Shown here: positions 1-64,000 of the stretch, one piece after another
How the letters are laid out: each line of letters starts with the position of its first letter
Numbering within the stretch: position 1 is the stretch's first letter
From: Escherichia coli
GTDB lineage: Bacteria; Pseudomonadota; Gammaproteobacteria; Enterobacterales; Enterobacteriaceae
Assembly: GCF_011045215.1 (NCBI RefSeq)
Contig: NZ_CP049201.1
Direction: 5' to 3' (one strand)
Length of the DNA stretch: 64,000 nt
The notes under the pieces: generated by a model
Told to the model about the DNA's origin: nothing
Seen by the model: the letters and a program-made list of their open reading frames with translations, nothing else
Databases searched by the model: none
Translations under genes and position numbers: made by a program

Positions 1-922
1 TACGGTGGCCTTTGAAGTGGCGCAGTTTGTCGAAAAACCGAATCTGGAAACCGCCCAGGCCTATGTGGCAAGCGGCGAATATTACTGGAACAGCGGTATG
101 TTCCTGTTCCGCGCCGGACGCTATCTCGAAGAACTGAAAAAATATCGCCCGGATATTCTCGACGCCTGTGAAAAAGCGATGAGCGCCGTCGATCCGGATC
201 TTGATTTTATTCGCGTGGATGAAGAAGCGTTTCTGGCCTGCCCGGAAGAGTCGGTGGATTACGCGGTCATGGAACGTACGGCAGATGCCGTTGTGGTACC
301 GATGGATGCGGGCTGGAGCGATGTCGGTTCCTGGTCTTCATTATGGGAGATCAGCGCCCACACCGCCGAGGGCAACGTTTGCCACGGCGATGTGATTAAT
401 CACAAAACTGAAAACAGCTATGTGTACGCCGAATCTGGCCTGGTCACCACCGTCGGGGTGAAAGATTTGGTGGTAGTGCAGACCAAAGATGCGGTGCTGA
501 TTGCCGACCGTAACGCGGTGCAGGATGTGAAAAAAGTGGTCGAGCAGATCAAAGCCGACGGTCGCCATGAGCATCGGGTGCATCGCGAAGTGTATCGTCC
601 GTGGGGCAAATATGACTCTATCGACGCGGGCGACCGCTACCAGGTGAAACGCATCACCGTGAAACCGGGCGAGGGCTTGTCGGTACAGATGCACCATCAC
701 CGCGCGGAACACTGGGTAGTGGTCGCGGGAACGGCAAAAGTCACCATTGATGGTGATATCAAACTGCTTGGTGAAAACGAGTCCATTTATATTCCGCTGG
801 GGGCGACGCACTGCCTGGAAAACCCGGGGAAAATTCCGCTCGATTTAATTGAAGTGCGCTCCGGCTCTTATCTCGAAGAGGATGATGTGGTGCGCTTCGC
901 GGATCGCTACGGACGGGTGTAA
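1..922 (+). CDS. cpsB: Mannose-1-phosphate guanylyltransferase (ManC/CpsB), 5'-truncated by window edge; C-terminal ~305 aa present
   Basis: ORF 5..922 continues in frame from window start; C-terminal cupin region of ManC recognised; followed by phosphomannomutase as in the cps operon. Confidence 0.88.
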
Positions 923-938
923 ACGTCGCATCAGGAGC

Positions 939-1122
<184 letters not shown>

Positions 1123-1202
1123 AAACCGCGGTGTAAATAACGACAAAAATAAAATTGGCCGCTTCGGTCAGGGCCAACTATTGCCTGAAAAAGGGTAACG
1201 AT

Positions 1203-2573
1203 ATGAAAAAATTAACCTGCTTTAAAGCCTATGATATTCGCGGAAAACTAGGCGAAGAACTGAATGAAGATATCGCCTGGCGCATTGGTCGCGCCTATGG
1301 CGAATTTCTCAAACCGAAAACCATTGTGTTAGGCGGTGATGTCCGCCTCACCAGCGAAACCTTAAAACTGGCGCTGGCGAGAGGTTTACAGGATGCGGGC
1401 GTCGATGTGCTGGATATTGGCATGTCCGGCACCGAAGAGATCTATTTCGCCACGTTCCATCTCGGCGTGGATGGCGGCATTGAAGTTACCGCCAGCCATA
1501 ACCCGATGGATTATAACGGCATGAAACTGGTGCGCGAAGGGGCTCGCCCGATCAGCGGCGATACCGGACTGCGCGACGTCCAGCGTCTGGCAGAAGCTAA
1601 CGACTTCCCTCCAGTCGATGAAACCAAACGCGGTCGCTATCAGCAAATCAATCTGCGTGACGCTTACGTTGATCACCTGTTCGGTTATATCAACGTCAAA
1701 AACCTCACGCCGCTCAAGCTGGTGATCAACTCAGGTAACGGCGCGGCGGGTCCGGTGGTGGACGCCATCGAAGCCCGCTTTAAAGCCCTCGGCGCACCGG
1801 TGGAATTCATCAAAGTGCACAATACGCCGGACGGCAATTTCCCCAACGGTATTCCTAACCCCCTGCTGCCGGAATGCCGCGACGACACCCGCAATGCGGT
1901 CATCAAACACGGCGCGGATATGGGCATTGCCTTTGACGGTGATTTTGATCGCTGTTTCCTGTTTGACGAAAAAGGGCAGTTTATCGAGGGCTACTACATT
2001 GTCGGCCTGTTGGCAGAAGCATTCCTCGAAAAAAATCCCGGCGCGAAGATCATCCACGATCCACGTCTCTCCTGGAACACCGTTGATGTGGTGACTGCTG
2101 CTGGCGGCACGCCGGTGATGTCGAAAACCGGACACGCCTTTATTAAAGAACGTATGCGCAAGGAAGACGCCATCTACGGTGGCGAAATGAGCGCTCACCA
2201 TTACTTCCGTGATTTCGCTTACTGCGACAGCGGCATGATCCCGTGGCTGCTGGTGGCCGAACTGGTGTGCCTGAAAGGAAAAACGCTGGGCGAACTGGTG
2301 CGCGACCGGATGGCAGCGTTTCCGGCAAGCGGTGAGATCAACAGCAAACTGGCGCAACCCGCTGAGGCGATTAATCGCGTCGAACAGCATTTTAGCCGTG
2401 AGGCGCTGGCGGTGGATCGCACCGATGGCATCAGCATGACCTTTGCCGACTGGCGCTTTAACCTGCGCTCCTCCAACACCGAACCGGTGGTGCGGTTGAA
2501 TGTGGAATCGCGCGGTGATGTGCCGCTGATGGAAGCGCGAACGCGAACTCTGCTGACGTTGCTGAACGAGTAA
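1203..2573 (+). CDS. cpsG: Phosphomannomutase (colanic acid), 456 aa
   Basis: ORF 1155..2573; start placed at ATG giving [14 protein letters not shown]; TASHNP active-site motif; length matches CpsG/ManB. Confidence 0.92.
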
Positions 2574-2627
2574 TGTCGGATCTTCCCTTACCCCATTGCG
2601 GGTAAGGGGCTAATAACAGGAACAACG

Positions 2628-4022
2628 ATGACAAATCTAAAAAAGCGCGAGCGAGCGAAAACCAATGCATCGTTAATCTCTATGGTGCAACGCTTTTCAG
2701 ATATCACCATCATGTTTGCCGGATTATGGCTGGTTTGCGAAGTGAGCGGCCTGTCATTCCTCTACATGCACCTGTTGGTGGCGCTGATTACGCTGGTGGT
2801 GTTCCAGATGCTGGGCGGCATCACCGATTTTTATCGCTCATGGCGCGGTGTTCGGGCAGCGACAGAATTTGCCCTGTTGCTACAAAACTGGACCTTAAGC
2901 GTGATTTTCAGCGCCGGACTGGTGGCGTTCAACAATGATTTCGACACGCAACTGAAAATCTGGCTGGCGTGGTATGGGCTGACCAGCATCGGACTGGTGG
3001 TTTGCCGTTCATGTATTCGCATTGGGGCGGGCTGGCTGCGTAATCATGGCTATAACAAGCGGATGGTCGCCGTAGCGGGGGATTTAGCCGCCGGACAAAT
3101 GCTGATGGAGAGCTTCCGTAATCAGCCGTGGTTAGGGTTTGAAGTGGTGGGGGTTTACCACGACCCGAAACCGGGCGGCGTTTCTAACGACTGGGCGGGC
3201 AATCTGCAACAGCTGGTCGAGGACGCGAAAGCGGGCAAGATTCATAACGTCTATATCGCGATGCAAATGTGCGACGGCGCGCGAGTGAAAAAACTGGTCC
3301 ATCAATTGGCGGACACCACCTGTTCGGTGCTGCTGATCCCCGATGTCTTTACCTTCAACATTCTCCATTCACGTCTCGAAGAGATGAACGGCGTTCCGGT
3401 GGTGCCGCTTTACGACACGCCGCTTTCCGGGGTTAACCGCCTGCTCAAACGTGCGGAAGACATTGTGCTGGCGACGCTTATTCTGTTGCTGATCTCCCCG
3501 GTGCTGTGCTGTATTGCGCTGGCGGTGAAACTCAGTTCACCAGGGCCGGTTATTTTCCGCCAGACTCGCTATGGCATGGATGGCAAGCCGATCAAAGTGT
3601 GGAAGTTTCGTTCCATGAAAGTGATGGAGAACGACAAAGTGGTGACCCAGGCGACGCAGAACGATCCGCGCGTCACCAAAGTGGGGAACTTTCTGCGCCG
3701 CACCTCGCTGGATGAATTGCCGCAGTTTATCAATGTGCTGACCGGGGGGATGTCGATTGTCGGTCCACGTCCACACGCGGTGGCGCATAACGAACAGTAT
3801 CGCCAGCTCATTGAAGGCTACATGCTGCGCCATAAGGTGAAACCGGGCATTACCGGCTGGGCGCAGATTAATGGCTGGCGTGGCGAAACCGACACGCTGG
3901 AGAAAATGGAAAAACGCGTCGAGTTCGACCTTGAGTACATCCGCGAATGGAGCGTCTGGTTCGATATCAAAATCGTTTTCCTGACGGTATTCAAGGGCTT
4001 CGTTAACAAAGCGGCATATTGA
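2628..4022 (+). CDS. wcaJ: Undecaprenyl-phosphate glucose-1-phosphate transferase WcaJ, 464 aa
   Basis: ORF track; N-terminal TM region plus C-terminal sugar transferase domain (PRPH, DELPQ motifs); position after cpsG. Confidence 0.9.
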   Translation: MTNLKKRERAKTNASLISMVQRFSDITIMFAGLWLVCEVSGLSFLYMHLLVALITLVVFQMLGGITDFYRSWRGVRAATEFALLLQNWTLSVIFSAGLVAFNNDFDTQLKIWLAWYGLTSIGLVVCRSCIRIGAGWLRNHGYNKRMVAVAGDLAAGQMLMESFRNQPWLGFEVVGVYHDPKPGGVSNDWAGNLQQLVEDAKAGKIHNVYIAMQMCDGARVKKLVHQLADTTCSVLLIPDVFTFNILHSRLEEMNGVPVVPLYDTPLSGVNRLLKRAEDIVLATLILLLISPVLCCIALAVKLSSPGPVIFRQTRYGMDGKPIKVWKFRSMKVMENDKVVTQATQNDPRVTKVGNFLRRTSLDELPQFINVLTGGMSIVGPRPHAVAHNEQYRQLIEGYMLRHKVKPGITGWAQINGWRGETDTLEKMEKRVEFDLEYIREWSVWFDIKIVFLTVFKGFVNKAAY

Positions 4023-4023
4023 T

Positions 4024-5502
4024 ATGAGCTTACGTGAAAAGACCATCAGCGGCGCGAAGTGGTCGGCGATTGCCACGGTGATCATCATCGGCCTCGGGCT
4101 GGTGCAGATGACCGTGCTGGCGCGGATTATCGACAACCACCAGTTCGGTTTGCTTACCGTGTCGCTGGTGATTATCGCGCTGGCAGATACGCTTTCTGAC
4201 TTTGGTATCGCTAACTCGATTATTCAGCGAAAAGAAATCAGTCACCTTGAACTCACCACGTTGTACTGGCTGAACGTCGGGCTGGGGATCGTGGTGTGCG
4301 TGGCGGTGTTTTTGTTGAGTGATCTCATCGGCGACGTGCTGAATAACCCGGACCTGGCACCGTTGATTAAAACATTGTCGCTGGCGTTTGTGGTAATCCC
4401 CCACGGGCAACAGTTCCGCGCGTTGATGCAGAAGGAGCTGGAGTTCAACAAAATCGGCATGATCGAAACCAGCGCGGTACTGGCGGGCTTCACTTTTACG
4501 GTGGTTAGTGCCCATTTCTGGCCGCTGGCGATGACCGCGATCCTCGGTTATCTGGTCAATAGTGCGGTAAGAACGCTGCTGTTTGGCTACTTTGGCCGCA
4601 AAATTTATCGCCCCGGTCTGCACTTCTCGCTGGCGTCGGTGGCACCGAACTTACGCTTTGGTGCCTGGCTGACGGCGGACAGCATCATCAACTATCTCAA
4701 CACCAACCTTTCAACGCTGGTGCTGGCGCGTATTCTCGGCGCGGGCGTGGCAGGGGGATACAACCTGGCGTACAACGTGGCCGTTGTGCCACCGATGAAG
4801 CTGAACCCAATCATCACCCGCGTGTTGTTTCCGGCGTTTGCCAAAATTCAGGACGACACCGAAAAGCTGCGCGTTAACTTCTACAAGCTGCTGTCGGTAG
4901 TGGGGATTATCAACTTTCCGGCGCTGCTCGGGCTGATGGTGGTGTCGAATAATTTTGTACCGCTGGTCTTTGGTGAGAAGTGGAGCAGCATTATTCCGGT
5001 GCTGCAATTGCTGTGTGTGGTGGGGCTACTGCGCTCCGTGGGTAACCCGATTGGTTCGCTGCTGATGGCGAAAGCGCGGGTCGATATCAGCTTTAAATTC
5101 AACGTATTCAAAACATTTCTGTTTATTCCGGCGATTGTTATTGGTGGGCAGATGGCGGGCGCAATCGGCGTCACGCTCGGTTTCCTGCTGGTGCAGATTA
5201 TCAACACCATTCTGAGTTACTTCGTGATGATTAAACCGGTTCTTGGTTCCAGTTATCGCCAGTACATCCTGAGTTTGTGGCTGCCGTTTTATCTCTCGTT
5301 GCCGACGCTGGTGGTTAGTTATGCGCTGGGCATTGTGCTGAAAGGGCAACTGGCGCTGGGGATGCTGCTGGCGGTGCAAATAGCCGCGGGCGTGCTGGCG
5401 TTTGTGGTGATGATTGTGCTGTCGCGCCATCCGCTGGTGGTGGAAGTGAAGCGTCAGTTTTGTCGCAGCGAAAAAATGAAAATGCTTTTACGGGCGGGGT
5501 GA
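4024..5502 (+). CDS. wzxC: Colanic acid flippase WzxC, 492 aa
   Basis: ORF track; polytopic membrane protein of expected length and position. Confidence 0.88.
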   Translation: MSLREKTISGAKWSAIATVIIIGLGLVQMTVLARIIDNHQFGLLTVSLVIIALADTLSDFGIANSIIQRKEISHLELTTLYWLNVGLGIVVCVAVFLLSDLIGDVLNNPDLAPLIKTLSLAFVVIPHGQQFRALMQKELEFNKIGMIETSAVLAGFTFTVVSAHFWPLAMTAILGYLVNSAVRTLLFGYFGRKIYRPGLHFSLASVAPNLRFGAWLTADSIINYLNTNLSTLVLARILGAGVAGGYNLAYNVAVVPPMKLNPIITRVLFPAFAKIQDDTEKLRVNFYKLLSVVGIINFPALLGLMVVSNNFVPLVFGEKWSSIIPVLQLLCVVGLLRSVGNPIGSLLMAKARVDISFKFNVFKTFLFIPAIVIGGQMAGAIGVTLGFLLVQIINTILSYFVMIKPVLGSSYRQYILSLWLPFYLSLPTLVVSYALGIVLKGQLALGMLLAVQIAAGVLAFVVMIVLSRHPLVVEVKRQFCRSEKMKMLLRAG

Positions 5503-5530
5503 GTTGCTGTTTTCGGTTCCGACAACGGTT

Positions 5531-5718
5531 GCCGGATGCGGCGTAAAACGCCTTATCCATCCTACGGTTCTGTGCTCGGGACCTGTAGGCCTGATAAGAC
5601 GCGTCAGCGTCGCATCAGGCACTGAATGCCGGATGCGGCGTGAACGCCTTATCCGGCCTACGGTTCTGTGCTCGGGTCTTGTAGGCCTGATAAGACGCGT
5701 CAGCGTCGCATCAGGCAA
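5531..5718. repeat. REP/BIME cluster
   Basis: Tandem REP palindromes (GCCGGATGCGGCGT... / GCCTGATAAGACGCGTCAGCGTCGCATCAGGC); coordinates approximate. Confidence 0.7.
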
Positions 5719-5777
5719 AAAGCGGCAACGAAAAAAACAAACGCAGCCTCACCTGGCATCAAATTTATGAGGAAAAA

Positions 5778-7058
5778 ATGAAATTACTTATTCTGGGCAA
5801 CCACACTTGCGGCAATCGTGGCGATAGCGCCATCCTGCGCGGCTTACTTGATGCCATCAACATTCTCAATCCACACGCCGAAGTGGATGTGATGAGCCGC
5901 TATCCGGTCAGTTCTTCCTGGCTGCTCAACCGCCCGGTAATGGGCGATCCGCTGTTCCTGCAAATGAAACAACACAACAGCGCAGCGGGCGTTGTCGGGC
6001 GCGTTAAAAAAGTCCTCCGTCGCCGCTACCAGCATCAGGTACTGCTCTCGCGCGTCACCGACACTGGCAAGTTGCGTAATATCGCCATCGCCCAGGGATT
6101 CACTGACTTCGTGCGCCTGCTGTCAGGTTACGACGCCATTATTCAGGTCGGCGGATCGTTTTTTGTCGATCTCTACGGCGTGCCACAGTTTGAACATGCA
6201 CTTTGCACGTTTATGGCGAAAAAGCCGCTGTTTATGATTGGTCACAGCGTTGGCCCGTTCCAGGATGAGCAATTTAACCAACTGGCGAACTATGTCTTTG
6301 GTCACTGTGACGCGCTGATCCTGCGCGAATCGGTCAGCCTTGATCTGATGAAACGCAGCAATATCACCACCGCAAAAGTGGAACATGGCGTCGATACCGC
6401 GTGGCTGGTCGATCACCACACAGAAGACTTCACCGCCAGCTATGCCGTTCAACACTGGCTGGACGTTGCCGCACAACAGAAAACGGTGGCCATTACCCTG
6501 CGCGAACTGGCACCGTTCGACAAACGTCTCGGCACCACTCAACAAGCGTATGAAAAAGCCTTTGCCGGGGTGGTCAATCGCATTCTCGACGAAGGCTATC
6601 AGGTTATTGCGCTCTCCACCTGTACGGGCATCGACAGCTATAACAAAGACGACCGCATGGTGGCGCTCAACCTGCGTCAGCACATCAGCGATCCTGCCCG
6701 TTACCACGTAGTGATGGATGAACTCAACGATCTGGAAATGGGCAAAATTCTCGGAGCCTGTGAACTCACCGTCGGTACGCGCCTGCACTCCGCCATTATC
6801 TCAATGAACTTTGCCACTCCGGCGATTGCCATCAACTATGAACATAAATCCGCCGGGATCATGCAGCAGCTGGGACTACCGGAGATGGCAATTGATATCC
6901 GTCATTTACTGGACGGCAGCCTGCAAGCGATGGTTGCGGATACCTTAGGCCAACTTCCGGCGCTGAACGCACGACTTAACGAAGCTGTCAGTCGTGAGCG
7001 TCAGACGGGAATGCAGATGGTGCAATCTGTGCTTGAGCGCATCGGGGAGGTGAAATGA
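5778..7058 (+). CDS. wcaK: Colanic acid biosynthesis pyruvyl transferase WcaK, 426 aa
   Basis: ORF track; length and gene order. Confidence 0.88.
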   Translation: MKLLILGNHTCGNRGDSAILRGLLDAINILNPHAEVDVMSRYPVSSSWLLNRPVMGDPLFLQMKQHNSAAGVVGRVKKVLRRRYQHQVLLSRVTDTGKLRNIAIAQGFTDFVRLLSGYDAIIQVGGSFFVDLYGVPQFEHALCTFMAKKPLFMIGHSVGPFQDEQFNQLANYVFGHCDALILRESVSLDLMKRSNITTAKVEHGVDTAWLVDHHTEDFTASYAVQHWLDVAAQQKTVAITLRELAPFDKRLGTTQQAYEKAFAGVVNRILDEGYQVIALSTCTGIDSYNKDDRMVALNLRQHISDPARYHVVMDELNDLEMGKILGACELTVGTRLHSAIISMNFATPAIAINYEHKSAGIMQQLGLPEMAIDIRHLLDGSLQAMVADTLGQLPALNARLNEAVSRERQTGMQMVQSVLERIGEVK

Positions 7059-8275
7059 AGGTCGGCTTCTTTTTACTGAAATTTCCGTTGTCGTCAGAAA
7101 CCTTCGTCCTCAATCAAATTACCGCGTTTATTGATATGGGATTTGAGGTGGAGATTGTCGCGCTGCAAAAAGGCGACACACAAAACACCCACGCGGCATG
7201 GACGAAATACAACCTTGCCGCCAGAACCCGTTGGTTACAGGACGAACCTACGGGCAAAGTGGCGAAGCTGCGCCACCGCGCCAGCCAGACTTTACGCGGC
7301 ATTCATCGTAAAAATACCTGGCAGGCGCTCAACCTCAAACGCTATGGTGCCGAGTCGCGGAATCTGATTTTGTCTGCCATTTGCGGTCAGGTCGCAACAC
7401 CATTTCATGCCGATGTCTTTATCGCTCATTTTGGCCCTGCGGGGGTAACCGCAGCAAAACTACGCGAACTGGGTGTCATTCGCGGCAAAATTGCCACTAT
7501 TTTTCACGGCATTGATATTTCCAGTCGGGAAGTGCTCAACCATTACACTCCCGAATATCAACAACTGTTTCGACGTGGCGACCTGATGCTACCGATAAGC
7601 GATCTGTGGGCCGGAAGGCTGCAAAAAATGGGCTGCCCGAGGGAAAAAATCGCCGTATCGCGCATGGGCGTAGATATGACGCGCTTTAGCCCGCGTCCCG
7701 TGAAAGCGCCCGCAACACCGCTGGAGATTATTTCCGTCGCACGCTTAACCGAGAAAAAAGGCCTGCATGTGGCGATTGAAGCCTGCCGTCAGTTGAAAGA
7801 GCAGGGCGTGGCATTTCGCTATCGCATCCTCGGCATTGGCCCGTGGGAAAGACGCCTGCGCACCCTCATCGAACAATATCAACTGGAAGATGTGGTGGAG
7901 ATGCCGGGCTTTAAACCGAGCCATGAAGTGAAAGCGATGCTCGACAACGCGGATGTTTTCTTGTTGCCATCGGTAACGGGTGCGGATGGCGATATGGAAG
8001 GTATTCCGGTGGCGCTAATGGAAGCGATGGCGGTCGGTATTCCGGTGGTTTCTACTCTGCATAGCGGAATACCGGAACTGGTGGAGGCCGATAAATCCGG
8101 CTGGCTGGTGCCTGAGAATGATGCTCGCGCACTGGCGCAACGACTGGCGGCGTTTAGCCAACTGGACACCGACGAACTGGCTCCGGTTATCAAACGTGCT
8201 CGCGAAAAAGTCGAACACGATTTTAACCAGCAGGTGATTAACCGAGAACTCGCCAGCTTGTTGCAGGCTTTATAG
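7055..8275 (+). CDS. wcaL: Colanic acid glycosyltransferase WcaL (GT4 family), 406 aa
   Basis: ORF track; 4-bp overlap with wcaK; GT4-type motif region. Confidence 0.88.
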
Positions 8276-8285
8276 AGGAGAACGT

Positions 8286-9680
8286 ATGCCATTTAAAAAA
8301 CTCTCCCGACGCACCTTCCTGACGGCAAGCTCCGCGCTTGCCTTCCTCCATACCCCTTTCGCTCGCGCACTTCCCGCCCGACAAAGCGTTAACATTAACG
8401 ACTACAACCCACACGACTGGATCGCCTCATTTAAACAAGCCTTCGGCGAAGGGCAAACGGTCGTCGTGCCTGCCGGATTGGTTTGCGACAATATCAACAC
8501 CGGCATCTTCATTCCTCCTGGCAAAACGTTACACATCCTTGGAAGCCTGCGCGGCAACGGCAGAGGGCGATTTGTCTTACAGGACGGTAGCCAGGTGACA
8601 GGGGAGGAGGGCGGCAGTATGCATAACATCACCCTGGATGTGCGTGGCTCTGACTGCACCATCAAAGGGCTGGCGATGAGCGGCTTTGGCCCGGTAACGC
8701 AGATTTATATCGGCGGCAAAAACAAACGGGTCATGCGCAACCTGACCATCGATAACCTCACTGTCAGCCACGCTAATTACGCCATCTTACGCCAGGGATT
8801 TCATAACCAGATAATCGGTGCCAACATCACCAATTGTAAGTTCAGCGACTTACAGGGCGATGCCATTGAATGGAACGTGGCGATTAACGACAGTGATATT
8901 TTGATATCTGACCATGTCATCGAGCGCATCAACTGTACCAACGGCAAAATCAACTGGGGCATTGGCATAGGCCTTGCGGGAAGCACTTACGATAATAATT
9001 ACCCGGAAGATCAGGCAGTGAAAAACTTTGTCGTGGCGAATATCACGGGATCGGATTGTCGGCAGTTGATCCATGTTGAAAATGGTAAACATTTTGTTAT
9101 TCGTAATATCAAAGCCCGCAATATCACGCCGGATTTCAGTAAGAAAGCAGGTATTGATAACGCCACGGTCGCTATTTACGGTTGTGATAATTTCGTGATT
9201 GATAATATTGAAATGATTAATAGCGCCGGGATGTTAATCGGCTATGGGGTAATTAAAGGCAAATATCTCTCGATACCGCAAAATTTCCGAGTGAATAATA
9301 TTCAACTGGATAATACCCACCTTGCTTACAAATTGCGCGGTATCCAAATCTCCGCCGGGAATGCTGTCTCCTTTGTGGCGCTGACTAACATTGAGATGAA
9401 GCGTGCGTCGCTGGAGTTACACAACAAACCGCAACATCTTTTTATGCGTAATATCAATGTGATGCAGGAATCCTCTGTTGGACCCGCATTGAGCATGAAC
9501 TTCGACATGCGCAAAGACGTTCGCGGCGTCTTTATGGCGAAAAAAGAAACACTGCTGTCTCTTGCAAATGTTCATGCGGTGAATGAAAGAGGGCAAAGCT
9601 CCGTCGATATCGACAGGATTAATCACCATATTGTTAATATGGAAAAGATTAACTTTAGATTGCCAGAACGGAGGGAGTAG
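8286..9680 (+). CDS. wcaM: Colanic acid biosynthesis protein WcaM, 464 aa
   Basis: ORF track; signal-peptide-like N-terminus; last gene of wca cluster. Confidence 0.88.
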
Positions 9681-9837
9681 ATTTGCGACCATTCATAAAC
9701 TTACTGGATATAATGTTCTAAAAGATTATAATCCTCACACTAACTGTTAAAGCTGGGGCTGGGCAGCATTGACTACTCAGGGAAGGTACTCATCTTTATC
9801 TTGTGTTTCTTACGTAACAACCAGACTAAAGTGATTT

Positions 9838-10833
9838 ATGAACGATAACGTTTTGCTCATAGGAGCTTCCGGATTCGTAGGAACCCGACTACTTGAAACG
9901 GCAATTGCTGACTTTAATATCAAGAACCTGGACAAACAGCAGAGCCACTTTTATCCAGAAATCACACAGATTGGCGATGTTCGTGATCAACAGGCACTCG
10001 ACCAGGCGTTAGCCGGTTTTGACACTGTTGTGCTACTGGCAGCGGAACACCGCGATGACGTCAGCCCTACTTCTCTCTATTATGATGTCAATGTTCAGGG
10101 TACCCGCAATGTGCTGGCGGCCATGGAAAAAAATGGCGTTAAAAATATCATCTTTACCAGTTCCGTTGCTGTTTATGGTTTGAACAAACACAACCCTGAC
10201 GAAAACCATCCACACGACCCTTTCAACCACTACGGCAAAAGTAAGTGGCAGGCGGAGGAAGTGCTGCGTGAATGGTATAACAAAGCACCAACAGAACGTT
10301 CATTAACTATCATCCGTCCTACCGTTATCTTCGGTGAACGCAACCGCGGTAACGTCTATAACTTGCTGAAACAGATCGCTGGCGGCAAGTTTATGATGGT
10401 GGGAGCAGGGACTAACTATAAGTCCATGGCTTATGTTGGAAACATTGTTGAGTTTATCAAGTACAAACTGAAGAATGTTGCCGCAGGTTATGAGGTTTAT
10501 AACTACGTTGATAAGCCAGACCTGAACATGAACCAGTTGGTTGCTGAAGTTGAACAAAGCCTGAACAAAAAGATCCCTTCTATGCACTTGCCTTACCCAC
10601 TAGGAATGCTGGGTGGATATTGCTTTGATATCCTGAGCAAAATTACGGGCAAAAAATACGCTGTCAGCTCAGTGCGCGTGAAAAAATTCTGCGCAACAAC
10701 ACAGTTTGACGCAACGAAAGTGCATTCTTCAGGTTTTGTGGCACCGTATACGCTGTCGCAAGGTCTGGATCGAACACTGCAGTATGAATTCGTTCATGCC
10801 AAAAAAGACGACATAACGTTTGTTTCTGAGTAA
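9838..10833 (+). CDS. gne: NAD-dependent epimerase, UDP-N-acetylglucosamine 4-epimerase-like (Gne), 331 aa
   Basis: ORF track; N-terminal GASGFVG Rossmann motif and YGKSK catalytic motif; position between wcaM and galF as in strains carrying gne. Confidence 0.8.
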   Translation: MNDNVLLIGASGFVGTRLLETAIADFNIKNLDKQQSHFYPEITQIGDVRDQQALDQALAGFDTVVLLAAEHRDDVSPTSLYYDVNVQGTRNVLAAMEKNGVKNIIFTSSVAVYGLNKHNPDENHPHDPFNHYGKSKWQAEEVLREWYNKAPTERSLTIIRPTVIFGERNRGNVYNLLKQIAGGKFMMVGAGTNYKSMAYVGNIVEFIKYKLKNVAAGYEVYNYVDKPDLNMNQLVAEVEQSLNKKIPSMHLPYPLGMLGGYCFDILSKITGKKYAVSSVRVKKFCATTQFDATKVHSSGFVAPYTLSQGLDRTLQYEFVHAKKDDITFVSE

Positions 10834-11075
10834 TGCAGACGAGTCAGAGAAAAAAGGACCAGGTTGGACTACGATTATTCGGAAAGAGGTACTGATTAAA
10901 TTATCAGTATGCGGAATTCCGAGTAATCCGAGTAACCCAGATGCTGATGGTGTGTAGTGTTATTCTAAGGTTTAAGCAAAGTTATGCGGAACTAAGCTTT
11001 GGTATATAGCCATAACGTTTGGCTAACCTATGGCAATAATTTACGCACTATCAGCCACTTAGAGGTAGGAAAAGA

Positions 11076-11969
11076 ATGACGAATTTAAAAGCAGTTATAC
11101 CGGTAGCAGGTCTTGGGATGCATATGTTGCCTGCCACTAAGGCGATTCCCAAAGAGATGCTACCGATCGTCGACAAGCCAATGATTCAGTACATTGTTGA
11201 CGAGATTGTGGCTGCAGGGATCAAAGAAATCCTCCTGGTAACTCACGCGTCCAAGAACGCAGTCGAAAACCACTTCGACACCTCTTATGAATTAGAATCT
11301 CTCCTTGAACAGCGCGTGAAGCGTCAACTGCTGGCGGAAGTACAATCTATCTGTCCGCCGGGCGTGACCATTATGAACGTGCGTCAGGGTGAACCTTTAG
11401 GTTTAGGCCATTCCATTTTGTGTGCACGACCCGCCATTGGTGACAACCCATTTGTCGTGGTGCTGCCAGACGTTGTGATCGACGACGCCAGTGCCGACCC
11501 GCTGCGCTACAACCTTGCTGCCATGATTGCGCGTTTCAATGAAACGGGCCGTAGCCAGGTGCTGGCAAAACGTATGCCGGGTGACCTTTCTGAATACTCC
11601 GTTATTCAGACCAAAGAGCCGCTGGATCGTGAAGGCAAAGTCAGCCGCATTGTTGAATTTATCGAAAAACCGGATCAGCCGCAGACGCTGGACTCAGACA
11701 TCATGGCCGTTGGTCGCTATGTGCTTTCTGCCGATATTTGGCCGGAACTTGAACGCACTCAACCTGGTGCATGGGGACGTATCCAACTGACTGATGCCAT
11801 TGCTGAACTGGCGAAGAAACAGTCCGTTGATGCCATGCTGATGACTGGTGACAGCTACGACTGCGGTAAAAAAATGGGCTATATGCAGGCGTTTGTGAAG
11901 TATGGACTGCGCAACCTGAAAGAAGGGGCGAAGTTCCGTAAAGGGATTGAGAAGCTGTTAAGCGAATAA
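11076..11969 (+). CDS. galF: UTP-glucose-1-phosphate uridylyltransferase subunit GalF, 297 aa
   Basis: ORF track; conserved GalU/GalF N-terminus; conserved 5' flank of O-antigen locus. Confidence 0.92.
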
Positions 11970-12227
11970 TGAAAATCTGACCGGATGTAACGGTTGATAA
12001 GAAAATTATAACGGCAGTGAAGATTCGTGGTGAAAGTAATTTGTTGCGAATATTCCTGCCGTTGTTTTATATAAACAATCAGAATAACAACGAGTTAGCA
12101 ATAGGATTTTAGTCAAAGTTTTCCAGGATTTTCCTTGTTTCCAGAGCGGATTGGTAAGACAATTAGCGTTTGAATTTTTCGAGTTTAGCGCGAGTAGGTA
12201 ACGCTAGTCACATCGTAGACATGTAAG

Positions 12228-12268
12228 CAGTGCTCTGGTAGCTGTAAAGCCAGGGGCGGTAGCATTGT
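12228..12268 (+). promoter_or_regulatory. JUMPstart element with ops (RfaH-dependent antitermination) site; ops GGCGGTAGCAT at about 12255..12265
   Basis: CAGTGCTCTGGTAGCTGTAAAGCCAGGGGCGGTAGCAT matches the conserved JUMPstart upstream of O-antigen clusters; ops differs from K-12 GGCGGTAGCGT at one position. Confidence 0.7.
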
Positions 12269-12618
12269 TCTTGATATTTTTAAGTATAAAAATGACACAT
12301 AAAAATAAAATAATTAGTTATCGGTATGTTTTTAATTGTGTTATTATTGAAAAATATCACCATTAATTATTTAATGCGATAAAGGCCAAATAAATCACTC
12401 ATTTATTTCTACATAGGATAGGGGACTATCAGATGGGAATTAAATAAAAATCCAAGTGCTAAATATTTCAATCTTAAATTCCATTGTAAAAAGTTTAAGG
12501 GATTTTATTCTAAAAAAGAATTGGATGAATTGAAAGTTATTTTGAGCTTAATTTATTAAACTTGAAGTTTTTTTACTGAGTTTTTCTGAAAAATAATTTA
12601 TTGTTAATGGAGCCATAT

Positions 12619-13638
12619 ATGTCAATTTTAGTTACCGGAGGTTGTGGTTATATAGGTGTCCACACAATTTATACGTTAATTTCTCAGGGCTACGATGTTA
12701 TTGTACTGGATAACCTGACTAACTCATCAATAGAGTCATTAGAGAGAGTCAAGTTAATGACAAATCATAACATACCCTTTTATAAAGGAGATGTGGGGAA
12801 TAAAAAAATATTGGTAGACATATTCAATGAGCATCAAATAAAAGCGGTTATGCATTTTGCAGGCTTGAAATCAGTAAGTGAATCTATAAAAAAACCGATT
12901 GAATATTATTCAAGTAACGTAATGCAAACGTTATCACTAATATCTACAATGATAGAGTATAACGTAAAAAGCTTTATCTTTAGTTCATCTGCTACTGTAT
13001 ATGGTAAACCAAAGTTATGCCCTATAAATGAAACTCATCCTATTGGCAAAACTACAAATCCTTATGGAACATCAAAATTAATGATGGAGTTAATGTTGTC
13101 TGATTTGTGTAATGCATATGATGATTTTAATGTGACAATTTTACGATATTTTAATCCAATTGGTGCTCATGAATCAGGTAATATTGGTGAACATCCAAAC
13201 GGTATACCAAATAACCTATTTCCTTATCTTACAAAAGTTGCTATTGGAGAGTATCCTTATTTAAAAGTGTATGGTTGTGATTACCCAACGTCTGATGGTT
13301 CTGGTGTTCGAGATTATATTCATGTAGTTGATCTTGCTGAAGCACATGTAAAAGCTTTATCAAAAAATTCAGAGTCGACTGGGCTAAAAATTTATAATTT
13401 AGGAACCGGAAAAGGATATTCTGTACTCGAAGTTATAGAAGCTTTTGAAAAGATAACTGGAATCAAAATACCATATAAAATTATGCCTCGAAGGGATGGT
13501 GATGTTGCGGAGTGTTGGTCTGATAGCACGAAGGCAAATGATAAATTAGAATGGAAAGCAAACAGAGAATTATATGACATGATTAGAGACGCTTGGAATT
13601 GGCAATCAAAAAATCCTCATGGTTATGATAATACATGA
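12619..13638 (+). CDS. UDP-glucose/UDP-hexose 4-epimerase (GalE family), 339 aa, low GC
   Basis: ORF 12601..13638; start at ATG 12619 preceded by GGAG; GGCGYIG Rossmann motif, YGKPK-like catalytic region. Confidence 0.8.
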   Translation: MSILVTGGCGYIGVHTIYTLISQGYDVIVLDNLTNSSIESLERVKLMTNHNIPFYKGDVGNKKILVDIFNEHQIKAVMHFAGLKSVSESIKKPIEYYSSNVMQTLSLISTMIEYNVKSFIFSSSATVYGKPKLCPINETHPIGKTTNPYGTSKLMMELMLSDLCNAYDDFNVTILRYFNPIGAHESGNIGEHPNGIPNNLFPYLTKVAIGEYPYLKVYGCDYPTSDGSGVRDYIHVVDLAEAHVKALSKNSESTGLKIYNLGTGKGYSVLEVIEAFEKITGIKIPYKIMPRRDGDVAECWSDSTKANDKLEWKANRELYDMIRDAWNWQSKNPHGYDNT

Positions 13639-14003
13639 TGTTATAGTATATTCAATGAATATAATTTATGCTTTGGAGTAAAAGTTGTCACAGCGTTTTC
13701 TTGCAGAACTAAGATGTTTTTAGCATAATTAGACACAGAATTAAAAATATTATCAGGCCGTATCAGTACATATCTTCAGTATGCACTATCATATATTAAT
13801 ATGAGAAAATATTTGTATTTAAAATATGATGTTCTAATAAGATTAAATTAACTGCCTAGGATATTAAAAGCTAATTTGGACTAGCTTTATTAGATAAGTA
13901 AATCTAACAAAATATTACTATGTCCGATATGTTATACCACTATTAATGACATCATGTAATATTATTTTAATAAACTATTTTTTGATCGCAGAGGTAATTA
14001 TAA

Positions 14004-14399
14004 ATGAGAAGAGTTATCACCTTTGGAACATTCGACGTGTTTCATATTGGACATGTTAATATATTAAAAAGGGCGAAGGAGTTTGGTGATTTGCTGATTG
14101 TGGGAGTTTCATCCGATTCATTAAATTTTTCTAAAAAACAGCGTTATCCAATCTATAGCCAGGAGGAGCGCATTGAGATTATATCCTCACTTAAGTTTGT
14201 AGATCATGTCTTTATAGAAGAATCTTTAGATCTTAAGTTAGAATATATTAGAAAGTATGAGGCAAATTTACTTGTAATGGGAGATGATTGGAAGGGCAGA
14301 TTTGACTGGGTTAAAGATGAGTGCGAAGTTATTTATTTGCCCAGAACACCATCGATATCAACTACCGAGATTATAGAAATTGTCCGGAGAATAAAATGA
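14004..14399 (+). CDS. Glycerol-3-phosphate cytidylyltransferase (TagD-like), 131 aa
   Basis: ORF track; TFGTFDVFHIGH nucleotidyltransferase motif (HxGH) and RTPSISTTEII C-terminal motif. Confidence 0.8.
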   Translation: MRRVITFGTFDVFHIGHVNILKRAKEFGDLLIVGVSSDSLNFSKKQRYPIYSQEERIEIISSLKFVDHVFIEESLDLKLEYIRKYEANLLVMGDDWKGRFDWVKDECEVIYLPRTPSISTTEIIEIVRRIK

Positions 14400-14471
14400 T
14401 AACTCATTTGTTGATAGTGATTTATATTGTATAATTAATATTATGTAAAATGATATATATGGCAAATACAA

Positions 14472-15773
14472 ATGACGTCATGTAATAACTTTAAAAAGTA
14501 TAAAACATTATCTTTATTATCCGTGTGTTTATCCTCTATTCGTGTCTTTTTGGGGCCAATAACATTACTTGTACTAGCCAAAAACCTTTCCACTGAGGAA
14601 CTAGGATTTTATTATGCTTTTTTTTCGTTAACAGCAATGGCACAGTTGCTGGAAGTTGGGATGTCTAGCGTATTGAAACAGTATTATAGCCATTCTTATG
14701 CTATTCATGATATCAGTGAAAAAAATATAAAAATATCGAACTATTTTAACTTTTCAATCTATTGGTATTTAATATTATCAATACTTTTTTTTATATTGGG
14801 AGGGGTGGTGTCATATGTTATGTTTAATGATTATAACGGAATAGTTAACTGGAAATTACCATGGTTTTTTTTGCTTTTTGTTTCATGTACTAATTTATTA
14901 GTATTGCCCTTAAATGCAATGCTTGATGGAACACAAAGGCAACAATTATTGATGAAAGCTAATATTGTTAGTCAGTTAATGATAGCGATATCATTATGGC
15001 TGACAATTTATTTAGGCTTGGGGCTATATTCTCTTGGTCTATCACAATTGGTAGGAATATTATTTTTTTTACTGTCAGTTTTTATATTTAATAAATGTAG
15101 ATTCCAGTTCATAGAAATACATAAAAAAAACTTTTCATTTAAAACAGTATTTAATGAGTTGTGGCCGTTATTGAAAAAAACTAGTATCGTATGGTTTCTT
15201 GGTTATTTCTACTGGAACGGTTTTAATATAATATCATTTAAATATCTTGGTGCAGAGATCGCAGGCTTCGTTGGTATGTCGATGTCAATTATGCGAGCGG
15301 GACAGAATATAGCAATATCTATTTTGAATTCTCAGATGACATTGTATGCAAGCAATATTGCGATGGGAAAGATTGATGAAGCAAGAAGAGTATTTAAGAA
15401 ATATTTTATCATTTCATTTTTGTTATTAATTTCTGGTTACTCAATATTTTATATTTTCTATTATGTTAAGCCTGATTTTTTCTTGTTTAAGAAGGTCCTG
15501 CCCTTAGAACAAATGATTTATGTGTCAATATTTTTTGCCTTTACATTTATAATATCAGGAACTGAAACTTTTATTCGTTGTTTTAAAGTGGAGAAGTTCG
15601 TTATCACTCAGACAATCAATTCAATTTTAACTCCATTCTTATTTGTTTTGGGGCTTAACTTGCATTATCAATATTTTTGTTTACCAATAATATCTGTACT
15701 GATAGTGTCAATCTTAACGTTATATATAAGTCGACGTTTTTACACGGGGTATTCGAATGCAAAAAATACTTAA
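14472..15773 (+). CDS. wzx: O-antigen flippase Wzx (polysaccharide transporter family), 433 aa
   Basis: ORF track; very hydrophobic, multiple predicted TM segments, AT-rich codon usage. Confidence 0.6.
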   Translation: MTSCNNFKKYKTLSLLSVCLSSIRVFLGPITLLVLAKNLSTEELGFYYAFFSLTAMAQLLEVGMSSVLKQYYSHSYAIHDISEKNIKISNYFNFSIYWYLILSILFFILGGVVSYVMFNDYNGIVNWKLPWFFLLFVSCTNLLVLPLNAMLDGTQRQQLLMKANIVSQLMIAISLWLTIYLGLGLYSLGLSQLVGILFFLLSVFIFNKCRFQFIEIHKKNFSFKTVFNELWPLLKKTSIVWFLGYFYWNGFNIISFKYLGAEIAGFVGMSMSIMRAGQNIAISILNSQMTLYASNIAMGKIDEARRVFKKYFIISFLLLISGYSIFYIFYYVKPDFFLFKKVLPLEQMIYVSIFFAFTFIISGTETFIRCFKVEKFVITQTINSILTPFLFVLGLNLHYQYFCLPIISVLIVSILTLYISRRFYTGYSNAKNT

Positions 15774-16929
15774 GTATATAATGAAATTAATGATGTGGAG
15801 TATTTATCCTATCGGTTTTTTAATTAAAAGGGATAAAAGCATTTGGCTTTTCGGTAGTTATAGCGGTTTTACTGATAATAGTCGATATTTATTTGAATCT
15901 ACCACTAAAAAGAATGATGTAAGATGCATTTGGATATCTGATGATATAAAGCTGATAAAAAAAATTAGATGTAAAGGTTATGAGGCATATTACAAATATA
16001 GTGTTAAAGGTATATATTTTTGTTATATTGCAAAGGTGTATATATATTCAAATTATGTATCAACGATAAACTTTTATACATCTGCAGGCGCGGTATTGGT
16101 AAATTTATGGCATGGGACGCCACTTAAAAAAATCGAATATGATATATCTAAATCTCCTTTATTTAATTATTTTAAAGGAGCCTCATTTATAATTAAAATA
16201 TTGATGCCTGAGAAACATAAAAAGTGTAATTTCATTCTTGCTCCGAGTCAATTTGTTTATGATTATTCATTTAAAAGTGCATTTAGGGTGTATGATATGC
16301 AATATGCCATTATTGCTGATCCACCTAGGATATCTAATCTCTTATCAAGAGCCTATCACAAAGTGAATAATGATAAGAATTCAATTAAAAAAACAAAGAA
16401 AACATTTTTATATGCACCAACATGGAGAGATGATCGCTCGGATTTTATAAGTATTTCAGGTTTAAATTTCAACGAAATTAATAATTTTCTATTAAAAAAT
16501 AACGCGTATTTACAAATCAGGTTGCATCCTAATACAACTTTAAATATTGATATGAGTGAAATGGAAAATATTCACATTGTTGATAATTATGAACCAGCTG
16601 AAGATAGTATGCTAAATTCTGATTTTCTCATAACTGATTACTCTTCAATATATTTTGACTACCTCTATCTTAATAGACCTATAATCTTCTTCCCATTTGA
16701 TCTTGAAAAATATACCGCATCGCGTGATTTTTATTTGAGTTATAACGAAGCAACTCCAGGGGTTAAAGTATATAATCAAGGTGAATTAATCCAGGAGATG
16801 GATAACCTATTGAAGGGCATTGACAATTGGATGAACTATCGAAAGGAGCTTGCTGAAAAATTCTGTTCGCTCGAAAGACGTAACGATGATTATATCATAA
16901 AAAAAATTAAAAAAGGTGTATCTGAATGA
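15757..16929 (+). CDS. CDP-glycerol glycerophosphotransferase (TagB/TagF family), 390 aa
   Basis: ORF track; YAPTWRDD motif typical of TagF-type enzymes; adjacent to TagD-like gene. Confidence 0.7.
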   Translation: MQKILKYIMKLMMWSIYPIGFLIKRDKSIWLFGSYSGFTDNSRYLFESTTKKNDVRCIWISDDIKLIKKIRCKGYEAYYKYSVKGIYFCYIAKVYIYSNYVSTINFYTSAGAVLVNLWHGTPLKKIEYDISKSPLFNYFKGASFIIKILMPEKHKKCNFILAPSQFVYDYSFKSAFRVYDMQYAIIADPPRISNLLSRAYHKVNNDKNSIKKTKKTFLYAPTWRDDRSDFISISGLNFNEINNFLLKNNAYLQIRLHPNTTLNIDMSEMENIHIVDNYEPAEDSMLNSDFLITDYSSIYFDYLYLNRPIIFFPFDLEKYTASRDFYLSYNEATPGVKVYNQGELIQEMDNLLKGIDNWMNYRKELAEKFCSLERRNDDYIIKKIKKGVSE

Positions 16930-17732
16930 ATCTTGGTAAAATTATAAATTATATAGAGTCTAAGGTTATTAGTATAAATTTTGATTTCAATCATTTAGCT
17001 GGCTATTTAAGTCGTGATGAGCGAGATAAAATAACCTTAAAACATCTAAGCAGTATTATTGATAGAAGAAAAAAACATCCATCTGTTTCTGCTATATACA
17101 GAGTGAAAAATGGAGCTCAATTTATTGAACTATCTATTCTTTCAATAGCTGCATTTTGTCGTGAAATAATTATTGTAGACAATAATTCAACAGATGATAC
17201 TTTACTAATAGTAGAACGTCTTAAAAGCGAACTTCAGGAAATATGTGAAATTAAAATCTATCAGTATACTAGTCAGGTCGCTTTGGCGGGTAAGAATTAT
17301 AATGATGAAATCAGAAAATATCCTGAGCGGTCATTGGCAAAATATTATAACTATGCTTTTTCATTGGCAACATCGGAATTCTTAATGAAGTGTGATGCTC
17401 ATTATATATTCACACCTGCGGGTATAGATAGTATACAACGAAAATTAATTTCAAATCATAAGTCAGTTGATGTTATATGTTATCGTGGCACCGAAGTATT
17501 TGGAGCCATGTTAGATTGTGAACCCTATCTAATACGGAAAAATAGTTTTAAATATTACGACACTCAATATTTTGAACGTTTGACATTAAACAAGAAGAGA
17601 AGTTTTATTCAAAAAATTAAAGGGAGAATTTCATCACCTTGCTTTATACATGTTAAACGTTTGAGTTATGTTAAGTCAGTTCATCTATGTGAAATAAACC
17701 CTGTGGAGTATATGTATAAAAATGATAATTAA
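16926..17732 (+). CDS. Putative glycosyltransferase (GT-A fold-like), 268 aa
   Basis: ORF track; IIIVDNNSTDDT-like segment resembling GT2 DXD region; assignment weak. Confidence 0.45.
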   Translation: MNLGKIINYIESKVISINFDFNHLAGYLSRDERDKITLKHLSSIIDRRKKHPSVSAIYRVKNGAQFIELSILSIAAFCREIIIVDNNSTDDTLLIVERLKSELQEICEIKIYQYTSQVALAGKNYNDEIRKYPERSLAKYYNYAFSLATSEFLMKCDAHYIFTPAGIDSIQRKLISNHKSVDVICYRGTEVFGAMLDCEPYLIRKNSFKYYDTQYFERLTLNKKRSFIQKIKGRISSPCFIHVKRLSYVKSVHLCEINPVEYMYKNDN

Positions 17733-18951
17733 ATTACATAATATTTGCGTAACTGGGAAGAATGATAATCATGACGGGTCTTTTCGCCTACAAATATACT
17801 ATTTCCTATGTATTTTAATATCTATTCTATTTTTCAGTGCATACCCTTTGGTATCGTTACCTCTTATAGCTCTTTCAAGTCCATTTGTTAATAACTATGC
17901 AAGATGGACTATGTCACTATTAATGATTTTTTATTTTATTTTATTATACTCATCTATTACGCCTTTTTCAGACATAGCAGAGTATATGCTTATCTATAGA
18001 GGAGTAACCGATGTTGATATATTTAGTTTTGGTAGGTTTGGTGGTGGAATCGAGATCTTCATATTAGCTCTCATGCGCTTGGTGTATTTTATATCCGATG
18101 GCAATGAATATCTTTTTTTATTTTTTTGCTTTACTATTATTCAAATATTTCTTTTTGTATTTTGTTATCGTGTTAATCGTCGTTTATCATGTTTATATTT
18201 TTTAGTATTTAATCTTTCATATGCTTATTATTCTTTTAATGCATATTTTTTACGAAGCATGTTATCCGCGGTTTTTTTAATTAATGCCTTTTTGTTTATT
18301 TCTAAAAAAAAGTATGTGTATTATTTTTTTGCAATTATATCGCATTTGTCATCCGTCCTATATATAGGAGTATGGGAATATTTAAGGGCAAGAAATAAAA
18401 AATTAAAAATATGGGTTGCTAGTATGGCAACTGTAACTATTATATGTTGTTTTATTTTTTTGCGAGATAGGATTGAATTTTATTTATTTAAAAGCTCTGG
18501 AAATTCGATGGGGTATGTACAAGTTGTAACCATTGCTTTTAATTATATTTTGTGTTTGTTGTTATTATTCTTTTCAAATGCAAGAAAAGAATTGTCAACT
18601 CAAAGAATAATATTGTTTTTGACTTTTTTCTTTATCTTGGCCTTGGTAACTTATAAAATACCACAAAATTTTGGGATAAGAATCTCTATTTTGCTTTACG
18701 CACTATCACCGTTTTTCTTGTATCCACTTCTTACCTCCTGCAATGTAACAATATTAAATAAGATCAAATCGTTGTCTCTTTATATGATTGTTAACTGTTG
18801 CTTTCTCTTTGTTGTGTTATATAAGGGCGATGATATTTCAAATCACATGCGTTCAAATCCATTAGATACTAGTTTTATTGATTTATTAATAAAGGACATA
18901 GATTATTTTGTTAAAGGATATTATCCAGTAATATATTCTAGAGACGAATAA
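17722..18951 (+). CDS. wzy: O-antigen polymerase Wzy, 409 aa
   Basis: ORF track; extremely hydrophobic polytopic protein with rare codons inside O-antigen cluster. Confidence 0.55.
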   Translation: MIIKLHNICVTGKNDNHDGSFRLQIYYFLCILISILFFSAYPLVSLPLIALSSPFVNNYARWTMSLLMIFYFILLYSSITPFSDIAEYMLIYRGVTDVDIFSFGRFGGGIEIFILALMRLVYFISDGNEYLFLFFCFTIIQIFLFVFCYRVNRRLSCLYFLVFNLSYAYYSFNAYFLRSMLSAVFLINAFLFISKKKYVYYFFAIISHLSSVLYIGVWEYLRARNKKLKIWVASMATVTIICCFIFLRDRIEFYLFKSSGNSMGYVQVVTIAFNYILCLLLLFFSNARKELSTQRIILFLTFFFILALVTYKIPQNFGIRISILLYALSPFFLYPLLTSCNVTILNKIKSLSLYMIVNCCFLFVVLYKGDDISNHMRSNPLDTSFIDLLIKDIDYFVKGYYPVIYSRDE

Positions 18952-19238
18952 GGGACATTGTTTAGATGTGCAAGGTGGAAATGTATCAAAGAAAATTGTA
19001 GTTACTACAGTAACAGTTACTTTGTAAAGTATATTTCGGTAAAACCTGCAATAACCAAGGGCGCTAAACTCCCTAACAACTCCGCTAATGGAATTAGAAT
19101 TAGAGAGTGACGAGTTTAAATATGAGAGTTTAGGGTAATAGAACAAATTTTTAAGTTTATAGAGTAAGAACAGATTAAGTTAAGTTTGCTTATTTTATAA
19201 TAAGCTCTTTCTTAAACCATATATAGTATTATCTACAA

Positions 19239-19961
19239 TTGAGTGATATCAAATTGAATATTGAGATCGGTTTATCAGCGCTGAATTCAGGAATTTATAA
19301 AATTAAATTTCGTAATGATTATAATTATCTTATTATTCATCAGATTACTGATGAATGTGATTACTCTGATTATGTGGCATCTTTCCCTGAAAATGTTAGA
19401 TACATATCTTCATATGAGTCTGGGTTGTCCAAAAGTCGAAATATGGCCATTGAAAATGCAAAATACGATTATCTTTGGTTAATGGATGATGATATGGAAA
19501 TAGATGATGCGGCTTGGGATTATCTGACGAAATTTATTAGTGATTATAAAAATAGTCCTTTGCTGGTTGTTTCTCATTCATTGGCAAAAAAGTATAATAA
19601 TGAAAAAGAGAGGATTAAAAGATTGAATCCTATAACTGCTGCGGGAATTTGTTCTGTAGATATGATATTAAAAATTTCAGCACTGGACGGTATTAGATTT
19701 AACTCAGATTTTGGGTTAGGAGCTAAATATCCTTCCGGTGAGGAATATATTTTTGCATGTGATTTGATGAGAGCTGGAAAAAAAATATATAAATCTAATA
19801 AAATTTGCTCGAATCATCCTGACACGACTTCTAGTGATAAAACATATCCAAATAAAGACGCTTTTAGTACGAAGAAGAAAATGTTTAAAGTCGCAAATGG
19901 GAAATACTTAGGGAGCATTTTGTATATTGCTTTTGTTGTCAAAAAATTACTATATAAATAA
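19239..19961 (+). CDS. Glycosyltransferase family 2-like, about 240 aa (start uncertain; ORF begins at TTG)
   Basis: ORF track; SKSRNMAIENA...LWLMDDDMEID resembles GT2 DXD region. Confidence 0.5.
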   Translation: MSDIKLNIEIGLSALNSGIYKIKFRNDYNYLIIHQITDECDYSDYVASFPENVRYISSYESGLSKSRNMAIENAKYDYLWLMDDDMEIDDAAWDYLTKFISDYKNSPLLVVSHSLAKKYNNEKERIKRLNPITAAGICSVDMILKISALDGIRFNSDFGLGAKYPSGEEYIFACDLMRAGKKIYKSNKICSNHPDTTSSDKTYPNKDAFSTKKKMFKVANGKYLGSILYIAFVVKKLLYK

Positions 19962-20005
19962 TAATTTACATAATTTTATTTTTATATAATCTATTTATTG
20001 TCTAG

Positions 20006-21052
20006 ATGCCTATGAAAAAAGTATATATTTTTATTGATGATATATCCCGTTCCGGTGGCACAGAACGAGTTGCGACATTTCTCTCTAATCAAATGTTTTT
20101 ATCCGGATTTTCAGTCACACTAATATCATTAGCATTAGAAGGAGGGAATACATACTATCCGCTGCAACCCGGAGTCAAGTTAGAGGTTTTAAGTGAATCA
20201 ACATTATACGAATTGTTTCTTTTTTTAAGAAAAAATTCATGTGATGTGTTGATTTCTGTTTCCATGGGTAGTTTATCGTTTAAGCTTGCATGTTTACATT
20301 TTCTATTACGATTAAAATCTCGTCTTATTTTAAGTGAGCATGTGGCTTTTGAATCCTCATCAAAGTTCATTCGTTCTCTAAAATGGTTAAGCTATCAATT
20401 CGCTGATGATCTTGTATTATTGACAAAGCATGATTATAAATTGCTTAAGTCAAATGTTAGGGCTCATACTCACGTTATCAATAATGCTAGTGGTTTCGAA
20501 CAATTATCTGAATCTGTTCTTATTCAAAAGCAAAAGATAGTATTAGCAGTGGGACGTTTAACTTATCAGAAGGGGTTTGATAGGTTAATTCGTATTTGGG
20601 CTTCCATATCGGACAATCACGGTTGGGTTTTACGGATCGTAGGGGATGGAGAATTGCGTTCAGAACTACAAAAAATGATTGTTGACCTGAATGTTACACA
20701 TAATGTCCAACTTATACCAGCAACAAAATGTATAGAACAAGAATATACTAATGCAGCTATATTAGCTATGACTTCTCGCTATGAAGGACTACCATTGGTT
20801 CTTATAGAGGCTAAATCTTTTGGATTAGCAGCAGTCGCTTTTGATTGTAAAACAGGTCCTGCTGAAATTATTCATCACAAAAAAGATGGGTTCTTGATTA
20901 CTGAAGATAATGAACCTGAATTTTCATATCGTCTTCAGTCTTTAATGATCGATGATGTTTATCGAAACAAAATACAAAGTATGGCCTTAAGAAATGCTAA
21001 TGATTATTCTGTTGAAAAAATAAGTCGGCAGTGGTTGGAGTTAATATCATGA
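20006..21052 (+). CDS. Glycosyltransferase family 4 (group 1), 348 aa
   Basis: ORF track; VGRLTYQKGFD and EGLPLVLIEAKSFGLAAVAFD motifs (GT4 EX7E region). Confidence 0.75.
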   Translation: MPMKKVYIFIDDISRSGGTERVATFLSNQMFLSGFSVTLISLALEGGNTYYPLQPGVKLEVLSESTLYELFLFLRKNSCDVLISVSMGSLSFKLACLHFLLRLKSRLILSEHVAFESSSKFIRSLKWLSYQFADDLVLLTKHDYKLLKSNVRAHTHVINNASGFEQLSESVLIQKQKIVLAVGRLTYQKGFDRLIRIWASISDNHGWVLRIVGDGELRSELQKMIVDLNVTHNVQLIPATKCIEQEYTNAAILAMTSRYEGLPLVLIEAKSFGLAAVAFDCKTGPAEIIHHKKDGFLITEDNEPEFSYRLQSLMIDDVYRNKIQSMALRNANDYSVEKISRQWLELIS

Positions 21053-21837
21053 GTAGTTATGAAACAGTATCTATAATCATGCCTACGTTTAATGCTGCAT
21101 CTTATATTTCGTATAGCATCATTTCTGTAATTGAACAATCATATAATGATTGGCATTTATATATAATAGATGATGGTTCAACTGACAATACCGCACATGA
21201 AATATCTAATTTTACCGATCTGCGAATAACATATGTAATGCTTCCTATCAATAGTGGAGTTGCAAATGCTAGAAATATAGGTATTAAAATGGCAAAAGGG
21301 AAATTTATTGCGTTTCTTGATAGTGATGACATTTGGGAAAAAGAAAAATTATCCTTGCAAATCCCTTTACTCGAAAAAGGATATGATGTAGTTTGTTCAA
21401 ATTATGCCATTTTTAAAAATGAACCAAAAAAAATAATCGGTTCTCGAACTGCACCACAACAGATCACCTATTCGCGTTTGTTACGCGGTAATTGTATCGG
21501 CAATTTAACGGGGATTTATAACCGAGAACGACTAGGTAAATGCTTACAGGAAGAATGTGGACATGAAGACTATCTAATGTGGTTACAGTTGGTAAAGCTT
21601 TCTGGTAGCGCTTATTGCATACAGAAAAATTTAGCCCGGTATCGAGTTACGGAACATTCAGTATCATCAAATAAATTAAAAGCAGCATTTTGGCAATGGA
21701 ATATATATCGTAAAAAACTCAAGCTTAATATTTTGAGCAGTATATATTACTGGTGTAATTATTCTTTTTACGCATTTATGCACATGTTAAAAATGAAGTT
21801 TCATGTGAATAAAAGTAATCTAATATATAAGAGATAA
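21049..21837 (+). CDS. Glycosyltransferase family 2, 262 aa
   Basis: ORF 21031..21837; start at ATG 21049 after GGAG; VSIIMPTFN and FLDSDD motifs. Confidence 0.8.
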   Translation: MSSYETVSIIMPTFNAASYISYSIISVIEQSYNDWHLYIIDDGSTDNTAHEISNFTDLRITYVMLPINSGVANARNIGIKMAKGKFIAFLDSDDIWEKEKLSLQIPLLEKGYDVVCSNYAIFKNEPKKIIGSRTAPQQITYSRLLRGNCIGNLTGIYNRERLGKCLQEECGHEDYLMWLQLVKLSGSAYCIQKNLARYRVTEHSVSSNKLKAAFWQWNIYRKKLKLNILSSIYYWCNYSFYAFMHMLKMKFHVNKSNLIYKR

Positions 21838-22085
21838 CAAGATATATAGTGTTAATTGTCACCTTCATTATATAAAGTAGATTAATTTGCGATGGTGACT
21901 TTTACATTAACATCGAAGTAAATATTGAGATAAATATTATACAATATTAATAATATGTTATGAATTTAAATTTTATTTTGAATTGCCCAATAATATTTTT
22001 TTAAATTATTACTTTAAGTAGTCATTTTAGGTTAATATATTACCGTTAAGCAAACCATGCAGTATATTACTGACAGGAGTAAACA

Positions 22086-23492
22086 ATGTCAAAGCAACAG
22101 ATTGGCGTCGTCGGTATGGCAGTGATGGGGCGCAACCTTGCGCTCAACATCGAAAGCCGTGGTTATACCGTCTCTATTTTCAACCGTTCCCGTGAGAAGA
22201 CGGAAGAAGTGATTGCCGAAAATCCAGGCAAGAAATTGGTTCCTTACTTTACGGTAAAAGAGTTTGTTGAATCTCTGGAAACGCCTCGTCGCATCCTGTT
22301 AATGGTGAAAGCAGGTGCAGGCACGGATGCTGCTATTGATTCTCTCAAGCCATACCTCGATAAAGGTGACATCATCATTGATGGTGGTAACACCTTCTTC
22401 CAGGACACCATTCGTCGTAACCGTGAGCTGTCTGCAGAAGGTTTTAACTTTATCGGTACTGGTGTTTCCGGTGGTGAAGAAGGTGCACTGAAAGGACCTT
22501 CCATCATGCCTGGTGGCCAGAAAGAAGCCTATGAACTGGTTGCACCGATCCTGACCAAAATCGCCGCAGTGGCTGAAGATGGGGAGCCATGTGTTACCTA
22601 TATTGGTGCCGATGGTGCTGGTCACTATGTGAAGATGGTTCACAACGGTATTGAATACGGAGATATGCAACTGATTGCTGAAGCCTATTCTCTGCTAAAA
22701 GGTGGCCTGAACCTCACCAACGAAGAACTGGCGCAGACCTTTACCGAGTGGAATAACGGTGAACTGAGCAGCTACCTGATCGACATCACCAAAGATATCT
22801 TCACCAAAAAAGATGAAGACGGTAACTACCTGGTTGATGTGATTCTGGATGAAGCTGCAAACAAAGGTACGGGTAAATGGACCAGCCAGAGTGCGCTGGA
22901 TCTCGGCGAACCGCTGTCGCTGATTACCGAGTCTGTGTTTGCACGTTATATCTCTTCTCTGAAAGATCAGCGCGTTGCCGCATCTAAAGTTCTCTCTGGC
23001 CCGCAAGCGCAGCCAGCAGGCGACAAAGGTGAGTTCATCGAAAAAGTTCGCCGTGCGTTGTATCTGGGCAAAATCGTTTCTTACGCCCAGGGCTTCTCTC
23101 AGCTGCGTGCGGCGTCTGAAGAGTACAACTGGGATCTGAACTACGGCGAAATCGCGAAGATTTTCCGTGCTGGCTGCATCATCCGTGCGCAGTTCCTGCA
23201 GAAAATCACCGATGCTTATACCGAAAATCCGCAGATCGCTAACTTGCTGTTGGCTCCATACTTCAAGCAAATTGCCGATGACTATCAGCAGGCGCTGCGT
23301 GATGTTGTTGCTTATGCAGTACAGAACGGTATCCCGGTTCCCACCTTCGCCGCTGCGGTTGCCTATTATGACAGCTACCGTGCCGCTGTTCTGCCTGCGA
23401 ACCTGATCCAGGCACAGCGTGACTATTTCGGTGCACATACTTATAAGCGCATTGATAAAGAAGGTGTGTTCCATACTGAATGGCTGGATTAA
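22086..23492 (+). CDS. gnd: 6-phosphogluconate dehydrogenase, decarboxylating, 468 aa
   Basis: ORF track; [22 protein letters not shown]-terminus; conserved 3' flank of O-antigen locus. Confidence 0.95.
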
Positions 23493-23518
23493 TCTTATTT
23501 AACTAACAATAAATTGAG

Positions 23519-23549
23519 GCCTGGCGTATATTGCGCCGGGCTTTTTTTT
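23519..23549 (+). terminator. Rho-independent terminator downstream of gnd
   Basis: GC-rich hairpin GCCTGGCG...CGCCGGGC followed by T8; approximate coordinates. Confidence 0.5.
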
Positions 23550-23730
23550 GCCAATTATCTTATAGACTAAATTTCACTGCTTAATATTAACTTAATAAAT
23601 ATCAGCTATTCTTATAAAGAAAATCTGAATTGTTTTTCGTTGCGTTGACCATCTGACAACGTAGCGTTAAAACTTTTAGCTCTTATCAGGATGCTAAAAA
23701 CATCATGATTCACAGTTAAGTTAATTCTGA

Positions 23731-24906
<1,176 letters not shown>

Positions 24907-25049
24907 CATCATGTTATCAGGGCGATTTTCGCCCTGATTCTCTTATGTTCCCTTTGTAATAATTCATTTTTTTTATCATTTATCCTATAGCATTCATGGC
25001 GATTATCGCTAAACTATGGCGACTTAAAATTATTTCGTCCGTTAGGGTA

Positions 25050-26030
25050 ATGATGAGAGTAGAAAATAATAATGTTTCTGGGCAAAACCATGACCCGGAA
25101 CAGATTGATTTGATTGATTTACTGGTGCAGTTGTGGCGTGGCAAGATGACAATTATCATCTCTGTCATTGTGGCTATTGCCCTGGCTATAGGGTATCTGG
25201 CCGTTGCCAAAGAAAAGTGGACTTCCACAGCTATCGTTACTCAACCTGATGTGGGGCAAATCGCTGGTTATAACAATGCCATAAATGTGATTTATGGTTC
25301 GGCAGCGCCGAAAGTGTCTGAGATCCAGTCGATGTTAATTGGTCGTTTCAGCACGACATTTTCTGCATTAGCAGAAACGCTGGATAATCAGGAAGAACCT
25401 GAAAAACTGACCATTGAGCCTACCGTTAAAAATCAGTCATTACCTTTAGCGGTTTCTTATGTGGGTGAAACACCTGAAGGTGCGCAGAAACAGCTGGCGA
25501 AGTATATCCAGCAAGTTGACGACCAGGTAAATGAAGAACTGGAACAAGACCTGAAAGACAACATCGCGCTGCAAATGAAAAACTTGCAGGATTCTCTGAA
25601 GACCCAGGAAGTGGTTGCGCAGGAGCAGAAAGATCTGCGTATCCGTCAGATTCAGGAAGCGTTGCAGTATGCGAATCAGGCGCAGGTGACAAAGCCGCAG
25701 ATTCAGCAGACACAGGACGTAACCCAAGATACTATGTTCCTTTTGGGGAGCGAAGCGCTGGAGTCGATGATTAAGCACGAGGCGACTCGTCCGTTGGTGT
25801 TCTCATCAAACTACTATCAGACTCGTCAAAACCTGCTGGATATCGACAATCTTGACGTTGATAAACTTGATATTCATGCTTACCGCTATGTAATGAAACC
25901 GACGTTACCTATTCGTCGCGATAGCCCGAAAAAGGCAATTACCTTGATTCTGGCGGTGCTGCTGGGCGGCATGGTTGGCGCGGGGATTGTGCTGGGGCGT
26001 AACGCTCTGCGTAATTACAACGCGAAGTAA
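25050..26030 (+). CDS. wzzB: O-antigen chain length determinant WzzB (Cld), about 326 aa
   Basis: ORF 24996..26030; start placed at the MMRVENNN methionines (25050 or 25053); two TM ends with coiled-coil middle. Confidence 0.88.
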   Translation: MMRVENNNVSGQNHDPEQIDLIDLLVQLWRGKMTIIISVIVAIALAIGYLAVAKEKWTSTAIVTQPDVGQIAGYNNAINVIYGSAAPKVSEIQSMLIGRFSTTFSALAETLDNQEEPEKLTIEPTVKNQSLPLAVSYVGETPEGAQKQLAKYIQQVDDQVNEELEQDLKDNIALQMKNLQDSLKTQEVVAQEQKDLRIRQIQEALQYANQAQVTKPQIQQTQDVTQDTMFLLGSEALESMIKHEATRPLVFSSNYYQTRQNLLDIDNLDVDKLDIHAYRYVMKPTLPIRRDSPKKAITLILAVLLGGMVGAGIVLGRNALRNYNAK

Positions 26031-26053
26031 TCTTTTCGGTTTTAAAGAAAAAG

Positions 26054-26088
26054 GGCAGGGTGGTGACACCTTGCCCGTTTTTTTTGCC
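26054..26088. terminator. Bidirectional Rho-independent terminator between wzzB and hisI
   Basis: Hairpin GGGCAGGGTGGTGACACCTTGCCC flanked by A-run and T-run; approximate. Confidence 0.55.
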
Positions 26089-26126
26089 GGATGCGATGTT
26101 GTTGTCGCATCCGCTTACCCCGCAAC

Positions 26127-26731
26127 TCACTGATGCCGTTTGCGCAGGTTCTCAATCACCGTTGTTAAATCCAGATCCTGATCCTGCAACAGCACCAACA
26201 GGTGATACACCAAGTCAGATGCCTCATTCTTCAGCTCAAAGCGGTCATGTACTGTCGCTGCCAGTGCGGTTTCCACGCCTTCTTCGCCCACTTTCTGCGC
26301 AATGCGTTTGGTGCCGCTGGCATACAGTTTGGCGGTATAGGAGGTTTCCGGATCGGCAGATTTACGTTCGGCGAGCAATTGTTCCAGTTGATACAGGAAC
26401 AGCCACTGGTGAGCGGTATCGCCGAAGCAGCTGCTGGTGCCTTTGTGGCAGGTTGGTCCGATAGGATTCGCCAGTACCAGTAGCGTGTCGTTGTCGCAGT
26501 CCGGCGCAATATTTACTACGTTGAGGAAATTGCCCGACGTTTCGCCTTTGGTCCACAGTCGCTGTTTAGTGCGCGAGAAGAAGGTGACTTTGCCGCTTTC
26601 GATGGTTTTGTCTAAGGCTTCCGGGTTCATATAGCCCAGCATTAACACTTCGCCGGATACCGCGTGTTGCACAATCACCGGCATAAGTCCGTCGGTTTTT
26701 TCCCAGTCCAGTTCGCGACGTTGTTGTTCTG

Positions 26732-26738
<7 letters not shown>
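26127..26738 (-). CDS. hisI: Bifunctional phosphoribosyl-AMP cyclohydrolase / phosphoribosyl-ATP pyrophosphatase, 203 aa
   Basis: ORF track; his operon order. Confidence 0.95.
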
Positions 26739-28816
<2,078 letters not shown>

Positions 28817-28817
<1 letters not shown>

Positions 28818-29883
28818 TACAGCACTCCTTTCGACGAGGGCAGGGTATCGCCTTCCACGCGGATGGCCTGGCGCAGGGTGCGACCAAAAGCTTTGAACAG
28901 GCTCTCTACACGGTGGTGATCGTTTTTACCTTTGGTTTTCAGGTGCAGGGTCACGCCCATGGTGTATGAGAGCGAACGGAAGAAGTGCTCGATCATTTCG
29001 GTGCTGAGATCGCCCACGCGCTGGTAGGTAAATTCGGCTTTATATTCCAGGTGCGGGCGACCAGAGATATCCAGTGCACAGCGGGCAAGGCATTCATCCA
29101 TTGGCAGCACAAAACCGAAGCGGCAAATACCGCGTTTGTCTCCGAGGGCGATTTTTAGCGCTTCGCCCAGCGCCAGACCGGTATCTTCGACGGTGTGGTG
29201 ATCGTCGATATAGAGGTCGCCTTTGACGTTGATTTCCATGCGGAAACCGCCGTGGGTGGCGATCTGATCCAGCATGTGATCAAAGAAGCCAACGCCGGTA
29301 TTAATCTTGCTGCCACCTTCGCGATCCAGCCACACCTGGACGTCAATTTGCGTCTCTTTGGTGTTACGCACTACATGGGCGTAACGGTCTCGTTTAGTGA
29401 GTTGCTCGCCAATCATCGGCCAGTTCAGGGTTTCGCGGTCGTAGCGTAAACCATTAATGCCCATGTTTTCCGCCAGTTGAATGTCGGTCGCGCGATCGCC
29501 AATCACATAACTGTTAGCGCGATCCATCGCTTGCTCAGCCAGATAACGTTCCACCAGTTTTACTTTCGGCTTACGGCAGTCGCACTCATCGGCGGGCAGG
29601 TGCGGACAAATCAGCACTTCATCAAATTGTACGCCTTGCGAGGTGAAGATCTGCATCATCAGGTTGTGCGGGCCATCGAAATCCGCCTGCGGGAAACTTT
29701 GTGTTCCCAGACCATCCTGATTAGTGATCATCACCAGCTTGTAGCCCGCTTTTTGCAGCTTTAGTAGCTCCGGGATCACGCCCGGTTCAAAGGCGAGTTT
29801 GTCAAAACGGTCCACCTGAAAATCACTCGGCGGTTCGCTAATCAGGGTTCCATCGCGATCGATAAAAAGATACTTCTGACTCA

Positions 29884-29884
<1 letters not shown>
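28817..29884 (-). CDS. hisB: Bifunctional histidinol-phosphatase / imidazoleglycerol-phosphate dehydratase, 355 aa
   Basis: ORF track. Confidence 0.95.
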
Positions 29885-32255
<2,371 letters not shown>

Positions 32256-32260
32256 GGCGA

Positions 32261-33160
32261 TCACTCCATCATCTTCTCAATCGGCAGGACCAGAATTGAA
32301 CTGGCACCCAGCGCTTTCAGTTTTTCCATCGTTTCCCAGAACAGGGTTTCACTGCTGACCATGTGCATCGCTACGCGCTGTTGGTCACCCGCCAGCGGCA
32401 GAATGGTTGGGCGTTCGGCACCTGGCAGCAGGGCGATGACTTCATCCAGACGTTCGGTCGGTGCGTGCATCATGATGTATTTTGATTCGCGCGCCTGAAT
32501 CACACCCTGAATACGGGTCAGCAGTTTGTCGATCAGTTGCTGTTTGGATTCTTCCATTTCGCCATCGCGTTGTATCAGGCAGGCTTTCGAGCGATAGATA
32601 ACTTCGACTTCGCGCAGGCCGTTAGCTTCCAGCGTGGCACCGGTGGAAACCAGATCGCAAATCGCATCCGCCAGTCCGGCACGCGGGGCGACTTCAACAG
32701 AACCGTTCAGTAAGCAGGATTTAAAACAGATACCTTTCTGGTCGAGATAACGCTTGAGCAGGTGAGGATAAGAGGTGGCGATACGTTTACCGTTTAAGGA
32801 GAGCGGGCCATCCCAGGCTTCATCAACCGGCGTTGCCAGTGAAAGTCGGCAGCCGCCGAAATCCAGACGACGCAGGGTAAAGTAGCGTGGATCTTCACCC
32901 TGGGCGCGGCGGTTAAGCAGCTCTTCTTCCAGCACGTTTTCGCCGATAATCCCGAGGTCAACCACGCCGTCCATTACCAGACCGGGAATGTCGTCGTCAC
33001 GCACGCGCAGAATATCAATCGGCATGTTTTCTGCCATCGCGATCAGGCGCTGGGTGTGAAGATTGATTTTAATGCCACAGCGCGCCAGCAATTCGCGTGA
33101 GTCATCACTTAAACGGCCGGATTTCTGCATAGCTATGCGTAAACGAGTGTTGTCTGTCAT
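32261..33160 (-). CDS. hisG: ATP phosphoribosyltransferase, 299 aa
   Basis: ORF 32261..33199; start at [18 protein letters not shown]. Confidence 0.93.
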
Positions 33161-33208
33161 TTTCTTATTCCTCTTTAAACCTGTCTGAACCGTTATCAAC
33201 CGCGCAAT

Positions 33209-33241
33209 AAAAAAGCCCCCGGAAGGTGATCTTCCGGGGGC
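33209..33241 (-). terminator. his attenuator terminator hairpin
   Basis: On minus strand GCCCCCGGAAGATCACCTTCCGGGGGC followed by U-run, between hisL and hisG. Confidence 0.8.
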
Positions 33242-33305
33242 TTTCTCATGCGTTCATGCACCACTGGAAGATCTGAATGTCTTCCAGCACACATCGCCTG
33301 AAAGA

Positions 33306-33356
33306 CTAGTCAGGATGATGGTGATGATGGTGGTGTTTAAATTGAACGCGTGTCAT
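33306..33356 (-). CDS. hisL: his operon leader peptide, 16 aa (MTRVQFKHHHHHHHPD)
   Basis: Minus-strand ATG followed by seven consecutive His codons, upstream of attenuator. Confidence 0.9.
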   Translation of the reverse strand: MTRVQFKHHHHHHHPD

Positions 33357-33580
33357 AAAAGTCTCTGTGAATGTTTATTCAACTGATGTCTTTTAACCTA
33401 AACCACTTTCACGTTAGAAAGCAAGGGCTTTTTTATATATTTTATTGCAATGGATTTGTTTAATGAATGAGCGGGGAAAGGAGGGGGCCTGGAGTGACTA
33501 CGTTAGAAAAGTAATCGTGAAAATATGTCTTTAAAACCCTCAAGAACATTGTGGTCTGTAACTAAAGTGGGCTTTGTTCC

Positions 33581-33680
33581 TGCCGGATGCGGCGTGAATG
33601 CCTTATCAGGTCTACAAATGTTGCCTAAATTCAATATATTGATGTTTTGTAGGACTGATAAGCGGAGCGCATCAGGCAAT
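33581..33680. repeat. REP/BIME element
   Basis: TGCCGGATGCGGCGTGAATGCCTTATCAGG ... GCGGAGCGCATCAGGC palindromic units; approximate. Confidence 0.6.
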
Positions 33681-33781
33681 GGTATATTTGCTAACAGTTT
33701 CGATTTCATTCATAGAATGAATTGTCAGTTTTGATACGCTAGCGTAGCCTTATAGATCTAAGGTGTATCAGGAGATAACGG

Positions 33782-34606
33782 ATGAAAAAGGTCGCAATTG
33801 TCGGGTTAGGGTGGTTAGGCATGCCGCTGGCGATGTCACTTTCAGCGCGAGGCTGGCAAGTCACCGGGAGTAAAACCACACAAGATGGTGTCGAAGCGGC
33901 CCGAATGAGTGGCATTGATAGCTATCTGCTTCGCATGGAGCCTGAGCTAGTTTGCGATTCTGACGATCTGGATGCCCTGATGGATGCCGACGCGCTGGTC
34001 ATTACGCTTCCGGCACGTCGTAGCGGCCCCGGCGATGAGTTCTATTTACAAGCGGTACAAGAGTTAGTGGATAGCGCGCTGGCCCATCGTATTCCCCGCA
34101 TTATTTTCACCAGCTCAACATCTGTCTATGGCGACGCGCAAGGCACGGTGAAAGAAACCACCCCGCGTAATCCGGTGACCAACAGTGGACGAGTATTAGA
34201 AGAACTCGAAGACTGGCTGCACAATTTACCCGGTACTTCGGTCGATATTCTGCGTCTTGCGGGGCTGGTCGGACCGGGACGTCATCCCGGACGCTTCTTT
34301 GCCGGAAAAACCGCGCCTGATGGTGAACATGGTGTTAATTTAGTCCATTTAGAAGATGTTATTGGCGCTATCACTCTGTTGTTACAGGCACCTAAAGGCG
34401 GACACATCTATAATATATGTGCGCCAGCTCACCCTGCGCGTAATGTTTTCTATCCGCAGATGGCCCGTTTACTGGGGCTGGAGCCTCCGCAGTTCAGAAA
34501 TAGTCTGGACAGCGGCAAAGGTAAGATTATTGATGGCAGTCGGATTTGTAATGAACTGGGATTTGAATACCAGTATCCCGATCCGCTGGTAATGCCGCTG
34601 GAGTAA
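33782..34606 (+). CDS. yeeZ: Putative NAD-dependent epimerase/dehydratase YeeZ, 274 aa
   Basis: ORF track; Rossmann N-terminus; synteny next to his operon. Confidence 0.85.
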   Translation: MKKVAIVGLGWLGMPLAMSLSARGWQVTGSKTTQDGVEAARMSGIDSYLLRMEPELVCDSDDLDALMDADALVITLPARRSGPGDEFYLQAVQELVDSALAHRIPRIIFTSSTSVYGDAQGTVKETTPRNPVTNSGRVLEELEDWLHNLPGTSVDILRLAGLVGPGRHPGRFFAGKTAPDGEHGVNLVHLEDVIGAITLLLQAPKGGHIYNICAPAHPARNVFYPQMARLLGLEPPQFRNSLDSGKGKIIDGSRICNELGFEYQYPDPLVMPLE

Positions 34607-34651
34607 ACGATCACGCCAGCAGGACGCCGCATGCACTGCAAGGGGGCGTGT

Positions 34652-35581
34652 ATGAAACCACTGCTGGATGTGTTGATGATCCTCGATGCTTTAGAAAAAG
34701 AAGGCAGTTTTGCGGCGGCGTCGGCCAAACTCTATAAGACGCCGTCCGCTCTGAGTTACACCGTTCACAAGCTGGAAAGCGACCTTAATATTCAATTGCT
34801 TGATCGTAGCGGTCACCGCGCTAAATTCACCCGTACCGGAAAAATGTTATTAGAGAAAGGGCGGGAAGTTCTGCATACCGTGCGAGAACTGGAAAAGCAG
34901 GCGATCAAACTGCATGAAGGCTGGGAAAACGAGCTGGTGATTGGCGTGGACGACACGTTTCCTTTTTCTCTGCTTGCGCCACTGATTGAAGCTTTTTATC
35001 AACATCATAGCGTGACGCGCCTGAAGTTTATCAATGGCGTACTCGGTGGTTCCTGGGATGCCCTGACTCAGGGGCGAGCGGATATTATTGTTGGCGCGAT
35101 GCATGAGCCACCATCTTCCAGTGAGTTTGGTTTTTCACGGTTGGGCGATCTGGAACAAGTCTTTGCGGTCGCGCCTCATCATCCGTTAGCCCTGGAAGAA
35201 GAGCCGTTAAACCGTCGTATTATTAAGCGATATCGGGCGATTGTGGTGGGGGATACTGCGCAGGCAGGCGCTTCTACGGCCTCACAACTTCTCGACGAAC
35301 AAGAAGCCATTACCGTTTTCGATTTTAAAACCAAGCTGGAGCTGCAAATTAGCGGCCTCGGCTGCGGCTATTTACCCCGTTATCTGGCACAACGTTTTCT
35401 CGATAGTGGCGCGTTAATAGAGAAGAAAGTGGTCGCCCAAACTCTCTTTGAACCCGTCTGGATTGGCTGGAACGAACAGACCGCAGGGCTTGCCAGCGGC
35501 TGGTGGCGGGATGAAATTTTAGCAAATAGTGCGATCGTCGGTGTTTATGCAAAATCTGATGACGGAAAATCAGCCATTTAA
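34652..35581 (+). CDS. yeeY: LysR-family transcriptional regulator YeeY, 309 aa
   Basis: ORF 34631..35581; start at MKPLLDVLMILDAL; N-terminal HTH. Confidence 0.85.
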   Translation: MKPLLDVLMILDALEKEGSFAAASAKLYKTPSALSYTVHKLESDLNIQLLDRSGHRAKFTRTGKMLLEKGREVLHTVRELEKQAIKLHEGWENELVIGVDDTFPFSLLAPLIEAFYQHHSVTRLKFINGVLGGSWDALTQGRADIIVGAMHEPPSSSEFGFSRLGDLEQVFAVAPHHPLALEEEPLNRRIIKRYRAIVVGDTAQAGASTASQLLDEQEAITVFDFKTKLELQISGLGCGYLPRYLAQRFLDSGALIEKKVVAQTLFEPVWIGWNEQTAGLASGWWRDEILANSAIVGVYAKSDDGKSAI

Positions 35582-35847
35582 AGAAAAATTATTATGACAA
35601 GCCTCTCATTCTCTTGTCATTTCCCCCCCATTTAGGCACAATGCGCCGCTGTCAAAAAATGACTAAAAACCGACGTTTCATCAGCGTCGGTTATTTTTTG
35701 CTTCAAACCAATCATTCATACCAAGAGGCCGGGCTTCGTACCGGATAGATATTTACTAAAAATCGACAGTTGTTGTCGCTGAGGAATCCAAAAAAATGGG
35801 GCAATTTTTTGCTTACGCGACGGTTATCACCGTAAAGGAGAATGACC

Positions 35848-37206
35848 ATGTCGCATAACGTTACTCCAAACACCTCTCGCGTGGAATTGCGTAAAACGCT
35901 TACGTTAGTTCCGGTTGTAATGATGGGTCTTGCCTATATGCAGCCGATGACGCTGTTTGATACTTTTGGTATCGTTTCAGGCCTCACGGATGGTCATGTG
36001 CCGACAGCCTATGCGTTCGCATTGATTGCGATCCTGTTTACGGCTCTGAGCTACGGGAAGCTGGTTCGCCGCTATCCTTCTGCTGGCTCTGCATACACTT
36101 ACGCCCAGAAATCCATTAGCCCGACGGTTGGCTTTATGGTGGGTTGGTCTTCTCTGCTCGACTATCTGTTCGCGCCGATGATCAACATTCTGCTGGCGAA
36201 AATTTATTTTGAAGCTCTGGTGCCTTCCATCCCATCGTGGATGTTTGTGGTGGCGCTGGTGGCCTTTATGACCGCCTTTAACCTGCGTAGTCTGAAATCC
36301 GTAGCGAACTTCAACACTGTAATCGTCGTGTTGCAGGTAGTGCTGATCGCGGTGATTCTGGGCATGGTTGTTTATGGCGTATTTGAAGGTGAAGGCGCTG
36401 GTACGCTGGCGAGCACTCGTCCGTTCTGGTCTGGCGATGCGCATGTTATCCCGATGATTACCGGGGCGACAATCCTGTGCTTCTCCTTTACCGGCTTTGA
36501 CGGCATCAGCAACCTGTCGGAAGAAACCAAAGATGCAGAGCGCGTAATCCCGCGTGCGATTTTCCTGACCGCGCTGATTGGCGGCATGATCTTCATCTTT
36601 GCAACTTACTTCCTGCAGCTGTACTTCCCGGATATCTCTCGCTTTAAAGATCCGGATGCGTCACAGCCTGAAATCATGCTGTACGTGGCAGGTAAAGCAT
36701 TCCAGGTTGGTGCGCTGATCTTCTCCACCATTACCGTACTGGCGTCCGGTATGGCGGCGCACGCAGGTGTTGCGCGTCTGATGTACGTAATGGGTCGTGA
36801 CGGCGTATTCCCGAAAAGCTTCTTCGGTTATGTACACCCGAAATGGCGTACTCCGGCAATGAACATCATCCTGGTTGGCGCGATTGCCCTGCTGGCAATC
36901 AACTTCGACCTGGTAATGGCTACGGCGCTGATTAACTTTGGTGCGTTGGTGGCGTTCACCTTCGTTAACCTGTCGGTCATCTCGCAGTTCTGGATCCGTG
37001 AGAAGCGTAACAAGACGCTGAAAGATCACTTCCAGTATCTGTTCCTGCCGATGTGTGGTGCGCTGACCGTTGGTGCGCTGTGGGTTAACCTGGAAGAAAG
37101 CTCAATGGTTCTGGGTCTGATCTGGGCTGCTATCGGTCTGATTTACCTGGCTTGCGTCACCAAGAGCTTCCGTAACCCGGTTCCGCAGTACGAAGACGTA
37201 GCATAA
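35848..37206 (+). CDS. plaP: Putrescine importer PlaP (YeeF), APC-family permease, 452 aa
   Basis: ORF 35842..37206; start at ATG 35848 after AAGGAG; polytopic. Confidence 0.88.
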
Positions 37207-37224
37207 TCATCTTTTCTAATAATA

Positions 37225-37262
37225 AACCGGAGTCGAATGAATATTTGGCTCCGGTTTTTTTA
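37225..37262 (+). terminator. Rho-independent terminator after plaP
   Basis: Hairpin AACCGGAGTCGAATGAATATTTGGCTCCGGTT followed by T7; approximate. Confidence 0.7.
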
Positions 37263-37384
37263 TTCTTTTTTATCGACATCCTCATTAATAACCATTTGTT
37301 CTAATTTAGAGAATTTGGTTATTGGTCTGCATTCCACCAGTCATGAATAATTTCCTCATTAACATTCATCTGGTTAATTAATTT

Positions 37385-38443
37385 ATGTTTTCAATGATAT
37401 TAAGCGGGCTAATTTGTGGTGCTCTGCTGGGATTTGTCATGCAGCGTGGGCGTTTTTGCCTGACAGGTGGTTTTCGCGATATGTATATCGCGAAAAATAA
37501 TCGCATGTTTTACGCCTTGCTGATTGCAATTTCGGTACAAAGCGTGGGGGTTTTTGCGTTAATTCAGGCGGGCCTACTGACTTACGAAGCCGGGGCGTTC
37601 CCGTGGCTTGGTACTGTTATAGGTGGGTATATCTTCGGGCTGGGAATTGTTCTGGCGGGTGGATGTGCCACCGGGACCTGGTATCGCGCGGGTGAGGGAT
37701 TGATCGGCAGTTGGATCGCGCTTTTCACTTATATGGTGATGAGTGCGGTGATGCGTTCTCCACATGCCAGTGGTTTAAATCAAACCTTGCAGCACTACAG
37801 TACTGAACATAACTCTATTGCTGAGACTTTTAATTTGTCTGTGTGGCCGTTGGTTACCGTTTTGCTGGTGATAACGCTCTTGGTGGTGATGAAAGAGTTG
37901 AAGAAGCCAAAACTCAAAGTCGCGACCTTACCGCCGCGCCGAACCGGGATCGCTCATATTCTGTTTGAAAAACGCTGGCATCCCTTTGTCACTGCTGTAC
38001 TCATCGGTTTGATTGCGCTTTTAGCCTGGCCCCTGAGTGAAGCAACCGGACGCATGTTTGGGTTAGGAATCACTTCCCCAACGGCCAATATTCTGCAATT
38101 TCTGGTCGCGGGTGACGTGAAATACATTAACTGGGGCGTTTTCCTGGTGTTAGGGATCTTCGTGGGGTCATTTATTGCAGCCAAAGCGAGCCGTGAGTTC
38201 CGCGTTCGCGCAGCTGATGCACAAACAACATTACGTAGCGGGTTAGGTGGTGTACTGATGGGCTTCGGTGCCAGTATTGCAGGTGGTTGCTCTATCGGTA
38301 ATGGACTGGTTATGACTGCAATGATGACCTGGCAGGGCTGGATTGGCCTTGTATTTATGATTCTCGGAGTCTGGACTGCGTCCTGGCTTGTGTATGTTCG
38401 ACCGCAGCGTAAGGCGCGACTGGCAACTGCTGCGGCAAATTAA
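37385..38443 (+). CDS. yeeE: Thiosulfate transporter YeeE (TsuA), 352 aa
   Basis: ORF track; polytopic membrane protein; synteny. Confidence 0.88.
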   Translation: MFSMILSGLICGALLGFVMQRGRFCLTGGFRDMYIAKNNRMFYALLIAISVQSVGVFALIQAGLLTYEAGAFPWLGTVIGGYIFGLGIVLAGGCATGTWYRAGEGLIGSWIALFTYMVMSAVMRSPHASGLNQTLQHYSTEHNSIAETFNLSVWPLVTVLLVITLLVVMKELKKPKLKVATLPPRRTGIAHILFEKRWHPFVTAVLIGLIALLAWPLSEATGRMFGLGITSPTANILQFLVAGDVKYINWGVFLVLGIFVGSFIAAKASREFRVRAADAQTTLRSGLGGVLMGFGASIAGGCSIGNGLVMTAMMTWQGWIGLVFMILGVWTASWLVYVRPQRKARLATAAAN

Positions 38444-38456
38444 GTAAGGTGTAAAG

Positions 38457-38684
38457 ATGGCGATTAAAAAGCTGGATGTGGTGACGCAGGTCTGTCCGTT
38501 TCCACTCATAGAAGCAAAAGCAGCACTGGCAGAAATGGCCAGCGGCGATGAGTTGGTAATTGAGTTTGATTGCACCCAGGCAACTGAAGCAATCCCACAG
38601 TGGGCGGCAGAAGAAGGGCATGCCATCACCGATTATCAGCAGATTGGCGATGCAGCGTGGAGTATCACCGTTCAAAAAGCCTGA
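38457..38684 (+). CDS. yeeD: TusA-like sulfur carrier YeeD (TsuB), 75 aa
   Basis: ORF track; CPFP motif. Confidence 0.9.
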   Translation: MAIKKLDVVTQVCPFPLIEAKAALAEMASGDELVIEFDCTQATEAIPQWAAEEGHAITDYQQIGDAAWSITVQKA

Positions 38685-38726
38685 CTCAACATTGACCTCC
38701 GCCGTACCAGCGGCGGAGGCTTCAAA

Positions 38727-40154
38727 TTAGACGATCTCTTCCGCGTACTGCCAAAGCGCTTTTAACAGCGCCACTTTCTCTTTGTTATCGGCATATTGTT
38801 GTGCCAGCATCTGCAATTCATCTGCATAACCTTGTAAAAACTCGGGCGTGAAGACCTGGCGGCGGTGCTCCAGCCAGCGTTGCTGCTCGGCATAATCCAG
38901 CGTCCCCGGGAAGTTGCGTGCCCGATAATTGAACAACAGTTTTTCAATTCGTTTATCAACAAAAGTGATATCCAGTGCCGGTAAATTACGCGGCTCGGTT
39001 TCCAGCACAATTTTCATTGCTGCGCGATCGGCGTCACTGAAAAAGCCGTTATAAAGCTGTGCATCCACGTTATCTGAAGGCGTAAACGGTTCGGCTTCCG
39101 CGAATATCGCCACCACTTTTTCACGCACTTGCGGATTTTCACGCAGAATTTTCAGGTTATCGAGGCAATGCTGACGATTAATTCCCAGTCGGTCGGCATC
39201 TTCCGGGCGTAGCGTATTCGCCTGGGCCAGCACCGGACATTTATTGATGTGCACCAGCTTAACCGGAACGGCGGCGTTATCGCCAAGATCGGTTTTTGCG
39301 GTATATAAACGCTCGCGCAATGTGTCGCTATCCAGTTCCAGTAATGGCGAAATGTCTCCTGCCAAATCCACCATAATTATGGCATTGCGATTTTCAGGAT
39401 GCCACGCCAGCGGTGCCACCCAGCTGGTGTTGCCGCGCCATGCCCCAAACATTCCGGAAACGTGCACCAGGGGTTTCATCTGCGGAACATCAATCAACGC
39501 CATCAGTTTGTGTTTATTGCGATGGGTAAAGAGATAATCAAACAGGCGTGGCTGACGCGTTTTTACCAGCTTTGCCATCGCAATAGTGGCGTACACATCA
39601 GCCATAGCATCGTGGGCGTTGCTATGTTCAATACCATTCGCTTTGGTTAAATGCTCAAGGCGAAAGCTCGGTAGACCGTCATCATTTTCAGGCCAGTTTA
39701 TTCCTTCCGGGCGCAGGGCATAACAGGCACGCATAACATCCAGCAAATCCCAGCGCGAGTTATCATGCTGCCAGCTCCAGGCGTAAGGATCGTAGAAATT
39801 ACGATAAAAAACGTTGCGTGTGACTTCGTCGTCGAAACGCACATTGTTGTAGCCCAGAATACAGGTCTTCGGTACGTTAAAAAGCGAGTGAATACGGGCG
39901 GCAAACGCGGCTTCGTTTTCTCCTTTCGCCCGTGCTTCCTGCGGGGTAATACCGGTAATTAATACTGCTCCAGGCTGGGGCAAATAGTCATCCGCGGGCT
40001 TGCAGTAAAAGACTTCGGGTTCGCCGATGACATTGAATTCGCTATCGGTGCGAATGGCTGCGAACTGTGCAGGGCGATCTAACGCGGGGTGCGTGCCAAA
40101 GGTTTCGTAATCGTGAAACAAAAAGGTAGATTGTTGCTTACCGTCATTCATCAT
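38727..40154 (-). CDS. sbcB: Exodeoxyribonuclease I, 475 aa
   Basis: ORF 38727..40202; start at MMNDGKQQSTFLFHDYETFG. Confidence 0.92.
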   Translation of the reverse strand: MMNDGKQQSTFLFHDYETFGTHPALDRPAQFAAIRTDSEFNVIGEPEVFYCKPADDYLPQPGAVLITGITPQEARAKGENEAAFAARIHSLFNVPKTCILGYNNVRFDDEVTRNVFYRNFYDPYAWSWQHDNSRWDLLDVMRACYALRPEGINWPENDDGLPSFRLEHLTKANGIEHSNAHDAMADVYATIAMAKLVKTRQPRLFDYLFTHRNKHKLMALIDVPQMKPLVHVSGMFGAWRGNTSWVAPLAWHPENRNAIIMVDLAGDISPLLELDSDTLRERLYTAKTDLGDNAAVPVKLVHINKCPVLAQANTLRPEDADRLGINRQHCLDNLKILRENPQVREKVVAIFAEAEPFTPSDNVDAQLYNGFFSDADRAAMKIVLETEPRNLPALDITFVDKRIEKLLFNYRARNFPGTLDYAEQQRWLEHRRQVFTPEFLQGYADELQMLAQQYADNKEKVALLKALWQYAEEIV

Positions 40155-40362
40155 TAGGTTAAATCCGTTATTTCTGCTGTCTGCCAGAGTATCAAATATC
40201 ACCGTGCTAATCAGCTTTAGCGCGACAATTTGACAGCGAGTAGCAACAGATCATGTCAGATGAAAATGAGAGGGTAGTCACATTTTCTTGCACTTTATTC
40301 CAGCCAGTTCATAAGTATTTCCGTAAAAAGAACAGCTATTTGAAACTCCTGAGGGTTTGCTG

Positions 40363-53246: not shown

Positions 53247-54140
53247 AAAGCGGTAGAAAAAGTTAAGTTCCCGGTTGATCGAATGGATGCGAATCGCTGA
53301 TCGAACTTCGATGCCAATCCGTGATCGAATAGAGCGGAATACGCATTCTGCCATTACCCACAATGCGCGGTTGAGCTTAATATCGGTGTCGATGTTGTGA
53401 ATGGCACGGGTGTGGATACGTTTTCCTTTTGCACTGCGGCCGGAAATCCCGCCTTTCAGCATATTCTCCTGGATGGTCTGATAAGTACTCCACAGGTCCT
53501 TACCGTAATCCTCCCGGCGTCGTGGCGTCAGAATGTCGGCGGTGGTGACGGGCCGATGTTCGTCACCATAACGGTAAGTCAGTGCCGCCTGTGCCAGCGC
53601 CTGGCGTGCCGGTGGCGGCAGGACCAGCGACTGCATGGCATCACGCTTCTCCTCTATCCGGTCAAACACGCCCACCACCTCGTAAGCCCCTTCAATGACT
53701 CTGTCCACCACATTTCCCCGATGCGGAACACGCACTTCCCCCAGAGACTGACCACAGACGCATCCGTTCTGACAGACGAACCTGAAGTAACCCGGCAGCA
53801 TCTGGTAGCTGGAGGTACCGTCATGGGAGTTGAGCAGAATGATTTCAGGGACATGTTCTCCGTTTATCTCTCCGGCCCGCCGCAGACGCAGCATGTGTTT
53901 TGTGTATCCCCGGCGGCCCGGGTCGCGCACACGGGTCTGGCAGGCGAAGAATGGCTGAAAGCCTTCCCGCTGCAGGCTTTCCAGTACGGTGATGGTGGGG
54001 ATGTACGTATAGTTCTGGCTTCGGGACGTGTGTTTCTCTTCCCCGAAAATCCCCGGCACATAGTGCATCAGTTCTTCGTGTGTCAGCGGACGGTCACGGC
54101 GTATCTGGTTCGCATAACCAAAACGACTGGCTAGTCGCAT
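53169..54140 (-). pseudogene. DUF932 (YafZ/YfjQ-family) gene with 3' end replaced by IS21-family terminal sequence
   Basis: ORF 53169..54140; first about 260 codons look like YafZ family (MRLASRFG...KLNRAL); after about 53356 the reading frame runs into the IS end and continues as unrelated sequence. Confidence 0.7.
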
Positions 54141-54297
54141 AATTTGCTCCTTATCGGTGGTTAAGATTTACTGGTGTAATAAATGAAAAAGCCACGTCTC
54201 CCGGAGAAGACGCGGCCTGACAGATGAAATGAATGACGTTTATTGTCTGAGAAGCCCTTAACTGGCGAGCTGAGTATTAAGCTGTGTTCCGGCATCA

Positions 54298-54489
54298 CTA
54301 GCGCAACTGACCTTCAGCATTACGGATAACCAGCCGGGAATATGTTCCCTGGTCATCTTCAGTAAACACATTGCGGTAAGCTGTTTTGACGACAACAGCC
54401 TGTTCGCGTGAGAAAGGGCCTTCGGGCAATAAACGTGATGTACAACCCGGCATATCTGTTGCTCCCTGAAAGTAAAAGGCCCCGGTCAT
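54298..54489 (-). CDS. Hypothetical small protein, 63 aa (doubtful)
   Basis: ORF track only; lies between the Ag43 remnant and the yafZ-like gene; no recognisable motif. Confidence 0.2.
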
Positions 54490-54523
54490 GATGACCGGGG
54501 CCTGAAGGAGAGTGACCTGATTA

Positions 54524-54595
54524 TCAGAAAGTCACATTCAGCGTGGCCTGACCGTTATAACCTTCAGCGCTGCTGCCGCTGACGCTGTGGGCATA
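54524..54595 (-). pseudogene. flu: 3'-terminal remnant of an autotransporter gene, consistent with antigen 43 (flu)
   Basis: Minus strand encodes [23 protein letters not shown]-stop, a typical autotransporter beta-barrel C-terminus ending in Phe; upstream reading frame is unrelated. Confidence 0.6.
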
Positions 54596-54754
54596 CCGGC
54601 AGGTACAAAACAGCATGGTCAGATAAAGTGGTTTTTCCCGGACATAAATGCTTCCCCTCTCTCATCCGCCAGAGAAGTATCAGTCCGTTGTGTGCAATTC
54701 CGTTCTGCATGATGAAGAGATTCAGCTGCCTTTTCGCAGACCATTAACCACTAT

Positions 54755-54800
54755 AAACGATCGATAGTAACGATCGATACCTGTTTTATCGATCGTTTTA
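54755..54800 (-). promoter_or_regulatory. Cluster of three GATC (Dam) sites in repeated AACGATCGATA motifs; resembles the agn43 phase-variation operator
   Basis: AACGATCGATA twice in direct orientation 13 bp apart plus inverted ATCGATCGTT, directly downstream of the YeeP-like GTPase gene where flu lies in CP4-44. Confidence 0.55.
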
Positions 54801-54912
54801 TTCTATTAACAGCAAGGCAGTCACGCAAGAGAAAGAGGTGGATATGAGGGGGTTGTGTCATGTTTTCAGTTGGTTAACGCAATGTAATCAGGCATTTCCC
54901 CTGGCAGACTGT

Positions 54913-55785
54913 TCAGAAGAAAATCCAGTTCCATACAGCGCGGGCAACAGAGACCACCGAGTCACGGACGGCACGCAGAACCGTGCGTGCAACAGAGGCA
55001 ATACAGACGCTCTCCGCCGTGTCAAATATCCGGTCCACCGCACCGGTAAACTGTTCACGGGCCTGAGACCGGACAGATTCCGTGCGCAGCTCGTCCTGCA
55101 GGCGGGTCATCAGGGGACTGGCGGCATGGTCGGGAAGCGCTGTCATGAGCGCACTGACCAGCATATCCAGTTCCCAGCCGGTGCAGGCCGATACGGCCAC
55201 AACCGGATGTACGGGCCGGAAGAGCCGGAATACCGCATCTGTTTTCTCACGAATGTTCTGTGCCTGTGCGGGAGAAGGCTGAATGCCGGCCATATCCCAT
55301 TCATGGCAGGGCTCCGTTTTGTCGGCCTGCGTCACCACAAACAGCACCTGCTGATGTCCCCGGTGCAGGATGTGTCGCCAGAAATACTCATCCACAGACA
55401 GGGCACGGTCATCGGCTTTAATCAGCCACAGTACCAGGTCAAGTTCAGGCAGAATGTCACGGTACAGGGCTTCATACTCTGCATCCCTGTCCCGGCTCTC
55501 GCCCACCCCGGGCAGGTCAGTGATAACCATGCTGTGACCGTGGCCACTCAGACGGAAGCGCTGCACTTCCCGGGTGCCGGCGTGAACATCACTGACCGGG
55601 GTGACCTCCCCCTGAAACAGTGCATTACAGAGTGAGGATTTACCGGCCCCGCTTTTACCCATAATGCCAATCACGGGTTCGTGACTGGTGAGTTTGCGCA
55701 GATGTTCCAGGATGTGACGGGAAAGTGAGTAAGGCAGGGAGGAGAGCGGTTTTTCAATTGCCTCAATGGCATCAGACGGATTCAT
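54913..55785 (-). CDS. yeeP: YeeP/YkfA/YfjP-family GTPase, 290 aa
   Basis: ORF 54913..55848; start at MNPSDAIEA; G1 motif GKSGAGKSS, G3 DLPG, G4 TQAD. Confidence 0.85.
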   Translation of the reverse strand: MNPSDAIEAIEKPLSSLPYSLSRHILEHLRKLTSHEPVIGIMGKSGAGKSSLCNALFQGEVTPVSDVHAGTREVQRFRLSGHGHSMVITDLPGVGESRDRDAEYEALYRDILPELDLVLWLIKADDRALSVDEYFWRHILHRGHQQVLFVVTQADKTEPCHEWDMAGIQPSPAQAQNIREKTDAVFRLFRPVHPVVAVSACTGWELDMLVSALMTALPDHAASPLMTRLQDELRTESVRSQAREQFTGAVDRIFDTAESVCIASVARTVLRAVRDSVVSVARAVWNWIFF

Positions 55786-55800
55786 ACATGTATTCCCGGT

Positions 55801-55842
55801 GAAAAAAGACAAAACCCCCGCACACCGGAAAGGTGGCGGGGG
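55801..55842 (-). terminator. Rho-independent terminator downstream of the frameshifted cargo gene
   Basis: Minus strand CCCCCGCCACC-TTTCC-GGTGTGCGGGGG followed by TTTTGTCTTTTTT; lies between stop at 55870 and GTPase start. Confidence 0.7.
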
Positions 55843-55869
55843 ACTCACGGAGATAATATATGTCTGAAA

Positions 55870-56788
55870 TTATCTGGAATGTCGGTACCTTTTATACTCT
55901 TCAACAATCAGGTCATGCAGCATTTCGCCGGTACTGAGTCTTCTGACCCTCGATAATTCTTTGAGCTGCGCCCTGGTTTCTGCGTCAAGAAAAAACTGTA
56001 CATTGACTTTATCTTCCTGCATTTTTTTGTACTTGCGCTGCGCCTTGGCCTTATTGAAACTGTTTCTGAAATTTTTTATATCGTCAGGTGAGGTGAGTGG
56101 ACAGGTAACCCATATGTCAAATGAAAGGTGAATTGCGTGGTAAATATCAGCAGAACCAGGAAAACTGGCCAGTTTTTCCAGTGCAATATTTTTTCCCTTC
56201 AAATAATTCCATGTCCATATGCATTCATGTTCGTTCTCCGGGAGGAGGTAACTGAAAGGACTCTTTGATTTAAATGCCCGCATCCATCTGTCTTTGGTCT
56301 GGATTATCCACTCATCCCGCAAATTCTTATCAGAAAGAATATCGAGAACTCTGAGTATTTGTCTGAACTGTGTCGATGAGTCCGACGGGAAGGCATTCCC
56401 TTCCAGATACTCTTCTTTAAGATACAGTTTATTCTTTTGAAGCAAGTCTGCGCTTATTTTTGCCCTGTTATTCTGGATAAACTGCATCAACAGATACCAG
56501 GAAAATAAGCATGCGCGTTCACTGCCCGCGATCCAGGATATTTTTTCCAGGGGGACCAGGAAGGCCAGGGCCTTCAGACGCATACCAGAAATTATTTGTT
56601 CAAGTTCAAAATCTGAAAGTGTGATGTTCAGATTTTCTCTGTTTTTTTTTTATGTAAGCGATAAAACGTTCCGGGGGATCATAAACATTAAGGGGCAGTA
56701 CGGAGATATTACGCTCTCCAAGATAATAAGAGTAATACGCATTTGTTCTTTCATTCATAACCTTATCCGACAAAATTTTCTGAACCAT
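55870..56788 (-). pseudogene. AT-rich uncharacterised gene split by a frameshift in an A10 tract; reconstructed product about 305 aa with C-terminal ribbon-helix-helix-like region
   Basis: ORFs 56606..56788 (60 aa) and 55870..56583 (237 aa) are on the same strand; the downstream frame stays open back to the A/T run at 56642..56651; removing one A fuses them; start ATG at 56788 has GGAGA upstream; C-terminus VNVQFFLDAETRAQLKELSRVRRLSTGEMLHDLIVEEYKRY has a beta-strand plus two-helix RHH pattern. Confidence 0.55.
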
Positions 56789-57343
56789 CCTCTTTCTCCG
56801 GCTGCTTAAAAATTAAACATAATAAGGTGATAATAATATGATAAAAAGAAGTTTATAATGGTATATTAAGATGGTCAATAAAAAGGCAATCTGCGCGCTG
56901 TATAGTCATTCTGACAGGAAATGCAGGAGGAAGGGAAGGTAACCGGCTTCGTTATGCTGACAGGAATACCTGTTATCATGGAAGTGCACTCATGTGGCCG
57001 ACGTAGCTTAAGAGGATGGAAGAGTGGAGACTGCAGACAGGGGGTATTGAAAGGTAAACATGTTTCGCCCGCCAGCTGCACCGGGGGCCAGCATCACTTT
57101 TTTTACGTTGTAACCCGGTATGCATTCCGGCTTTGATGATTACAGTCAGAGGGCAGCAGACTGACGTTATTTAACCGGACAGAAAAATTATGGACACTGA
57201 AATATCGTCTGTTAATACCTCGTTTGTCGGTGTGGTATTCCCTGTATTACCGGCGTCACCGATAAAGAGAGTTATAAACGCCAGAAAGGTACCTCCTTTA
57301 TGCCGGGGAACACTTACGGAAAATGAAGTCTGAAAAGGAGCAC

Positions 57344-57472
57344 AATGAAAAGAGGCGTGTCCCGTAAATATAACGAATCATCGCAGGATATACATTATCA
57401 GGTGATACCAGAGGGCATTAAACTGTCGCCACGGATAAGAATATACAACATTTCTGATAACAAAACATCATA
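57344..57472 (+). CDS. Hypothetical small ORF, 42 aa (MKRGVSRKYNESSQDIHYQVIPEGIKLSPRIRIYNISDNKTS)
   Basis: ATG preceded by AAGGAG with a 4-nt spacer; below ORF-track size cutoff; coordinates approximate; no homology known to me. Confidence 0.2.
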
Positions 57473-57988
57473 ACGTGTTTCAGATATGTTCCGGCATCAG
57501 TCTGACGGATATTATTTCCCGGTAAAACAAACCGGCTACTGTAACGGTTAACTGTATCTGCATAAATTATTTATGATGAAAGAACAGTATTACGGATTCA
57601 AATATCATCCTGTTTGCATTCAGGCGGACATTCCCGGATGCCGGAAAGAATATCCTGCAGGCTGAGTGAGTCTCTTCCACAGTGCCGGGATCGCTGTCGC
57701 CACGTACATATTGTCACCAGGATGGGTATGTACCGCAGCATGCCATTTCTGGTGAATAACCGCACCTGCACATTCAGTCTGCTGAGAACCTGGCGTGTAT
57801 CGGGCTGTAAAGAACATCCCTGTCCGTGGCTCCTCTGGTGGTGTTGCCTGCTCAGCAATGACAGGATGCCCTTAAGACGCCCGTCATGGCTCAGTATGAT
57901 GACGACGAACACGCTCTGCAGGTGAGCATGCGGGGCCGGGAGCATCATCATTTCCGTATTTTGTCACACCTTCCGGAAGCAACCGGCA

Positions 57989-58606
57989 TCAGTTGCGGCT
58001 ATCGTCAACCGTTGTGCGGTATGCCAGGAGCACGTACTGATCCATCAGATCCGTCAGTGCTGCGCTCTGCCTCTGACGGTTGATGATCCATTCCTCCAGC
58101 TCTTTTTCTGATTTCCGTTTCAGGTTCTCTTTCCAGTCTTCAAGGCTGTTTCCGGTCATTAAATCAAGCCAGCAAAGCCAGACCAGTTTGAGGCGCAACT
58201 CCGTGCCACCAAACTGACGGAAGAGGCTGATCAGTTTATTTGCCAGAGAACGCTGCCTCAGACGTTCACATTCAGACAGGAGAATGCCTTCCAGCATCGG
58301 ATGATGAACCAGCAGATGTTCACTGGTGCATAAATTCACTATCAGATCATCATCCAGGGGCGGCGTGGCCCGTTTGTCAGGGCCATAAATCAGCCGGTGC
58401 AGGCTCTGGGGTACGATGGCAATCTCCGGTTTTTCACCATTGAATGACACCCAACCGGGCGTCAGATTATGGAAGTCGTAGATATTCGGATGACACACGC
58501 CCCAGGATACGGCGTGCCGGGTGAAGCCGGTCAGCCATTTCTGGTAGCTTTCGTGGAGCCATTCGTAGCGGGTCTGATACTGTTGTTTCATTTTCATATT
58601 CCTCAC
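57989..58606 (-). CDS. Uncharacterised protein, 205 aa, immediately downstream of the alpA-like gene
   Basis: ORF track; same strand and 80 bp from alpA-like stop; no recognisable motif. Confidence 0.5.
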   Translation of the reverse strand: MRNMKMKQQYQTRYEWLHESYQKWLTGFTRHAVSWGVCHPNIYDFHNLTPGWVSFNGEKPEIAIVPQSLHRLIYGPDKRATPPLDDDLIVNLCTSEHLLVHHPMLEGILLSECERLRQRSLANKLISLFRQFGGTELRLKLVWLCWLDLMTGNSLEDWKENLKRKSEKELEEWIINRQRQSAALTDLMDQYVLLAYRTTVDDSRN

Positions 58607-58685
58607 GGGGATATAACAGGCAGCAGAATGCCGCCGGCAGGCCGGGGATTACGTCTGCTGCGGGTGAACGGATAACGGTCAGAAA

Positions 58686-58892
58686 TTACGGGCGGGGCTG
58701 TGCAATACGCGCCTGCAGCCAGGCTTCCACTTCACTTTTCAGCCAGCGGGAGCTGCGGCCCAGCTTGATGGGAGCCGGAAAGGCCCCATCCCTGATGAGC
58801 CTGTAAAACCACTTATCTGTCAGGCCGGTCAGTTGAGTGATAAATGCCATGTCGACCATCTGGTCATCCATCAGTGAAACTGGGGTAGCCAT
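58686..58892 (-). CDS. alpA: AlpA-family prophage transcriptional regulator / excisionase-like protein, 68 aa
   Basis: C-terminal 68 codons of ORF 58686..59087 starting MATPVSLMDD after GGAGG; ITQLTGLTDKWFYRLIRDGAFPAPIKLGRSSRWLKSEVEAWL fits AlpA/Xis-like HTH pattern. Confidence 0.75.
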   Translation of the reverse strand: MATPVSLMDDQMVDMAFITQLTGLTDKWFYRLIRDGAFPAPIKLGRSSRWLKSEVEAWLQARIAQPRP

Positions 58893-59340
58893 GAGAATGT
58901 TCCTCCGGATGTTGTTAAACCAGCCGGTGTGGTCATGAAAACAGCGCGCCACCTTCACCGGCATAACAACCGGGGAGAAACGTAAAAAATAATCGGGAAT
59001 GTGACCGCCAGGAGATAAACGGGGAGGTTGCGGTGGCTGAGCCGTACCGGTATACCGGGTGGTTGTTGCGAAAAGATGCTTCCGCACGCACGCGCGATAA
59101 AGAGGGGATAGTTTTCGTGAGGACAGGGAGAGAAGCAGGCGTTCTGATAATTGCAGAGTTGTTTTCGGAGGTGGTTACAGTGAGTCAGCCCGTTCCTGGC
59201 GAGGAGGAGACTGATATCACCGATGGGATAAGGCTGTCTGATTGGTATTATAAATATAAGAAGTCATCAGAGAGTAACGTAAAGGATTTGCCAGAGTAAG
59301 CTAAGAGAGCAAATCTCTCCGGTAACAGAGCGCTGTGAAT

Positions 59341-59391
59341 CGTTCATGTATCAGAGTGCAGATACATGAACGCTGATGCGTAAAATCAGCA
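59341..59391. other. Two adjacent inverted repeats (perfect 12-bp stem CGTTCATGTATC/GATACATGAACG, then GCTGAT..ATCAGC)
   Basis: Seen directly; no U-tract; possible protein-binding palindrome; coordinates approximate. Confidence 0.4.
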
Positions 59392-59966
59392 GTGACACGC
59401 CAGCTCCCCCTGTGCCCATTCCTGTATAAGACATGAACTGAGCGTATTAATGCTCCTGCCCTGAGACTGAGCCGGTGAGTGAGGGGCTGAGAAATCCCTC
59501 TTGACACTGCTCTAAACCAGAAATACTTCCCCGGTTGTTGCGGTGCGTCCGGATCCCCGATAACGGAACACTAAGGCTGTATTGCGGGACACCTGGTAAG
59601 TGGCAGCCCGTAATACGTCAGGAGACGCGGGAAAAGTGAATTCCCACACGCGTTATAAACTTACCCTTGCGGAGCTGGAAGCCTTTAACTCTGCCGTTGA
59701 CAACCGGCTGGCAGAACTGACAATGAACAAACTTTACGATCGCGCGCCGGCTTCCGTCTGGAAATATGTCACCTGAATATTGAAGCAGCGCTACGATGAC
59801 TCCGGTGTTATCTGCACCGGAGGACCGGGAACATTAAGCGGTATAGCGACAACAAAGAATTCGAAATCAAAAGGGAATGGTGCCGGAGGCGTGGGCGGTA
59901 ATAGGCTGATTTTCAGGTATTACCGGCCTGTATCTGCTGAAGGGGGCTCGTATTTGTCGGGGCTGC

Positions 59967-60003
59967 GTATTCCGCTCGATTCGATCACGGATTGGCGGAA
60001 TAC
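59967..60003. repeat. Orphan fragment resembling the terminal repeat of the IS21-family element
   Basis: GTATTCCGCTCGATTCGATCACGGATTGG closely matches the reverse complement of the right end of the 50.7-53.4 kb IS (CCAATCCGTGATCGAATAGAGCGGAATAC). Confidence 0.5.
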
Positions 60004-60491
60004 CTAACTGTGATTGATTCAGGTACCATTTTGCAGGGATCCGGTGCGTTACTGTCTGGCACAACAAACGCAGCGGGTCGCTCTGCTCCGCCGATTCCTG
60101 ATAATCCCTCCCCAGTAACCTACTGCAACAGTACAAATACACTGACGCCTGAAACGGTAACCAGAATCAGCACCAGCAGTAACTCAGTAAACAGAGCAGA
60201 CGATCGGTCTTCCGGTAATAACCGGAAGGAACGACAGCGCCACAATACAGGCAACACACTGTATTATGAGTAATCGAATTACCGCAATCCCCGCATTTCT
60301 TTTTGCGTATCACGATAGCTCCCTCGCCACGCCTTATCCGTAACCGGTTTTTTACATTAAAAAAAACAACGCCGGGAATTCAATCGTCAGTCCGGAGACG
60401 ACCGTTCGGGTTATCACAGAGAGCCTGAGCAGGGGGGCTGCGCATTTTTTACGATGTGGCTATTCCGTATGAACCATACGGAGATATAACC

Positions 60492-61061
60492 ATGACCTAC
60501 AAATACAACCCCTTCTGGCAGCAACGTATTCGTGAGACGGTGCGGCACGCACTGAATGTTCATCCCCGCCTGACGGCATTGCGGGTTGACCTGCGTTTCC
60601 CGGATGTACCGGCAGCAACGGACGCAGCTGTGATATCCCGCTTCATCAATGCCCTGAAAGCCCGAATCGACGCTTACCAGAAACGTAAGCATCGGGAAGG
60701 TAAACGCGTGCATTCCACAACCCTGCATTACGTCTGGGCCCGGGAGTTTGGGGAGTGCAAAGGTAAAAAACACTATCACCTGATGCTGCTGGTCAACCGG
60801 GATACCTGGTGTCGTGCCGGTGATTACCGCGCTCCGGGATCACTGGCCGGGATGATTAAACAGGCGTGGTGCAGTGCCCTGGGAGTGGATGTCGGGTGCC
60901 ATGCCACGCTGGTGCATTTTCCGGCCTGGCCGGCGGTGTGGCTGGCGCGTAATGATGACACCGGCTTTCAGCAAGTGCTGGAACGTGCTGACTATCTGGC
61001 GAAGGAGCATACCAAAGTTCACTGCACCGGTGAGCGCAACTTTGGCTGCAGTCGTGGCTGA
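60492..61061 (+). CDS. Inovirus Gp2-like / YagK-YfjJ-family protein, 189 aa
   Basis: ORF 60456..61061; start at ATG 60492 after GGAGA; KKHYHLMLLVNRD segment recalled from YagK/YfjJ-type proteins; family assignment from memory. Confidence 0.5.
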   Translation: MTYKYNPFWQQRIRETVRHALNVHPRLTALRVDLRFPDVPAATDAAVISRFINALKARIDAYQKRKHREGKRVHSTTLHYVWAREFGECKGKKHYHLMLLVNRDTWCRAGDYRAPGSLAGMIKQAWCSALGVDVGCHATLVHFPAWPAVWLARNDDTGFQQVLERADYLAKEHTKVHCTGERNFGCSRG

Positions 61062-61226
61062 GCCAGACAGACGAGTTATCTGACTTCAGTGTGATGACGT
61101 GTTCACGGCCACCACACTGATTTTCCCTTATGAGACTGAACTGAAACCGCCATTCACACCGGACCACGCTGCCCGTACCGGGACGGCTGTTGCCTGCGTG
61201 TCGTCTGACGGTAAGGAACATATACT

Positions 61227-61619
61227 ATGTACGCAAAATCCTTTCTCGCTCTTGATGGCAACGGACGTCTGACGGGCGCCCGTACAGCACAGGCCGCACC
61301 TTATGCTCACTACACCTGCCACTTGTGTGGCAGTGCACTCAGATACCATCCGCAATACGACACTGAACTTCCCTGGTTTGAACACACTGACGACAGGCTG
61401 ACAGAGCACGGTCAACAGTGCCCTTATGTCAGGCCGGAGCGCAGAGAAATACAGTTGATTAAACGTCTGCAGCAATTCGTACCGGATGCCTTACCCGTGG
61501 TGCGTAAAGCCAGCTGGCACTGCAGACAATGTCACCACGATTATTATGGGGAGCGGTACTGCACACACTGCCAGACCGGAGGTTTCAGTCTTCCCCGGAC
61601 AGCTCAGCAACTGTCTTGA
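61227..61619 (+). CDS. Cys-rich double zinc-ribbon protein, 130 aa (paralog A)
   Basis: ORF track; CHLCGS...PWFEH then WHCRQCHHDYYGERYCTHCQTG; paralogous to 62783..63193. Confidence 0.55.
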   Translation: MYAKSFLALDGNGRLTGARTAQAAPYAHYTCHLCGSALRYHPQYDTELPWFEHTDDRLTEHGQQCPYVRPERREIQLIKRLQQFVPDALPVVRKASWHCRQCHHDYYGERYCTHCQTGGFSLPRTAQQLS

Positions 61620-61628
61620 ACGTAAAAA

Positions 61629-62597
<969 letters not shown>

Positions 62598-62782
62598 GAT
62601 TACCCATCCTTGCAAATGCGTTATGGCGTACTGACAACTGTTCGGGTTTCAGATGAGTGGCTCAGTGTATGCGCCATTCGCTGAGCTACGGGCTATGAAC
62701 CCCTTGAGGGATCGGGCTGCATACACCTTGCCAAATCTAATCACAGTTATTTTAACCAATTGTCAAGATACAAGGAGGAGAT

Positions 62783-63193
62783 ATGCGAATTCTGAACTGC
62801 TATATGGCGAATGACAGCAAAGGCCATTTTGTTACGGCGAAAGAAGCCGCGAAGCACAACCGACAGGACGTTTTGTGCTGTGTGTCCTGTGGTTGTCCGT
62901 TAACACTTAAGCGGGGAAATGACGGACAACCGCCGTGGTTTGAACATGACCAGATGACTGTTGCTGCGAAAATCCTGCTGCGATGCACCTGGCTTGACCC
63001 GGCAGAGAAAGAGGCCCGTCGTTTGCATCTGCAGGGCATGACGGTTCCGGATTATACGGTGAAGGTGAGAAAGTGGTTTTGTGTGATGTGTGACGAAGAT
63101 TATGAGGGGGAAAAGTGCTGCCCGCGTTGTGGTACTGGGGTATACAGCAGGGAGGGGGGGCTGCAGGAAGGCAACTGGAAGGATAGGAACTGA
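62783..63193 (+). CDS. Cys-rich double zinc-ribbon protein, 136 aa (paralog B)
   Basis: ORF track; CCVSCGCPL...PWFEH then WFCVMCDEDYEGEKCCPRCGTG; same architecture as paralog A. Confidence 0.55.
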   Translation: MRILNCYMANDSKGHFVTAKEAAKHNRQDVLCCVSCGCPLTLKRGNDGQPPWFEHDQMTVAAKILLRCTWLDPAEKEARRLHLQGMTVPDYTVKVRKWFCVMCDEDYEGEKCCPRCGTGVYSREGGLQEGNWKDRN

Positions 63194-63381
63194 GCGGTTC
63201 AGTCGCGGAAATCAGTTGCAGAGCTGTAATGATATCTCCGGGAGTGCTGCGTTGGTAGGGGCATCCCGGGATAGAGAAATTTTAGCACTTTGCCCTGAAT
63301 GATTGTAGACGCCCCGAGTACTCGTACCGGTCTGAGTTATTACAGTTAGATATTCACTTTTTCTCCCGCATACTTCACATC

Positions 63382-63403
63382 TGTCAACGACGGATGAAAA
63401 GTG
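63382..63403 (+). repeat. Isolated 22-bp copy of the IS100 terminal inverted repeat
   Basis: TGTCAACGACGGATGAAAAGTG is identical to IS100 end at 44370..44391; flanking sequence diverges immediately. Confidence 0.75.
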
Positions 63404-63476
63404 GTTCTTCCGCAACCTGGGTGGAAGAAAATGGATGAAACTTTCTGGCGAACAAGGATCTAAGCTGTTTTAAGTT

Positions 63477-64000
63477 ATGGGCAACCCAATGCACTCTCTT
63501 AAGACACTTCTACAGTTACCTTGCGGATGGCGATGCAGTCGACAAATTATTAGCTCTGACGGTATAACCCTCCATCTCCACGGAAAACGCAAAACAGCAC
63601 AATGTCCTGAATGCTTTAAGCGTAGCGACTCTGTTCATAGTTGTTGTCGGCGCCGGATACAGCATCTACCCTGATCAGGACAGACGCTATAGCTTGTATT
63701 TTCCGTCCGCCACTGGTACTGCCGTAACCCAGCTTGTTCACGTAAAATTTTTGCCGAGTCGCTTGCTCCCTTCGCCGGTTCACACCAACAGTCTTCACAG
63801 GCGTTACAAAATTTACAACGTCAACTGGGATTAATAGCTGGAGGTGAGGCTGGAAAACGGGCTGCAACGGCAGCGGGTCTCCGTTGCAGTGCTGATACTC
63901 TTCTTCGCAGGGTTATCAATACCCCGGAGACGAAACAGTCAGGCGCGCCTCATGTCGGTATTGATGAGTGGGCGTGGCATCGGGGCCACTGCTGCGGTAT
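63477..64000 (+). pseudogene. ISL3-family transposase, frameshifted, continues past window end
   Basis: ORF 63477..63674 has an ISL3-type N-terminal zinc finger (CPECFKRSDSVHSCCRRRIQHLP); a second frame from about 63696 reads RNPACSRKIFAES...VGIDEWAWHRGH, typical ISL3 transposase motifs. Confidence 0.6.

Follow-up and report, generated by a model that had tools for sequence, protein, structure and literature searches.

What is the substrate of the epimerase-family protein encoded between wcaM and galF in this Escherichia coli strain, and at which step of O-antigen synthesis would it act? The open reading frame that raises this question encodes 331 amino acids, starts with ATG and lies on the + strand at 9838..10833 in the ORF listing of the 64-kb window (the whole stretch of DNA analyzed here). 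Its neighbors, both also on the + strand, were identified by profile matches as wcaM, the final gene of the colanic acid cluster (8286..9680; NF007517, 1024 bits), on the left, and galF (11076..11969; TIGR01105, 689 bits) on the right. The ORF and the flanking matches agree with the initial annotation, which had described a 331-aa epimerase gene at this place under the name gne.

The gene had also been described as absent from K-12 at this position, and this was confirmed by the length of the wcaM–galF spacer, which is 1395 bp in the window vs 174 bp in K-12. Homology to K-12 breaks ~16 nt past the wcaM stop codon and returns ~10 nt ahead of the galF ATG. The spacer to the left of the ORF (9681..9837, + strand, 36.9% GC) shares only its first ~16 nt with K-12, and the spacer to the right (10834..11075, + strand, 40.5% GC) could be aligned to the K-12 galF upstream region in its last ~10 nt only. 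At least 80% of window positions 9600-11100 was present in 1306 of 5426 complete E. coli genomes, and in the remaining ones mostly just the wcaM tail was matched. In the same E. coli genome search, one or two matches to the region from wcaM to galF sat on records classed as plasmids. In E. coli strain PI7 (NZ_CP074033.1, 4239-4949), the gene survives as a pseudogene whose C-terminal end is missing, galF is absent and just a short remnant of an O-antigen cluster remains ahead of gnd.

The GC content of the ORF was 45.2% (GC3 48.8%), compared with 30.3% for the O-antigen genes, 50.8% for galF, 53-54% for wcaK/wcaL and 47.7% for the whole window. The value is therefore intermediate, far above the O-antigen cluster and below the flanking housekeeping genes. 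The earlier statement that the gene has a normal GC content unlike that of the AT-rich O-antigen genes held for the second half of the comparison, whereas "normal" overstates a value lower than that of galF and wcaK/wcaL.

All 331 of the 331 residues of the protein are identical to those of RefSeq WP_000999466.1 from E. coli O157:H7 strain Gim1-1, and it is also fully identical to Sakai ECs_2847 (Z3206), the comparison that had been proposed as a check. RefSeq gives WP_000999466.1 the product name N-acetyl-alpha-D-glucosaminyl-diphospho-undecaprenol 4-epimerase, most sources in the protein collection agree, and the same CDS carries a RefSeq annotation in other genomes too. We take this enzyme, Gnu, to be EC 5.1.3.26. 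It is used in glycoengineering for GalNAc-initiated glycans in E. coli. At the nucleotide level, 9 differences separate the gene from the Sakai allele, all of them synonymous and at third positions. The O157:H7 gene occupies the same wcaM–galF locus on the same relative strand, and the difference between the two loci lies in the adjoining cluster, which is O81 in the window and not O157.

In O157, the gene upstream of galF was originally assigned as gne, and the clade to which it belongs, clade D of Cunneen et al. 2013, was renamed gnu (PMC3682973). The part of that paper that summarizes Rush et al. 2010 describes the O157 enzyme as inactive on UDP-GlcNAc and as turning UndPP-GlcNAc made by WecA into UndPP-GalNAc (PMC3682973). 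Based on the complete protein identity and on this literature about the O157 substrate, the ORF at 9838..10833 is very probably gnu, encoding a UndPP-GlcNAc 4-epimerase that would make the first O81 sugar; the RefSeq name, the Pfam match, the motifs and a structural model described below point the same way. The name gne, with the nucleotide-sugar substrate that it implies, was accordingly not retained, given that the source passage assigns the identical protein to the lipid-linked sugar. In part, then, the closest homolog does have a specificity other than the one first supposed, namely for UndPP-GlcNAc and not UDP-GlcNAc according to that same passage (PMC3682973). The gene itself is already known, and there is nothing new in the E. 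coli gene; the value of the finding is that of an annotation correction only, as the name gne leads to an incorrect substrate and an incorrect view of how the pathway works. Under the corrected reading, the O unit would acquire its first GalNAc on the lipid carrier after WecA has acted, and not from UDP-GalNAc.

The tie to GalNAc-containing O antigens that the initial annotation had proposed is borne out by the literature. In 104 of 115 serogroups, the chemistry of the O unit agreed with the presence or absence of gnu (Cunneen et al. 2013, PMC3682973), and the review of Liu et al. likewise links gnu to O antigens that contain GalNAc (PMC7685785).

The sequence and predicted fold of Gnu are those of an extended SDR enzyme. 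The Pfam Epimerase profile (PF01370) matched the product at E=8.5e-31, with 3-beta-HSD as the next-best Pfam match. The motifs GASGFVG (residues 9-15), TSS (107-109) and Y132-G-K-S-K136 were present, and in an alignment of 89 full-length family members G9, G12, G15, S108 and Y132 were invariant and K136 nearly so. An AlphaFold2 model built from the 89-member alignment (pLDDT 96.8, pTM 0.93) was closest to solved UDP-GlcNAc and UDP-Gal 4-epimerases, at a TM of ~0.75 and an identity of ~20%; none of the solved structures searched was that of a Gnu-family member. From the fold, the conserved Ser108/Tyr132/Lys136 and the Rossmann motifs, we infer that Gnu would work as a GalE-type NAD+-dependent 4-epimerase. 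Gnu has its extended-SDR fold, Rossmann motif and Ser/Tyr/Lys set in common with GalE/Gne (clade A, TIGR01179), and presumably also the NAD+-dependent 4-keto chemistry.

This chemistry does not come with membership of the GalE/Gne family. Gnu scored 71 bits on TIGR01179 (GalE), for which the cut-off is 262, and 56 bits on NF007956, for which it is 394, and its identity to the GalE-like protein encoded elsewhere in the window was 26% over 192 aa. Given the TIGR01179 score below cut-off and this level of identity, Gnu falls outside the GalE/Gne clade. No NCBIfam model matched Gnu at or above its cut-off. Overall, Gnu differs from GalE/Gne both in sequence (~20-26% identity) and in substrate, which according to the literature is a lipid-diphosphate sugar in contrast to a UDP-sugar.

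The best partial family matches were HpnA, LegB and OleD, and the best sequence matches among solved structures were 8rdg, a generic SDR entry, followed by NSDHL (6jkg). Lipid-acting extended SDRs (HpnA, OleD and 3-beta-HSD/NSDHL) are hence found among the best partial matches, although Gnu scores far under the cut-offs of these families and is not a member of them. The resemblance is a hint that lipid-substrate handling may be shared. Counting against a lipid substrate, no membrane-spanning segment was found in Gnu, its most hydrophobic stretch (residues 5-23) being the Rossmann strand.

We then considered the O-antigen cluster that Gnu would serve. The AT-rich region at 12000-22050 is 99.6-100% identical to 10 complete genomes in which the wzx and wzy annotations name the O81 family, and by this match the serogroup of the window is O81. 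In 10/10 of these O81 genomes, gnu, galF and the GalE-like gene occur in the same arrangement. A JUMPStart element at 12228..12266 (+ strand), recognized by sequence match and including ops (GGCGGTAG at 12255-12262), signals where the O81 O-antigen operon begins. Because this element separates galF from the opening gene of the O81 cluster, gnu, which like galF is upstream of it, lies outside the O-antigen operon proper. This is the usual placement of gnu in Enterobacteriaceae, immediately ahead of galF and not within the O-antigen cluster. A second exact copy of the ops-like octamer GGCGGTAG occurs on the + strand at 41935-41942, remote from any polysaccharide operon, and probably matches by chance.

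The O81 cluster begins with a GalE-like gene, as the initial annotation had stated (12619..13638, + strand, 32.9% GC; TIGR01179, 443 bits), and the reading frame of this gene stays open upstream as far as a TTG at 12601. At the megablast level, with other serogroups checked, the gene was confined to the 10 O81 genomes. Its product has 51% identity to K-12 GalE and carries Cys299 in place of the gatekeeper Tyr299; the Y299C GalE entries 1lrk/1lrl score a little higher against it than the wild type does. Human GALE has a cysteine, Cys307, at the gatekeeper position, and the Y299C mutant of E. coli GalE gains activity on N-acetylated substrates. Pocket size decides whether UDP-GlcNAc fits, according to the passage of PMC3682973 that refers to Bengoechea et al. 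2002. On account of its GalE clade and its cysteine gatekeeper in place of Tyr299, the product is predicted to be a Gne-type UDP-Glc/UDP-GlcNAc 4-epimerase, and the gene probably encodes a true Gne or else an enzyme with both GalE and Gne activity.

At the other end of the cluster, the last O81 glycosyltransferase gene (21049..21837, + strand) encodes a GT2 enzyme with a DxDD motif (DSDD at 91). It has 48% identity over 243 aa (E=2.6e-64) to O157 Sakai ECs_2845, which is annotated in Sakai as 'glycosyl transferase' only and which we take to be WbdN. Enzymes of the GT2 family with this DxDD motif add Gal or Glc in a beta1-3 linkage onto GalNAc or GlcNAc (PMC4202792). The WbdN-like GT2 is a candidate for the addition of the second sugar onto HexNAc-PP-Und. 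The annotation of the O81 cluster contains no gene for an initiating transferase. The linkage made by the O81 polymerase has been described as ambiguous (PMC10920833), and no O81 entry appears in the supplementary material of Cunneen 2013 or of Liu 2019. Within the cluster, window positions 14004-16929 encode a small cytidylyltransferase (131 aa) and a protein of the CDP-glycerol glycerophosphotransferase family, which together imply a glycerol-phosphate substituent on the O81 unit.

Around gnu, at window positions 8892-11500, the ancestry is mosaic. Compared with O81 strain LR-03, 45 of 50 differences fell within 8892-11468, which comprises the 3' half of wcaM, gnu and the 5' half of galF, and just 5 were spread across 11469-26050. 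In the comparison with an O174 strain, 9750-11250 was identical and the flanks were ~5% different. This distribution of differences indicates a recombination junction inside galF, at ~11470-11500. By sequence, the gnu allele of the window is the O157/O174 allele, unlike that of the other O81 genomes.

Such a history would allow a working Gnu for which O81 has no need, carried along as a passenger when the wcaM–galF flank was moved by recombination. The 11 sites within the ORF that differ from LR-03, the ancestry of the segment, distinct from that in other O81 genomes, and its identity to the O174 strain fit this reading, and Cunneen et al. list 10 serogroups with a gnu or gne gene that the structure does not predict (PMC3682973). 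Set against this, an intact gnu is carried by the window and by each of the 10 complete O81 genomes, none of the 9 changes relative to the O157 allele alters the protein, and the cluster is annotated with a WbdN-like GT2 and without an initiating transferase gene of its own. We therefore give the passenger reading a very small chance.

Even less can be said for the assignment made before 2010 and followed in the initial annotation, in which the ORF would encode Gne in the classical sense, a soluble enzyme that interconverts UDP-GlcNAc and UDP-GalNAc and supplies UDP-GalNAc to WecA or to the transferases. Database labels and structural neighbors speak for it: the Sakai record of the identical protein ECs_2847 retains "gne: UDP-galactose 4-epimerase", some members of the family in databases carry the name UDP-N-acetylglucosamine 4-epimerase, and the nearest solved folds are the UDP-GlcNAc and UDP-Gal 4-epimerases mentioned above. 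These labels conflict with the inactivity of the identical O157 protein on UDP-GlcNAc, as summarized in PMC3682973, and with the position of the ORF outside the GalE/Gne clade. Moreover, the O81 cluster already has a GalE/Gne-clade gene with a cysteine gatekeeper, and in O86 both genes are required, which implies that their functions differ (PMC3682973). A classical Gne is thus barely credible here.

The position of gnu next to wcaM could also suggest an additional gene of the colanic acid operon. The two genes are separated by 157 bp on the same strand, and a promoter-like site (TGGATA-16-TATAAT) is found in this spacer at 9705-9732. Scans around gnu returned 9 promoter sites vs 7.3 in shuffled sequence and 3 terminators vs 2.9, with no excess in either case, so the site at 9705-9732 counts as a consensus match only. 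The colanic acid polymer, to our knowledge, contains no GalNAc, and its synthesis is initiated by WcaJ with glucose. Although the short same-strand spacer, in which the scan found no terminator-like site, would suit an operon extended beyond wcaM, we rejected this reading as having practically no chance of being correct, because the colanic acid cluster often occurs without gnu (wcaM lacks this neighbor in K-12 and in about three quarters of the complete E. coli genomes, and in K-12 and most genomes galF comes directly after wcaM) and because the presence of gnu follows O-antigen chemistry (PMC3682973).

With gnu read as the UndPP-GlcNAc 4-epimerase gene, the following pathway can be proposed for O81. 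WecA, encoded elsewhere, would build UndPP-GlcNAc at the cytoplasmic face of the inner membrane. Gnu would invert C4 of the lipid-bound GlcNAc to give UndPP-GalNAc, with which the O81 repeat unit would start. In this step, tightly bound NAD+ would oxidize C4 to a 4-keto intermediate, which would then be re-reduced from the opposite face. The O81 glycosyltransferases would extend UndPP-GalNAc, the WbdN-like GT2 probably acting earliest. The galE-like product would be a separate nucleotide-sugar epimerase and the source of UDP-Gal and/or UDP-GalNAc for later residues; if the corrected reading is true, this AT-rich gene should provide UDP-Gal or UDP-GalNAc for an internal residue. The pathway predicts that the O81 repeat unit begins with GalNAc, and both the need of O81 for Gnu and the order of the transferases are inferred.

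The closest parallel to this arrangement is O86, whose gne1 and gne2 (now gnu and gne) are placed in the same way, gnu ahead of galF and the gene for a GalE-clade epimerase at the head of the O cluster (PMC3682973). For O86, the need for both genes was shown by knockout, and the O86 structure has two GalNAc residues (PMC3682973); O81 is likened to it by gene layout. Since O81 has gnu plus a separate gene of predicted Gne type, two epimerization steps, one of them with the sugar on its lipid carrier and the other with a UDP-sugar, are plausible by analogy with O86, as had been suggested at the outset from the presence of the two genes.

The Gnu family extends well beyond E. coli O-antigen loci. 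A search of 1.84 billion representative proteins returned 365 clusters at E<=1e-30, including four fusions with a GT4 glycosyltransferase and one with a PF02397 initiating phosphoglycosyltransferase (proteins P0050, P0057, P0098, P0099 and P0158; loci L009, L010 and L011). The fusion proteins come from metagenome contigs of uncultured bacteria and are located in polysaccharide gene clusters, and one of the fusions was found in two independent samples. They would fit an action of the Gnu family between initiation and the second transfer. Based on the Gnu domains fused to GT4 and PF02397 enzymes, we tentatively raise the possibility that lipid-carrier epimerization occurs widely and that a physical link can join it to the opening steps of repeat-unit assembly, a generalization that for now we hold to be on the doubtful side. 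The PF02397 fusion adjoins PglD-, DegT- and PglF-like genes of a bacillosamine-type pathway, so that in this one case the substrate may differ from GlcNAc.

In the remainder of the window, colinearity with O81 strain LR-03 ends past the his operon and the yeeZ-tmaR genes, at 44234-64000. LR-03 has ISApl1-mcr-1 at the corresponding place, and no alignment longer than 300 bp was found between the window and that segment. Positions 44234-64000 instead match an island of other genomes that contains an Ag43/AIDA-type autotransporter, cbtA/cbeA-like genes, IS21 and IS110.

Follow-up and report, generated by a model that had tools for sequence, protein, structure and literature searches.

The window (the whole 64,000-nucleotide, or 64 kb, stretch of Escherichia coli DNA that was analysed) contains an O-antigen locus whose genes were named from the RefSeq annotation of CFSAN061772 (NZ_CP042893), which is 100% identical over 11970-12640. 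The gene order runs from the colanic-acid genes through a GlcNAc-P-P-Und 4-epimerase gene and galF to the O81 operon, followed by gnd and ugd. The operon, which is the presumed cargo of RfaH antitermination, includes galE (12619-13638), a cytidylyltransferase-like gene, wzx(O81), a CDP-glycerol glycerophosphotransferase gene, glycosyltransferase genes and wzy(O81), and has a G+C content of 30% as compared to 47.7% in the whole window. Between galF and the operon, and on the plus strand like both of them, lies a JUMPstart element with its ops site, placed in the untranslated 5' leader of the polysaccharide cluster:

11076-11969, plus strand: galF, which is conserved and flanks the O-antigen locus upstream (open reading frame and RefSeq annotation)
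11970-12227, plus strand: galF-JUMPstart intergenic region, conserved between serogroups and the presumed promoter region
12228-12266, plus strand: the 39-nt JUMPstart element (Rfam RF01707, full model length)
12235-12253, plus strand: JUMPstart stem-loop of 5 bp, CUGGU (12235-12239) paired with GCCAG (12249-12253) around a 9-nt loop (cmscan structure line)
12255-12266, plus strand: ops 12-mer GGCGGTAGCATT, with A10 at 12264 and T12 at 12266; positions 1-9 and 11 are canonical
12256-12263, plus strand: ops bases G2-C9 of the non-template DNA hairpin (PMC11001881; PMC5995543), with G5 and T6 of the loop at 12259-12260; all eight bases are unchanged
12267-12618, plus strand: untranslated leader of 352 nt, 22.7% G+C, O81-specific (composition and similarity search)
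12619-21837, plus strand: the O81 O-antigen operon, about 9.2 kb, 30% G+C (open reading frames, RefSeq annotation and composition)

Hobbs and Reeves reportedly described, in 1994, a JUMPstart element upstream of E. coli O-antigen gene clusters. Here the letters at 12228-12268 of the plus strand, read directly from the window, are CAGTGCTCTGGTAGCTGTAAAGCCAGGGGCGGTAGCATTGT, and 12228-12266 match the Rfam JUMPstart model RF01707 over positions 1-38 of 38, with 55.2 bits (gathering score 35; E = 3e-11 in a search of 3 kb and 6.3e-10 for the whole 64 kb window). The cmscan alignment flags no non-standard pairs in the stem, which lies 5' of the ops core. The element starts 258 nt 3' of galF and has the orientation of the O-antigen operon; a place 3' of galF and 5' of the O-antigen cluster is the textbook one for a JUMPstart (PMC4732683). 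Since galF precedes it and an operon with genes annotated as O81 wzx and wzy follows it, it is the JUMPstart that belongs to the O-antigen cluster of E. coli O81, in its canonical place; the preliminary description, which had placed a JUMPstart with an ops site at 12228-12268, is confirmed in this by both the Rfam score and the position. Other E. coli O-antigen clusters have the same 39-nt element with the same stem-loop in the same position, and bases 1-36 of the O81 element are those of other serogroups; only the last bases differ, the O81 element ending in ...GGTAGCATT and those of other serogroups in ...GGTAGCGTG. DebRoy 2016 (PMC4732683) treats the JUMPstart as no more than a landmark and primer site, and O81 is absent from its main text; a search of titles and abstracts for the O81 antigen gave nothing relevant.

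In a single-sequence fold the region 12228-12300 was no more stable than shuffled sequence (z = -0.52), as expected given that the stem is so short. A terminator scan gave a match overlapping the ops site (12251-12273, then ATATTTTTAA), which we rejected: its stem consists mostly of G-U pairs and does not form in the minimum-energy fold, and the region has the same shuffled-like stability (z = -0.52). The inverted repeat at 12251-12273 is probably due to chance.

Downstream of the element, the O81 leader is unusually long, at 352 nt as compared to 20-50 nt in the O22 (about 22 nt), O80, O93 and MS6192 loci; the leader of the fifth of the five other loci checked, the O-antigen locus of Combat11I9, is about 729 nt. 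DNA similar to 12267-12618 was found in E. coli only in 10 O81 genomes, and this leader contains no open reading frame of more than 33 aa and no Rfam match at E <= 1 besides the JUMPstart. The long hly leader of strain CFT073 has been linked to an immediate drop of polymerase occupancy without RfaH (PMC9765446). A promoter scan of 11900-12700 found three consensus sites, none of them well placed, against 3.4 expected from shuffled sequence; for the O-antigen transcription unit of CFT073, the predicted start lies 67 nt 5' of ops (PMC9765446 Data set S2A).

The canonical ops, as found at the E. coli rfaQ, rfb/wzx and wza sites, reads GGCGGTAGCGTG, and is both an RfaH loading site and a consensus pause site. 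The O81 site, likewise on the non-template strand of an operon leader, shares G1-C9 and T11 with it and departs from it at two positions, G10A and G12T; with the following base it reads GGCGGTAGCATTG. The invariant core G1-G8 (GGCGGTAG) is present, and C9 (12255-12263 being GGCGGTAGC) is able to pair with G2. T11, the pause position, is at 12265, but the base at 12266 is T instead of the G of ops position 12, and with G13 at 12267 the TG dinucleotide is displaced from positions 11-12 to 12-13 (12266-12267). At the same place where other E. coli O-antigen loci read GGCGGTAGCGTGTGTT, the window has GGCGGTAGCATTGTT. The preliminary description had reported the A in place of G at position 10, and the coordinate check agrees, giving A at 12264 and not the canonical CGT. 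Its statement that the first eight bases and the terminal T are retained stands insofar as G1-C9 and T11 are intact, but it missed the second change, G12T.

The sequence GGCGGTAGCAT occurs at 12255-12265 on the plus strand as the sole GGCGGTAGNNT of the 64 kb window, which has no second ops site. By chance, 0.22 matches per window are expected to an 11-mer that is free at two positions, and on that ground alone the element might be fortuitous, or else the variant an error of assembly; the probability of this is negligible in view of the full-length JUMPstart match (E = 6e-10) at the canonical position and of the identical sequence in 10 independent complete genomes. Error and chance are excluded as explanations of the O81 ops.

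What the two changes may mean depends on the roles of the individual ops bases, which have been worked out in published studies. Crystal and cryo-EM work shows that the only bases specifically contacted by RfaH are G5 and T6, which lie in the loop of a hairpin of the non-template strand (PMC5995543; PMC11001881). The C3:G8 pairing of this hairpin is architectural (PMC5995543), and in cryo-EM structures of the ops-paused complex G2-C9 are kept in hairpin form by three pairs, G2:C9, C3:G8 and the Saenger pair G4:A7 (PMC11001881). G10 and T11 stack on W183 of the RNA polymerase beta subunit (PMC5995543; PMC11001881), and the polymerase takes up the flipped G12 in its CRE pocket (PMC11001881); G12 helps to cause the U11 pause. 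The O81 site thus has A for the polymerase-stacking G10, and T for the CRE-pocket G12 that supplies the G+1 of the pause; mapped onto these structures, both changes fall outside the bases read by RfaH, A10 at the polymerase-stacking position and T12 at the pause G+1 position. The preliminary description is not right in placing the change within the part of ops that RfaH contacts, the base-specific contacts being confined to G5 and T6 (PMC5995543; PMC11001881).

Substitutions at positions 10 and 12 have been assayed as G10C and G12C, each singly (PMC5995543). In lux reporters the RfaH effect was 35.9-fold for the wild type, 18.6-fold for G10C and 20.0-fold for G12C, and fell to 4.7-4.9-fold for G5A, G8C and T11G (PMC5995543 Figure 2 source data). 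With G12C, lux output under RfaH stimulation fell to a quarter (25%) of that of the wild type, and in vitro this substitution abolished the U11 pause and kept RfaH recruitment (PMC5995543). The consensus elemental pause is G-10 Y-1 G+1, as cited in PMC5995543; for a pause at U11 the O81 site offers G2 and T11 at the first two positions, but T12 at +1. G12T is the change with more mechanistic weight than G10A, as the pause-inducing T11-G12 loses its G through it. Zuber et al. noted that the validated E. coli targets known to them all have TG at 11-12, and that pausing is needed for RfaH loading in vivo (PMC5995543).

The occurrence of these alleles was followed in 5,426 complete E. coli genomes with exact 28-mer queries, for which a megablast match requires the variant bases; the counts cover two upstream contexts, TAAAG and TTAAG, and leave out JUMPstarts with other upstream variants. 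In the upstream context of O81 (TAAAG), GGCGGTAGCATT was found in 11 of the 5,426 genomes, namely 10 O81 genomes and one kps-like capsule locus that adjoins gspM/yghD in isolate A3176. All 10 O81 genomes, of human, horse, pig, chicken and cheese origin, carry one and the same 12-mer allele. In the same upstream context the canonical allele is present in 2,307 genomes and alleles without G12, mostly CGTA and CGTT, in 167. Across the two upstream contexts, 1,186 of the 5,426 genomes carry one of 42 non-canonical alleles. G12 was absent from 54 of 60 non-canonical rows in a spread sample, and extrapolation from these 60 rows gives a rough estimate of about 20% of complete E. coli genomes with at least one JUMPstart-linked ops site that lacks G12. 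The operons that follow such sites could be identified by annotation and sequence, with ops bases 9-12 as given:

kpsM leader of CFT073: CATA
kpsM leader of strain 144: CGTA
group-1 capsule wzi leader of SCEC020007: CGTC
group-1 capsule wzi leader of CFS3246: CGTT
group-1 capsule wzi leader of LR-58-1: CTTC
O-antigen locus of O22: CATT, with the identical 12-mer
O-antigen locus of O93: CGTT
O-antigen locus of Combat11I9: CGTA

The O22 JUMPstart (strain RM10809-3) and the A3176 capsule locus thus share the 12-mer GGCGGTAGCATT with O81, but in both it is followed by C, whereas O81 has G; the upstream half also differs between the two O-antigen loci, being TTAAG in O22 and TAAAG in O81. In a cross-species scan with one genome per species, about 80 JUMPstart-like sequences were among the 120 matching stretches listed, and in these ops positions 9-12 read CGTG (55), CATG (6), CGTA (5), CATA (4), CGTT (3) and CGTC (2), with A10 in 10 and G12 absent in 14. 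Variation at ops positions 10 and 12 is ordinary, although CATT itself, as a combination, is a minor allele.

RfaH-bound sites of the same kind are known from ChIP-seq in CFT073. The kpsM ops GGCGGTAGCATA, a leader sequence that we confirmed in a CFT073 genome, has the strongest RfaH peak in the genome (70.9-fold enrichment), the hlyC ops GGCGGTAGCATG is bound, and the c1882 ops GGCGGTAGCGTA, with A12, is a further target (PMC9765446 Data set S2A). Both the kpsM and the hlyC sites have C9-A10-T11 as in O81, and kpsM likewise lacks G12; at position 12, kpsM has A and hlyC has G, in contrast to the T of O81, and the operons concerned serve capsule export (kpsM) and haemolysin (hlyC) instead of O-antigen synthesis. 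The binding of hlyC, kpsM and c1882 indicates that RfaH can load efficiently at sites with A10 and at sites with a base other than G at position 12. In CFT073, GGCGGTAGCGTT (CGTT) sites gave no RfaH signal; all of them are inside coding regions, where RfaH bound no ops-like site (PMC9765446).

Given the RfaH-bound kpsM and c1882 sites (both A12), and at least 167 E. coli genomes without G12 in the same JUMPstart context, G at ops position 12 is not strictly a defining feature. The same comparison with other RfaH-dependent sites, which the preliminary description had proposed, turned up both A10 and non-G12 alleles at sites bound by RfaH, and the three CFT073 sites answer in the negative its question of whether RfaH fails to tolerate the substitution. 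Nor is A10 an unusual departure, as it is found in CFT073 hlyC and kpsM and in those 10 listed JUMPstarts. The earlier expectation that RfaH recruitment is probably preserved is upheld, as the hairpin read by RfaH is intact and A10 and non-G12 sites are bound in CFT073. On this combined evidence, we consider the site to be very probably a functional RfaH-loading JUMPstart/ops of the O81 O-antigen operon, at which RfaH recruitment is very probably preserved; RfaH dependence and the pause behaviour of the site are predictions.

The published pause data allow a less favourable reading, in which the U11 pause without G12 is so low that RfaH loads inefficiently in vivo, and O81 O-antigen expression is then low, or reliant on the long leader or a strong promoter. 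Points in its favour are the elimination of the U11 pause by G12C in vitro, the fall in lux output to 25% and in RfaH effect from 35.9-fold to 20.0-fold with that substitution, and the argument that pausing matters for loading (all PMC5995543); furthermore, the published substitutions are single, and O81 has the double change A10 and T12. However, CFT073 kpsM combines A10 with A12 and yet has the strongest RfaH ChIP peak there (PMC9765446), non-G12 alleles precede many capsule and O-antigen operons, and diverse O81 lineages are all fixed for the allele, while their antigen, being serologically defined, is expressed. We regard such a weakened site as quite improbable.

Somewhat less improbable, though still unlikely, is a shift of the main pause from U11 to U12, with RfaH recruited one nucleotide out of register. 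The sequence can be read as GGCGGTAG-CAT-TG, with TG at 12-13, and two Aeromonas JUMPstarts among those listed also have three bases before TG (CCATGG and CTATGG); moreover, RfaH can join complexes that have been stopped at C9, G10 or U11, so that the exact register is not essential (PMC5995543). A pause at U12 would have T12 at -1 and G13 at +1 as in the consensus, but C3 at -10, so that G-10 Y-1 G+1 is again matched only in part, and the C that follows CATT in O22 and in the capsule locus suggests that G13 of O81 may be incidental.

For the preferred reading, a functional RfaH-loading site, we propose the following course of events. Transcription would start in the galF-JUMPstart spacer, and with the polymerase at ops the canonical non-template bases G2-C9 (12256-12263) would form the small hairpin in which G5 and T6 are exposed. 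RfaH would bind G5/T6, become activated and stay on the polymerase, and the modified polymerase would resist Rho termination and H-NS-promoted pausing over the 352-nt AT-rich leader and the operon; AT-rich, H-NS-bound and Rho-sensitive templates are the kind that is counter-silenced by RfaH (PMC9765446). A10 would replace a purine that merely stacks on T11 and beta W183. T12 would replace the CRE-pocket G that is also the pause G+1, and may leave the U11 pause somewhat weaker or partly shifted to U12, the partial shift being predicted because T12-G13 recreates the Y-1 G+1 step.

The O81 JUMPstart/ops is of a known kind and a minor natural allele, and like alleles are already documented at RfaH-bound sites. 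For the O81 O-antigen operon this would provide the expected RfaH-type antitermination signal, and it corrects the base reading of the site: the hairpin read by RfaH is intact, and the changes are at polymerase-contact and pause bases. More generally, G12 is far from universal at natural JUMPstart-linked ops sites (kpsM, group-1 wzi leaders, O22, O93), and natural alleles, including GGCGGTAGCATT(G), could be used to gauge how far RfaH loading in vivo depends on the CRE-pocket G. Whether ops position 12 and the TG register serve as a natural tuning knob of pause strength, RfaH loading or expression appears doubtful; if they did, the A12, C12 and T12 alleles of capsule and some O-antigen operons would set different pause strengths, the CAT-TG of O81 would move the pause to U12, and the published claim of TG at 11-12 in validated E. 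coli targets would have to be qualified.

An alignment of six serogroups points to how the two changes may have arisen. The sequences are nearly identical from the galF side up to ops C9, and also at T11; they begin to diverge at ops positions 10 and 12, and from position 13 on the divergence is complete. Because the shared sequence ends at ops 10 and 12, the recombination boundary abuts the RfaH site on its 3' side, and the edge of the serogroup-specific cassette coincides with that of ops. Most simply, G10A and G12T are neutral or near-neutral polymorphisms at the O-antigen cassette recombination junction that travelled with the cassette.

Some further observations concern the surroundings of the site and the database searches. 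The GlcNAc-P-P-undecaprenol 4-epimerase gene (9838-10833) lies between wcaM and galF, and is also present in the O22 strain; being upstream of the JUMPstart, it is outside the RfaH-controlled operon. Within the operon there are two non-coding gaps, 13639-14003 (365 nt) and 18952-19238 (287 nt). The first contains a CRISPR-DR6-like match (13831-13870) which, with 25.7 bits against 39 and E = 0.023, is below the gathering score and was taken as chance, as was a SNORD100 match at 12697-12771, far below its gathering score. A 6.9 kb contig assigned to 'Arthrobacter sp. GMC3' (NZ_PJIO01000031.1) has an enterobacterial-type JUMPstart, TAGTGAACTGGTAGCTGTTAAGCCAGGGGCGGTAGCGTTG, and probably represents contamination in an actinobacterial assembly. 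The other Rfam matches of the window above gathering score are all expected for this chromosomal region:

992-1062 and 5588-5658, minus strand: two naRNA4 (REP-type) elements within the colanic-acid region
1149-1198, plus strand: algC RNA motif, upstream of cpsG
33207-33330, minus strand: His operon leader
35627-35701, plus strand: sRNA STnc240

Follow-up and report, generated by a model that had tools for sequence, protein, structure and literature searches.

Gene content of the galF–gnd interval

The window, a 64,000-nt stretch of E. coli DNA that we analysed as a whole, carries nine intact genes between galF and gnd (12619–21837), all co-oriented on the + strand and with no internal stops in an open-reading-frame check. 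In order, they encode a GalE-type epimerase, a TagD-like protein, Wzx, a TagB/TagF-like protein, a GT2-like glycosyltransferase, Wzy, and three further glycosyltransferases of GT-A, GT4 and GT2 type, as listed here with the flanking features.

9838–10833, + strand: gnu, Und-PP-GlcNAc 4-epimerase, 5′ of galF and outside 12619–21837 (same coordinates in the LR-03 annotation; SDR epimerase family matches)
11076–11969, + strand: galF, 5′ flank of the O-antigen locus
12255–12262, + strand: ops element GGCGGTAG in a JUMPStart-like sequence, 5′ of the first cluster gene (exact match)
12619–13638, + strand: GalE-family UDP-hexose 4-epimerase, probably Gne-type (TIGR01179; GalE alignment)
14004–14399, + strand: TagD/TarD-like protein, putative CTP:glycerol-3-phosphate cytidylyltransferase (PF01467; 1COZ and 2B7L matches)
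14472–15773, + strand: wzx, O81 O-unit flippase ("O81 family" names; primer matches)
15757–16929 (annotated start 15781), + strand: single-domain TagB/TagF-family CDP-glycerol glycerophosphotransferase (PF04464; 3L7I alignment)
16926–17732, + strand: glycosyltransferase, divergent GT2/GT-A (PF00535, 1.1e-6; annotated "glycosyltransferase")
17722–18951, + strand: wzy, O81 O-antigen polymerase (PF14897 EpsG; exact named sequence)
19254–19961, + strand: glycosyltransferase, GT-A fold (PF00535, 2.3e-8; annotated "glycosyltransferase family A protein")
20012–21052, + strand: GT4 (retaining) glycosyltransferase (PglH, 2.3e-42; PglJ, 1e-27; annotation)
21049–21837, + strand: GT2 (inverting) glycosyltransferase, TuaG-like (NF047683, 8.3e-63, under cut-off; annotation)
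22086–23492, + strand: gnd, 3′ flank of the O-antigen locus
25053–26030, + strand: wzzB, regulator of O-antigen chain length and partner of Wzy (annotation)

The GC content across positions 12000–22000 was 0.27–0.35, compared to about 0.5 in galF (0.51) and gnd. The annotation of strain LR-03 contains the same genes and is collinear with the window over 5530–44233, where the coordinates of the two coincide. The ops element is an RfaH-dependent antitermination signal; its 8-mer has two matches in the window and by itself is not above chance, and both its position and its surroundings (cagtgctctggtagctgtaaagccaggggcggtagc) are typical. All features of the low-GC cluster described in the initial annotation were thus found at their positions, and domain or structure-sequence searches backed each of its four glycosyltransferases as well as Wzx, Wzy and the GalE-like epimerase.

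The cluster is that of serogroup O81

The O81 reference cluster has been sequenced in surveys of all serogroups, and the galF–gnd location, the gene content and the gene order of the window all agree with it. The same 10 kb was present at 99.6–100% identity and 100% length in ten of 5426 complete E. coli genomes, in which wzx and wzy are annotated as "O81 family". The Wzy protein, which matched PF14897 (EpsG) at 1.7e-10, was identical to the "O81 family O-antigen polymerase" (UniProt A0A0A8J5E2). Domain searches with Wzx returned nothing beyond weak generic matches (NF041503, 7e-13; PF01943, 1e-3), and the protein carries the name "O81 family O-antigen flippase" in the ten genomes and in its protein cluster. 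In silico PCR placed the O81-specific wzx primers from the literature, without mismatch, at 15256–15273 (+) and 15484–15503 (−), giving a 248-bp amplicon of the published size. Relative to LR-03, the only differences were one of the 433 Wzx residues (G112V, also the difference from the common allele) and one synonymous change in tagD. The serogroup, which the initial annotation could not name from sequence alone, is O81, and wzx and wzy, genes cited there as able to contradict a glycerol-phosphate antigen, both point to it.

These results indicate, with a probability that we place at about 0.93, that the stretch is the E. coli O81 O-antigen cluster, Wzx/Wzy-dependent and making a repeat unit that contains glycerol phosphate. 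The cluster has already been described, and the locus is an ordinary and known one. The main value of the assignment lies in correct annotation, which allows the strain to be typed from its sequence; the O81 name ties the strain to known biology, and it offers little beyond that.

The Wzx substitution bears on whether an intact cluster could nevertheless be silent or non-functional, leaving the cell rough either through G112V or through a defect in wecA, waaL or rfaH. The Val112 allele occurred on a single contig in the protein collection, the common allele being found on many. However, none of the nine genes is disrupted, nor is wzzB, and the JUMPStart/ops element is in place; exchanging a single Gly for Val in a membrane protein is no evidence for lost function. 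We rate a rough phenotype as very improbable.

A less remote, though still unlikely, alternative is that the same O81 cluster underlies a modified antigen, for instance the side-chain glucosylated form of E. coli HS3-104, a horse isolate whose O-antigen cluster matches O81 (PMC4728585). According to the title of the paper on O81 O-antigen structure and genetics by Zdorovenko et al. 2018 (Biochemistry (Moscow) 83:534, PMID 29738687), HS3-104 differs from O81 by glucosylation of the O antigen. Such a modification needs a gtr operon elsewhere in the genome, and gtr operons are usually prophage-borne and lie outside the galF–gnd locus (PMC7685785). Against this reading, no gtr genes were seen in the window, among the annotated features of its collinear part and of the related downstream island.

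The O81-type O antigen has been attributed the role of receptor for the LtfB tail fibre of the T5-like phages DT57C and DT571/2 (PMC4728585), and O81 has been found among Shiga-toxin-producing E. coli from cattle (PMC7403468).

A teichoic-acid-type enzyme pair with a predicted role in glycerol phosphate transfer

The TagD-like protein matched PF01467 (3e-23), and its closest solved relatives were B. subtilis TagD (1COZ, 7.8e-37) and S. aureus TarD (2B7L, 3.6e-34), both aligned over the full length. The motifs that define a CTP:glycerol-3-phosphate cytidylyltransferase are HxGH, RTxGISTT and Lys44/Lys46 (PMC8262930), and the protein corresponds to this definition. It contains HIGH at residues 14–17 (14043–14054) and RTPSISTT at residues 114–121 (14343–14366), with Ser replacing the Gly of RTxGISTT, and keeps Lys44 and R56, the Lys46 position being aligned to Arg47; the dimer motif RYVDEVI reads KFVDHVF. 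TIGR01518 was the top NCBIfam model by 55 bits, with a score (133.8 bits) below the equivalog cut-off of 165.4, and because of this the NCBI name is merely "adenylyltransferase/cytidyltransferase family protein". We accordingly file the product of 14004–14399 as TagD-like and infer a role in CDP-glycerol synthesis from its sequence relationships.

The TagB/TagF-like protein contains a full-length Glyphos_transf domain (PF04464, 4.3e-58, model positions 12–354, 343/367), with YAPTWRDD encoded at 16411–16434. It aligned to residues 357–717 of S. epidermidis TagF, which form its catalytic domain (3L7I, 1.2e-24). In this alignment, the WHGTPLK His lies opposite the position occupied by Asn in the 3L7J mutant, and the RLHPN His pairs with RMHYL of TagF. 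Both active-site histidines of TagF, which we take to be His444 and His584 of the S. epidermidis enzyme, are thus matched in the alignment. The scores fell short of the equivalog cut-offs for TarF (130.8/550), TarB (43.4/500) and TarL (74.9/1000), and by these sequence comparisons the protein is a PF04464 family member and no orthologue of any specific teichoic acid enzyme. We also considered a TagF-type polymerase and rejected it, since the protein has 382–390 residues, has no large N-terminal domain and aligns solely to 357–717 of the 729-residue TagF. For such a single-domain enzyme, the expected outcome would be one glycerol phosphate per O unit. Translation probably starts at 15757 rather than at the annotated 15781, giving 390 aa and a 17-nt overlap with wzx; the Citrobacter and Pseudocitrobacter orthologues conserve four residues at the start of the long form (Met1, Lys3, Lys6 and Tyr7) but not the annotated Met9. 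The TagD-like and TagB/TagF-like assignments, initially made from the HxGH and YAPTWRDD motifs, stand in domain and solved-structure sequence searches, with the catalytic residues kept.

Since both proteins score under the cut-offs, their substrates are deduced from family, best matches and gene pairing rather than from an orthologue call. The sub-threshold scores leave a slim chance, the smallest of those considered here, that the pair handles a phospho-alcohol other than glycerol phosphate, with ribitol phosphate and phosphoethanolamine as examples: PF04464 also holds ribitol-phosphate transferases (hence the TarL match), and some members of the cytidylyltransferase family act on ethanolamine phosphate or choline phosphate. 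Against this, the two glycerol-3-phosphate cytidylyltransferases that head the solved relatives of the TagD-like protein are well ahead of the ethanolamine enzyme (1e-23), TarI/TarJ-type CDP-ribitol genes are missing from the cluster, and among NCBIfam models the transferase matched TarF best, itself a glycerol-phosphate transferase. The O81 polysaccharide, moreover, reportedly contains glycerophosphate. We therefore retain glycerol phosphate as the predicted product of the pair.

The two enzyme families are those of the Gram-positive TagD/TarD and TagB/TagF/TarF proteins, whose catalytic motifs are kept in the O81 proteins and whose chemistry is presumably shared: CTP and glycerol 3-phosphate give CDP-glycerol, from which transfer then releases CMP. 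They differ in setting, in that the 729-aa TagF polymerase has an N-terminal half that the O81 transferase does not have, and the Gram-positive pathway yields teichoic acid through the TagGH ABC transporter, whereas the O81 enzymes sit in a Wzx/Wzy O-antigen pathway.

Pairs of this kind are already known from O-antigen clusters of Gram-negative bacteria, where they recur. Published accounts give O28ab, O37 and O100 (glycerol 1-phosphate), O130, and O33 (glycerol 2-phosphate) as other E. coli O antigens with glycerol phosphate, added to the O unit of a Wzx/Wzy cluster as in O81. These clusters have their own wzx, wzy and glycosyltransferases, and their tagD-like genes share 67–73% DNA identity with the O81 gene. 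The glycerol 2-phosphate of O33 is made by a different route. We found tagD-like DNA in 287 of the 5426 complete E. coli genomes (~5%), and this frequency, together with that of the O81 cluster itself, fits the initial view of glycerol phosphate as a minority trait in E. coli.

Epimerase, first sugar and predicted pathway

The epimerase scored 443.7 bits against TIGR01179 (cut-off 262.3) and aligned with E. coli GalE along the full length of both proteins. Its Cys300 (GDVAECWSD, 13507–13524) occupies the position of E. coli GalE Tyr299 and corresponds to Cys299 of the Y299C mutant chain 1LRK, which outscored wild-type GalE against the cluster protein. A small residue at this position allows N-acetylated substrates, as known from GalE Y299C and human GALE. 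The Cys thus suggests a Gne-like enzyme, and the original GalE-like label, correct as to family, is refined to a probable Gne type (group 2) that would act on UDP-Glc/Gal as well as UDP-GlcNAc/GalNAc. The best families for the GT4 transferase, PglH and PglJ, are alpha-1,4-GalNAc transferases, both under cut-off. Upstream of galF, gnu marks O units that begin with GalNAc (PMC7685785) and predicts GalNAc as the first O-unit sugar.

On the observed gene identities, intactness, domains, conserved catalytic residues and O81 assignment, we infer the following order of steps and acceptors. WecA, encoded outside the window, would begin the unit on undecaprenyl phosphate, and Gnu would probably turn the first sugar into GalNAc. 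The cluster epimerase would supply UDP-Gal and/or UDP-GalNAc, and the four glycosyltransferases would extend the unit at the cytoplasmic face. CDP-glycerol would be formed by the TagD-like enzyme from CTP and sn-glycerol 3-phosphate, and the single-domain transferase would use it as donor to attach one glycerol phosphate per unit, at a hydroxyl group of the lipid-linked O unit. Wzx would then flip the unit, Wzy polymerise it, WzzB set the chain length and WaaL ligate the chain to lipid A-core. The predicted Wzx/Wzy-dependent O antigen with glycerol phosphate is supported by these data; its initial description as "substituted with" glycerol phosphate implied more than the sequence can tell, as lateral and main-chain positions look alike at this level, and the glycerol phosphate may sit in the O81 main chain.

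Related clusters in other genera

Eight collinear genes (tagD, wzx, tagF-like, GT, wzy, GT, GT4 and GT2) were found between galF and gnd in Citrobacter gillenii (CP151088.1) and Pseudocitrobacter faecalis (CP174503.1), with protein identities to the O81 eight-gene core of 63–86% and 52–84%, respectively. Unlike E. coli O81, neither cluster has the 5′ galE/gne gene. We give even odds to a scenario in which the eight-gene module is an old cross-genus cassette, the antigens of C. gillenii and P. faecalis resemble O81, and the 5′ Gne-type epimerase was captured in E. coli O81. If true, three genera would share a phage receptor and a glycerol-phosphate O antigen that cross-reacts; we know of no earlier description of an O81-like antigen with this distribution. 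In Pseudocitrobacter, a GalE-type gene, 57% identical, is located after gnd.

Assignment of the cluster to serogroup O81

A megablast search with window 12000-22000 against 5,426 complete E. coli genomes recovered the full stretch in ten of them at 99.6-100% identity, and wzx and wzy were annotated as “O81 family” in all ten. In the rest of the genomes among the matches listed, similarity was confined to the opening 270-283 bases of the query, a conserved stretch downstream of galF. The exact Wzy protein is on record as “O81 family O-antigen polymerase” (UniProt A0A0A8J5E2), and Wzx was the common O81 allele except for one residue, G112V. Both O81-specific wzx primers from a multiplex PCR for cattle STEC (PMC7403468, supplement) matched exactly, at 15256-15273 (+) and 15484-15503 (−), in convergent orientation and 248 bp apart, the published amplicon size. 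The initial annotation had left the serogroup unnamed and proposed comparing wzx and wzy with typing databases; the ten genomes, the identical Wzy and the exact primer sites all lead to O81, so that, judged by sequence, the serogroup is O81 and window 12619-21837 is the already known E. coli O81 O-antigen gene cluster. The Val112 substitution for the Gly of the common allele lies at wzx codon 112 (window 14806), and the Val112 protein (QIF13137.1 / WP_164475632.1) is on record from a single contig.

Organization of the O81 locus

The window was collinear with E. coli strain LR-03 over 5530-44233, and the LR-03 annotation was therefore directly usable with its coordinates unchanged.

Features of the locus (LR-03 annotation)
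ends 9680, wcaM
9838-10833, gnu
11076-11969, galF
12619-13638 (+), galE
14004-14399 (+), cytidylyltransferase (TagD-like)
14472-15773 (+), wzx
15781-16929 (+), CDP-glycerol glycerophosphotransferase (TagF-like)
16926-17732 (+), glycosyltransferase
17722-18951 (+), wzy
19254-19961 (+), GT-A
20012-21052 (+), GT4
21049-21837 (+), GT2
22086-23492, gnd

The description of a low-GC cluster between galF and gnd held: GC content was 0.27-0.35 in window 12000-22000, compared with roughly 0.5 in galF and gnd on either side, and the low-GC block carried nine intact co-oriented ORFs ending exactly at the proposed limits, 12619 and 21837. Downstream of gnd lie ugd, wzzB and the his operon. The ops octamer GGCGGTAG was found at 12255-12262 inside a JUMPStart-like sequence, 5′ of the first cluster gene, and is separated from the epimerase start codon by about 355 bp of very AT-rich non-coding DNA (12263-12618). 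Another gap, of 365 bp (13639-14003), separates the epimerase gene from tagD; a mechanical ORF listing returned only short ORFs in this gap and in 18952-19253. Scans of the cluster were uninformative, with no excess of promoter-like sites (62; 65 expected) or of terminator-like sites (2; 3.6 expected).

Predicted functions of the cluster proteins

The two teichoic-acid-type assignments of the initial annotation were borne out by domain searches and by sequence searches against solved structures. The TagD-like protein (131 aa) matched Pfam CTP_transf_like (3e-23), and among solved proteins its best hits were full-length alignments to B. subtilis TagD (1COZ, 7.8e-37) and to S. aureus TarD (2B7L, 3.6e-34), followed by ethanolamine-phosphate cytidylyltransferase (2e-23). 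When compared with the family-defining residues listed for TagD in PMC8262930, the protein had the HxGH motif (HIGH, 14043-14054) and kept Lys44, had Arg in place of Lys46, and read RTPSISTT at the RTxGISTT motif. The glycerol-3-phosphate cytidylyltransferase equivalog TIGR01518 topped its NCBIfam list with 133.8 bits, below the cut-off of 165.4, which explains why the NCBI annotation stops at a family name. Since the TagD, TarF, PglH and TuaG equivalog matches were all under cut-off, only family-level names are used here.

The TagF-like protein carried the YAPTWRDD motif at 16411-16434 and matched Pfam Glyphos_transf (4.3e-58) over nearly the whole model. Its alignment with S. epidermidis TagF (729 residues) covered TagF residues 357-717 (1.2e-24) and matched the active-site histidines: the His of WHGTPLK faces the residue mutated to Asn in chain 3L7J, and the His of RLHPN falls opposite RMHYL. 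The protein had no counterpart of the N-terminal half of TagF and scored far under the TarF, TarB and TarL equivalog cut-offs; it is therefore a single-domain family member and not a polymerase, and one glycerol phosphate added to each unit is the expected outcome. The probable start of its gene is 15757, which gives a 17-nt overlap with wzx, because the upstream Met was kept, with several following residues, in the Citrobacter and Pseudocitrobacter orthologues and the annotated Met was not.

Among the remaining proteins, Wzx and Wzy were present as proposed, both annotated “O81 family”; Wzy matched the EpsG family (1.7e-10) and Wzx gave weak generic family matches only. The count of four glycosyltransferases was also right: the two small transferases matched PF00535, and the last two cluster genes encode clear GT4 and GT2 proteins. 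The epimerase aligned end to end with E. coli GalE, in agreement with the GalE-like label, and had Cys at the position of GalE Tyr299 (GDVAECWSD versus GDLPAYWAD), as does 1LRK, a GalE chain engineered to Y299C, which scored above the wild type. In GalE and human GALE, the residue at the Tyr299 position governs the use of UDP-GlcNAc/GalNAc. By analogy, the cluster epimerase is predicted to be active on UDP-GlcNAc/GalNAc as well, which refines the earlier label to a Gne-type enzyme.

Predicted glycerol phosphate in the O81 antigen

A 2018 paper by Zdorovenko et al. is dedicated to O81, and O81 was absent from the main text of Iguchi et al. Our literature search found no open-text paper stating the composition of the O81 polysaccharide. 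The abstract of Zdorovenko et al. reportedly opens “Glycerophosphate-containing O-specific polysaccharides...”, and an oligosaccharide was reportedly obtained there from the O81 polysaccharide by 48% HF. If so, the phosphodiester would lie in the main chain, as part of a teichoic-acid-like repeat, and would not be a lateral substituent. Independently of that paper, the gene content predicts glycerol phosphate, as first proposed; its description as a substituent may have to give way to a main-chain position. Glycerol phosphate as a minority trait was supported by tagD-like DNA in 287 of the 5,426 genomes, compared with ten for the O81 cluster.

Many extraintestinal E. coli strains, including ATCC 25922, LF82 and an O2:K2:H1 strain, carried chromosomal tagD-like genes off the O-antigen locus, with 69-73% identity to that of O81. 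These genes, probably part of capsule loci, are often labelled 'pantoate--beta-alanine ligase' or 'FAD synthase family protein', an annotation that looks wrong.

The proposed pathway draws on established Wzx/Wzy assembly (PMC7685785) and TagD and TagF chemistry (PMC8262930). WecA would start the unit on undecaprenyl phosphate, with GalNAc as its predicted first sugar, given that gnu lies upstream of galF. The cluster epimerase would provide 4-epimerised UDP-sugars and the four transferases would extend the unit. CDP-glycerol would come from the TagD-like enzyme, and the TagF-like enzyme would move glycerol phosphate onto the lipid-linked unit at the cytoplasmic face, before Wzx, Wzy, WzzB and WaaL finish assembly. 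Because the donor would be made by a TagD-type enzyme, linkage through a primary position is expected, and glycerol 2-phosphate of the type in the E. coli O33 antigen is not.

Collinear clusters in other genera

Two other genera share the eight-gene segment running from tagD to the final GT2, in the same order and likewise flanked by galF and gnd.

Eight-gene cores
Citrobacter gillenii CP151088.1 (locus L004), 7242-15291
Pseudocitrobacter faecalis CP174503.1 (locus L006), 7279-14819

Their proteins were 63-86% and 52-84% identical, respectively, to those of the O81 cluster. In contrast to E. coli O81, both clusters lacked the 5′ galE/gne epimerase gene, and for this reason the E. coli gene, together with its flanks, may have been inserted later. 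This cross-genus cluster is the sole mildly new element, and is typical of Enterobacteriaceae O-antigen loci.

Mosaic structure of the surrounding region

Identity to LR-03 was 99.7% over 5530-44233 only, and divergence downstream of 44233 ruled out that the window is the LR-03 genome. Within the O81 cluster (12000-22000) there were 2 differences in 10 kb, compared with 37 in the 2.3 kb of 9167-11468, which takes in the wcaM end, gnu and the greater part of galF; the final difference is at 11468. The contrast suggests a recombination boundary inside galF. O-antigen clusters travel between lineages via flanking homology, and a boundary in galF is as expected.

Window 1-5717 (cpsB-cpsG-wcaJ-wzxC, colanic acid cluster) was 97.4% identical to LR-03 at a 96-base offset, and the 38.7 kb after it 99.7% identical; the alignment thus shows another mosaic boundary. 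LR-03 carries an ISApl1-mcr-1-pap2-ISApl1 transposon near the island that follows, in a part to which the window does not align. Window 44233-64000, downstream of tmaR, was a CP4-44-like island with yeeS/T/U/V-type genes, a CbtA/CbeA toxin-antitoxin pair, an Ag43/AIDA-type autotransporter and several IS21, IS100 and IS110 copies; the content of this island varies among O81 strains.

Follow-up and report, generated by a model that had tools for sequence, protein, structure and literature searches.

The antigen 43 (Ag43) gene flu has been reduced to a pseudogene scar in the stretch of Escherichia coli DNA analyzed here (64,000 nucleotides in full length and called the window below). The scar is ordinary gene decay of a known kind in a degrading genomic island, and it retains the three-GATC regulatory switch of a gene of which no more than the last 23 codons remain. 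The account that we favor, and think has a good chance of being right, is that a single 2,829-bp deletion produced the scar, that the orphan promoter still fires and varies in phase to give a noncoding RNA of about 330 nt, and that the switch is an unselected leftover. The features on which the argument draws are listed in the order in which a polymerase on the minus strand would meet them.

54913..55785, minus strand: intact gene for a YeeP/YkfA-family GTPase, 290 amino acids (open reading frame list and NCBIfam GTPase-domain matches)
54800..54828, minus strand: agn43 promoter, with a -35-like TTGCGT (54828-54823), a 17-nt spacer and a -10 TAGAAT (54805-54800)
54759..54794, minus strand: Dam/OxyR operator with three GATC sites (54794-91, 54775-72 and 54762-59), spaced 19 and 13 nt apart
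54593..54794, minus strand: retained agn43 leader, 202 nt, the 5' part of IsrC/Rfam IS102 (RF00124 scoring)
54593..54600, no strand: deletion junction (BLAST breakpoints and junction printouts)
54524..54595, minus strand: flu (Ag43) 3' remnant, 23 codons and TGA (translation identity)
54468..54503, minus strand: flu intrinsic terminator, a 12-bp stem (9 GC pairs) and a 3-nt loop followed by UUUUACUUU (terminator scan)
54298..54453, minus strand: truncated DUF905 pseudogene (PF06006 model positions 2-44 of 70, E = 1.8e-13)
54189..54218, minus strand: second terminator-like hairpin (-22.6 kcal/mol, z = -5.9), just 5' of the DUF932 gene
53346..54140, minus strand: codons 1-265 of the 272 of a DUF932 (yafZ/yfjQ-like) gene (BLASTP)
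50708..53345, plus strand: IS21-family insertion, with istA at 50807-52474 and istB ending at 53246 (open reading frames)

The locus occupies the CP4-44 position. It is flanked by sbcB-dacD-sbmC-yeeA and is colinear with loci that have the same flanks and carry an intact Ag43 gene of 2,847 bp. A gene for a YeeP/YkfA-family GTPase precedes flu in CP4-44-type islands, and the orthologue of the window's GTPase gene, at the same relative position in the intact loci, is annotated as "GTPase family protein." The GTPase gene and the flanks both agree with an earlier, sequence-only reading of the window, which had recognized the place downstream of a YeeP-like GTPase where flu lies in CP4-44. That reading had also proposed a flu deletion scar with the three-GATC module retained, and every element of it was found in place on the minus strand.

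The main reference for the deletion was L002, the orthologous locus with intact Ag43 of strain LCP30S3_I3. Relative to it, the BLAST breakpoints leave 2,829 bp missing, in keeping with the loss of roughly 3 kb of passenger and barrel that had been estimated from the window. The upstream flank is 99.8% identical to L002 over 1,308 nt, the downstream flank is 98.7 to 98.8% identical, and one alignment ends where the other begins, at an imperfect repeat, GCCGGT(T)AT. At the junction stands GCCGGTAT, which is imperfectly common to the leader terminator hairpin, in its 5' arm (GCCGGTATCCAC), and to flu codons 924 to 926 (GCCGGTTATGCCCAC). The left break is located within that arm, 52 nt 5' of the flu start codon, and the surroundings of the junction no longer fold (z = -0.5). 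The deletion took out the leader attenuator/terminator, together with the ribosome-binding site and the sequences for signal peptide, passenger, and nearly the whole barrel. Thus, a functional Ag43 gene, with signal peptide, passenger and complete barrel in one open reading frame, is absent from the locus; the start codon is gone, and 23 codons are left. We propose that short-homology illegitimate recombination or replication slippage joined GCCGGTAT, within the leader hairpin's 5' arm, to GCCGGTTAT, 23 codons before the flu stop. The sigma-70 promoter, the three-GATC OxyR operator, and the 202-nt leader remain intact and unchanged. The exact sequence of the window, its own allele, was found in none of 5,426 complete E. 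coli genomes, and the exact 22-nt junction had no match in metagenome contigs and none in species-representative genomes.

What is left of the coding sequence is the last beta-strand of the translocator barrel. The remnant reads TAT GCC CAC ... AAT GTG ACT TTC TGA, and its residues are identical, 23 of 23, to the C termini of both K-12 Flu and an intact 948-amino-acid Ag43 allele. It starts 161 nt 3' of the last GATC motif, and its DNA is homologous to the intact loci at the position of flu and colinear with them through the flu terminator. An autotransporter C terminus of about 24 codons, ending NVTF-stop and some 160 bp beyond the GATC cluster, had been read from the letters of the window, and alignment with agn43 had been put forward as a check; the alignment matches the GATC region to the agn43 regulatory region and the remnant to the 3' end of flu, with 23 codons and a stop as the exact count.

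The length of the deletion is a multiple of three, and thus a leader ATG (54616) is in frame with the flu tail to give a 30-amino-acid open reading frame (54524-54616; MLFCTCRYAHSV...NVTF). We do not consider the frame a gene, as it is a chance join of leader ATG and tail and has no Shine-Dalgarno sequence. We note that in L002 an ATG in the leader, 75 nt 5' of the annotated Ag43 start (6285-6360), is in frame with that start and is followed through the hairpin by no stop codon (MLFCTCRYPLLWVPAFLFTLCKEKL-MKRHL...). The same leader frame is open across that region in K-12 too.

By sequence and geometry, the regulatory module of the window belongs to the agn43 Dam/OxyR switch family. The -35-like element is located 85 nt beyond the end of the GTPase gene (54913) on the minus strand, the -10 TAGAAT is shared with K-12, and the segment that holds the promoter does not differ from its counterpart 5' of intact Ag43 alleles. 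A generic promoter scan did not call the agn43 promoter because its -35 element is weak. The -10 stands 5 nt upstream of the first GATC, the three sites have the 19/13-nt spacing of K-12 agn43, and no other GATC occurs between 53500 and 56000. On the plus strand, the sites are contained in two copies of AACGATCGATA (54756-66 and 54769-79) and an inverted TATCGATCGTT (54787-97), which confirms the three GATC sites in repeated motifs that had been noticed at about 54756..54797. The arrangement GATC-N15-GATC-N9-GATC is found at one place in the 64-kb window and was absent from all of 100 shuffles. The annotated 5' end of K-12 isrC is the G of GATC-I, from which we infer a transcription start at the corresponding G in the window (54794); the three GATC sites, with agn43 spacing, would thus overlap the transcript start 3' of the -10.

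The K-12 switch and that of the window are alike in locus, upstream GTPase gene, -10, and GATC spacing, and also in having the first GATC at the annotated transcript start and the same kind of leader 3' of the operator. They differ in that no gene stands behind the switch of the window, in the -35 (TTGTCC in K-12, TTGCGT in the window), and in the operator, which matches at 26 of 36 positions and departs from K-12 in the spacer that separates GATC-I from GATC-II. The window has a non-K-12 form of the module that is the more common one: the 161-bp promoter-operator segment is present in 3,450 of the 5,426 complete genomes, none of which matches the copy of the window at 100% (best, 99.4%). Compared with the intact orthologue, the sole difference in the switch is at window position 54761 (minus-strand GTTACTATC), between GATC-II and GATC-III. 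The position is polymorphic, with A in the window, G in L002 and L012, and T in K-12, and the A is also present in other alleles, which in a small sample were confined to other scar-bearing loci. Scoring against the OxyR tetramer consensus did not discriminate; the best match was 13/20 in the window versus 14/20 in K-12, and about 2.5% of random 131-nt windows reach 13. Identity with the module 5' of intact alleles is the better argument for a putative OxyR site.

Behind the promoter, 202 of the approximately 237 nt of the IS102-type RNA are kept, and the 3' terminator module is lost. In the intact leader, that module is a hairpin, GCCGGTATCCAC-TTTT-GTGGGTACCGGC-UUUUUU, which folds at -24.1 kcal/mol and is the 3' end of K-12 IsrC. 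The RF00124 model gives 252.6 bits for K-12 IsrC, 69.2 for the intact orthologous leader, and 20.2 for the window RNA, which lacks the 3' terminator stem and falls below the IS102 gathering threshold of 46 bits. The 202 nt are colinear with the IS102-positive leader of the intact orthologue but are without the defining 3' hairpin and U tract, and the flu terminator would supply the 3' end. An Rfam scan of the region returned "MicL" as the sole match better than E = 0.01, with IS102 subthreshold; the MicL match coincides with the flu terminator hairpin and was rejected as spurious. The leader attenuator is reported to limit flu transcription, in a passage of PMC5389530 that cites Wallecha 2014. 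As the attenuator is gone from the window, more polymerases may reach the flu terminator than did before the deletion.

The flu terminator begins 21 nt past the flu stop, folds at -25.3 kcal/mol (z = -6.9), and has a U tract. The DUF905 frame as listed reaches 54489, inside the terminator hairpin. A full-length DUF905 domain (70 positions) is absent, the match covering positions 2-44 only, and the orthologues are annotated "DUF905, frameshifted." In the island family of the window, the DUF905 start codon is located only 24 nt past the hairpin and 15 nt past the U tract, a distance at which the gene would hardly have a promoter of its own, and hence some read-through is probably the normal route of DUF905 expression in that family. 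Farther downstream, the second hairpin precedes a DUF932 gene that is 96% identical to an intact 272-amino-acid orthologue and diverges from it after residue 265. Colinearity breaks at 53346, where the last 7 codons are replaced by the IS21-family insertion, and the frame enters the insertion as far as 53169. The insertion corresponds to a 2,638-bp colinearity gap relative to the orthologous locus L013, which is without it at that site. We note that L013 carries ISEc12 at another place and that the window is without that ISEc12.

In K-12, the sister islands CP4-57 and CP4-6, which lack flu, have a hairpin comparable to the second one between their GTPase and DUF932 genes. In each the gap between the two genes is 91 nt, with the terminator-like hairpin inside it (L017 14675-14765 for CP4-57 and L018 6007-6097 for CP4-6). 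Thus, switch, leader, flu, terminator, and DUF905 behave together as a cassette inserted between GTPase and DUF932. In K-12, flu is followed by yeeR. Both yeeR and irmA are absent from the window locus, and the hairpin after flu in the yeeR-type arrangement of K-12 is without a U tract, whereas that of the window island family has one. The difference (window 54453-54503 versus L001 5175-5225, K-12) may decide whether flu forms an operon with the genes downstream.

The sequence-only reading had suggested that a Dam/OxyR-style switch may now sit in front of the small open reading frame and the yafZ-like gene. Physically it does. Functionally the suggestion is weak, given the two hairpins, the DUF905 pseudogene, and the IS-disrupted DUF932 gene. 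Moreover, the order flu-terminator-DUF905-DUF932 is identical in the intact loci, and thus the deletion puts no additional gene behind the promoter; its only effects are a shorter distance from the switch to the downstream genes and the loss of the leader attenuator.

Because its sequence is pristine, the orphan switch probably still fires and phase-varies. The promoter is predicted to initiate at about 54794, and Dam and OxyR would probably still compete at the three GATC sites such that phase variation persists. The product would be a noncoding RNA of about 330 nt, made up of the 5' part of IsrC and 72 nt of flu tail and ending at the flu intrinsic terminator, and the predicted minimum-free-energy fold of such a transcript keeps the flu terminator hairpin. 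Read-through past the terminator would be at most small, and it would meet a dead DUF905, a second hairpin, and a disrupted DUF932. We thus read the switch as the leftover of a recent deletion, probably unselected, and not as a re-used regulator. A pristine switch, taken by itself, suits recent deletion and selection equally well.

The one unusual point of the window scar is recurrence. An identical junction is present in 3 of the 5,426 complete E. coli genomes (30COLEC, HZ13, and B1), and a single further genome, LR-46, has a variant of the junction that keeps 16 more nt. Common descent of the window scar and the 30COLEC/HZ13/B1 scar is ruled out by the variants that surround them. The window scar has L002-type variants on both sides, up to the junction, whereas the tail of the 30COLEC scar and the DNA downstream of it belong to the L012-type intact family (99.8%), and the leader-side variants differ from those of the window. 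Because the flanking variants belong to different allele families, the same junction arose independently at least twice, each time in its own allele background. We note that slippage between GGTAT repeats could also have turned an LR-46-type junction into one of the window type.

Eleven independent deletions were mapped, namely, nine distinct junctions, one of them arising twice, and the LR-46 variant. Four of the 11 left ends are inside the 32-nt leader hairpin (L002 6308 twice, 6323, and 6327). Within the hairpin (L002 6301-6328), the left ends of the window and 30COLEC are in the 5' arm and those of LR-46 and CUVET16-559 are in the 3' arm, and SW071614 has an IS-associated break 20 nt beyond it (L002 6348). 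The right ends cluster in the 3' region of flu, at L002 9136 (three times), 9014 (twice), and 8795 (twice), each with different allele backgrounds, and uniform simulations give P of ~5e-5 for five coincident pairs among 11 right ends. Most junctions share TA, often in GGNTA. Microhomology alone is insufficient as the cause of recurrence, because the junction repeat is not among the 12 top-scoring direct repeats between leader and flu; the best of these, TGTCCGGGAAAA, lies about 35 nt 5' of the left break and about 21 nt 5' of the right break. The clustering may reflect template switching stimulated by the hairpin, or sites prone to breakage. Recurrence and endpoint clustering together suggest a mutational hot spot, which would add to the known patchy distribution of Ag43. 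Alternatively, the independent recurrence of an identical junction could mean that, beyond a hot spot, the outcome was selected.

Whether selection acts on the switch can be judged from other scars. Ag43 pseudogenes are common, and surveys of Ag43 routinely leave them aside (PMC10058404). Among the 5,426 complete genomes, Ag43 decay is frequent, with at least 11 distinct deletion alleles and one IS disruption. Other deletion pseudogenes are found, for example, in AR_0069, ET670, SCU-118, PD4, PK-F-10132, CUVET16-559, and GPEC874, and, with the junction of the window, in 30COLEC, HZ13, and B1. Like the window scar, they are microhomology deletions, here of 1.7 to 3.0 kb, that take away the passenger along with most of the barrel. 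Their left ends range from a point 5' of the promoter to one about 500 nt inside the gene, and their right ends fall within its final 1,150 nt, with 9 of 11 in the last 410 nt. Unlike them, the window allele has lost the coding start in full and retains every part of the switch. The 30COLEC/HZ13/B1 scar has a -10 of TAGAAC for TAGAAT and five further private operator changes, LR-46 has GATT in place of GATC-III, PK-F-10132 has lost the whole promoter, and the PD4-group scars keep only 50 nt of the leader. Since a mutated -10, a lost GATC, and a lost promoter are found in these scars, the switch is not conserved once the gene is gone, and the other scars argue against selection to keep it.

The claim that sister scars show decay of the switch after deletion is nonetheless kept only in part. 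The -10 TAGAAC is present in two scars that are not nested, the 30COLEC type (L004 ~5863-5970) and the PD4 type (L007 ~1600-1670), and because it is common to both, the change is probably older than either deletion. The two scars have other operator variants in common as well. The shared changes suggest an allele family that had a dead promoter and afterwards lost the gene more than once.

Why a switch should survive its gene invites the thought that it has been re-used, with Dam and OxyR imposing phase-variable read-through on the DUF905 remnant, DUF932, and the antirestriction, RadC, and CbeA/CbtA genes. There is a precedent, as agn43, yeeR, and irmA are cotranscribed and OxyR repressed in uropathogenic E. 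coli, where an oxyR mutant increased irmA 12.9-fold and agn43 121-fold (PMC4807369; Moriel et al. 2016), such that the agn43 promoter can drive genes 3' of flu under OxyR. Moreover, the switch sequence of the window is intact, the leader terminator is deleted, and the flu terminator lies too close to the DUF905 start for a promoter to fit in between. The genes downstream are different in the window, however, being DUF905, which is a truncated pseudogene, and DUF932, which is IS disrupted and parted from the genes beyond by the 2.6 kb of the insertion. Two strong hairpin terminators intervene, and that of flu has a U tract, unlike the K-12 yeeR-type hairpin. The intact loci have the same gene order, and thus nothing new has come under the switch; in sister scars the switch has decayed or been deleted; and in enteroaggregative strain 042 the downstream gene irmA is independent of the flu promoter (PMC9431211). 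We consider re-use unlikely.

Less likely still is that the loss of Ag43 is not random decay but one outcome of recurrent, structure-directed excision, in which the leader terminator hairpin is joined to a few favored GGNTA sites near the 3' end of flu. The product, an orphan Dam/OxyR switch with an IsrC-derived leader that ends at the flu terminator, would then have been retained either for a phase-variable small RNA or to drive island genes in a phase-variable manner, and to this we give little credence. The narrower idea that an IsrC-like RNA was preserved for a function in trans, with its terminator swapped for that of flu to give a phase-variable RNA of about 330 nt, draws on the 202 of about 237 nt of IS102-type RNA behind an intact promoter, on a terminator 90 nt further on, and on exactly the same junction in two independent lineages. 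The other lineage with that junction, however, has the T-to-C change in its -10 that should cripple the promoter, PD4 has lost most of the leader, and PK-F-10132 has lost the promoter. Moreover, the window RNA scores 20.2 bits against the gathering score of 46, and in the literature searched IsrC is described as an attenuated flu leader (PMC5389530) and no function in trans was found, making preservation of the RNA very improbable. Finally, Ag43 genes are often multicopy and repeat rich and can mislead assemblers, and the exact sequence of the window occurs in no complete E. coli genome searched; the scar might accordingly be an assembly collapse, with flu intact in the real genome. Yet the join is a clean one at microhomology, it is identical in three independently assembled complete genomes and present as a 16-nt variant in a fourth, and colinearity with the orthologous locus extends to both flanks. 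An artifact is thus scarcely credible, and we retain the reading of a recent deletion that left its switch behind.

Loss of the adhesin encoded at the CP4-44 locus means that this copy of Ag43 gives no autoaggregation or biofilm. The fitting annotation is a flu pseudogene with an orphan regulatory region. The hot-spot pattern is of modest relevance to the mechanics of genome decay and reveals no new system. Ultimately, the scar is a naturally occurring, promoter-only version of a textbook epigenetic switch, and it may be used to ask whether switching and GATC protection outlast both the gene and the attenuator.

Follow-up and report, generated by a model that had tools for sequence, protein, structure and literature searches.

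Integrative islands of the CP4-57/CP4-44 type occur in the majority of E. coli genomes, frequently more than once, and their genes include those for adhesins, toxin-antitoxin pairs and anti-restriction or defence functions. The control of their excision and expression beyond AlpA and the integrase is poorly understood. In other mobile elements, a master repressor such as lambda cI, SaPI Stl or SXT SetR is a single regulator that lies by int/att and is divergent from the excision/replication operon, and the lambdoid immunity regions hold non-homologous modules in the same slot of related elements. Small ribbon-helix-helix (RHH) repressors, including CopG/RepB-RCR_reg (PF10723), CopB-RepA2 (NF010256), RepC of IncL/M, Arc/Mnt and SvtR (2kel), are proteins of 45 to 90 aa with little beyond the RHH. 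Autoregulated RHH repressors use helically phased repeats and palindromes at the promoter, and partnerships between RHH and HUH proteins are well established. MatP (PF06303 and PF17414; 4d8j, 7nyw) is an RHH protein of about 150 aa encoded by a core chromosomal gene.

The gene described here is located in the window, by which we mean the whole stretch of 64,000 nt of E. coli DNA that was analyzed. It occupies 55870..56788 on the minus strand (919 nt; 918 nt if intact; WP_000250228.1 / 'Ybl124') and has a GC content of 40.9%, vs 47.7% for the window. The best explanation, in which our confidence is slightly better than even, is a frameshifted copy of an island-resident family of about 300 aa whose members would act as RHH maintenance repressors. 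The islands concerned are AlpA / YagK-YfjJ-type integrative islands of Gammaproteobacteria, relatives of CP4-57 and CP4-44. What appears to be new here, judged from the sequences, is the combination of a predicted DNA-binding RHH with a large and novel helical domain, in a protein whose gene keeps a conserved regulatory position in a very common class of islands.

The gene is present in the window as two ORFs on the minus strand, at 55870..56583 (237 aa) and 56606..56788 (60 aa), with only a frameshift between them. The shift maps to a T10 run on the plus strand at 56642..56651, which corresponds to A10 on the coding strand and is the site of the +1 insertion; the intact allele has A9 at this place, read as ATA AAA AAA AAC (I46 K47 K48 N49). 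Deletion of one A from A10 in silico yielded a continuous 305-aa product, and the repaired coding sequence was identical at 918/918 nt to the intact gene for WP_000250228.1 ('hypothetical protein', E. coli 2018-11-3CC, locus L001). This agrees with the first-pass annotation, which had proposed a gene split at A10 that is mended by removal of one A. Additionally, 13 full-length homologs (48 to 99% identity) all share the unchanged segment IAYIKKNRE, which covers the site of the frameshift. Because the repaired coding sequence is identical to an intact gene and this segment is invariant, we regard the fused frame as the real one. It is open from 56649 down to 55873, and the A2 family profile matches 55873-56649 with E=4.9e-69. 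The 5' fragment ORF (56606..56788, minus strand) starts at the ATG at 56788, directly downstream of the Shine-Dalgarno sequence GGAGAAAGAGG, and contains the authentic residues 1-48 followed by an out-of-frame tail, while the 3' fragment ORF (55870..56583, minus strand) begins at the internal Met69. We conclude that a normally intact gene is present in the window as a copy frameshifted by the change from A9 to A10, and that its split is an ordinary one-base homopolymer change. The sequence comparisons indicate that the gene is functional, normally monocistronic and under purifying selection, with a dN/dS of 0.23 between E. coli alleles and of 0.10 vs Serratia (dS saturated).

A 100-nt probe across the tract located the gene in about 1370 of 5426 complete E. 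coli genomes. The exact A10 100-mer was found in only five of these 1370, and every other copy listed or sampled had A9 (99-nt target), as read from the 55 best matches and an even sample further down the ranking in which the target was one base shorter than the query. One of the A10 genomes, GW-AmxH19, carries the PGAP label 'hypothetical protein, frameshifted'. Once repaired, its allele is identical to a second intact allele (L002), and 19 positions distinguish this one from the allele of the window; the extra A must therefore have arisen, or have been mis-called, independently on two backgrounds. Both A10 backgrounds show no further change besides the extra A. UniProt also holds a 237-aa entry identical to the 3' ORF. 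Across genera the tract is variable, with A9 in E. coli, A8 in Serratia, an interrupted form in Edwardsiella (AAAAAGAA) and no long A tract in Citrobacter and Yersinia; despite this variation, the close subfamily retains Lys-Lys-Asn.

The extra A of the window is therefore a slippage mutation of recent origin or an error in sequencing the homopolymer. That the A10 is an error of sequencing or assembly, and that the organism has A9 and an intact functional gene, seems to us a serious possibility, although short of an even chance. The repaired coding sequence has no other difference from the intact allele, and the same is true of the few further A10 records, whose background is a second allele, a pattern expected of recurrent technical errors at a homopolymer of 9-10 nt. 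However, genuine slippage at A9 is likewise to be expected and would leave an identical pattern, and the allele recurs in independent projects, both in PGAP-annotated complete genomes and in the 237-aa UniProt entry. The error reading touches only the reality of the split, and the nature of the gene is the same under it. A phase-variable switch, as considered in the first-pass annotation, would turn the gene on and off at high frequency, and a homopolymer of 9-10 nt within a coding sequence is indeed prone to slippage and has reached A10 on at least two allele backgrounds. We nevertheless regard such a contingency locus as very improbable, because ON and OFF states are not both common (A10 in 5 of 1370 genomes, A9 in the rest of those listed or sampled) and orthologs do not maintain the tract (A8, interrupted or absent) even though they keep KKN. 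The tract stems from the Lys-Lys-Asn codons and not from selection for mutability. As A10 is rare and the long tract is absent in other genera, sporadic slippage or a sequencing error is the more suitable description. If real, the A10 allele would truncate the protein after residue 48, and its function would be lost or strongly reduced. RNA polymerase slips on runs of at least nine A, and slippage of this kind on the A run could leave some residual full-length product.

Searches with the E. coli protein returned no match in PADLOC, in NCBIfam or in a sequence search of the PDB, only a noise match in Pfam (Pox_TAA1, E=0.05) and, in PHROGs, only an Arc-like match (E=0.1, residues 243-299). A word-indexed search recovered homologs from Enterobacterales only, all of about 305 aa and all annotated as 'hypothetical'. 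A profile search of 1.84 billion cluster representatives gave 272 representatives (50% identity) at E<=1e-3, most of them 290-330 aa long and aligned end to end, and in AFDB50 135 structures match at E<=1e-3 across Gammaproteobacteria and Alcaligenes. The AFDB50 labels are mostly 'uncharacterized', a few read 'CopG family transcriptional regulator', and the entries of E. coli 55989 and UMEA 3162-1 are labeled 'Ybl124'. A literature search for WP_000250228, WP_001536286 and Ybl124 found nothing. These sequence searches place the protein in a family that has no name and whose members are about 300 aa long, and Pfam, NCBIfam and PADLOC contain no model for it. The family also lacks viral relatives among IMG/VR contigs and GenBank phages.

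The AlphaFold2 model (68-sequence alignment; pLDDT 91.4, pTM 0.81) is all helical except for one extended segment. The N-terminal all-alpha region (residues 1-185; 56233..56788, minus strand) contains conserved RAC-x-W-x-W and FPSDS motifs. Neither sequence and profile searches nor Foldseek connected the N-terminal part with a described family or a convincing structural relative, and Foldseek against the PDB gave no match at E<=1e-3. The part of the protein with no recognized relatives amounts to about 60-80% of its length, in line with the earlier statement that the N-terminal residues match nothing known. In the same way, a match of the fused protein to a well-characterized housekeeping or IS family, which the earlier reading had left as a possibility, was found in none of Pfam, NCBIfam, PADLOC and PDB.

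The C-terminal part (residues 186-305; 55873..56232, minus strand) is predicted to form a DNA-binding module in which three helices, among them the conserved basic helix NKAKAQRKYKK, are followed by an RHH at about residues 256-305 (55873..56022). The A2 family profile matches the RHH protein SvtR (2kel) with E=1.4e-3 and CopG weakly. Among the 68 members, 20 match RepB-RCR_reg at E<=0.1 and three at E<=1e-3, and six match RHH_1; distant members match an Arc-like PHROG (7e-4), the copy-control repressor RepA/CopB of IncFII (NF010256; 1.6e-4) and RepC IncL/M (1.6e-3), with every RHH match lying below the curated family thresholds. All of these matches fall on the same approximately 45 residues and agree with the AlphaFold2 model, in which residues 259-268 are extended and non-helical and are followed by helices 269-282 and 286-304. 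Since the matches coincide on these residues and agree with the model, we accept the RHH call. An RHH in the C-terminal 45 or so residues, which the first-pass annotation had suspected, is thus supported by the SvtR match, the sub-threshold RHH models and the predicted strand-helix-helix. The small RHH repressors share this strand-helix-helix and are the sole sequence matches of the family, those of plasmid copy control and the phage Arc type being the nearest relatives by sequence, but the family protein differs from them in its length of 305 aa, its C-terminal RHH and its large helical domain.

The C-terminal module also resembles MatP weakly. MatP is its best full-module PDB match by sequence profile, although below significance: positions 191-301 of the A2 profile align to MatP residues 10-131 with E=0.054 (hmmsearch vs PDB). 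Comparison with MatP by hhalign gave a probability of 32% and a pairwise E=4.9e-4, at single-sequence level, as the MatP homolog search returned only E. coli sequences of about 99% identity. Foldseek against the PDB placed MatP on top, but with E=1.3, a probability of 0.6 and a TM of 0.31, and Pfam MatP_C matched one of 68 members (E=0.059), with none past threshold. The likeness consists of a helical bundle and a basic helix immediately before the RHH and of a Trp-rich first helix (ECIWTWNYLKGK vs SGWKWKYLVKKH). Unlike MatP, the family protein ends at RHH helix 2 (residue 305) and has no C-terminal coiled coil, it carries about 185 additional residues at the N-terminus, and its gene is located in a mobile island. 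Membership in the MatP family was rejected owing to the missing coiled coil, and we treat the resemblance as a lead only.

In the window, the gene is located between an AlpA/excisionase-type protein (58686..58892, minus strand) and a YeeP/YfjP-type GTPase (54913..55785, minus strand) downstream, the latter being a conserved neighbor in the Enterobacterales subfamily. The leader sequence of this GTPase occurs at about 8030 places in 4090 E. coli genomes and the gene itself at only 1495, and the stop codon of the gene marks the point at which homology among the E. coli island subtypes is lost. The interval between AlpA and the GTPase therefore varies between E. coli island subtypes, as the first-pass annotation had said. 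The exact junction of the window, which lacks Ag43, recurs in none of the complete E. coli genomes of the collection. The further reading of the gene as cargo of this interval was not supported, for homologs of 18 to 78% identity adjoin and diverge from an AlpA / YagK-YfjJ (Gp2-like Rep) module in 13 of 14 loci. These loci represent distinct family clusters, and the exception (L013) is cut by an IS element and a contig end. The co-occurrence of homologs with alpA/yeeP-type islands, which had been put forward as a check, was thereby seen in 13 of 14 loci and in many genera.

Divergence from AlpA and/or YagK_YfjJ was observed in L004, L006, L008-L012, L014, L015 and L017-L021. In Serratia, Edwardsiella, Citrobacter and Yersinia/Morganella, the gene immediately precedes a YeeP-type GTPase encoded on its own strand and is divergent from AlpA, which is accompanied by YagK_YfjJ in some cases and not in others. 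The integrase and a divergent YagK_YfjJ-AlpA pair flank the gene in three islands of metagenomic or genomic origin (L012, L014, L015), and in L017 the gene lies between the integrase and a divergent AlpA. It is also divergent from AlpA in L018, with a Rep-like gene beyond and host genes downstream, and in Chromohalobacter, and from YagK_YfjJ in Neptuniibacter. On large conjugative Klebsiella plasmids, the gene heads a DUF905-DUF932-antirestriction-RadC-YeeU/CbtA arm, opposite the Gp2-AlpA arm. The cargo near the homologs varies widely (RHS toxins, BREX, arsenic resistance). The conserved position coincides with the divergence of a leftward AlpA/Rep arm and a rightward arm of the island, and we conclude that the gene is a control-region (backbone) gene of AlpA / YagK-YfjJ islands and not random cargo. 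The AlpA-200-aa module of the E. coli loci has the opposite orientation to that seen in other genera, with the Gp2-like gene at a distance of 3.7 kb, and the window therefore lacks an intact divergent-switch layout.

A counterpart by position exists in CP4-57 of E. coli K-12, where YfjH (b2623, 318 aa), of similar size, is located between the integrase and alpA and is divergent from alpA, the same slot as in L012, L014, L015 and L017. YfjH was rejected as a family member (no match to the A2 HMM at E<=10; hhalign probability 0.5%) and is only a positional analog. By analogy with lambdoid immunity modules, the slot between intA and alpA may be read as functionally conserved with an exchangeable occupant. 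The comparison with lambda cI, SaPI Stl and SXT SetR is likewise one of analogy and not of membership, as those repressors have an HTH fold and the family protein an RHH.

Upstream of the E. coli gene, three tandem 11-bp units (TTATCAtatta / TTATCAcctta / TTATGTttaat; 56812..56844, minus strand) form a candidate operator. The 11-bp block lies just upstream of the Shine-Dalgarno sequence and is much better conserved than the neighboring spacer among E. coli, Serratia, Edwardsiella and Citrobacter; despite protein identities of only 39 to 68%, the three other genera retain its core TATCACCTTATT. Additional copies of this core motif in the window were not significant (four matches, with 2 of 100 shuffles reaching four). 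In the distant subfamily, 7 of 8 loci have a palindrome CTAC-N0-3-GTAG (often TACGTAGT) in the 120 nt before the start codon, where the background would give 0.016 sites per 120 nt, and it is essentially the lone such site in each locus of 9-17 kb. A promoter-like site, TTGACC-17 nt-TAAACT (56850..56878, minus strand; 9/12 consensus matches), is also present. The AT-rich promoter that had been suggested earlier is therefore there as a motif but does not rise above the shuffle background, which predicts 4.5 +/- 2.1 such sites where eight were found. We infer that the upstream repeats and palindromes are operators, while the AT-rich repeat block of E. coli could simply be promoter or UP-element sequence.

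Most likely, the family protein is an autoregulated RHH repressor of the island control region. Its gene resembles those of known autoregulated RHH repressors in adjoining a rolling-circle-Rep-like gene and in having a promoter that contains repeats or palindromes. The protein would dimerize through the RHH and bind the upstream elements, and would thereby repress its own promoter and probably the divergent arm with AlpA (excision) and YagK-YfjJ (rolling-circle Rep-like). If both its own promoter and the divergent arm are repressed, the protein would be the maintenance repressor of the island. The helical N-terminal part of about 185-250 aa may serve oligomerization or signal sensing. For the combination of a dimeric RHH repressor, an N-terminal assembly or signal input and the removal of this regulator by A10, we see about an even chance. 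The upstream elements are located near the start of the family gene itself and not near the AlpA/Rep promoters, and their position directly suggests autoregulation only.

More extended or different roles were weighed against this repressor. A family-wide master repressor of the very large AlpA / YagK-YfjJ island class, with an N-terminal domain that senses an inducer, is a tentative extension that we think rather less probable than not; an inducing signal (e.g., a phage or plasmid protein) would then release excision and replication, and the A10 allele would be a natural de-repressed or locked variant. Another role, which we consider unlikely, is that of an accessory DNA-binding factor of YagK/YfjJ (inovirus Gp2-like, HUH-type) at the island origin, or of a MatP-like organizer; a factor of this kind would bind an origin of replication or transfer, as RHH relaxosome accessories do, and would not mainly repress transcription. 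The gene directly adjoins and diverges from YagK_YfjJ in L006, L012, L014, L015, L019 and others, and the RHH-plus-HUH partnerships provide a precedent, but AlpA or other genes intervene in the E. coli, Serratia, Citrobacter and Yersinia loci, L017 and L020 have no adjacent YagK gene, and the conserved palindrome is located at the promoter of the family gene itself. The signals for a MatP-like organizer are weak but repeated (E=0.054; hhalign 32%; Foldseek top match, probability 0.6), yet all of them are below significance and the C-terminal coiled coil is absent. The least probable of these roles, to which we attach little weight, is that of anti-phage defence or abortive-infection cargo with an incidental DNA-binding tail. 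It would suit the location in the interval that holds abpAB and rnlAB in CP4-57, the low GC content, the uncharacterized N-terminal domain and the presence of the gene in only about 19% of E. coli island copies (1495 of 8030 junctions). However, PADLOC-DB v2 matched none of 11 members (the E. coli protein and 10 distant ones) even at E<=0.1 to 10, a null result that covers described systems and is compatible with an undescribed one. Moreover, no conserved catalytic-looking motif is present, the relatives of the recognizable domain are repressors, and the position next to AlpA/YagK is fixed across 18 to 78% identity with quite different cargo (BREX, RHS, arsenic genes). The earlier suggestion that the gene is possibly defence-related is therefore not borne out by the PADLOC searches (0/11), by the control-region position in 13 of 14 loci or by the phage collections, from which the family is absent.

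A conserved, unannotated protein that is predicted to bind DNA, with candidate operators, is thus encoded at the point at which the control region diverges. Roughly one in four complete E. coli genomes, and related islands of many Gammaproteobacteria, gain in it a candidate regulator, of which large Klebsiella resistance plasmids also carry copies. With regard to the window, our results are mainly corrective: the split is trivial, the gene is not evidently a defence gene, and the presumed terminator belongs to the leader of the GTPase, as part of the island backbone.

This last element is an intrinsic-terminator-like hairpin (CCCCCGC...GCGGGGG) with a T-run at 55802..55842 (minus strand), between the gene and the GTPase. 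It is preceded, directly after the stop codon, by the conserved motif CAGACATATATTATC (consensus CAGAYAKATATYATC; 55852..55866, minus strand). A hairpin with a T-run is found at the same place in five genera, with unrelated stem sequences in the per-sequence folds. RNAalifold returned no pairs for a consensus structure of the spacer between gene and GTPase, in which the hairpins are non-homologous and could not be aligned by MAFFT, and Rfam had no matches on 54500..60500 at E<=1. In CP4-57 of K-12, the same motif and hairpin precede yfjP, and the gene upstream there is rnlB. Therefore, we assign the hairpin to the conserved GTPase leader; it is real, but it is not the gene's own terminator as had been proposed. 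With the hairpin between them, the family gene is not obligatorily co-transcribed with the GTPase. An RHH antitoxin of a type II toxin-antitoxin system was also considered and rejected: the RHH is C-terminal in a 305-aa protein and not small or N-terminal, five genera have the terminator hairpin between the gene and the GTPase that follows it, and the downstream gene in other loci is an integrase or a host gene. Finally, the E. coli islands with Ag43, the YeeP GTPase, antirestriction genes, RadC and CbtA/CbeA are members of the AlpA / YagK-YfjJ class.

The YeeP/YfjP-type GTPase gene downstream of the 305-aa gene is preceded by a leader with a conserved order of elements: the motif CAGAYAKATATYATC is followed by a GC-rich hairpin with a T-run and then by the RBS. 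We located this leader in the window (55785..55869, minus strand), upstream of yfjP in K-12 CP4-57 (L016, 14640..14710), and in four loci from other genera in which a homolog of the 305-aa gene lies directly upstream of the GTPase gene (L004, 8919..9002; L006, 8919..9008; L008, 8928..9019; L010, 8943..9042). The hairpin stem sequences vary from genus to genus, and the leader is found both with and without the 305-aa gene upstream. Five leaders were folded as single sequences (MFE). In four of them, those of E. coli, Serratia, Citrobacter and Yersinia, the motif region forms a long-range stem with nucleotides that lie 3' of the terminator hairpin and close to or at the start of the GTPase gene. 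Antitermination by AlpA, with bypass of an intrinsic terminator, is proven in Pseudomonas (PMC7969949, PMC9371919), and we therefore speculate that the hairpin of the GTPase leader could be a terminator controlled by AlpA.

Upstream of the 305-aa gene, the 1.2 kb that separate it from a 205-aa ORF (57989..58606) contain no convincing gene, and Rfam yielded no match in this stretch (56789..57988). It carries a 16-nt direct repeat (GTCATTCTGACAGGAA at 56905 and GTTATGCTGACAGGAA at 56951) as well as several inverted repeats, and only its first ~300 nt can be aligned with the 408-nt Serratia spacer. Distant family members are preceded at 27-97 nt by the palindrome CTAC-N0-3-GTAG / TACGTAGT (L012, 7931; L013, 503; L014, 7904; L015, 1861; L017, 2571; L018, 6974; L020, 6055), and a second conserved motif, CATCATAAA(A/T)AC, is located ~30-40 nt further upstream.

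Transcription of the AlpA gene and of the ~200-aa hypothetical gene that follows it runs toward the 305-aa gene in the E. coli islands (57989..58892 in the window), whereas in Serratia, Citrobacter and Yersinia the pair is directed away from the family gene (compared with L004, 6692..7592). Given these opposite orientations, the AlpA module looks to have been inverted in the E. coli lineage. The slot between intA and alpA, held in other islands by distant family members, is occupied in K-12 by the uncharacterised 318-aa protein YfjH (b2623; L016, 4645..5601). YfjH has no detectable homology to the 305-aa family and may be its functional analogue.

Compared with the island of E. coli 2018-11-3CC (L001), which carries the intact 305-aa gene and is otherwise 99.7% identical, the window lacks ~2.8 kb with an Ag43/Cah autotransporter gene (junction at 54586..54600; L001, 1993..4807). 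At this junction the alignment blocks on either side share 15 nt, which suggests that the segment was lost by deletion between short repeats. The exact junction was found in one piece in no complete E. coli genome of the collection. Further along, a 140-aa ORF (61629..62051, minus strand) aligns with IS110-family transposases (NF033542, E=3.9e-31) over just their last ~130 residues, at the C-terminus, and the IS110 element may therefore be truncated or frameshifted in the window; L001 has a full IS110 transposase gene at this position.

The island class also occurs on large plasmids. The Klebsiella plasmid p1-7011.62-NDM1 (IncFIB/IncHI1B) carries a complete island running from AlpA/Gp2 to DUF932-antirestriction-RadC-YeeU/CbtA (L021, 56142..71053), and the family member in this type of plasmid island is 23% identical. 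Plasmids with such an island are 212-383 kb in size, reside in Klebsiella, Citrobacter, Raoultella and E. coli, and are mostly conjugative according to MOB-suite typing.

Follow-up and report, generated by a model that had tools for sequence, protein, structure and literature searches.

The 1.2-kb interval at positions 56789..57988 of a 64,000-nt stretch of DNA from Escherichia coli (the window) is probably a composite scar, left by the shuffling of modules within a CP4-44-type integrative island. It is ordinary genome decay, and not a new gene or RNA. Comparison of the window with E. coli chromosomes placed the island at the chromosomal dacD/yeeA locus, with the local gene order CbtA, YeeU, YeeT, YeeS, antirestriction, DUF932, Ag43, GTPase, 305-aa gene, the interval, 200-aa gene, AlpA, Hha and Gp2. 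The interval was identified, unannotated, in about 1,285 complete E. coli genomes, at a median of one copy per genome, and is confined to this island type. Its sequence is conserved at >=99% identity in 1,116 complete genomes, ST131 isolates among them. We found nothing on this locus in the published literature.

We propose that a cassette with the 305-aa gene (55881..~57660) would have arrived together with an upstream control region and an alpA of its own, and that this second alpA, being redundant, would have decayed to the frameshifted remnant that we identify below (Table 1). The first ~90 nt beside the 305-aa gene would then be a still-working promoter/operator region, marked by a 24-nt box, and the remaining ~600 nt would be unconstrained filler, consisting of ~290 nt of allele-specific DNA and ~330 nt that travel with the intact alpA-200aa module. 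Such filler would tolerate IS insertions and evolve at least as fast as silent sites.

Table 1. Features in and next to the interval, in window coordinates.
Feature	Position	Strand	Description
T10 run in the 305-aa gene	56642..56651	-	A10 on the coding strand; frameshift gives a 60-aa ORF and a 237-aa ORF
Putative promoter/leader region of the 305-aa gene	56789..56880	-	AT-rich; best-conserved block in comparison with Salmonella, Serratia and other islands
24-nt box	56814..56837	-	ATTATTATCACCTTATTATGTTTA (GTTATTATCACCTTATTATGTTTA in relatives); one copy per island, 24-26 nt upstream of the ATG
Rest of the ancestral divergent 305-aa gene/alpA intergenic region	56881..57097		Colinear by blastn and MAFFT with L015, L016 and L018, 60-66% identity
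Old alpA upstream region/leader	57098..57189	+	T7ACGTT block, CCGG...CCGG and AACCGGA ahead of the ATG at 57190; aligned with related islands
alpA pseudogene	57190..57374	+	About 185 nt, against 207 nt when intact; at least two frameshifts, several deletions
42-codon ORF	57345..57473	+	ATG start; AAGGAG 7 nt upstream; judged non-genic
Allele-specific DNA	57375..57660		Restricted to full-length copies of this allele
Imperfect 23-nt inverted repeat	57497..57519 with 57643..57665		Delimits 169 nt; terminates at the edge of the allele-specific DNA
Shared segment	57661..57988		Directly 3' of the intact 200-aa gene; non-coding, poorly constrained

Coding potential of the interval

The first-pass annotation had noted a long stretch without a convincing ORF, and we confirmed that the interval is without a credible gene. 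Only short overlapping ORFs were found on both strands, the longest being of 117 aa on the - strand and of 103 aa on the + strand. Under a 3-periodic Markov model, for which 38 long ORFs from the window served as the training set, every ORF within the interval scored negatively, at -4.3 to -8.9 bits/100 nt, compared with +5.6, +4.6 and +3.1 bits/100 nt for the flanking 200-aa, GTPase and alpA genes, respectively. The RefSeq annotation is not consistent: in strain 873.10 the sole PGAP call touching the interval is a 65-aa ORF (57886..58083, +) that overlaps the 200-aa gene, and other strains carry differing 65-aa calls. No family in Pfam, NCBIfam or PHROGs was matched, and when all six frames were translated and searched by tblastn in 72,556 plasmid and 50,697 phage records, only the sequence itself was returned, these libraries and collections defining the scope of the protein-level negatives.

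The 42-codon ORF with a Shine-Dalgarno sequence, singled out in the first-pass annotation, does exist, one base away from where it had been placed, but does not hold up as a meaningful cue. In its favour as a real small protein are the AAGGAG ahead of its ATG and its recovery by gene callers in many E. coli and Shigella genomes, with a cluster of 68 members consisting of "hypothetical protein" calls and one 395-aa protein from a MAG, which is unrelated and was judged to be a clustering artefact. Against these stand its coding score of -4.3 bits/100 nt, its out-of-frame overlap with the 3' end of the alpA remnant, the lack of any match in Pfam, NCBIfam or PHROGs or of RefSeq PGAP annotation in the six strains inspected, and the loss of its frame in strain WCHEC040047 (L013) through a 2-nt insertion at 57399. 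Every ORF of the interval is disrupted by an indel in some strain, among them the 42-, 117- and 65-codon ORFs; the indels that fall in ORFs other than the 42-codon one include the loss of 1 nt at 57931 and the gain of 3 nt at 57890. Frames differ between island variants, and no reading frame of the interval is kept in variants L002 or L003. It is thus very improbable that this or another short ORF of the interval encodes a protein, and the "hypothetical protein" calls of 42, 47, 65 and 71 aa are spurious and can be discounted.

The upstream region of the 305-aa gene and the alpA remnant

Homology extends across the first part of the interval into islands of other genera. Positions 54912..57299 of the window align with positions 6660..4252 of a Salmonella locus (L015) at 71% identity, through the intergenic region and into alpA, and islands from Salmonella, Serratia and elsewhere can be aligned colinearly over 56789..~57097. 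In the related islands (Salmonella, Serratia, Enterobacter, Edwardsiella and some E. coli), the 305-aa gene is followed by the GTPase gene, and both are divergent from alpA and a 197-aa gene. We identified homologues of the 305-aa protein divergent from alpA in six other lineages: in Salmonella, Serratia and GCA_902171725 an intact alpA is directly divergent from the 305-aa-family gene, and in Enterobacter, Edwardsiella and a second E. coli type the two are divergent and not directly adjacent, with a spacing across the related islands of roughly 420-1000 nt. In the E. coli type of this window, the intact alpA-200aa pair has the opposite orientation and all these genes run in the same direction.

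The suggestion that the interval might hold a regulatory region for the adjacent gene is supported for its first ~90-300 nt, which form the conserved upstream control region of the 305-aa gene, whose start codon lies at 56788 on the - strand. The 24-nt box within it is kept in seven lineages whose 305-aa-family proteins share only 49-79% identity, scoring 32-36.6 against a PWM with a maximum of 36.6; elsewhere in the upstream region distant lineages can scarcely be aligned, and the box stays at a fixed distance from the ATG. This is the only part of the interval that looks functional, and its conservation suggests that it may serve the 305-aa-family gene as operator or core promoter. A promoter scan additionally predicted a -35 TTGACC and a -10 TAAACT separated by 17 nt (9/12 matches; 56878..56850, -), one of seven such sites found against 3.9 expected, these being common in AT-rich DNA. 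The AT-rich part is limited to the first ~100 nt of the interval (GC ~0.37). RNAalifold gave -0.5 kcal/mol for the conserved leader, with no compensatory pairs and no consensus RNA structure.

We examined further repeats as candidate sites. The motif CTGACAGG, previously reported as repeated in GC-rich stretches, has exactly two copies in the interval (56911 and 56957), both within a 16-nt direct repeat whose units lie 46 nt apart, and four copies in the window compared with 1.3 expected, a count reached by 4 of 100 shuffles. These copies are real, but as operator sites they were rejected, since the motif is not conserved, the homologous positions in related islands reading CTATCAGC and GGTCCG. 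The stretches around them are GC-rich only in a relative sense, with a GC of 0.44-0.46 around 56800..57400 that lies below the 0.50-0.55 of the neighbouring genes. A family of 19-nt direct repeats (56814, 57389 and 57462) was likewise rejected as a source of extra box copies, the extra members scoring below 12 bits with the 24-nt PWM, a level that arises by chance about once per shuffled window. A conserved palindrome, AAACATGTTT, is present at 57056..57065, nearer to alpA.

Beyond the intergenic region, a degraded gene had been offered as one explanation of the interval, and we identified one, albeit over ~185 nt and preceded by its leader, rather than across the whole region. An nhmmer profile of the alpA-200aa module matched 57098..57282 on the + strand (E=1e-11), covering the leader and the 5' coding sequence, and a profile of the alpA coding sequence only matched 57191..57286 (E=2.6e-5). 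At the protein level, an AlpA profile matched over aa 18-38 (E=0.007), and tblastn recovered AlpA aa 1-17, 18-38 and 45-63 colinearly in three different frames. The blastn alignment is colinear with L015 and L018 into alpA, and MAFFT gave 48-57% nucleotide identity, with 31 gap columns and an in-frame stop. A 47-codon ORF (57190..57333) corresponds to the N-terminal part of the remnant. The frameshift-corrected translation has no match to Phage_AlpA (PF05930) at E<=10, compared with E=1.6e-9 for an intact relative, and the 3' half is weakly alignable. Because of this, our assignment of a heavily decayed, frameshifted and dead alpA pseudogene relies on synteny and on the homology that nucleotide profiles detect in the leader and the initial ~100 nt. 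The remnant is divergent from the 305-aa-family gene across the shared intergenic region, and lies ~1.3 kb from the intact alpA (about 58686..58892, -) and on the opposite strand to it. The recognisable pseudogene makes up ~15% of the interval, and no single, continuous degraded gene was found to span the whole interval.

The allele-specific and shared segments

The distal half of the interval falls within and beyond a variable cassette, with homology to the E. coli variants L002 and L003 ending at 55881 and picking up again at 57661 or 57709. We could not find similarity of the allele-specific segment (57375..57660) to related islands at the DNA or protein level, nor to plasmids or phages. 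Each of the four E. coli island variants that we examined keeps the shared segment beside the 200-aa gene; its identity is 87% to L003 and 70% to L002, with indels that are not multiples of three and no reading frame conserved across variants. The segment is more divergent than the third codon positions of the adjacent 200-aa gene, which differ by 4% (L003) and 21% (L002), the gene itself being 97.5% and 88% identical, respectively. In L004, an internal deletion has removed ~100 nt (window ~57746..57844). Salmonella, Serratia and related islands lack the segment; a DNA pattern from its best-conserved block had no match in 100,044 species-representative genomes, and an alignment of the 200-aa protein against species-representative genomes confirmed no related locus. 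In other strains, IS3, IS66 and IS1 insertions occur at several points within the interval, and the corresponding site in sister E. coli island variants holds fragments of IS21 IstB along with further pseudogene pieces. About half of the interval (57375..57988) was matched to no source in these comparisons, so that we describe it as filler by default rather than by demonstration.

It is possible, if far from established, that this half contains further genes decayed or truncated beyond recognition, such as the 197-aa gene that follows alpA or a lost cargo gene downstream of the 200-aa gene, which would extend the module-shuffling explanation without contradicting it. In relatives, the 197-aa gene lies ~97 nt after alpA; an ORF at 57573 begins with MMKEQYYGFKY, resembling the family N-termini MKQQYQTRYE and MKDYKPRYEE; a tblastn match of 91 residues covers family aa 59-147 at 57602..57859 (E=0.047, in a tiny search space); and the IS21 and pseudogene pieces of the other variants point the same way. 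However, the weak tblastn matches to the 197/200-aa family are mutually inconsistent in position, a 200-aa-family profile HMM gave a best E of 3.9 against six-frame fragments of three variants, nhmmer with the module profile found nothing significant past the alpA part (next match E=0.16), and tblastx against all related loci gave nothing below E=0.2. Two specific candidates were rejected: a tail-to-tail decayed copy of the 200-aa gene at 57573..57988, for which profile HMM, nhmmer and tblastx yielded no significant match, and descent of the shared ~330 nt from the spacer between the 197-aa and Gp2 genes of Salmonella-type islands, the nhmmer spacer profile finding nothing there. A remnant of an insertion sequence, MITE or other repeated mobile element, in or making up the interval, is extremely improbable. 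The inverted repeat around 169 nt, ending at the allele-specific boundary, and the IS21 remnants in sister variants are what such an element might leave, but no target-site duplication is evident at the repeat ends, the interval is a single-copy sequence of this island type and unlike anything else in the window, Pfam gave no match, and tblastn against the plasmid collection, itself rich in IS elements, returned only the sequence itself.

The constant association of the shared segment with the 200-aa gene could also mean more than linkage, the segment possibly acting as a 3' UTR or as a zone of termination. We consider it unlikely that part of the interval, most plausibly 57661..57988 or 57375..57660, is transcribed as a functional RNA, whether a small regulator or a 3' UTR belonging to the alpA-200aa operon; in one version, a Rho-dependent termination zone would separate that operon from the 305-aa/GTPase operon, which follows it on the same strand. 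The retention of the segment in all four variants is consistent with this. Past the end of the 200-aa gene the - strand has no predicted intrinsic terminator, so that transcription may continue into the interval; an RNA from this strand would be C-rich and G-poor (GC skew on the + strand lies between +0.12 and +0.23 over 56600..57399 and drops to ~0 over 57400..57999), which might favour Rho loading. When folded as single-stranded DNA, 57380..57990 gave a z-score of -2.6, a weak value from only 20 shuffles. The small RNA raised by the first-pass annotation was not borne out. A 14-kb scan with Rfam 15 gave no match in the interval at E<=1, and a 1.4-kb scan with lax filters gave best E values of 3 and 6.6, with scores of 19-20 bits where the thresholds are 50-55. 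Folding of the RNA in 120-nt windows gave z-scores between -2.3 and +2.6 over both strands, with none standing out. The greater-than-silent divergence of the shared segment, its many indels, including the L004 deletion, its absence from the related islands and the interruption of the interval by IS elements in several strains further argue against a functional RNA. A Frpo-like single-strand promoter with a long hairpin, or an oriT, was also rejected on the general folding and plasmid-similarity searches, which gave no strong fold signal and no similarity to any true plasmid.

Relation to CP4-type islands and a possible switch

The gene repertoire and the dacD/yeeA locus match those of the CP4-44, CP4-57 and CP4-6 cryptic "prophages" of E. 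coli K-12, with the interval lying between the regulatory module and the GTPase gene. The repertoire of the CP4 family comprises AlpA, YagK/YfjJ Gp2-like proteins, the YeeP/YfjP GTPase, Ag43, YfjQ DUF932, antirestriction, the RadC-like YeeS and CbtA/CbeA. We know of no described K-12 counterpart of the interval, as K-12 CP4-44 is presumably truncated upstream of yeeP. The DNA at 57098..57374 is homologous to the leader and coding sequence of alpA from CP4-57-type cryptic prophages and integrative islands, and occupies the same site, divergent from the 305-aa/GTPase operon. The interval further resembles the mosaic junctions, pseudogene debris and IS hotspots of genomic islands in its breaks in homology at 55881 and ~57660 and in the IS elements found in other variants and strains, but this allele carries no IS remnant, and its recognisable debris consists of a regulator gene and a control region.

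Under the module-shuffling reading, an unannotated hole of 1.2 kb resolves into control sequences, a decayed alpA and filler, which also illustrates how this island family is built: a cassette with a 305-aa-type gene is exchanged while the flanks stay conserved, and the orientation of the alpA module has been reversed relative to Salmonella- and Serratia-type islands.

More tentatively, and as a possibility that we hold well short of favoured, the 24-nt box and the palindrome near the old alpA leader may be the operator of an undescribed switch over a long same-direction CP4-type operon, with either AlpA or the 305-aa protein itself as the regulator. The dead alpA would then be a fossil of an ancestral divergent switch, rewired in the E. 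coli type by inverting alpA. The operon placed under this switch would encode the 305-aa protein, GTPase, Ag43, DUF932, antirestriction, RadC-like and CbtA/CbeA proteins, and the near-invariant box may accordingly be a control point for the Ag43, antirestriction and toxin-antitoxin operon of the island. A short, AT-rich and near-invariant box at a fixed distance from the start codon, and a conserved palindrome nearer to alpA, are reminiscent of the divergent promoter/operator regions of mobile-element switches, from which the interval differs in that the candidate operator or promoter is assigned through conservation only.

We additionally noted a weak, sub-threshold match of the C-terminus of the 305-aa protein to Arc/ribbon-helix-helix-like domains. 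PADLOC defence models gave only generic GTPase matches among the flanking proteins. Finally, the 305-aa gene of this window is itself frameshifted at its T10 run, compared with T9 and an intact ORF in five other strains, and the resulting 237-aa product falls in a separate cluster of 111 sequences.

Coding content of the stretch and an alpA remnant

The 1.2-kb stretch between the 305-aa and 200-aa genes is, quite probably, a rearrangement scar, composed of an upstream control region and an alpA fossil, the remaining ~600 nt being unconstrained DNA. We consider the feature real but ordinary; new to this well-known island family are an alpA pseudogene missing from the annotation and a putative control box that is conserved.

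The island is of the CP4-44/CP4-57 type, and the region has its match at the dacD/yeeA locus of E. coli chromosomes; literature searches on the locus returned nothing. In E. coli strain 873.10, the RefSeq annotation of the minus strand lists CbtA toxin, YeeU antitoxin, YeeT, YeeS (JAB/RadC-like), antirestriction, DUF932, DUF905, Ag43 and GTPase-family proteins and the 305-aa hypothetical protein, then about 1.1 kb without annotation, and beyond it the 200-aa hypothetical protein and an AlpA-family HTH protein, followed on the plus strand by Hha, a Gp2-family (YagK/YfjJ) protein and zinc-ribbon proteins. We additionally noted a strong GC-rich hairpin with a U-run between the GTPase gene (upstream) and Ag43 (downstream), probably an intrinsic terminator, which partially matches MicL in its terminator part only (20.9 bits, threshold 56).

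As the first-pass annotation had stated, the stretch contains no convincing ORF, only short overlapping ones, the longest of 117 aa (-) and 103 aa (+). Under a 3-periodic Markov model, with 38 long window ORFs as the training set, every ORF of the stretch had a negative score (-4.3 to -8.9 bits per 100 nt), against +5.6, +4.6 and +3.1 for the neighbouring 200-aa, GTPase and alpA genes. What PGAP annotates varies by strain, from no gene at all to one or the other of two 65-aa ORFs. Both seem to be spurious, and one overlaps the 200-aa gene antisense at its 3' end. The 42-codon ORF with a Shine-Dalgarno sequence noted earlier is indeed present, overlapping the 3' end of the alpA remnant out of frame, and is disrupted in strain WCHEC040047 by a 2-nt insertion at 57399; its 42-aa cluster contains one odd 395-aa member, an unrelated sequence.

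On the basis of synteny and nucleotide homology, we identify a heavily decayed alpA pseudogene within the stretch. By blastn, window 54912..57299 is colinear with 6660..4252 of the Salmonella locus L015 (71% identity), across the GTPase gene, the 305-aa gene, the whole intergenic region and the first part of alpA, and the intact 200aa-alpA pair matches L015 3481..4459 with the relative orientation reversed. Profile searches with the alpA-200aa module at the nucleotide level hit the stretch at 57098..57282 (+, E=1e-11), and those with the alpA coding sequence only hit 57191..57286 (E=2.6e-5). Three AlpA peptide matches are colinear, yet each is in a different frame; nucleotides are 48-57% identical in the alpA multiple alignment, which extends from an ATG to a stop and contains 31 gap columns, and the conceptual translation has lost its match to Pfam Phage_AlpA. 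In all six contexts outside this allele, the 305-aa homologue and the genes upstream of it are on opposite strands. In the three nearest relatives the upstream genes are alpA (68 aa), starting ~410-420 nt from the 305-aa homologue, followed by a 197/198-aa gene; in the others (E. coli second type, Enterobacter, Edwardsiella) the spacer is 600-1000 nt. The window is unlike these related islands in that its intact alpA-200aa pair has the same direction as the 305-aa gene. The degraded gene previously suggested is found in part, as the alpA remnant; 57375..57988 holds no recognisable gene.

Features of the stretch and its surroundings (window coordinates unless a locus is named)
Feature	Position	Strand	Basis or remark
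Hairpin with U-run	54471..54536	-	probable intrinsic terminator
305-aa gene	55870..56788	-	frameshifted
T10 run	56642..56651		
Variable cassette	55881..~57660		
Conserved box	56814..56837	-	alignment/PWM
Box, Salmonella locus	L015 4736..4759		alignment/PWM
Box, other related islands	L016 5953..5976; L018 5952..5975; L020 5953..5976; L022 5952..5975; L023 5951..5974		alignment/PWM
Sigma-70 match	56878..56850		TTGACC, 17 nt, TAAACT
CTGACAGG repeats	56911; 56957		
Palindrome, 10 nt	57056..57065		candidate operator
alpA pseudogene	57190..~57374	+	synteny, nucleotide homology
AlpA residues 1-17	57190..57240		protein level
AlpA residues 18-38	57237..57299		protein level
AlpA residues 45-63	57305..57361		protein level
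47-codon ORF	57190..57333		N-terminus of alpA remnant
42-codon ORF	57345..57473		AAGGAG upstream
65-aa ORF	57886..58083	+	RefSeq PGAP "hypothetical protein", sometimes "frameshifted"
65-aa ORF	57620..57817	-	as above
IS66	after 57031		strain UMNK88
IS66	near 57463		strain p10B
IS3	after 57684		strain Yu5
IS1	within stretch		strain Ec-U4-19
Deletion	56966 fused to integrase remnant		strain K207-3
Allele-specific segment	57375..57660		
Common segment	57661..57988		present in every E. coli variant; adjoins 3' end of 200-aa gene
Intact 200aa-alpA pair	58005..58989		

The 305-aa gene and its upstream region

In this window the stretch is in effect extended by the frameshift that the T10 run causes in the adjoining 305-aa gene; the run is T9 in five other strains. 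The 237-aa ORF left by the frameshift has its own cluster of 111 sequences, indicating that the slip allele is recurrent, and the homopolymer could be phase-variable. Full-length homologues were identified in Salmonella enterica (79% identity), GCA_902171725 (70%), Serratia fonticola (69%), another E. coli type (53%), Enterobacter mori (51%) and Edwardsiella (49%), and the positional counterparts in the E. coli island variants L002 (383 aa) and L003 (290 aa) show remote similarity only. PHROGs matches below threshold (E=0.02-0.09) suggest that the C-terminus of the 305-aa and 290-aa proteins may be Arc/ribbon-helix-helix-like.

One block, GTTATTATCACCTTATTATGTTTA, stands out in both the four-way alignment of the window with L015, L016 and L018 (A3) and a nine-way alignment of regions upstream of 305-aa-type genes. 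Scanning with its PWM gives a single site in each island of seven lineages, with scores of 32-36.6 (maximum 36.6) over a background of about one match scoring at least 12 per shuffled window. The site is always 24-26 nt 5' of the ATG of the 305-aa-family gene, in E. coli, Salmonella, Serratia, Enterobacter and Edwardsiella islands whose proteins are merely 49-79% identical; it is absent from L002 and L003, and is not fully fixed within E. coli, 56823 varying in two of six strains. RNAalifold found no consensus RNA structure at the box (-0.5 kcal/mol, zero compensatory pairs), and the constraint is therefore most likely on DNA, as in a putative promoter or operator. A 9/12 sigma-70 match lies just upstream of the box.

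The four-way alignment additionally conserves a palindrome and a T7ACGT block closer to the old alpA. The palindrome precedes the alpA start by ~125 nt; its sequence is AAACATGTTT in the window and GAACATGTTC in the relatives (A3 columns ~376-390), a symmetric change that keeps it palindromic, and a dimeric protein may use it as an operator. A regulatory region, as initially proposed, would correspond to the conserved putative control block upstream of the 305-aa gene. The CTGACAGG motif, found twice inside a 16-nt direct repeat, is not conserved, the equivalent positions of relatives in the four-way alignment having CTATCAGC and GGTCCG. The surrounding part, described as GC-rich, has a GC of 0.44-0.46, lower than the neighbouring genes.

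A variable cassette in E. coli islands

The stretch is matched in 2,792 of 5,426 complete E. coli genomes, of which only 1,285 hold >80% of it; all full-length copies among the 40 matches listed are at least 97.7% identical. Shorter matches in the same allele result from IS insertions or deletions within the stretch. The more divergent E. coli island variants L002, L003 and L004 have only 57661/57709..57988 in common with it (70%, 87% and 79-94% identity, respectively), the remaining gap being unrelated DNA that includes IS21 IstB fragments. On the other side, similarity ends at 55881, ten bases within the 3' end of the 305-aa gene, which delimits a variable cassette containing the 305-aa gene and three quarters of the stretch. 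Between conserved flanks, the E. coli variants have exchanged a cassette, which comprises a 305-, 383- or 290-aa protein gene and 1-2.4 kb of junk.

We propose that the upstream region of the 305-aa/GTPase operon would have been kept functional, that the fossil alpA would have arrived, divergent, with the 305-aa cassette, and that the last 330 nt of unconstrained DNA would hitch-hike with the intact alpA-200aa module. The order of the rearrangement events is inferred, and so is the reason for the decay of this alpA copy, namely the presence of a second, intact one.

RNA signals and the unassigned half

The small RNA considered in the first-pass annotation found no support from covariance-model scans or RNA folding. 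Rfam scans gave no match in the stretch (50000..64000, E<=1) and only two chance-level matches under laxer filters (56700..58100, E=3 and 6.6), and fold z-scores in 120-nt windows of both strands ranged from -2.3 to +2.6. Folded as single-stranded DNA, 57380..57990 gave z = -2.6 (20 shuffles), a weak signal that is due in part to imperfectly paired inverted repeats (57497..57519 with 57643..57665). In the left half of the stretch a minus-strand RNA would be C-rich, and no intrinsic terminator is predicted after the 200-aa gene, making Rho-dependent termination of read-through plausible from the sequence.

For 57375..57988, neither the allele-specific nor the common segment showed similarity to the rest of the window or, at DNA or protein level, to related islands. 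Across the family libraries and the plasmid and phage collections that define the protein-level searches, no Pfam, NCBIfam or PHROGs family matched, and nothing similar was found in true plasmids and phages other than ~200 nt of the common segment in four plasmid records (70% identity, no annotated feature there). Identity of the common segment is 87% with L003 and 70% with L002, against 97.5% and 88% for the adjoining 200-aa gene, whose third codon positions differ by 4% and 21%. The segment thus evolves no more slowly than silent sites, a comparison that recombination history could distort. Its indels are not multiples of three, L004 has a ~100-nt deletion, and no reading frame is common to the variants.

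Similarities to the 197/200-aa family in this half are weak: an MMKEQYY start (57573) and a 91-residue alignment (E=0.047) were mutually inconsistent and had no family-profile support. In the Salmonella island, we additionally identified a second, divergent paralogue of the 197-aa gene (L015 130..723, -), ~3 kb from the first copy and beyond the Gp2 and zinc-ribbon genes.

Follow-up and report, generated by a model that had tools for sequence, protein, structure and literature searches.

A miniature ISSso4-like element, a shortened hha-like gene and an allele-variable palindrome in a CP4-44-type island of Escherichia coli

A 72-bp segment of Escherichia coli DNA is a complete miniature derivative of an ISSso4-like insertion sequence (IS), and its insertion is polymorphic. 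It was found in the window (the whole stretch of 64,000 nucleotides analysed here), where the neighbourhood of positions 59341..60003 is probably, if the explanation is taken as a whole, a mosaic and partly decayed control/accessory segment of a CP4-44-type island. Three unrelated things would lie inside this segment. We consider it probable that these are, taken together, the mini-element, a shortened hha gene and a palindrome active at the RNA level. Overall, the segment presents ordinary island decay, ordinary mobile-DNA debris and one modestly new detail.

By genome comparison, the 2-kb region around this span is 100% identical to many E. coli chromosomes, and it is located in a CP4-44-type E. 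coli island, adjoining cobU. The gene map was transferred from the RefSeq annotation of the identical genome MB20 (Table 1). A sequence-only reading had labelled the span 59341..60003 as non-coding. This label has to be withdrawn: the span is not simply non-coding, because it contains an Hha/YmoA-family gene that is annotated in RefSeq and confirmed by Pfam.

Table 1. Position of the features discussed, in window coordinates
Feature	Coordinates	Strand	Basis or remark
Full-length ISSso4-like IS21-family element, istA + istB	50708..53345	+	TG...CA termini, 2,638 bp
AlpA-family HTH gene (alpA-like gene)	58686..58892	-	RefSeq WP_000235221 in identical genomes; Pfam Phage_AlpA, E 4.9e-9
Hypothetical ORF, 88 aa	59033..59299	+	Annotated in MB20
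Small hairpin GAGAG-CAAAT-CTCTC	59305..59319	+	Sequence and fold
Perfect 12-bp inverted repeat, 8-nt spacer	59341..59372		100% complementary arms
Second palindrome GCTGAT-GCGTAAA-ATCAGC, 6-bp arms	59372..59390		Abuts the first; sequence and fold
Hha/YmoA-family gene, N-terminally shortened, 58 aa, GTG start	59600..59776	+	RefSeq WP_001344112; Pfam HHA
Left target-duplication copy GGGC	59960..59963		Filled versus four diverged empty alleles
72-bp two-ended ISSso4-like derivative (TGCG...TGCA)	59964..60035	-	Inverted relative to the full copy
Right-end terminal repeat R1	59964..59996	-	Reverse complement of IS 53313..53345, 32/33, E 3e-10; PWM 23.3 bits
9-nt centre GGAATACCT	59997..60005		Between R1 and L1
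Left-end terminal repeat L1	60006..60035	-	Reverse complement of IS left end; PWM 15.7 bits
Right target-duplication copy GGGA	60036..60039		Filled versus empty alleles
Hypothetical / zinc-ribbon-type ORF, ~66 aa	60120..60316	-	Frameshifted in the window allele, intact in many relatives
Inovirus Gp2 / YagK_YfjJ_C family gene	60492..61061	+	RefSeq; Pfam YagK_YfjJ_C, E 5e-48

The 72-bp element and its relatives

The initial reading had noticed a segment of about 30 bp matching the terminal repeat of the IS21-family element located 6.6 kb away. This match is real and corresponds to R1 (Table 1). It had been described as an orphan IS end, possibly the footprint of an earlier IS copy or of a rearrangement; the IS origin stands, but the segment is not an orphan. 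The matching left end, L1, lies 9 nt further on, and an end placed at 60003 cuts in half what is a complete two-ended element, polymorphic and with relatives elsewhere. On the plus strand, the order is TGCG-(R1)-GGAATACCT-(L1)-TGCA, with both termini outward, and positions 60006..60037 share 28 of 32 nucleotides with the left end of the IS (50706..50737). Compared with the 65-bp relatives described below, the centre carries a 7-nt insertion, which creates a 9-bp internal inverted repeat (GTATTCCGC/GCGGAATAC). No Pfam hit was obtained in the ORFs overlapping the 72-bp element, which has no transposase coding capacity. The PWM used for these repeats was built from the IS's own eight terminal repeats and scanned over the 64-kb window. 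Besides the repeats of the full-length IS, one other position of the window scores comparably (21452..21477; 17.3 bits, between the scores of the two halves). This match, of sequence CACCACAACAGATCACCTATTCGCGT, is due either to chance or to an old IS21-family remnant.

The insertion polymorphism became apparent when ten diverged homologues of the region were aligned and compared with four empty alleles, also diverged. The empty alleles read ...CGTATTT(A/G)CCG-GGGA-TCCGGTG, all four diverged versions having CCGGGGATCC, while the filled alleles read ...CGTATTTGTCG-GGGC-(72 bp)-GGGA-TCCGGTG. The window copy thus shows an imperfect 4-bp target duplication (3/4 identical) and a net gain of 76 bp relative to the empty alleles. 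From 5,426 complete E. coli genomes, about 1,589 carry the filled allele; the empty, uninterrupted allele was found in at least 466 genomes.

The full-length IS of the window has intact istA and istB genes, and a repeat of about 23 bp is present five times at its left end and three times at its right end. It is flanked by a 7-bp target duplication (TTCTGCC at 50701..50707 and 53346..53352) and is inserted in the last codons of a DUF932 gene, at a site that lacks the IS in MB20. The same IS is annotated elsewhere as ISSso4 family, and full-length ISSso4-like copies are present in only 225 genomes. From its gene content, this copy is a putative source of transposase in trans. We also considered whether it was ISEc12 inserted in flu, as in the NCTC9008 annotation. 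This identification was rejected: the IS is ISSso4-like and interrupts the DUF932 gene at its 3' end, and the window has lost flu. Nearly all the Ag43/flu ORF is indeed missing from the window (about 2.82 kb relative to MB20), the deletion being located at the microhomology ATA(A)CCGGC. The GATC-rich phase-variation region (Dam/OxyR-type) upstream of the deleted flu persists as a cluster of inverted repeats with 12-bp arms; both observations concern positions 54593..54600 and 54755..54798.

The 72-bp element was then used as a query for further two-ended miniatures. Relatives of 64-89 bp were identified at six or more other sites, i.e. at least seven contexts including the window. At site B, which belongs to a different CP4-type island and precedes a GTPase gene, a 65-bp element with R1 fused directly to L1 is flanked by ATTACG/AGTACG (5/6), and the empty allele (AATCATTACGCATG) was found in about 1,000 genomes. 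The same 65-bp element occupies one IncF-plasmid site (site C) in 63 plasmids of E. coli, E. albertii, Klebsiella and Salmonella. An 89-bp form made of R1, L2 and L1 was found upstream of an inovirus-type Gp2 gene at another chromosomal locus (site D, in L015; perfect duplication TTATGT) and on a metagenome contig (site E; perfect duplication GCAGCG), the empty site of the latter being present on an E. coli plasmid. Finally, a 65-bp copy is carried by a metagenome contig (site F, with no target duplication), and a 64-bp copy lies in an IS3-family context (site G; perfect duplication TCATAAC). The target duplication is absent at two relatives (the plasmid site and L070). The same internal junctions recur at different sites.

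Since these relatives occupy at least six sites, several of them with perfect 6-7-bp duplications, the 64-89-bp elements appear to form a small MITE-like family. It is unannotated in RefSeq ('none' under every match), and the literature, ISfinder being outside this search, yielded no description of an IS21-family, ISSso4 or ISEc12 MITE. The number of miniature copies per genome is low, and most of them are inherited with the island or the plasmid. In a scan of species-representative genomes (one per species), the two-ended pattern turned up only once, in a MAG contig of plasmid type, so that E. coli and its plasmids account for essentially the whole family.

In the 64-kb window, site B was found neither filled nor empty. 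In many metagenome contigs (L036, L037, L042, L044, L048 and others), the 72-bp element of the window's site (site A) and the 65-bp element of site B are located about 4.7 kb apart, in opposite orientation, in one island. In one contig (L112), site B contributes the left flank and the plasmid site C the right flank, which suggests a recombination between copies.

Origin and putative mobilisation of the miniatures

The mini-element is made up of the outermost IstA-recognition repeats of an ISSso4-like IS, R1 and L1, arranged head-to-head with their TG/CA termini outward. It probably inserted into CCG-GGGA-TCC, where the hha-like gene and the convergent small ORF meet with their 3' ends, and left the imperfect 4-bp duplication. 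Such miniatures would have been mobilised in trans by full-length copies, e.g. the one 6.6 kb off, as the source of the IstA transposase and of its helper IstB. The miniatures have themselves transposed, as shown by identical internal junctions recurring from site to site, together with clean duplications and with empty sites to match.

One unusual point of these elements is the presence of a single IstA repeat per end. For the IstA of IS5376, two complete repeats per end (L1-L2 or R1-R2, about 23 bp apart) are needed for in vitro integration (PMC10122671). The miniatures do not have two repeats at both ends: the 64-72-bp forms carry one per end, and the 89-bp form carries L1 and L2 but only R1. 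It seems rather unlikely that the 64-89-bp miniatures are a MITE family being transposed now or recently by IstA/IstB in trans, despite one repeat per end and a length far below the DNA persistence length. If this were true, the synapsis of IS21-family elements would be more flexible in vivo than in the in vitro picture. A neighbouring inverted repeat about 22 bp away could serve as the 'second' site, or, alternatively, the ends of two different copies or of sister chromosomes could pair.

The imperfect 4-bp duplication of the window copy, against 6-7 bp in its relatives, speaks against the miniature origin. It agrees with a rival view, in which a full-length ISSso4-like IS inserted at this site and then lost its interior in situ, the 72-bp element never having moved as a miniature. 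Moreover, its centre GGAATACCT is unlike the junction of the 65-bp relatives, and this copy occupies a single site common to diverged island lineages, for which one old event suffices. Nevertheless, once the 7-nt insertion is removed, the centre can be aligned with the R1-L1 junction of the 65-bp elements. Several sites that are unrelated to one another, with clean duplications and empty counterparts, also share identical structures of 65 bp or 89 bp, and no full-length IS was seen at this site among the hits inspected. A deletion in situ is therefore unlikely.

The idea of an orphan terminal repeat, left when a full-length IS was lost by excision or rearrangement, is almost certainly wrong: it is understandable from the near-perfect R1 half taken alone (32/33), the more diverged L1 half (28/32) being easily overlooked by eye, but this left-end repeat lies only 9 nt off in the correct inverted orientation and ends in TGCA, its match at 60006..60035 is absent from the empty alleles, elements built in the same two-ended way occupy six or more other sites, several of them with target duplications, and DDE-type IS21-family elements are not known to leave such footprints on excision. 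We thus retain a miniature that arrived already two-ended as the preferred explanation.

Genes and hairpins of the island segment

The gene located between the palindrome and the mini-element is, by its Pfam match, a real Hha-family gene, though N-terminally shortened. Its product matches the HHA profile (PF05321) with 64.1 bits for a cut-off of 25 (E 1.5e-17) over positions 14-57 of 57. At 58 aa and with profile positions 1-13 absent, it falls short of the full-length four-helix protein of about 70 aa; the C-terminal core ending in SVWK is retained. The GTG start is found directly 3' of an in-frame TAA. Relatives encode proteins of 70-74 aa; compared with them, two 18-bp segments close to the 5' end are missing from the window allele. 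A promoter scan revealed no convincing promoter for this gene. Downstream, the minus-strand ORF of about 66 aa is transcribed towards the hha-like gene, and the 3' ends of the two enclose the mini-element.

On the other side, the 88-aa ORF has no match in Pfam, and its 5' part is interrupted by a stop or a frameshift in three relatives (L004, L006 and L011). Its 3' part corresponds to a possible 39-aa ORF (59180..59299) with a GGAGG ribosome binding site. The core of this shorter ORF and its RBS are intact in the relatives except L004 and L011, in which a 2-nt deletion breaks the frame. This ORF is a candidate for a small protein. Among the alleles in which this segment is present (type I), the nucleotide sequence of 59140..59420, which covers the hairpin cluster and the last two-thirds of the 88-aa ORF, is conserved to a far greater extent than its flanks. 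In two other relatives (L005 and L012), an insertion of about 199 bp lies between 7-bp direct repeats (CTGAGAG), at the position equivalent to about 59486 of the window. This insertion may be another small mobile element.

The perfect 12-bp palindrome with an 8-nt spacer, and the second, shorter palindrome that follows it, had both been pointed out from the sequence alone and were recovered exactly on re-inspection. The first consists of a left arm CGTTCATGTATC (59341..59352), a spacer AGAGTGCA and a right arm GATACATGAACG (59361..59372), and begins 42 nt past the stop of the 88-aa ORF. The window contains 6 perfect inverted repeats (arms of at least 12 nt, spacer of at most 20 nt), for 0.07 expected from block shuffles. 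The palindrome is therefore beyond chance, yet it is one among several such structures. The 105-nt segment containing the palindromes has a fold z-score of about -3 on either strand. No Rho-independent terminator was called at the palindrome on either strand and there is no U-tract, the sequence 3' of the stems being AGTGACACG. An Rfam 15 scan of 57.5-61.5 kb returned nothing relevant, with a chance sR3 match outside the span as the sole hit (15.5 bits, E=1).

We then compared the alleles of this palindrome. The exact 70-mer surrounding it was found in 848 of the 2,816 E. coli records carrying the region (about 30%), and the remaining 1,968 records have 69-bp alleles forming a stepwise series. 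The window allele, shared by L003, has the perfect stem and a predicted hairpin of -16.7 kcal/mol. In the allele of L017, one nucleotide is deleted, and a G at 59340 makes up for it by lengthening the stem (-16.3 kcal/mol); that of L018 has an additional G>A mismatch (-10.5 kcal/mol); and in that of L019 a further mismatch at the loop-closing pair leads to the loss of the predicted hairpin. In about 70% of the alleles, the stem is thus disrupted with no compensation on the other arm, and the hairpin is weakened or lost. In the type II islands (L005, L008, L009, L010 and L012), neither the palindrome nor a structural equivalent is present at this place, where the sequence is unrelated; these islands nonetheless carry orthologous alpA-like, hha and gp2-like genes. 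From this allele comparison, we conclude that the palindrome is the lineage-specific perfect version of a quasi-palindrome that is degraded in most alleles. Two other origins were rejected. A single template switch perfecting an imperfect form does not agree with the intermediate of L017, which shows a stepwise series. A degenerate IS21-type terminal repeat had been considered because the repeat search gave 72% identity over 29 nt to L1; however, the arms score only 4.6 bits on the PWM of the IS repeats, and about 0.1% of the window positions attain such a score.

As to what the palindrome does, together with the two neighbouring small hairpins it could form an RNA-level cluster of 3' stem-loops after the small ORF, serving as a barrier or a stabiliser but not as a canonical terminator. 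Most likely, we infer, its role would lie at the RNA level and would be at most that of a 3' stem-loop. Even such a role would be weakly constrained, because the hairpin is weakened or lost in about 70% of the alleles.

Absence of any function is a real possibility: the palindrome might be a neutral quasi-palindrome that by chance became perfect in one allele lineage. The uncompensated, stepwise loss of folding energy described above agrees with this possibility, as do the lack of the palindrome in type II islands and the visible decay of the surrounding genes. On the other hand, three consecutive hairpins right after an ORF stop, with a z-score of about -3, look organised. The two flanking stems are invariant across alleles that differ by about 10% elsewhere: the second palindrome does not vary at all among relatives, and in the small upstream hairpin the stem is unchanged in all the relatives shown, the sole change affecting the loop (C in the window, T in the relatives). 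In addition, the G at 59340 in L017 lengthens the stem, offsets the bulge and holds the energy at -16.3 kcal/mol.

A protein-binding site at the palindrome had also been put forward, for a regulator or a recombinase. In its fullest form, the palindrome would be a dyad operator or recombination site for the AlpA-like protein, another island regulator or a recombinase, controlling the divergent alpA and small-ORF-hha units. In favour of this view, the 12-bp dyad is perfect, which chance hardly accounts for, and it is located some 450 bp upstream of the alpA-like gene; in addition, one class of relatives has another copy of its right-arm 11-mer (GATACATGAAC) about 740 bp further downstream. But the dyad is perfect in only 848 of 2,816 records, the others having a 1-nt deletion and up to two mismatches with no compensation. 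Moreover, type II islands keep orthologous alpA-like, hha and gp2-like genes without it, it is unlike IstA-type repeats, and it lies downstream of an ORF and not at a recognisable promoter. An arm length of 12 bp combined with a spacer of 8 bp is also atypical for AlpA/MerR-like excisionase-type proteins. An operator or recombination site is therefore quite improbable. More generally, a conserved protein-binding role is unsupported, because the palindrome is perfect in about 30% of alleles, its disruptions are uncompensated and a second island type has no palindrome.

The recurrences of GATACATGAAC are located at position 1706 in L003, 1684 in L004, 1590 in L006, 1531 in L007, 1799 in L009 and 1589 in L011, just beyond the stop of the small minus-strand ORF. 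The window sequence is diverged there.

Significance and comparison with known systems

The 72-bp element and its 64-89-bp relatives, being unannotated, can be mistaken for IS scars and can seed mis-assemblies. They can also mediate recombination between islands and IncF plasmids, one chimeric combination of flanks having been seen. With one transposase-binding repeat per end, they offer a natural test case for the minimal ends required in IS21-family transposition, for which a structural definition has recently become available. As to the palindrome and the truncated hha-like gene, they are mainly a record of the ongoing decay of CP4-type islands. Taken together, these results bring no major change to current understanding.

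The hairpin cluster resembles intrinsic terminators and REP-type 3' stabiliser hairpins in that stable stem-loops are located just 3' of an ORF. It differs from them by a palindrome with no U-tract and an AT-rich stem, by the lack of a terminator call and of a REP consensus, and by the non-conservation of the perfect stem. The hha-like product shares with the H-NS co-regulators of the Hha/YmoA family (Hha, Cnu/YdgT) an HHA match well above threshold and the conserved C-terminal motif, whereas its N-terminus is divergent as well as shortened in comparison with the longer island paralogues.

With ISSso4 and other IS21-family elements, the mini-element shares TG...CA termini, and its R1 and L1 are respectively 97% and about 88% identical to those of the full-length copy of the window. 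Where target duplications are present, they also fall within the 4-8 bp range of the IS21 family. It differs by the absence of istA and istB, by the retention of one of five left and one of three right repeats, and by its size (72 bp vs. 2,638 bp). In the reactive junction of IS21, the tandem (IS21)2, right-end and left-end sequences are likewise side by side. In that case, however, the outer termini abut, a few bp apart, while in the mini-element the inner sides abut and the termini point outward, as in a deleted single element. Bacterial MITEs such as MITEEc1, the IS630-related ERIC element of about 123 bp, are, like the miniatures, short, gene-less and bounded by the inverted repeats of a transposase-encoding IS, with presence/absence polymorphism, target duplications (for the miniatures, at several sites), an intergenic location and a potential to form hairpins. 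The miniatures are distinguished from them by their IS21 derivation and their length of 64-89 bp, by the roughly seven sites seen instead of tens per genome, and by the fact that they mostly ride on islands and plasmids.

Follow-up and report, generated by a model that had tools for sequence, protein, structure and literature searches.

The Gp2-like gene described here lies in a variant of the Escherichia coli cryptic prophage CP4-44, and its product is a predicted single-domain HUH (Rep-like) nickase of the YagK/YfjJ family. The explanation that best accounts for all of the observations, to which we give a probability of about 0.75, is that the locus is a CP4-44 remnant in which this Rep-like enzyme has been stranded and in which its translation is held down by a hairpin in the gene's leader. 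The identity of the gene and of its locus is the part of this explanation that we hold with high confidence; the part that concerns mechanism, in which nicking would lead to replication or transfer of an excised island, we rate at somewhat under an even chance. All positions refer to the window, by which we mean the whole 64,000-nucleotide stretch of E. coli contig NZ_CP049201.1 that was analysed, and the features in it are collected in Table 1.

Table 1. Features of the island and its left border in the 64,000-nucleotide window
Feature	Position	Strand	Basis and remarks
Chromosomal backbone	up to about 44.4 kb		mapping onto relatives
EutP/PduV remnant	43980-44345	-	island boundary by tmaR; coordinates transferred from NCTC9008
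IS100	44.4-46.2 kb		mapping onto relatives
IS110 remnant	46.3-47.3 kb		mapping onto relatives
yee toxin-antitoxin, RadC-like and antirestriction genes, with 3' end of DUF932 gene	47.5-50.7 kb		
IS21-family element	50774-53349		inserted near 3' end of DUF932 gene
GTPase-to-ISL3 segment	54.6-64 kb		mapping onto relatives
YeeP/YfjP-type GTPase gene	54913-55848	-	NCBIfam GTPase matches; annotation of relatives
305-aa hypothetical gene	55871-56788	-	next to GTPase gene; frameshifted
Conserved 205-aa hypothetical gene	57989-58606	-	ORF; downstream of alpA, same strand
alpA/Vis-type helix-turn-helix gene	58686-58892	-	68 aa; PF05930 E=4.9e-9; HTH_17
Conserved DNA upstream of alpA (about 400 bp)	58893-59300		alignment of copies
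Hha/YmoA-family gene	59600-59776	+	PF05321 E=1.5e-17; NCBIfam Hha E=2.5e-18
Small zinc-ribbon ORF	60120-60316	-	frameshifted allele; between hha and Gp2-like gene
Leader with conserved hairpin	60456-60491 (stem about 60465-60481)	+	folds; 15-sequence alignment
Gp2-like YagK/YfjJ gene	60492-61061	+	570 nt, 189 aa, intact; PF11726 match
Zinc-ribbon paralogue 1 (DUF7828+Zn_ribbon_11)	61227-61619	+	PF25165 E=4e-31; PF11682 E=3e-9
IS110-family transposase gene	61629-62597	-	PF01548, PF02371; between zinc-ribbon genes
Zinc-ribbon paralogue 2 (DUF7828+Zn_ribbon_11)	62783-63193	+	PF25165 E=2e-30; PF11682 E=6e-18
ISL3-family transposase pseudogene	63477-64000	+	runs off window end; stop codons in window copy

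Where in the chromosome does this DNA lie? Megablast matches the 56-64 kb part of the window to E. coli chromosomes at 99.9% identity, with 80% or more of it covered in 341 genomes. Mapping was done onto YD786 and NCTC9008, the two closest complete genomes (YD786 is 99.7-99.9% identical to the last 9.4 kb of the window), and what is said below of the DNA past 64 kb is drawn from these near-identical relatives. In both of them the left flank of the island runs from the his operon to sbcB-dacD-sbmC-yeeA-tmaR and then to a EutP/PduV remnant, the position of which is occupied by yoeF in K-12, and the right flank consists of a cobalamin-biosynthesis (cbi) remnant followed by cobU-cobS-cobT-ldtA-tRNA-Asn. 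In a related locus (L001) the cbi remnant on the opposite side of the island lies at 32782-32943. Salmonella carries its pdu-cbi region at the corresponding place. Because the island is bracketed by PduV/EutP and cbi remnants, it occupies the place of the pdu-cbi region and not a tRNA site. The locus is thus a variant of CP4-44, and the Gp2-like gene sits in the integrase-proximal part of that prophage, a part that has been lost from K-12.

Two operons diverge within the island. The rightward one contains hha, the Gp2-like gene and the two larger zinc-ribbon genes, and the leftward one contains alpA, the 205-aa gene, the YeeP GTPase gene, the DUF932 gene, the antirestriction gene, the RadC-like gene and CbtA/CbeA. 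IS elements are scattered across the island (IS100, IS110 twice, an IS21-family element and ISL3). The IS21-family element is 96.5% identical to one at a different spot in NCTC9008, and as a result of its insertion a DUF932 ORF (53169-54140) reads into it. At about 54586-54600 the Ag43 (flu) gene, which is 2.8 kb in YD786, has been deleted from the window at a junction with the microhomology ATACCGGC, and because of this deletion the GTPase and DUF905/DUF932 regions abut.

The original prediction held that no integrase is visible, that the integrase and attachment site are either beyond the window or lost, and that the island may therefore be immobilised. The first of these statements is borne out: tblastn with K-12 IntA gave no match at E<=10 in the window, the YD786 locus or the NCTC9008 locus, the last two of which extend past the window end by 20 kb and 10 kb, respectively, and a profile HMM built from 19 P4-type integrases of related loci (control, K-12 IntA at 1e-163) found nothing better than E=0.71 among six-frame segments of at least 30 aa from the window and both relatives. 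No integrase is annotated in the YD786 or NCTC9008 loci. Past the window end these relatives contain the ISL3 pseudogene, fragments of ggt and of a phosphotriesterase gene, IS3, an IS4 fragment, the cbi remnant, cobUST and ldtA, and NCTC9008 also carries DMT transporter, amidotransferase and PfkB kinase genes there. ARAGORN found no tRNA in the 64-kb window; in the relatives core genes intervene between the island and the first tRNA-Asn, about 8.5 kb past the window end. Sequence matching the 3' end of tRNA-Asn is missing from the window, and in YD786 it is confined to the three tRNA genes themselves. Attachment repeats derived from tRNA-Asn were considered and rejected, as there are none in the window or YD786. 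Thus the check for an integrase and a tRNA or att site beyond 64 kb, run on YD786 and NCTC9008, found none adjoining the island, and of the two fates that had been offered for the integrase, loss is by far the likelier.

Of the features that mark a P4-type island, the AlpA/Vis-type regulator and the yee/yfj/ykf gene set are present here. An integrase at the island's end is absent from the window and from the 10-20 kb beyond it in relatives, and the island is not inserted at the 3' end of a tRNA or tmRNA gene with direct repeats, its flanks being the pduV and cbi remnants. Might an intact integrase and attachment site nonetheless follow directly after the window, which would make the island an ordinary P4-type element, able to move? 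The window stops within the ISL3 element, and the best genome match over 24 kb covers 99% of that DNA at 98.2% identity or 89% of it at 99.4%, which leaves this idea some room. Against it, YD786 and NCTC9008 have no integrase and the core cobUST-ldtA genes precede any tRNA, the integrase profile is blank over the 10-20 kb past the end, the layout from the zinc-ribbon genes to cobU is common to 538 genomes, with no integrase among the feature names listed for those sampled, and the tRNA-Asn repeat is missing. We regard it as very improbable and as already largely refuted. The combination of no integrase, no att repeats and many IS elements indicates a fixed remnant, and on its sequence the island is very probably immobile, as had been suggested. 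The integrase-less and probably immobilised state of CP4-44 is already known: Wang et al. (2010) describe it as an element that 'lacks an integrase', and saw no excision of it (PMC3105296).

The Gp2-like gene was described in the original prediction as oriented opposite to alpA and accompanied by zinc-ribbon paralogues and IS elements, and this is indeed the case: the two genes diverge and are 1.6 kb apart, and both zinc-ribbon paralogues, IS110 and the ISL3 pseudogene are found nearby. The interpretation attached to it, that alpA normally sits next to a P4-type integrase and that these genes are there in its stead, does not agree with the wider distribution of the module. The 3-kb block with alpA on the minus strand and the hypothetical, hha, Gp2-like and zinc-ribbon genes on the plus strand is colinear in 2587 of 5426 complete E. 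coli genomes (counted at 80% coverage or more), at a median of 2 and a maximum of 8 places per genome, so these genes are regular partners of alpA. Copies next to the fec operon (strains 08_3449 and EC4) and next to a gentisate-degradation cluster (O145:H28 RM13514) keep the divergent layout, and there is no integrase within 9 kb of them.

Outside E. coli we examined 62 loci from other species, found in a search with a 12-sequence alignment and each with at least 5 kb on both sides of the Gp2-like gene. An AlpA-type gene is present within 2 kb in 68% of these (61% co-oriented with the Gp2-like gene, 6% opposite), and a P4-type integrase is within 2 kb in just 5%, within 5 kb in 11% and within 10 kb in 44%. 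A divergent DUF932 gene lies upstream of the Gp2-like gene in 55% of the same loci. In Rouxiella, Klebsiella, Serratia, Cedecea, Pectobacterium, Edwardsiella and Enterobacter the genes form a Gp2-AlpA(-zinc ribbon) operon, and in Salmonella AlpA is about 0.7 kb further downstream, past two small ORFs. The cargo that follows the Gp2-AlpA operon in other genera is variable and often consists of defence genes; defence-like examples (loci L089, L091, L095 and L097) include an OLD-family ATPase with a UvrD helicase, an N6/N4 methyltransferase with a ResIII helicase, and AAA_15/AAA_21 ATPases. A study of Pseudomonas islands counts the Gp2-like gene, along with intY, alpA and RadC, among the probable core functions, and orf38-41 of the SRL pathogenicity island of Shigella flexneri are the same gene string, in which orf41 is called Vis/AlpA and orf39 YfjJ-like (PMC6980539). 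Because the AlpA-Gp2 linkage is conserved in E. coli and in other species, the opposite orientation seen in the window reads as the E. coli version of a conserved partnership and not as a rearrangement around a lost integrase.

The alpA-type gene of the window is identical to the YD786 copy, and its protein matches the PHROG 'excisionase and transcriptional regulator' at E=1.4e-10. Conservation is high across the approximately 400 bp upstream of it and extends to the O145 copy, which is otherwise divergent. An 88-aa ORF (59033-59299) overlaps that region; in other copies it carries indels whose lengths are not divisible by three, so this is probably regulatory or cis-acting DNA that does not code for a protein. 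Between alpA and hha there is a perfect 12-bp inverted repeat at 59341-59372 (CGTTCATGTATC-N8-GATACATGAACG); we considered it as an origin or operator and set it aside, as it is kept in close copies and absent from O145 and hence is not a conserved feature of the module. A promoter and terminator scan of 58.6-61.7 kb gave no enrichment over shuffled sequences, and Rfam found nothing credible in 44-64 kb (a sub-threshold MicL match had E=0.033).

The hha gene lies upstream of the Gp2-like gene on the same strand. The small zinc-ribbon ORF that separates them is marked 'frameshifted' by PGAP in YD786 and 08_3449 and is intact (66 aa) in EC4, NCTC9008 and O145; E. coli copies carry two very divergent alleles of it. 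Directly downstream of the Gp2-like gene, zinc-ribbon paralogue 1 is a partner that has been kept in E. coli and in other genera, and in copies without IS110 the two paralogues overlap each other. The IS110 copy between them is probably dead, as a T/A difference at 62119 creates a stop codon in the window that is not in the intact YD786 gene. The ISL3 pseudogene is likewise annotated 'frameshifted; internal stop' in YD786 and NCTC9008. On the other side of alpA, the 205-aa gene is annotated in all E. coli copies and has no family match in Pfam, NCBIfam or PHROGs; the 305-aa gene, itself conserved and in an AT-rich region (40-42% GC), has a frameshifting 1-nt insertion at 56642 relative to YD786. 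The GTPase gene opens the conserved yee module, which runs leftward through DUF932, antirestriction, RadC-like and CbeA/CbtA genes.

The six-frame ORF list gives the Gp2-like gene as a 201-aa ORF (60456-61061, plus strand) with an internal ATG at 60492. We use the latter start, which is that of PGAP's 570-nt version in genomes 99.9% identical to the window and is backed by alignment with 55 homologues. The protein matches PF11726 (YagK_YfjJ_C) over its full length, profile positions 1-170 of 170, at E=6.2e-48 and 163.4 bits (gathering cut-off 25.8), and is thus a member of that family, which comprises 694 representative clusters at E<=1e-3. It is a paralogue of YfjJ and YagK. The copy in the window differs from the common allele by a single residue change, P75S, and the gene is, judged by its substitution ratios, under purifying selection (dN/dS of 0.22-0.28 between E. 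coli paralogues and of 0.12-0.15 against Hafnia and Kosakonia). No NCBIfam model fits the Gp2-like, zinc-ribbon or hypothetical proteins; among PHROGs the Gp2-like protein matches a family of unknown function at E=2e-39 and, faintly, 'replication initiation protein' entries.

PGAP names the YagK/YfjJ-type protein of the relatives 'inovirus Gp2 family protein', and the original prediction carried the same label. We find the word 'inovirus' misleading. Only 1 of 50,697 phage records was matched by tblastn with the Gp2-like protein, and that one is not an inovirus. It is OR844780.1 (Escherichia phage ECO111 5-P), an unannotated E. coli entry of 4468 bp with 91.5% protein identity, probably an island fragment deposited as phage. 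The match to PF23343 (REP_ORF2-G2P) is weak (E=1.9e-5, 25.3 bits) and below the cut-off of 27.8, and with no inovirus among the tblastn matches we reject the identification as a true filamentous-phage gene II protein. A plasmid Rep protein is rejected as well: the YagK/YfjJ family is found on just 67 of 72,556 plasmids, all of them large or misassigned. The one small 'plasmid', pIndS102_4 (11.7 kb), was discounted because it is a linear contig on which chromosomal genes accompany an integrase, AlpA and two Gp2 genes. Since the family is almost absent from phages and rare on plasmids, it is not a routine replicon initiator.

The evidence that the Gp2-like protein is a nickase comes from its conserved residues and its predicted fold. 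In an alignment of 56 sequences (33-68% identity to the query) E85, H94, H96, W126, Y168 and K171 are invariant, and R31, D33 and K175 recur in 90% or more of the sequences. All three motifs of HUH/Rep endonucleases can be recognised: motif I is RVDLR; motif II is HYH followed by hydrophobic residues (H94-Y-H96-LMLLV), so that both histidines and the hydrophobic spacer are in place with E85 as upstream acidic ligand; and motif III is YLAKxxTK, with a single catalytic tyrosine (Y168, K171) in a YxxK motif on a helix near the C-terminus. In an AlphaFold2 model (mean pLDDT 95, pTM 0.90) E85 and the HUH motif are on predicted strands 79-86 and 93-102, and Y168 is at the end of helix 156-170. Foldseek comparison of this model with predicted viral structures gave 144 matches at E<=1e-3, with Microviridae replication initiators/VP4 (E=6e-6) at the head of those that carry a name; matches to the PDB are weak (best E=3.5e-3, TM about 0.28) and point in the same direction, so the predicted fold is that of an HUH nuclease. 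Searches of PDB sequences with the single protein and with a profile gave no match, and among the papers retrieved for YfjJ, YagK and 'inovirus Gp2' we found no experiment that shows nicking, replication or transfer. Motifs and modelled fold together place the protein in the HUH superfamily.

The leader of the Gp2-like gene has the layout TTTTTTAC-N12-CCGTATG-AAC-CATACGG-AG-N8-ATG, in which the conserved TTTTTTAC precedes a hairpin whose 3' arm overlaps the Shine-Dalgarno sequence GGAG. In the O145 copy the stem is retained around a longer loop; in other genera it takes the form CCGGT...ACCGG or CCAGT...ACTGG, with a loop that keeps TATGAA(C), and in Edwardsiella the 5' arm is altered to pair with a different Shine-Dalgarno sequence. 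Across 15 enterobacterial sequences 88% of the cells of the outer helix are paired (slid controls, 21-44%), 3 of its 5 pairs show compensatory changes, and 0 of 500 shuffles reached its covariation score. Because the hairpin always includes the Shine-Dalgarno sequence it fits RNA-level control better than an origin, and its most economical reading is that it probably masks that sequence from ribosomes. Could it instead be a DNA nick site, the origin on which the HUH enzyme acts, and not a translational control element of the mRNA? CRESS-DNA viruses and rolling-circle plasmids have an origin hairpin just upstream of rep, a position like the one seen here, and the stem covaries around a loop that holds TATGAA(C), more conserved sequence than a simple masking hairpin would need. 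On the other hand, the Shine-Dalgarno sequence is always the 3' arm, the Edwardsiella 5' arm that tracks a different one is the signature of translational masking, and the E. coli loop is just 3 nt. A DNA target of the enzyme is a possible reading of the hairpin and less likely than masking of the Shine-Dalgarno sequence; that it serves as the origin to the exclusion of translational control we think unlikely.

What, then, might such an enzyme do? In mobile relatives of the island, the Gp2-like protein would nick one DNA strand at a specific site, and the 5' end of the nicked strand would become bound to Tyr168. From that nick the excised circle would be replicated in rolling-circle fashion or transferred as a single strand. 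Excision and expression would both be under the control of the AlpA-type protein, and the partners of the enzyme would be the DUF3987 (YfjI) protein, which is a neighbour in some relatives including CP4-57, or the DUF7828 zinc-ribbon proteins, which are neighbours in others including E. coli. Translation of the Gp2-like gene would probably be held down by the leader hairpin where it covers the ribosome-binding site. At the locus in the window the island cannot excise, and the enzyme would thus be stranded there. The most inclusive form of this proposal, that YagK/YfjJ proteins are active nickases, that with AlpA and the DUF7828 zinc-ribbon or DUF3987 proteins they make up the self-replication or transfer core of CP4-type islands, and that the upstream hairpin is the nick site, we consider doubtful.

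The same enzyme might be a relaxase and not a replication initiator. It would then nick an oriT in the divergent intergenic region, a helper conjugative system would move the island as single-stranded DNA, and the operon from alpA to the antirestriction gene would enter first as a 'leading region'. That leftward operon does hold antirestriction, DUF932 and RadC-like genes, which are of the types found in plasmid leading regions, and the E. coli module has no helicase or primase gene next to the Gp2-like gene. There are integrative elements whose relaxases are Rep-like HUH proteins, those of the MOBT family (PMC6499999, PMC9371924). However, no oriT or coupling-protein partner was identified, the nearest structural relatives of the model are viral and plasmid replication initiators, and 19% of the 62 loci have a DUF3987/YfjI gene no more than 2 kb from the Gp2-like gene. 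We take DUF3987/YfjI to be a helicase-like family, which would fit replication. A relaxase is in our estimation an improbable answer.

A third possibility is that the Gp2-like protein has been domesticated as a DNA-binding or defence-related host factor that no longer acts on island DNA. This would explain why the gene is intact, and why purifying selection persists, in an island that does not move; defence genes (OLD/UvrD, methyltransferase with ResIII) are often its neighbours in relatives, and modulators of the Hha silencing type lie beside it. Yet every catalytic residue is invariant in 56 diverse homologues, which argues for retained nuclease chemistry, and the tight linkage to AlpA-type excision regulators points to mobile-element housekeeping. 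We judge domestication to be quite unlikely, and keep as the preferred reading a Rep-like nickase stranded in a CP4-44 remnant.

In itself the finding is ordinary: as a cryptic island CP4-44 is textbook material, annotation of the gene is routine, and the alpA arrangement is the norm in thousands of genomes. What is gained is a sharper view of a very common and little-studied family of island genes, YagK/YfjJ, in which all Rep-type catalytic residues are kept, the tight linkage is with AlpA-type genes and not with integrases, and the leader hairpin is conserved. If nicking is true, it would provide a mechanism for the post-excision replication or mobilisation of CP4/PAI-type islands, whose cargo in enterobacteria includes adhesins, toxin-antitoxin pairs and defence genes. 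If, further, these proteins do form a replication or transfer core, this would explain how islands without recognisable phage or conjugation genes amplify or move after excision, and the CP4-type islands concerned are widespread in Gammaproteobacteria.

Among known enzymes, the HUH rolling-circle initiators with which we compared the Gp2-like protein (Microviridae VP4/gpA, the nuclease domain of parvovirus NS1/Rep, RepB of pMV158 and SIRV1 ORF119) share with it the fold and the motif order E...HUH...YxxK. It differs from them in having no detectable PDB-level sequence similarity and in being encoded in chromosomal islands rather than by viruses or plasmids. It is also a single domain, without a helicase or oligomerisation domain, and has one tyrosine; initiators of the phiX174 type have two. 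The filamentous-phage gene II protein resembles it in that both are presumably HUH-type nickases, in keeping with the weak PF23343 match, but no filamentous-phage genes lie near the Gp2-like gene.

Among known islands, CP4-57 and CP4-6 encode YfjJ and YagK, which like the gene studied here are island-borne, alpA-linked members of the PF11726 family; YfjJ of CP4-57 is 36% identical to the window protein over 197 residues. The gene order of CP4-57 is intA-yfjH-alpA-yfjI-yfjJ, with alpA, yfjI and yfjJ on the intA strand next to the integrase and ssrA, whereas in the window an integrase is lacking, alpA diverges from the Gp2-like gene, and the place of yfjI is taken by hha and zinc-ribbon genes. 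The SRL island has its integrase at a tRNA gene, excises and carries resistance cargo. Its orf38-orf47 resemble the window in reading hypothetical (in the zinc-ribbon position), YfjJ-like, Hha, Vis/AlpA, hypotheticals, YeeP and Ag43 (PMC6980539), and as its ORFs are numbered from orf1 this module lies tens of ORFs into the island. The closest system is CP4-44 of K-12 itself, which shares with the window the cobU flank on one side and the yoeF/pduV remnant and yeeX/tmaR flank on the other, the yee module (YeeP, YeeS, YeeT, CbeA, CbtA) and the lack of an integrase. In K-12 the alpA-hha-Gp2-zinc-ribbon end has been replaced by IS5, yoeG/H, yoeA and IS2, whereas the window has kept its alpA/Gp2 end, has lost Ag43 and has acquired other IS insertions.
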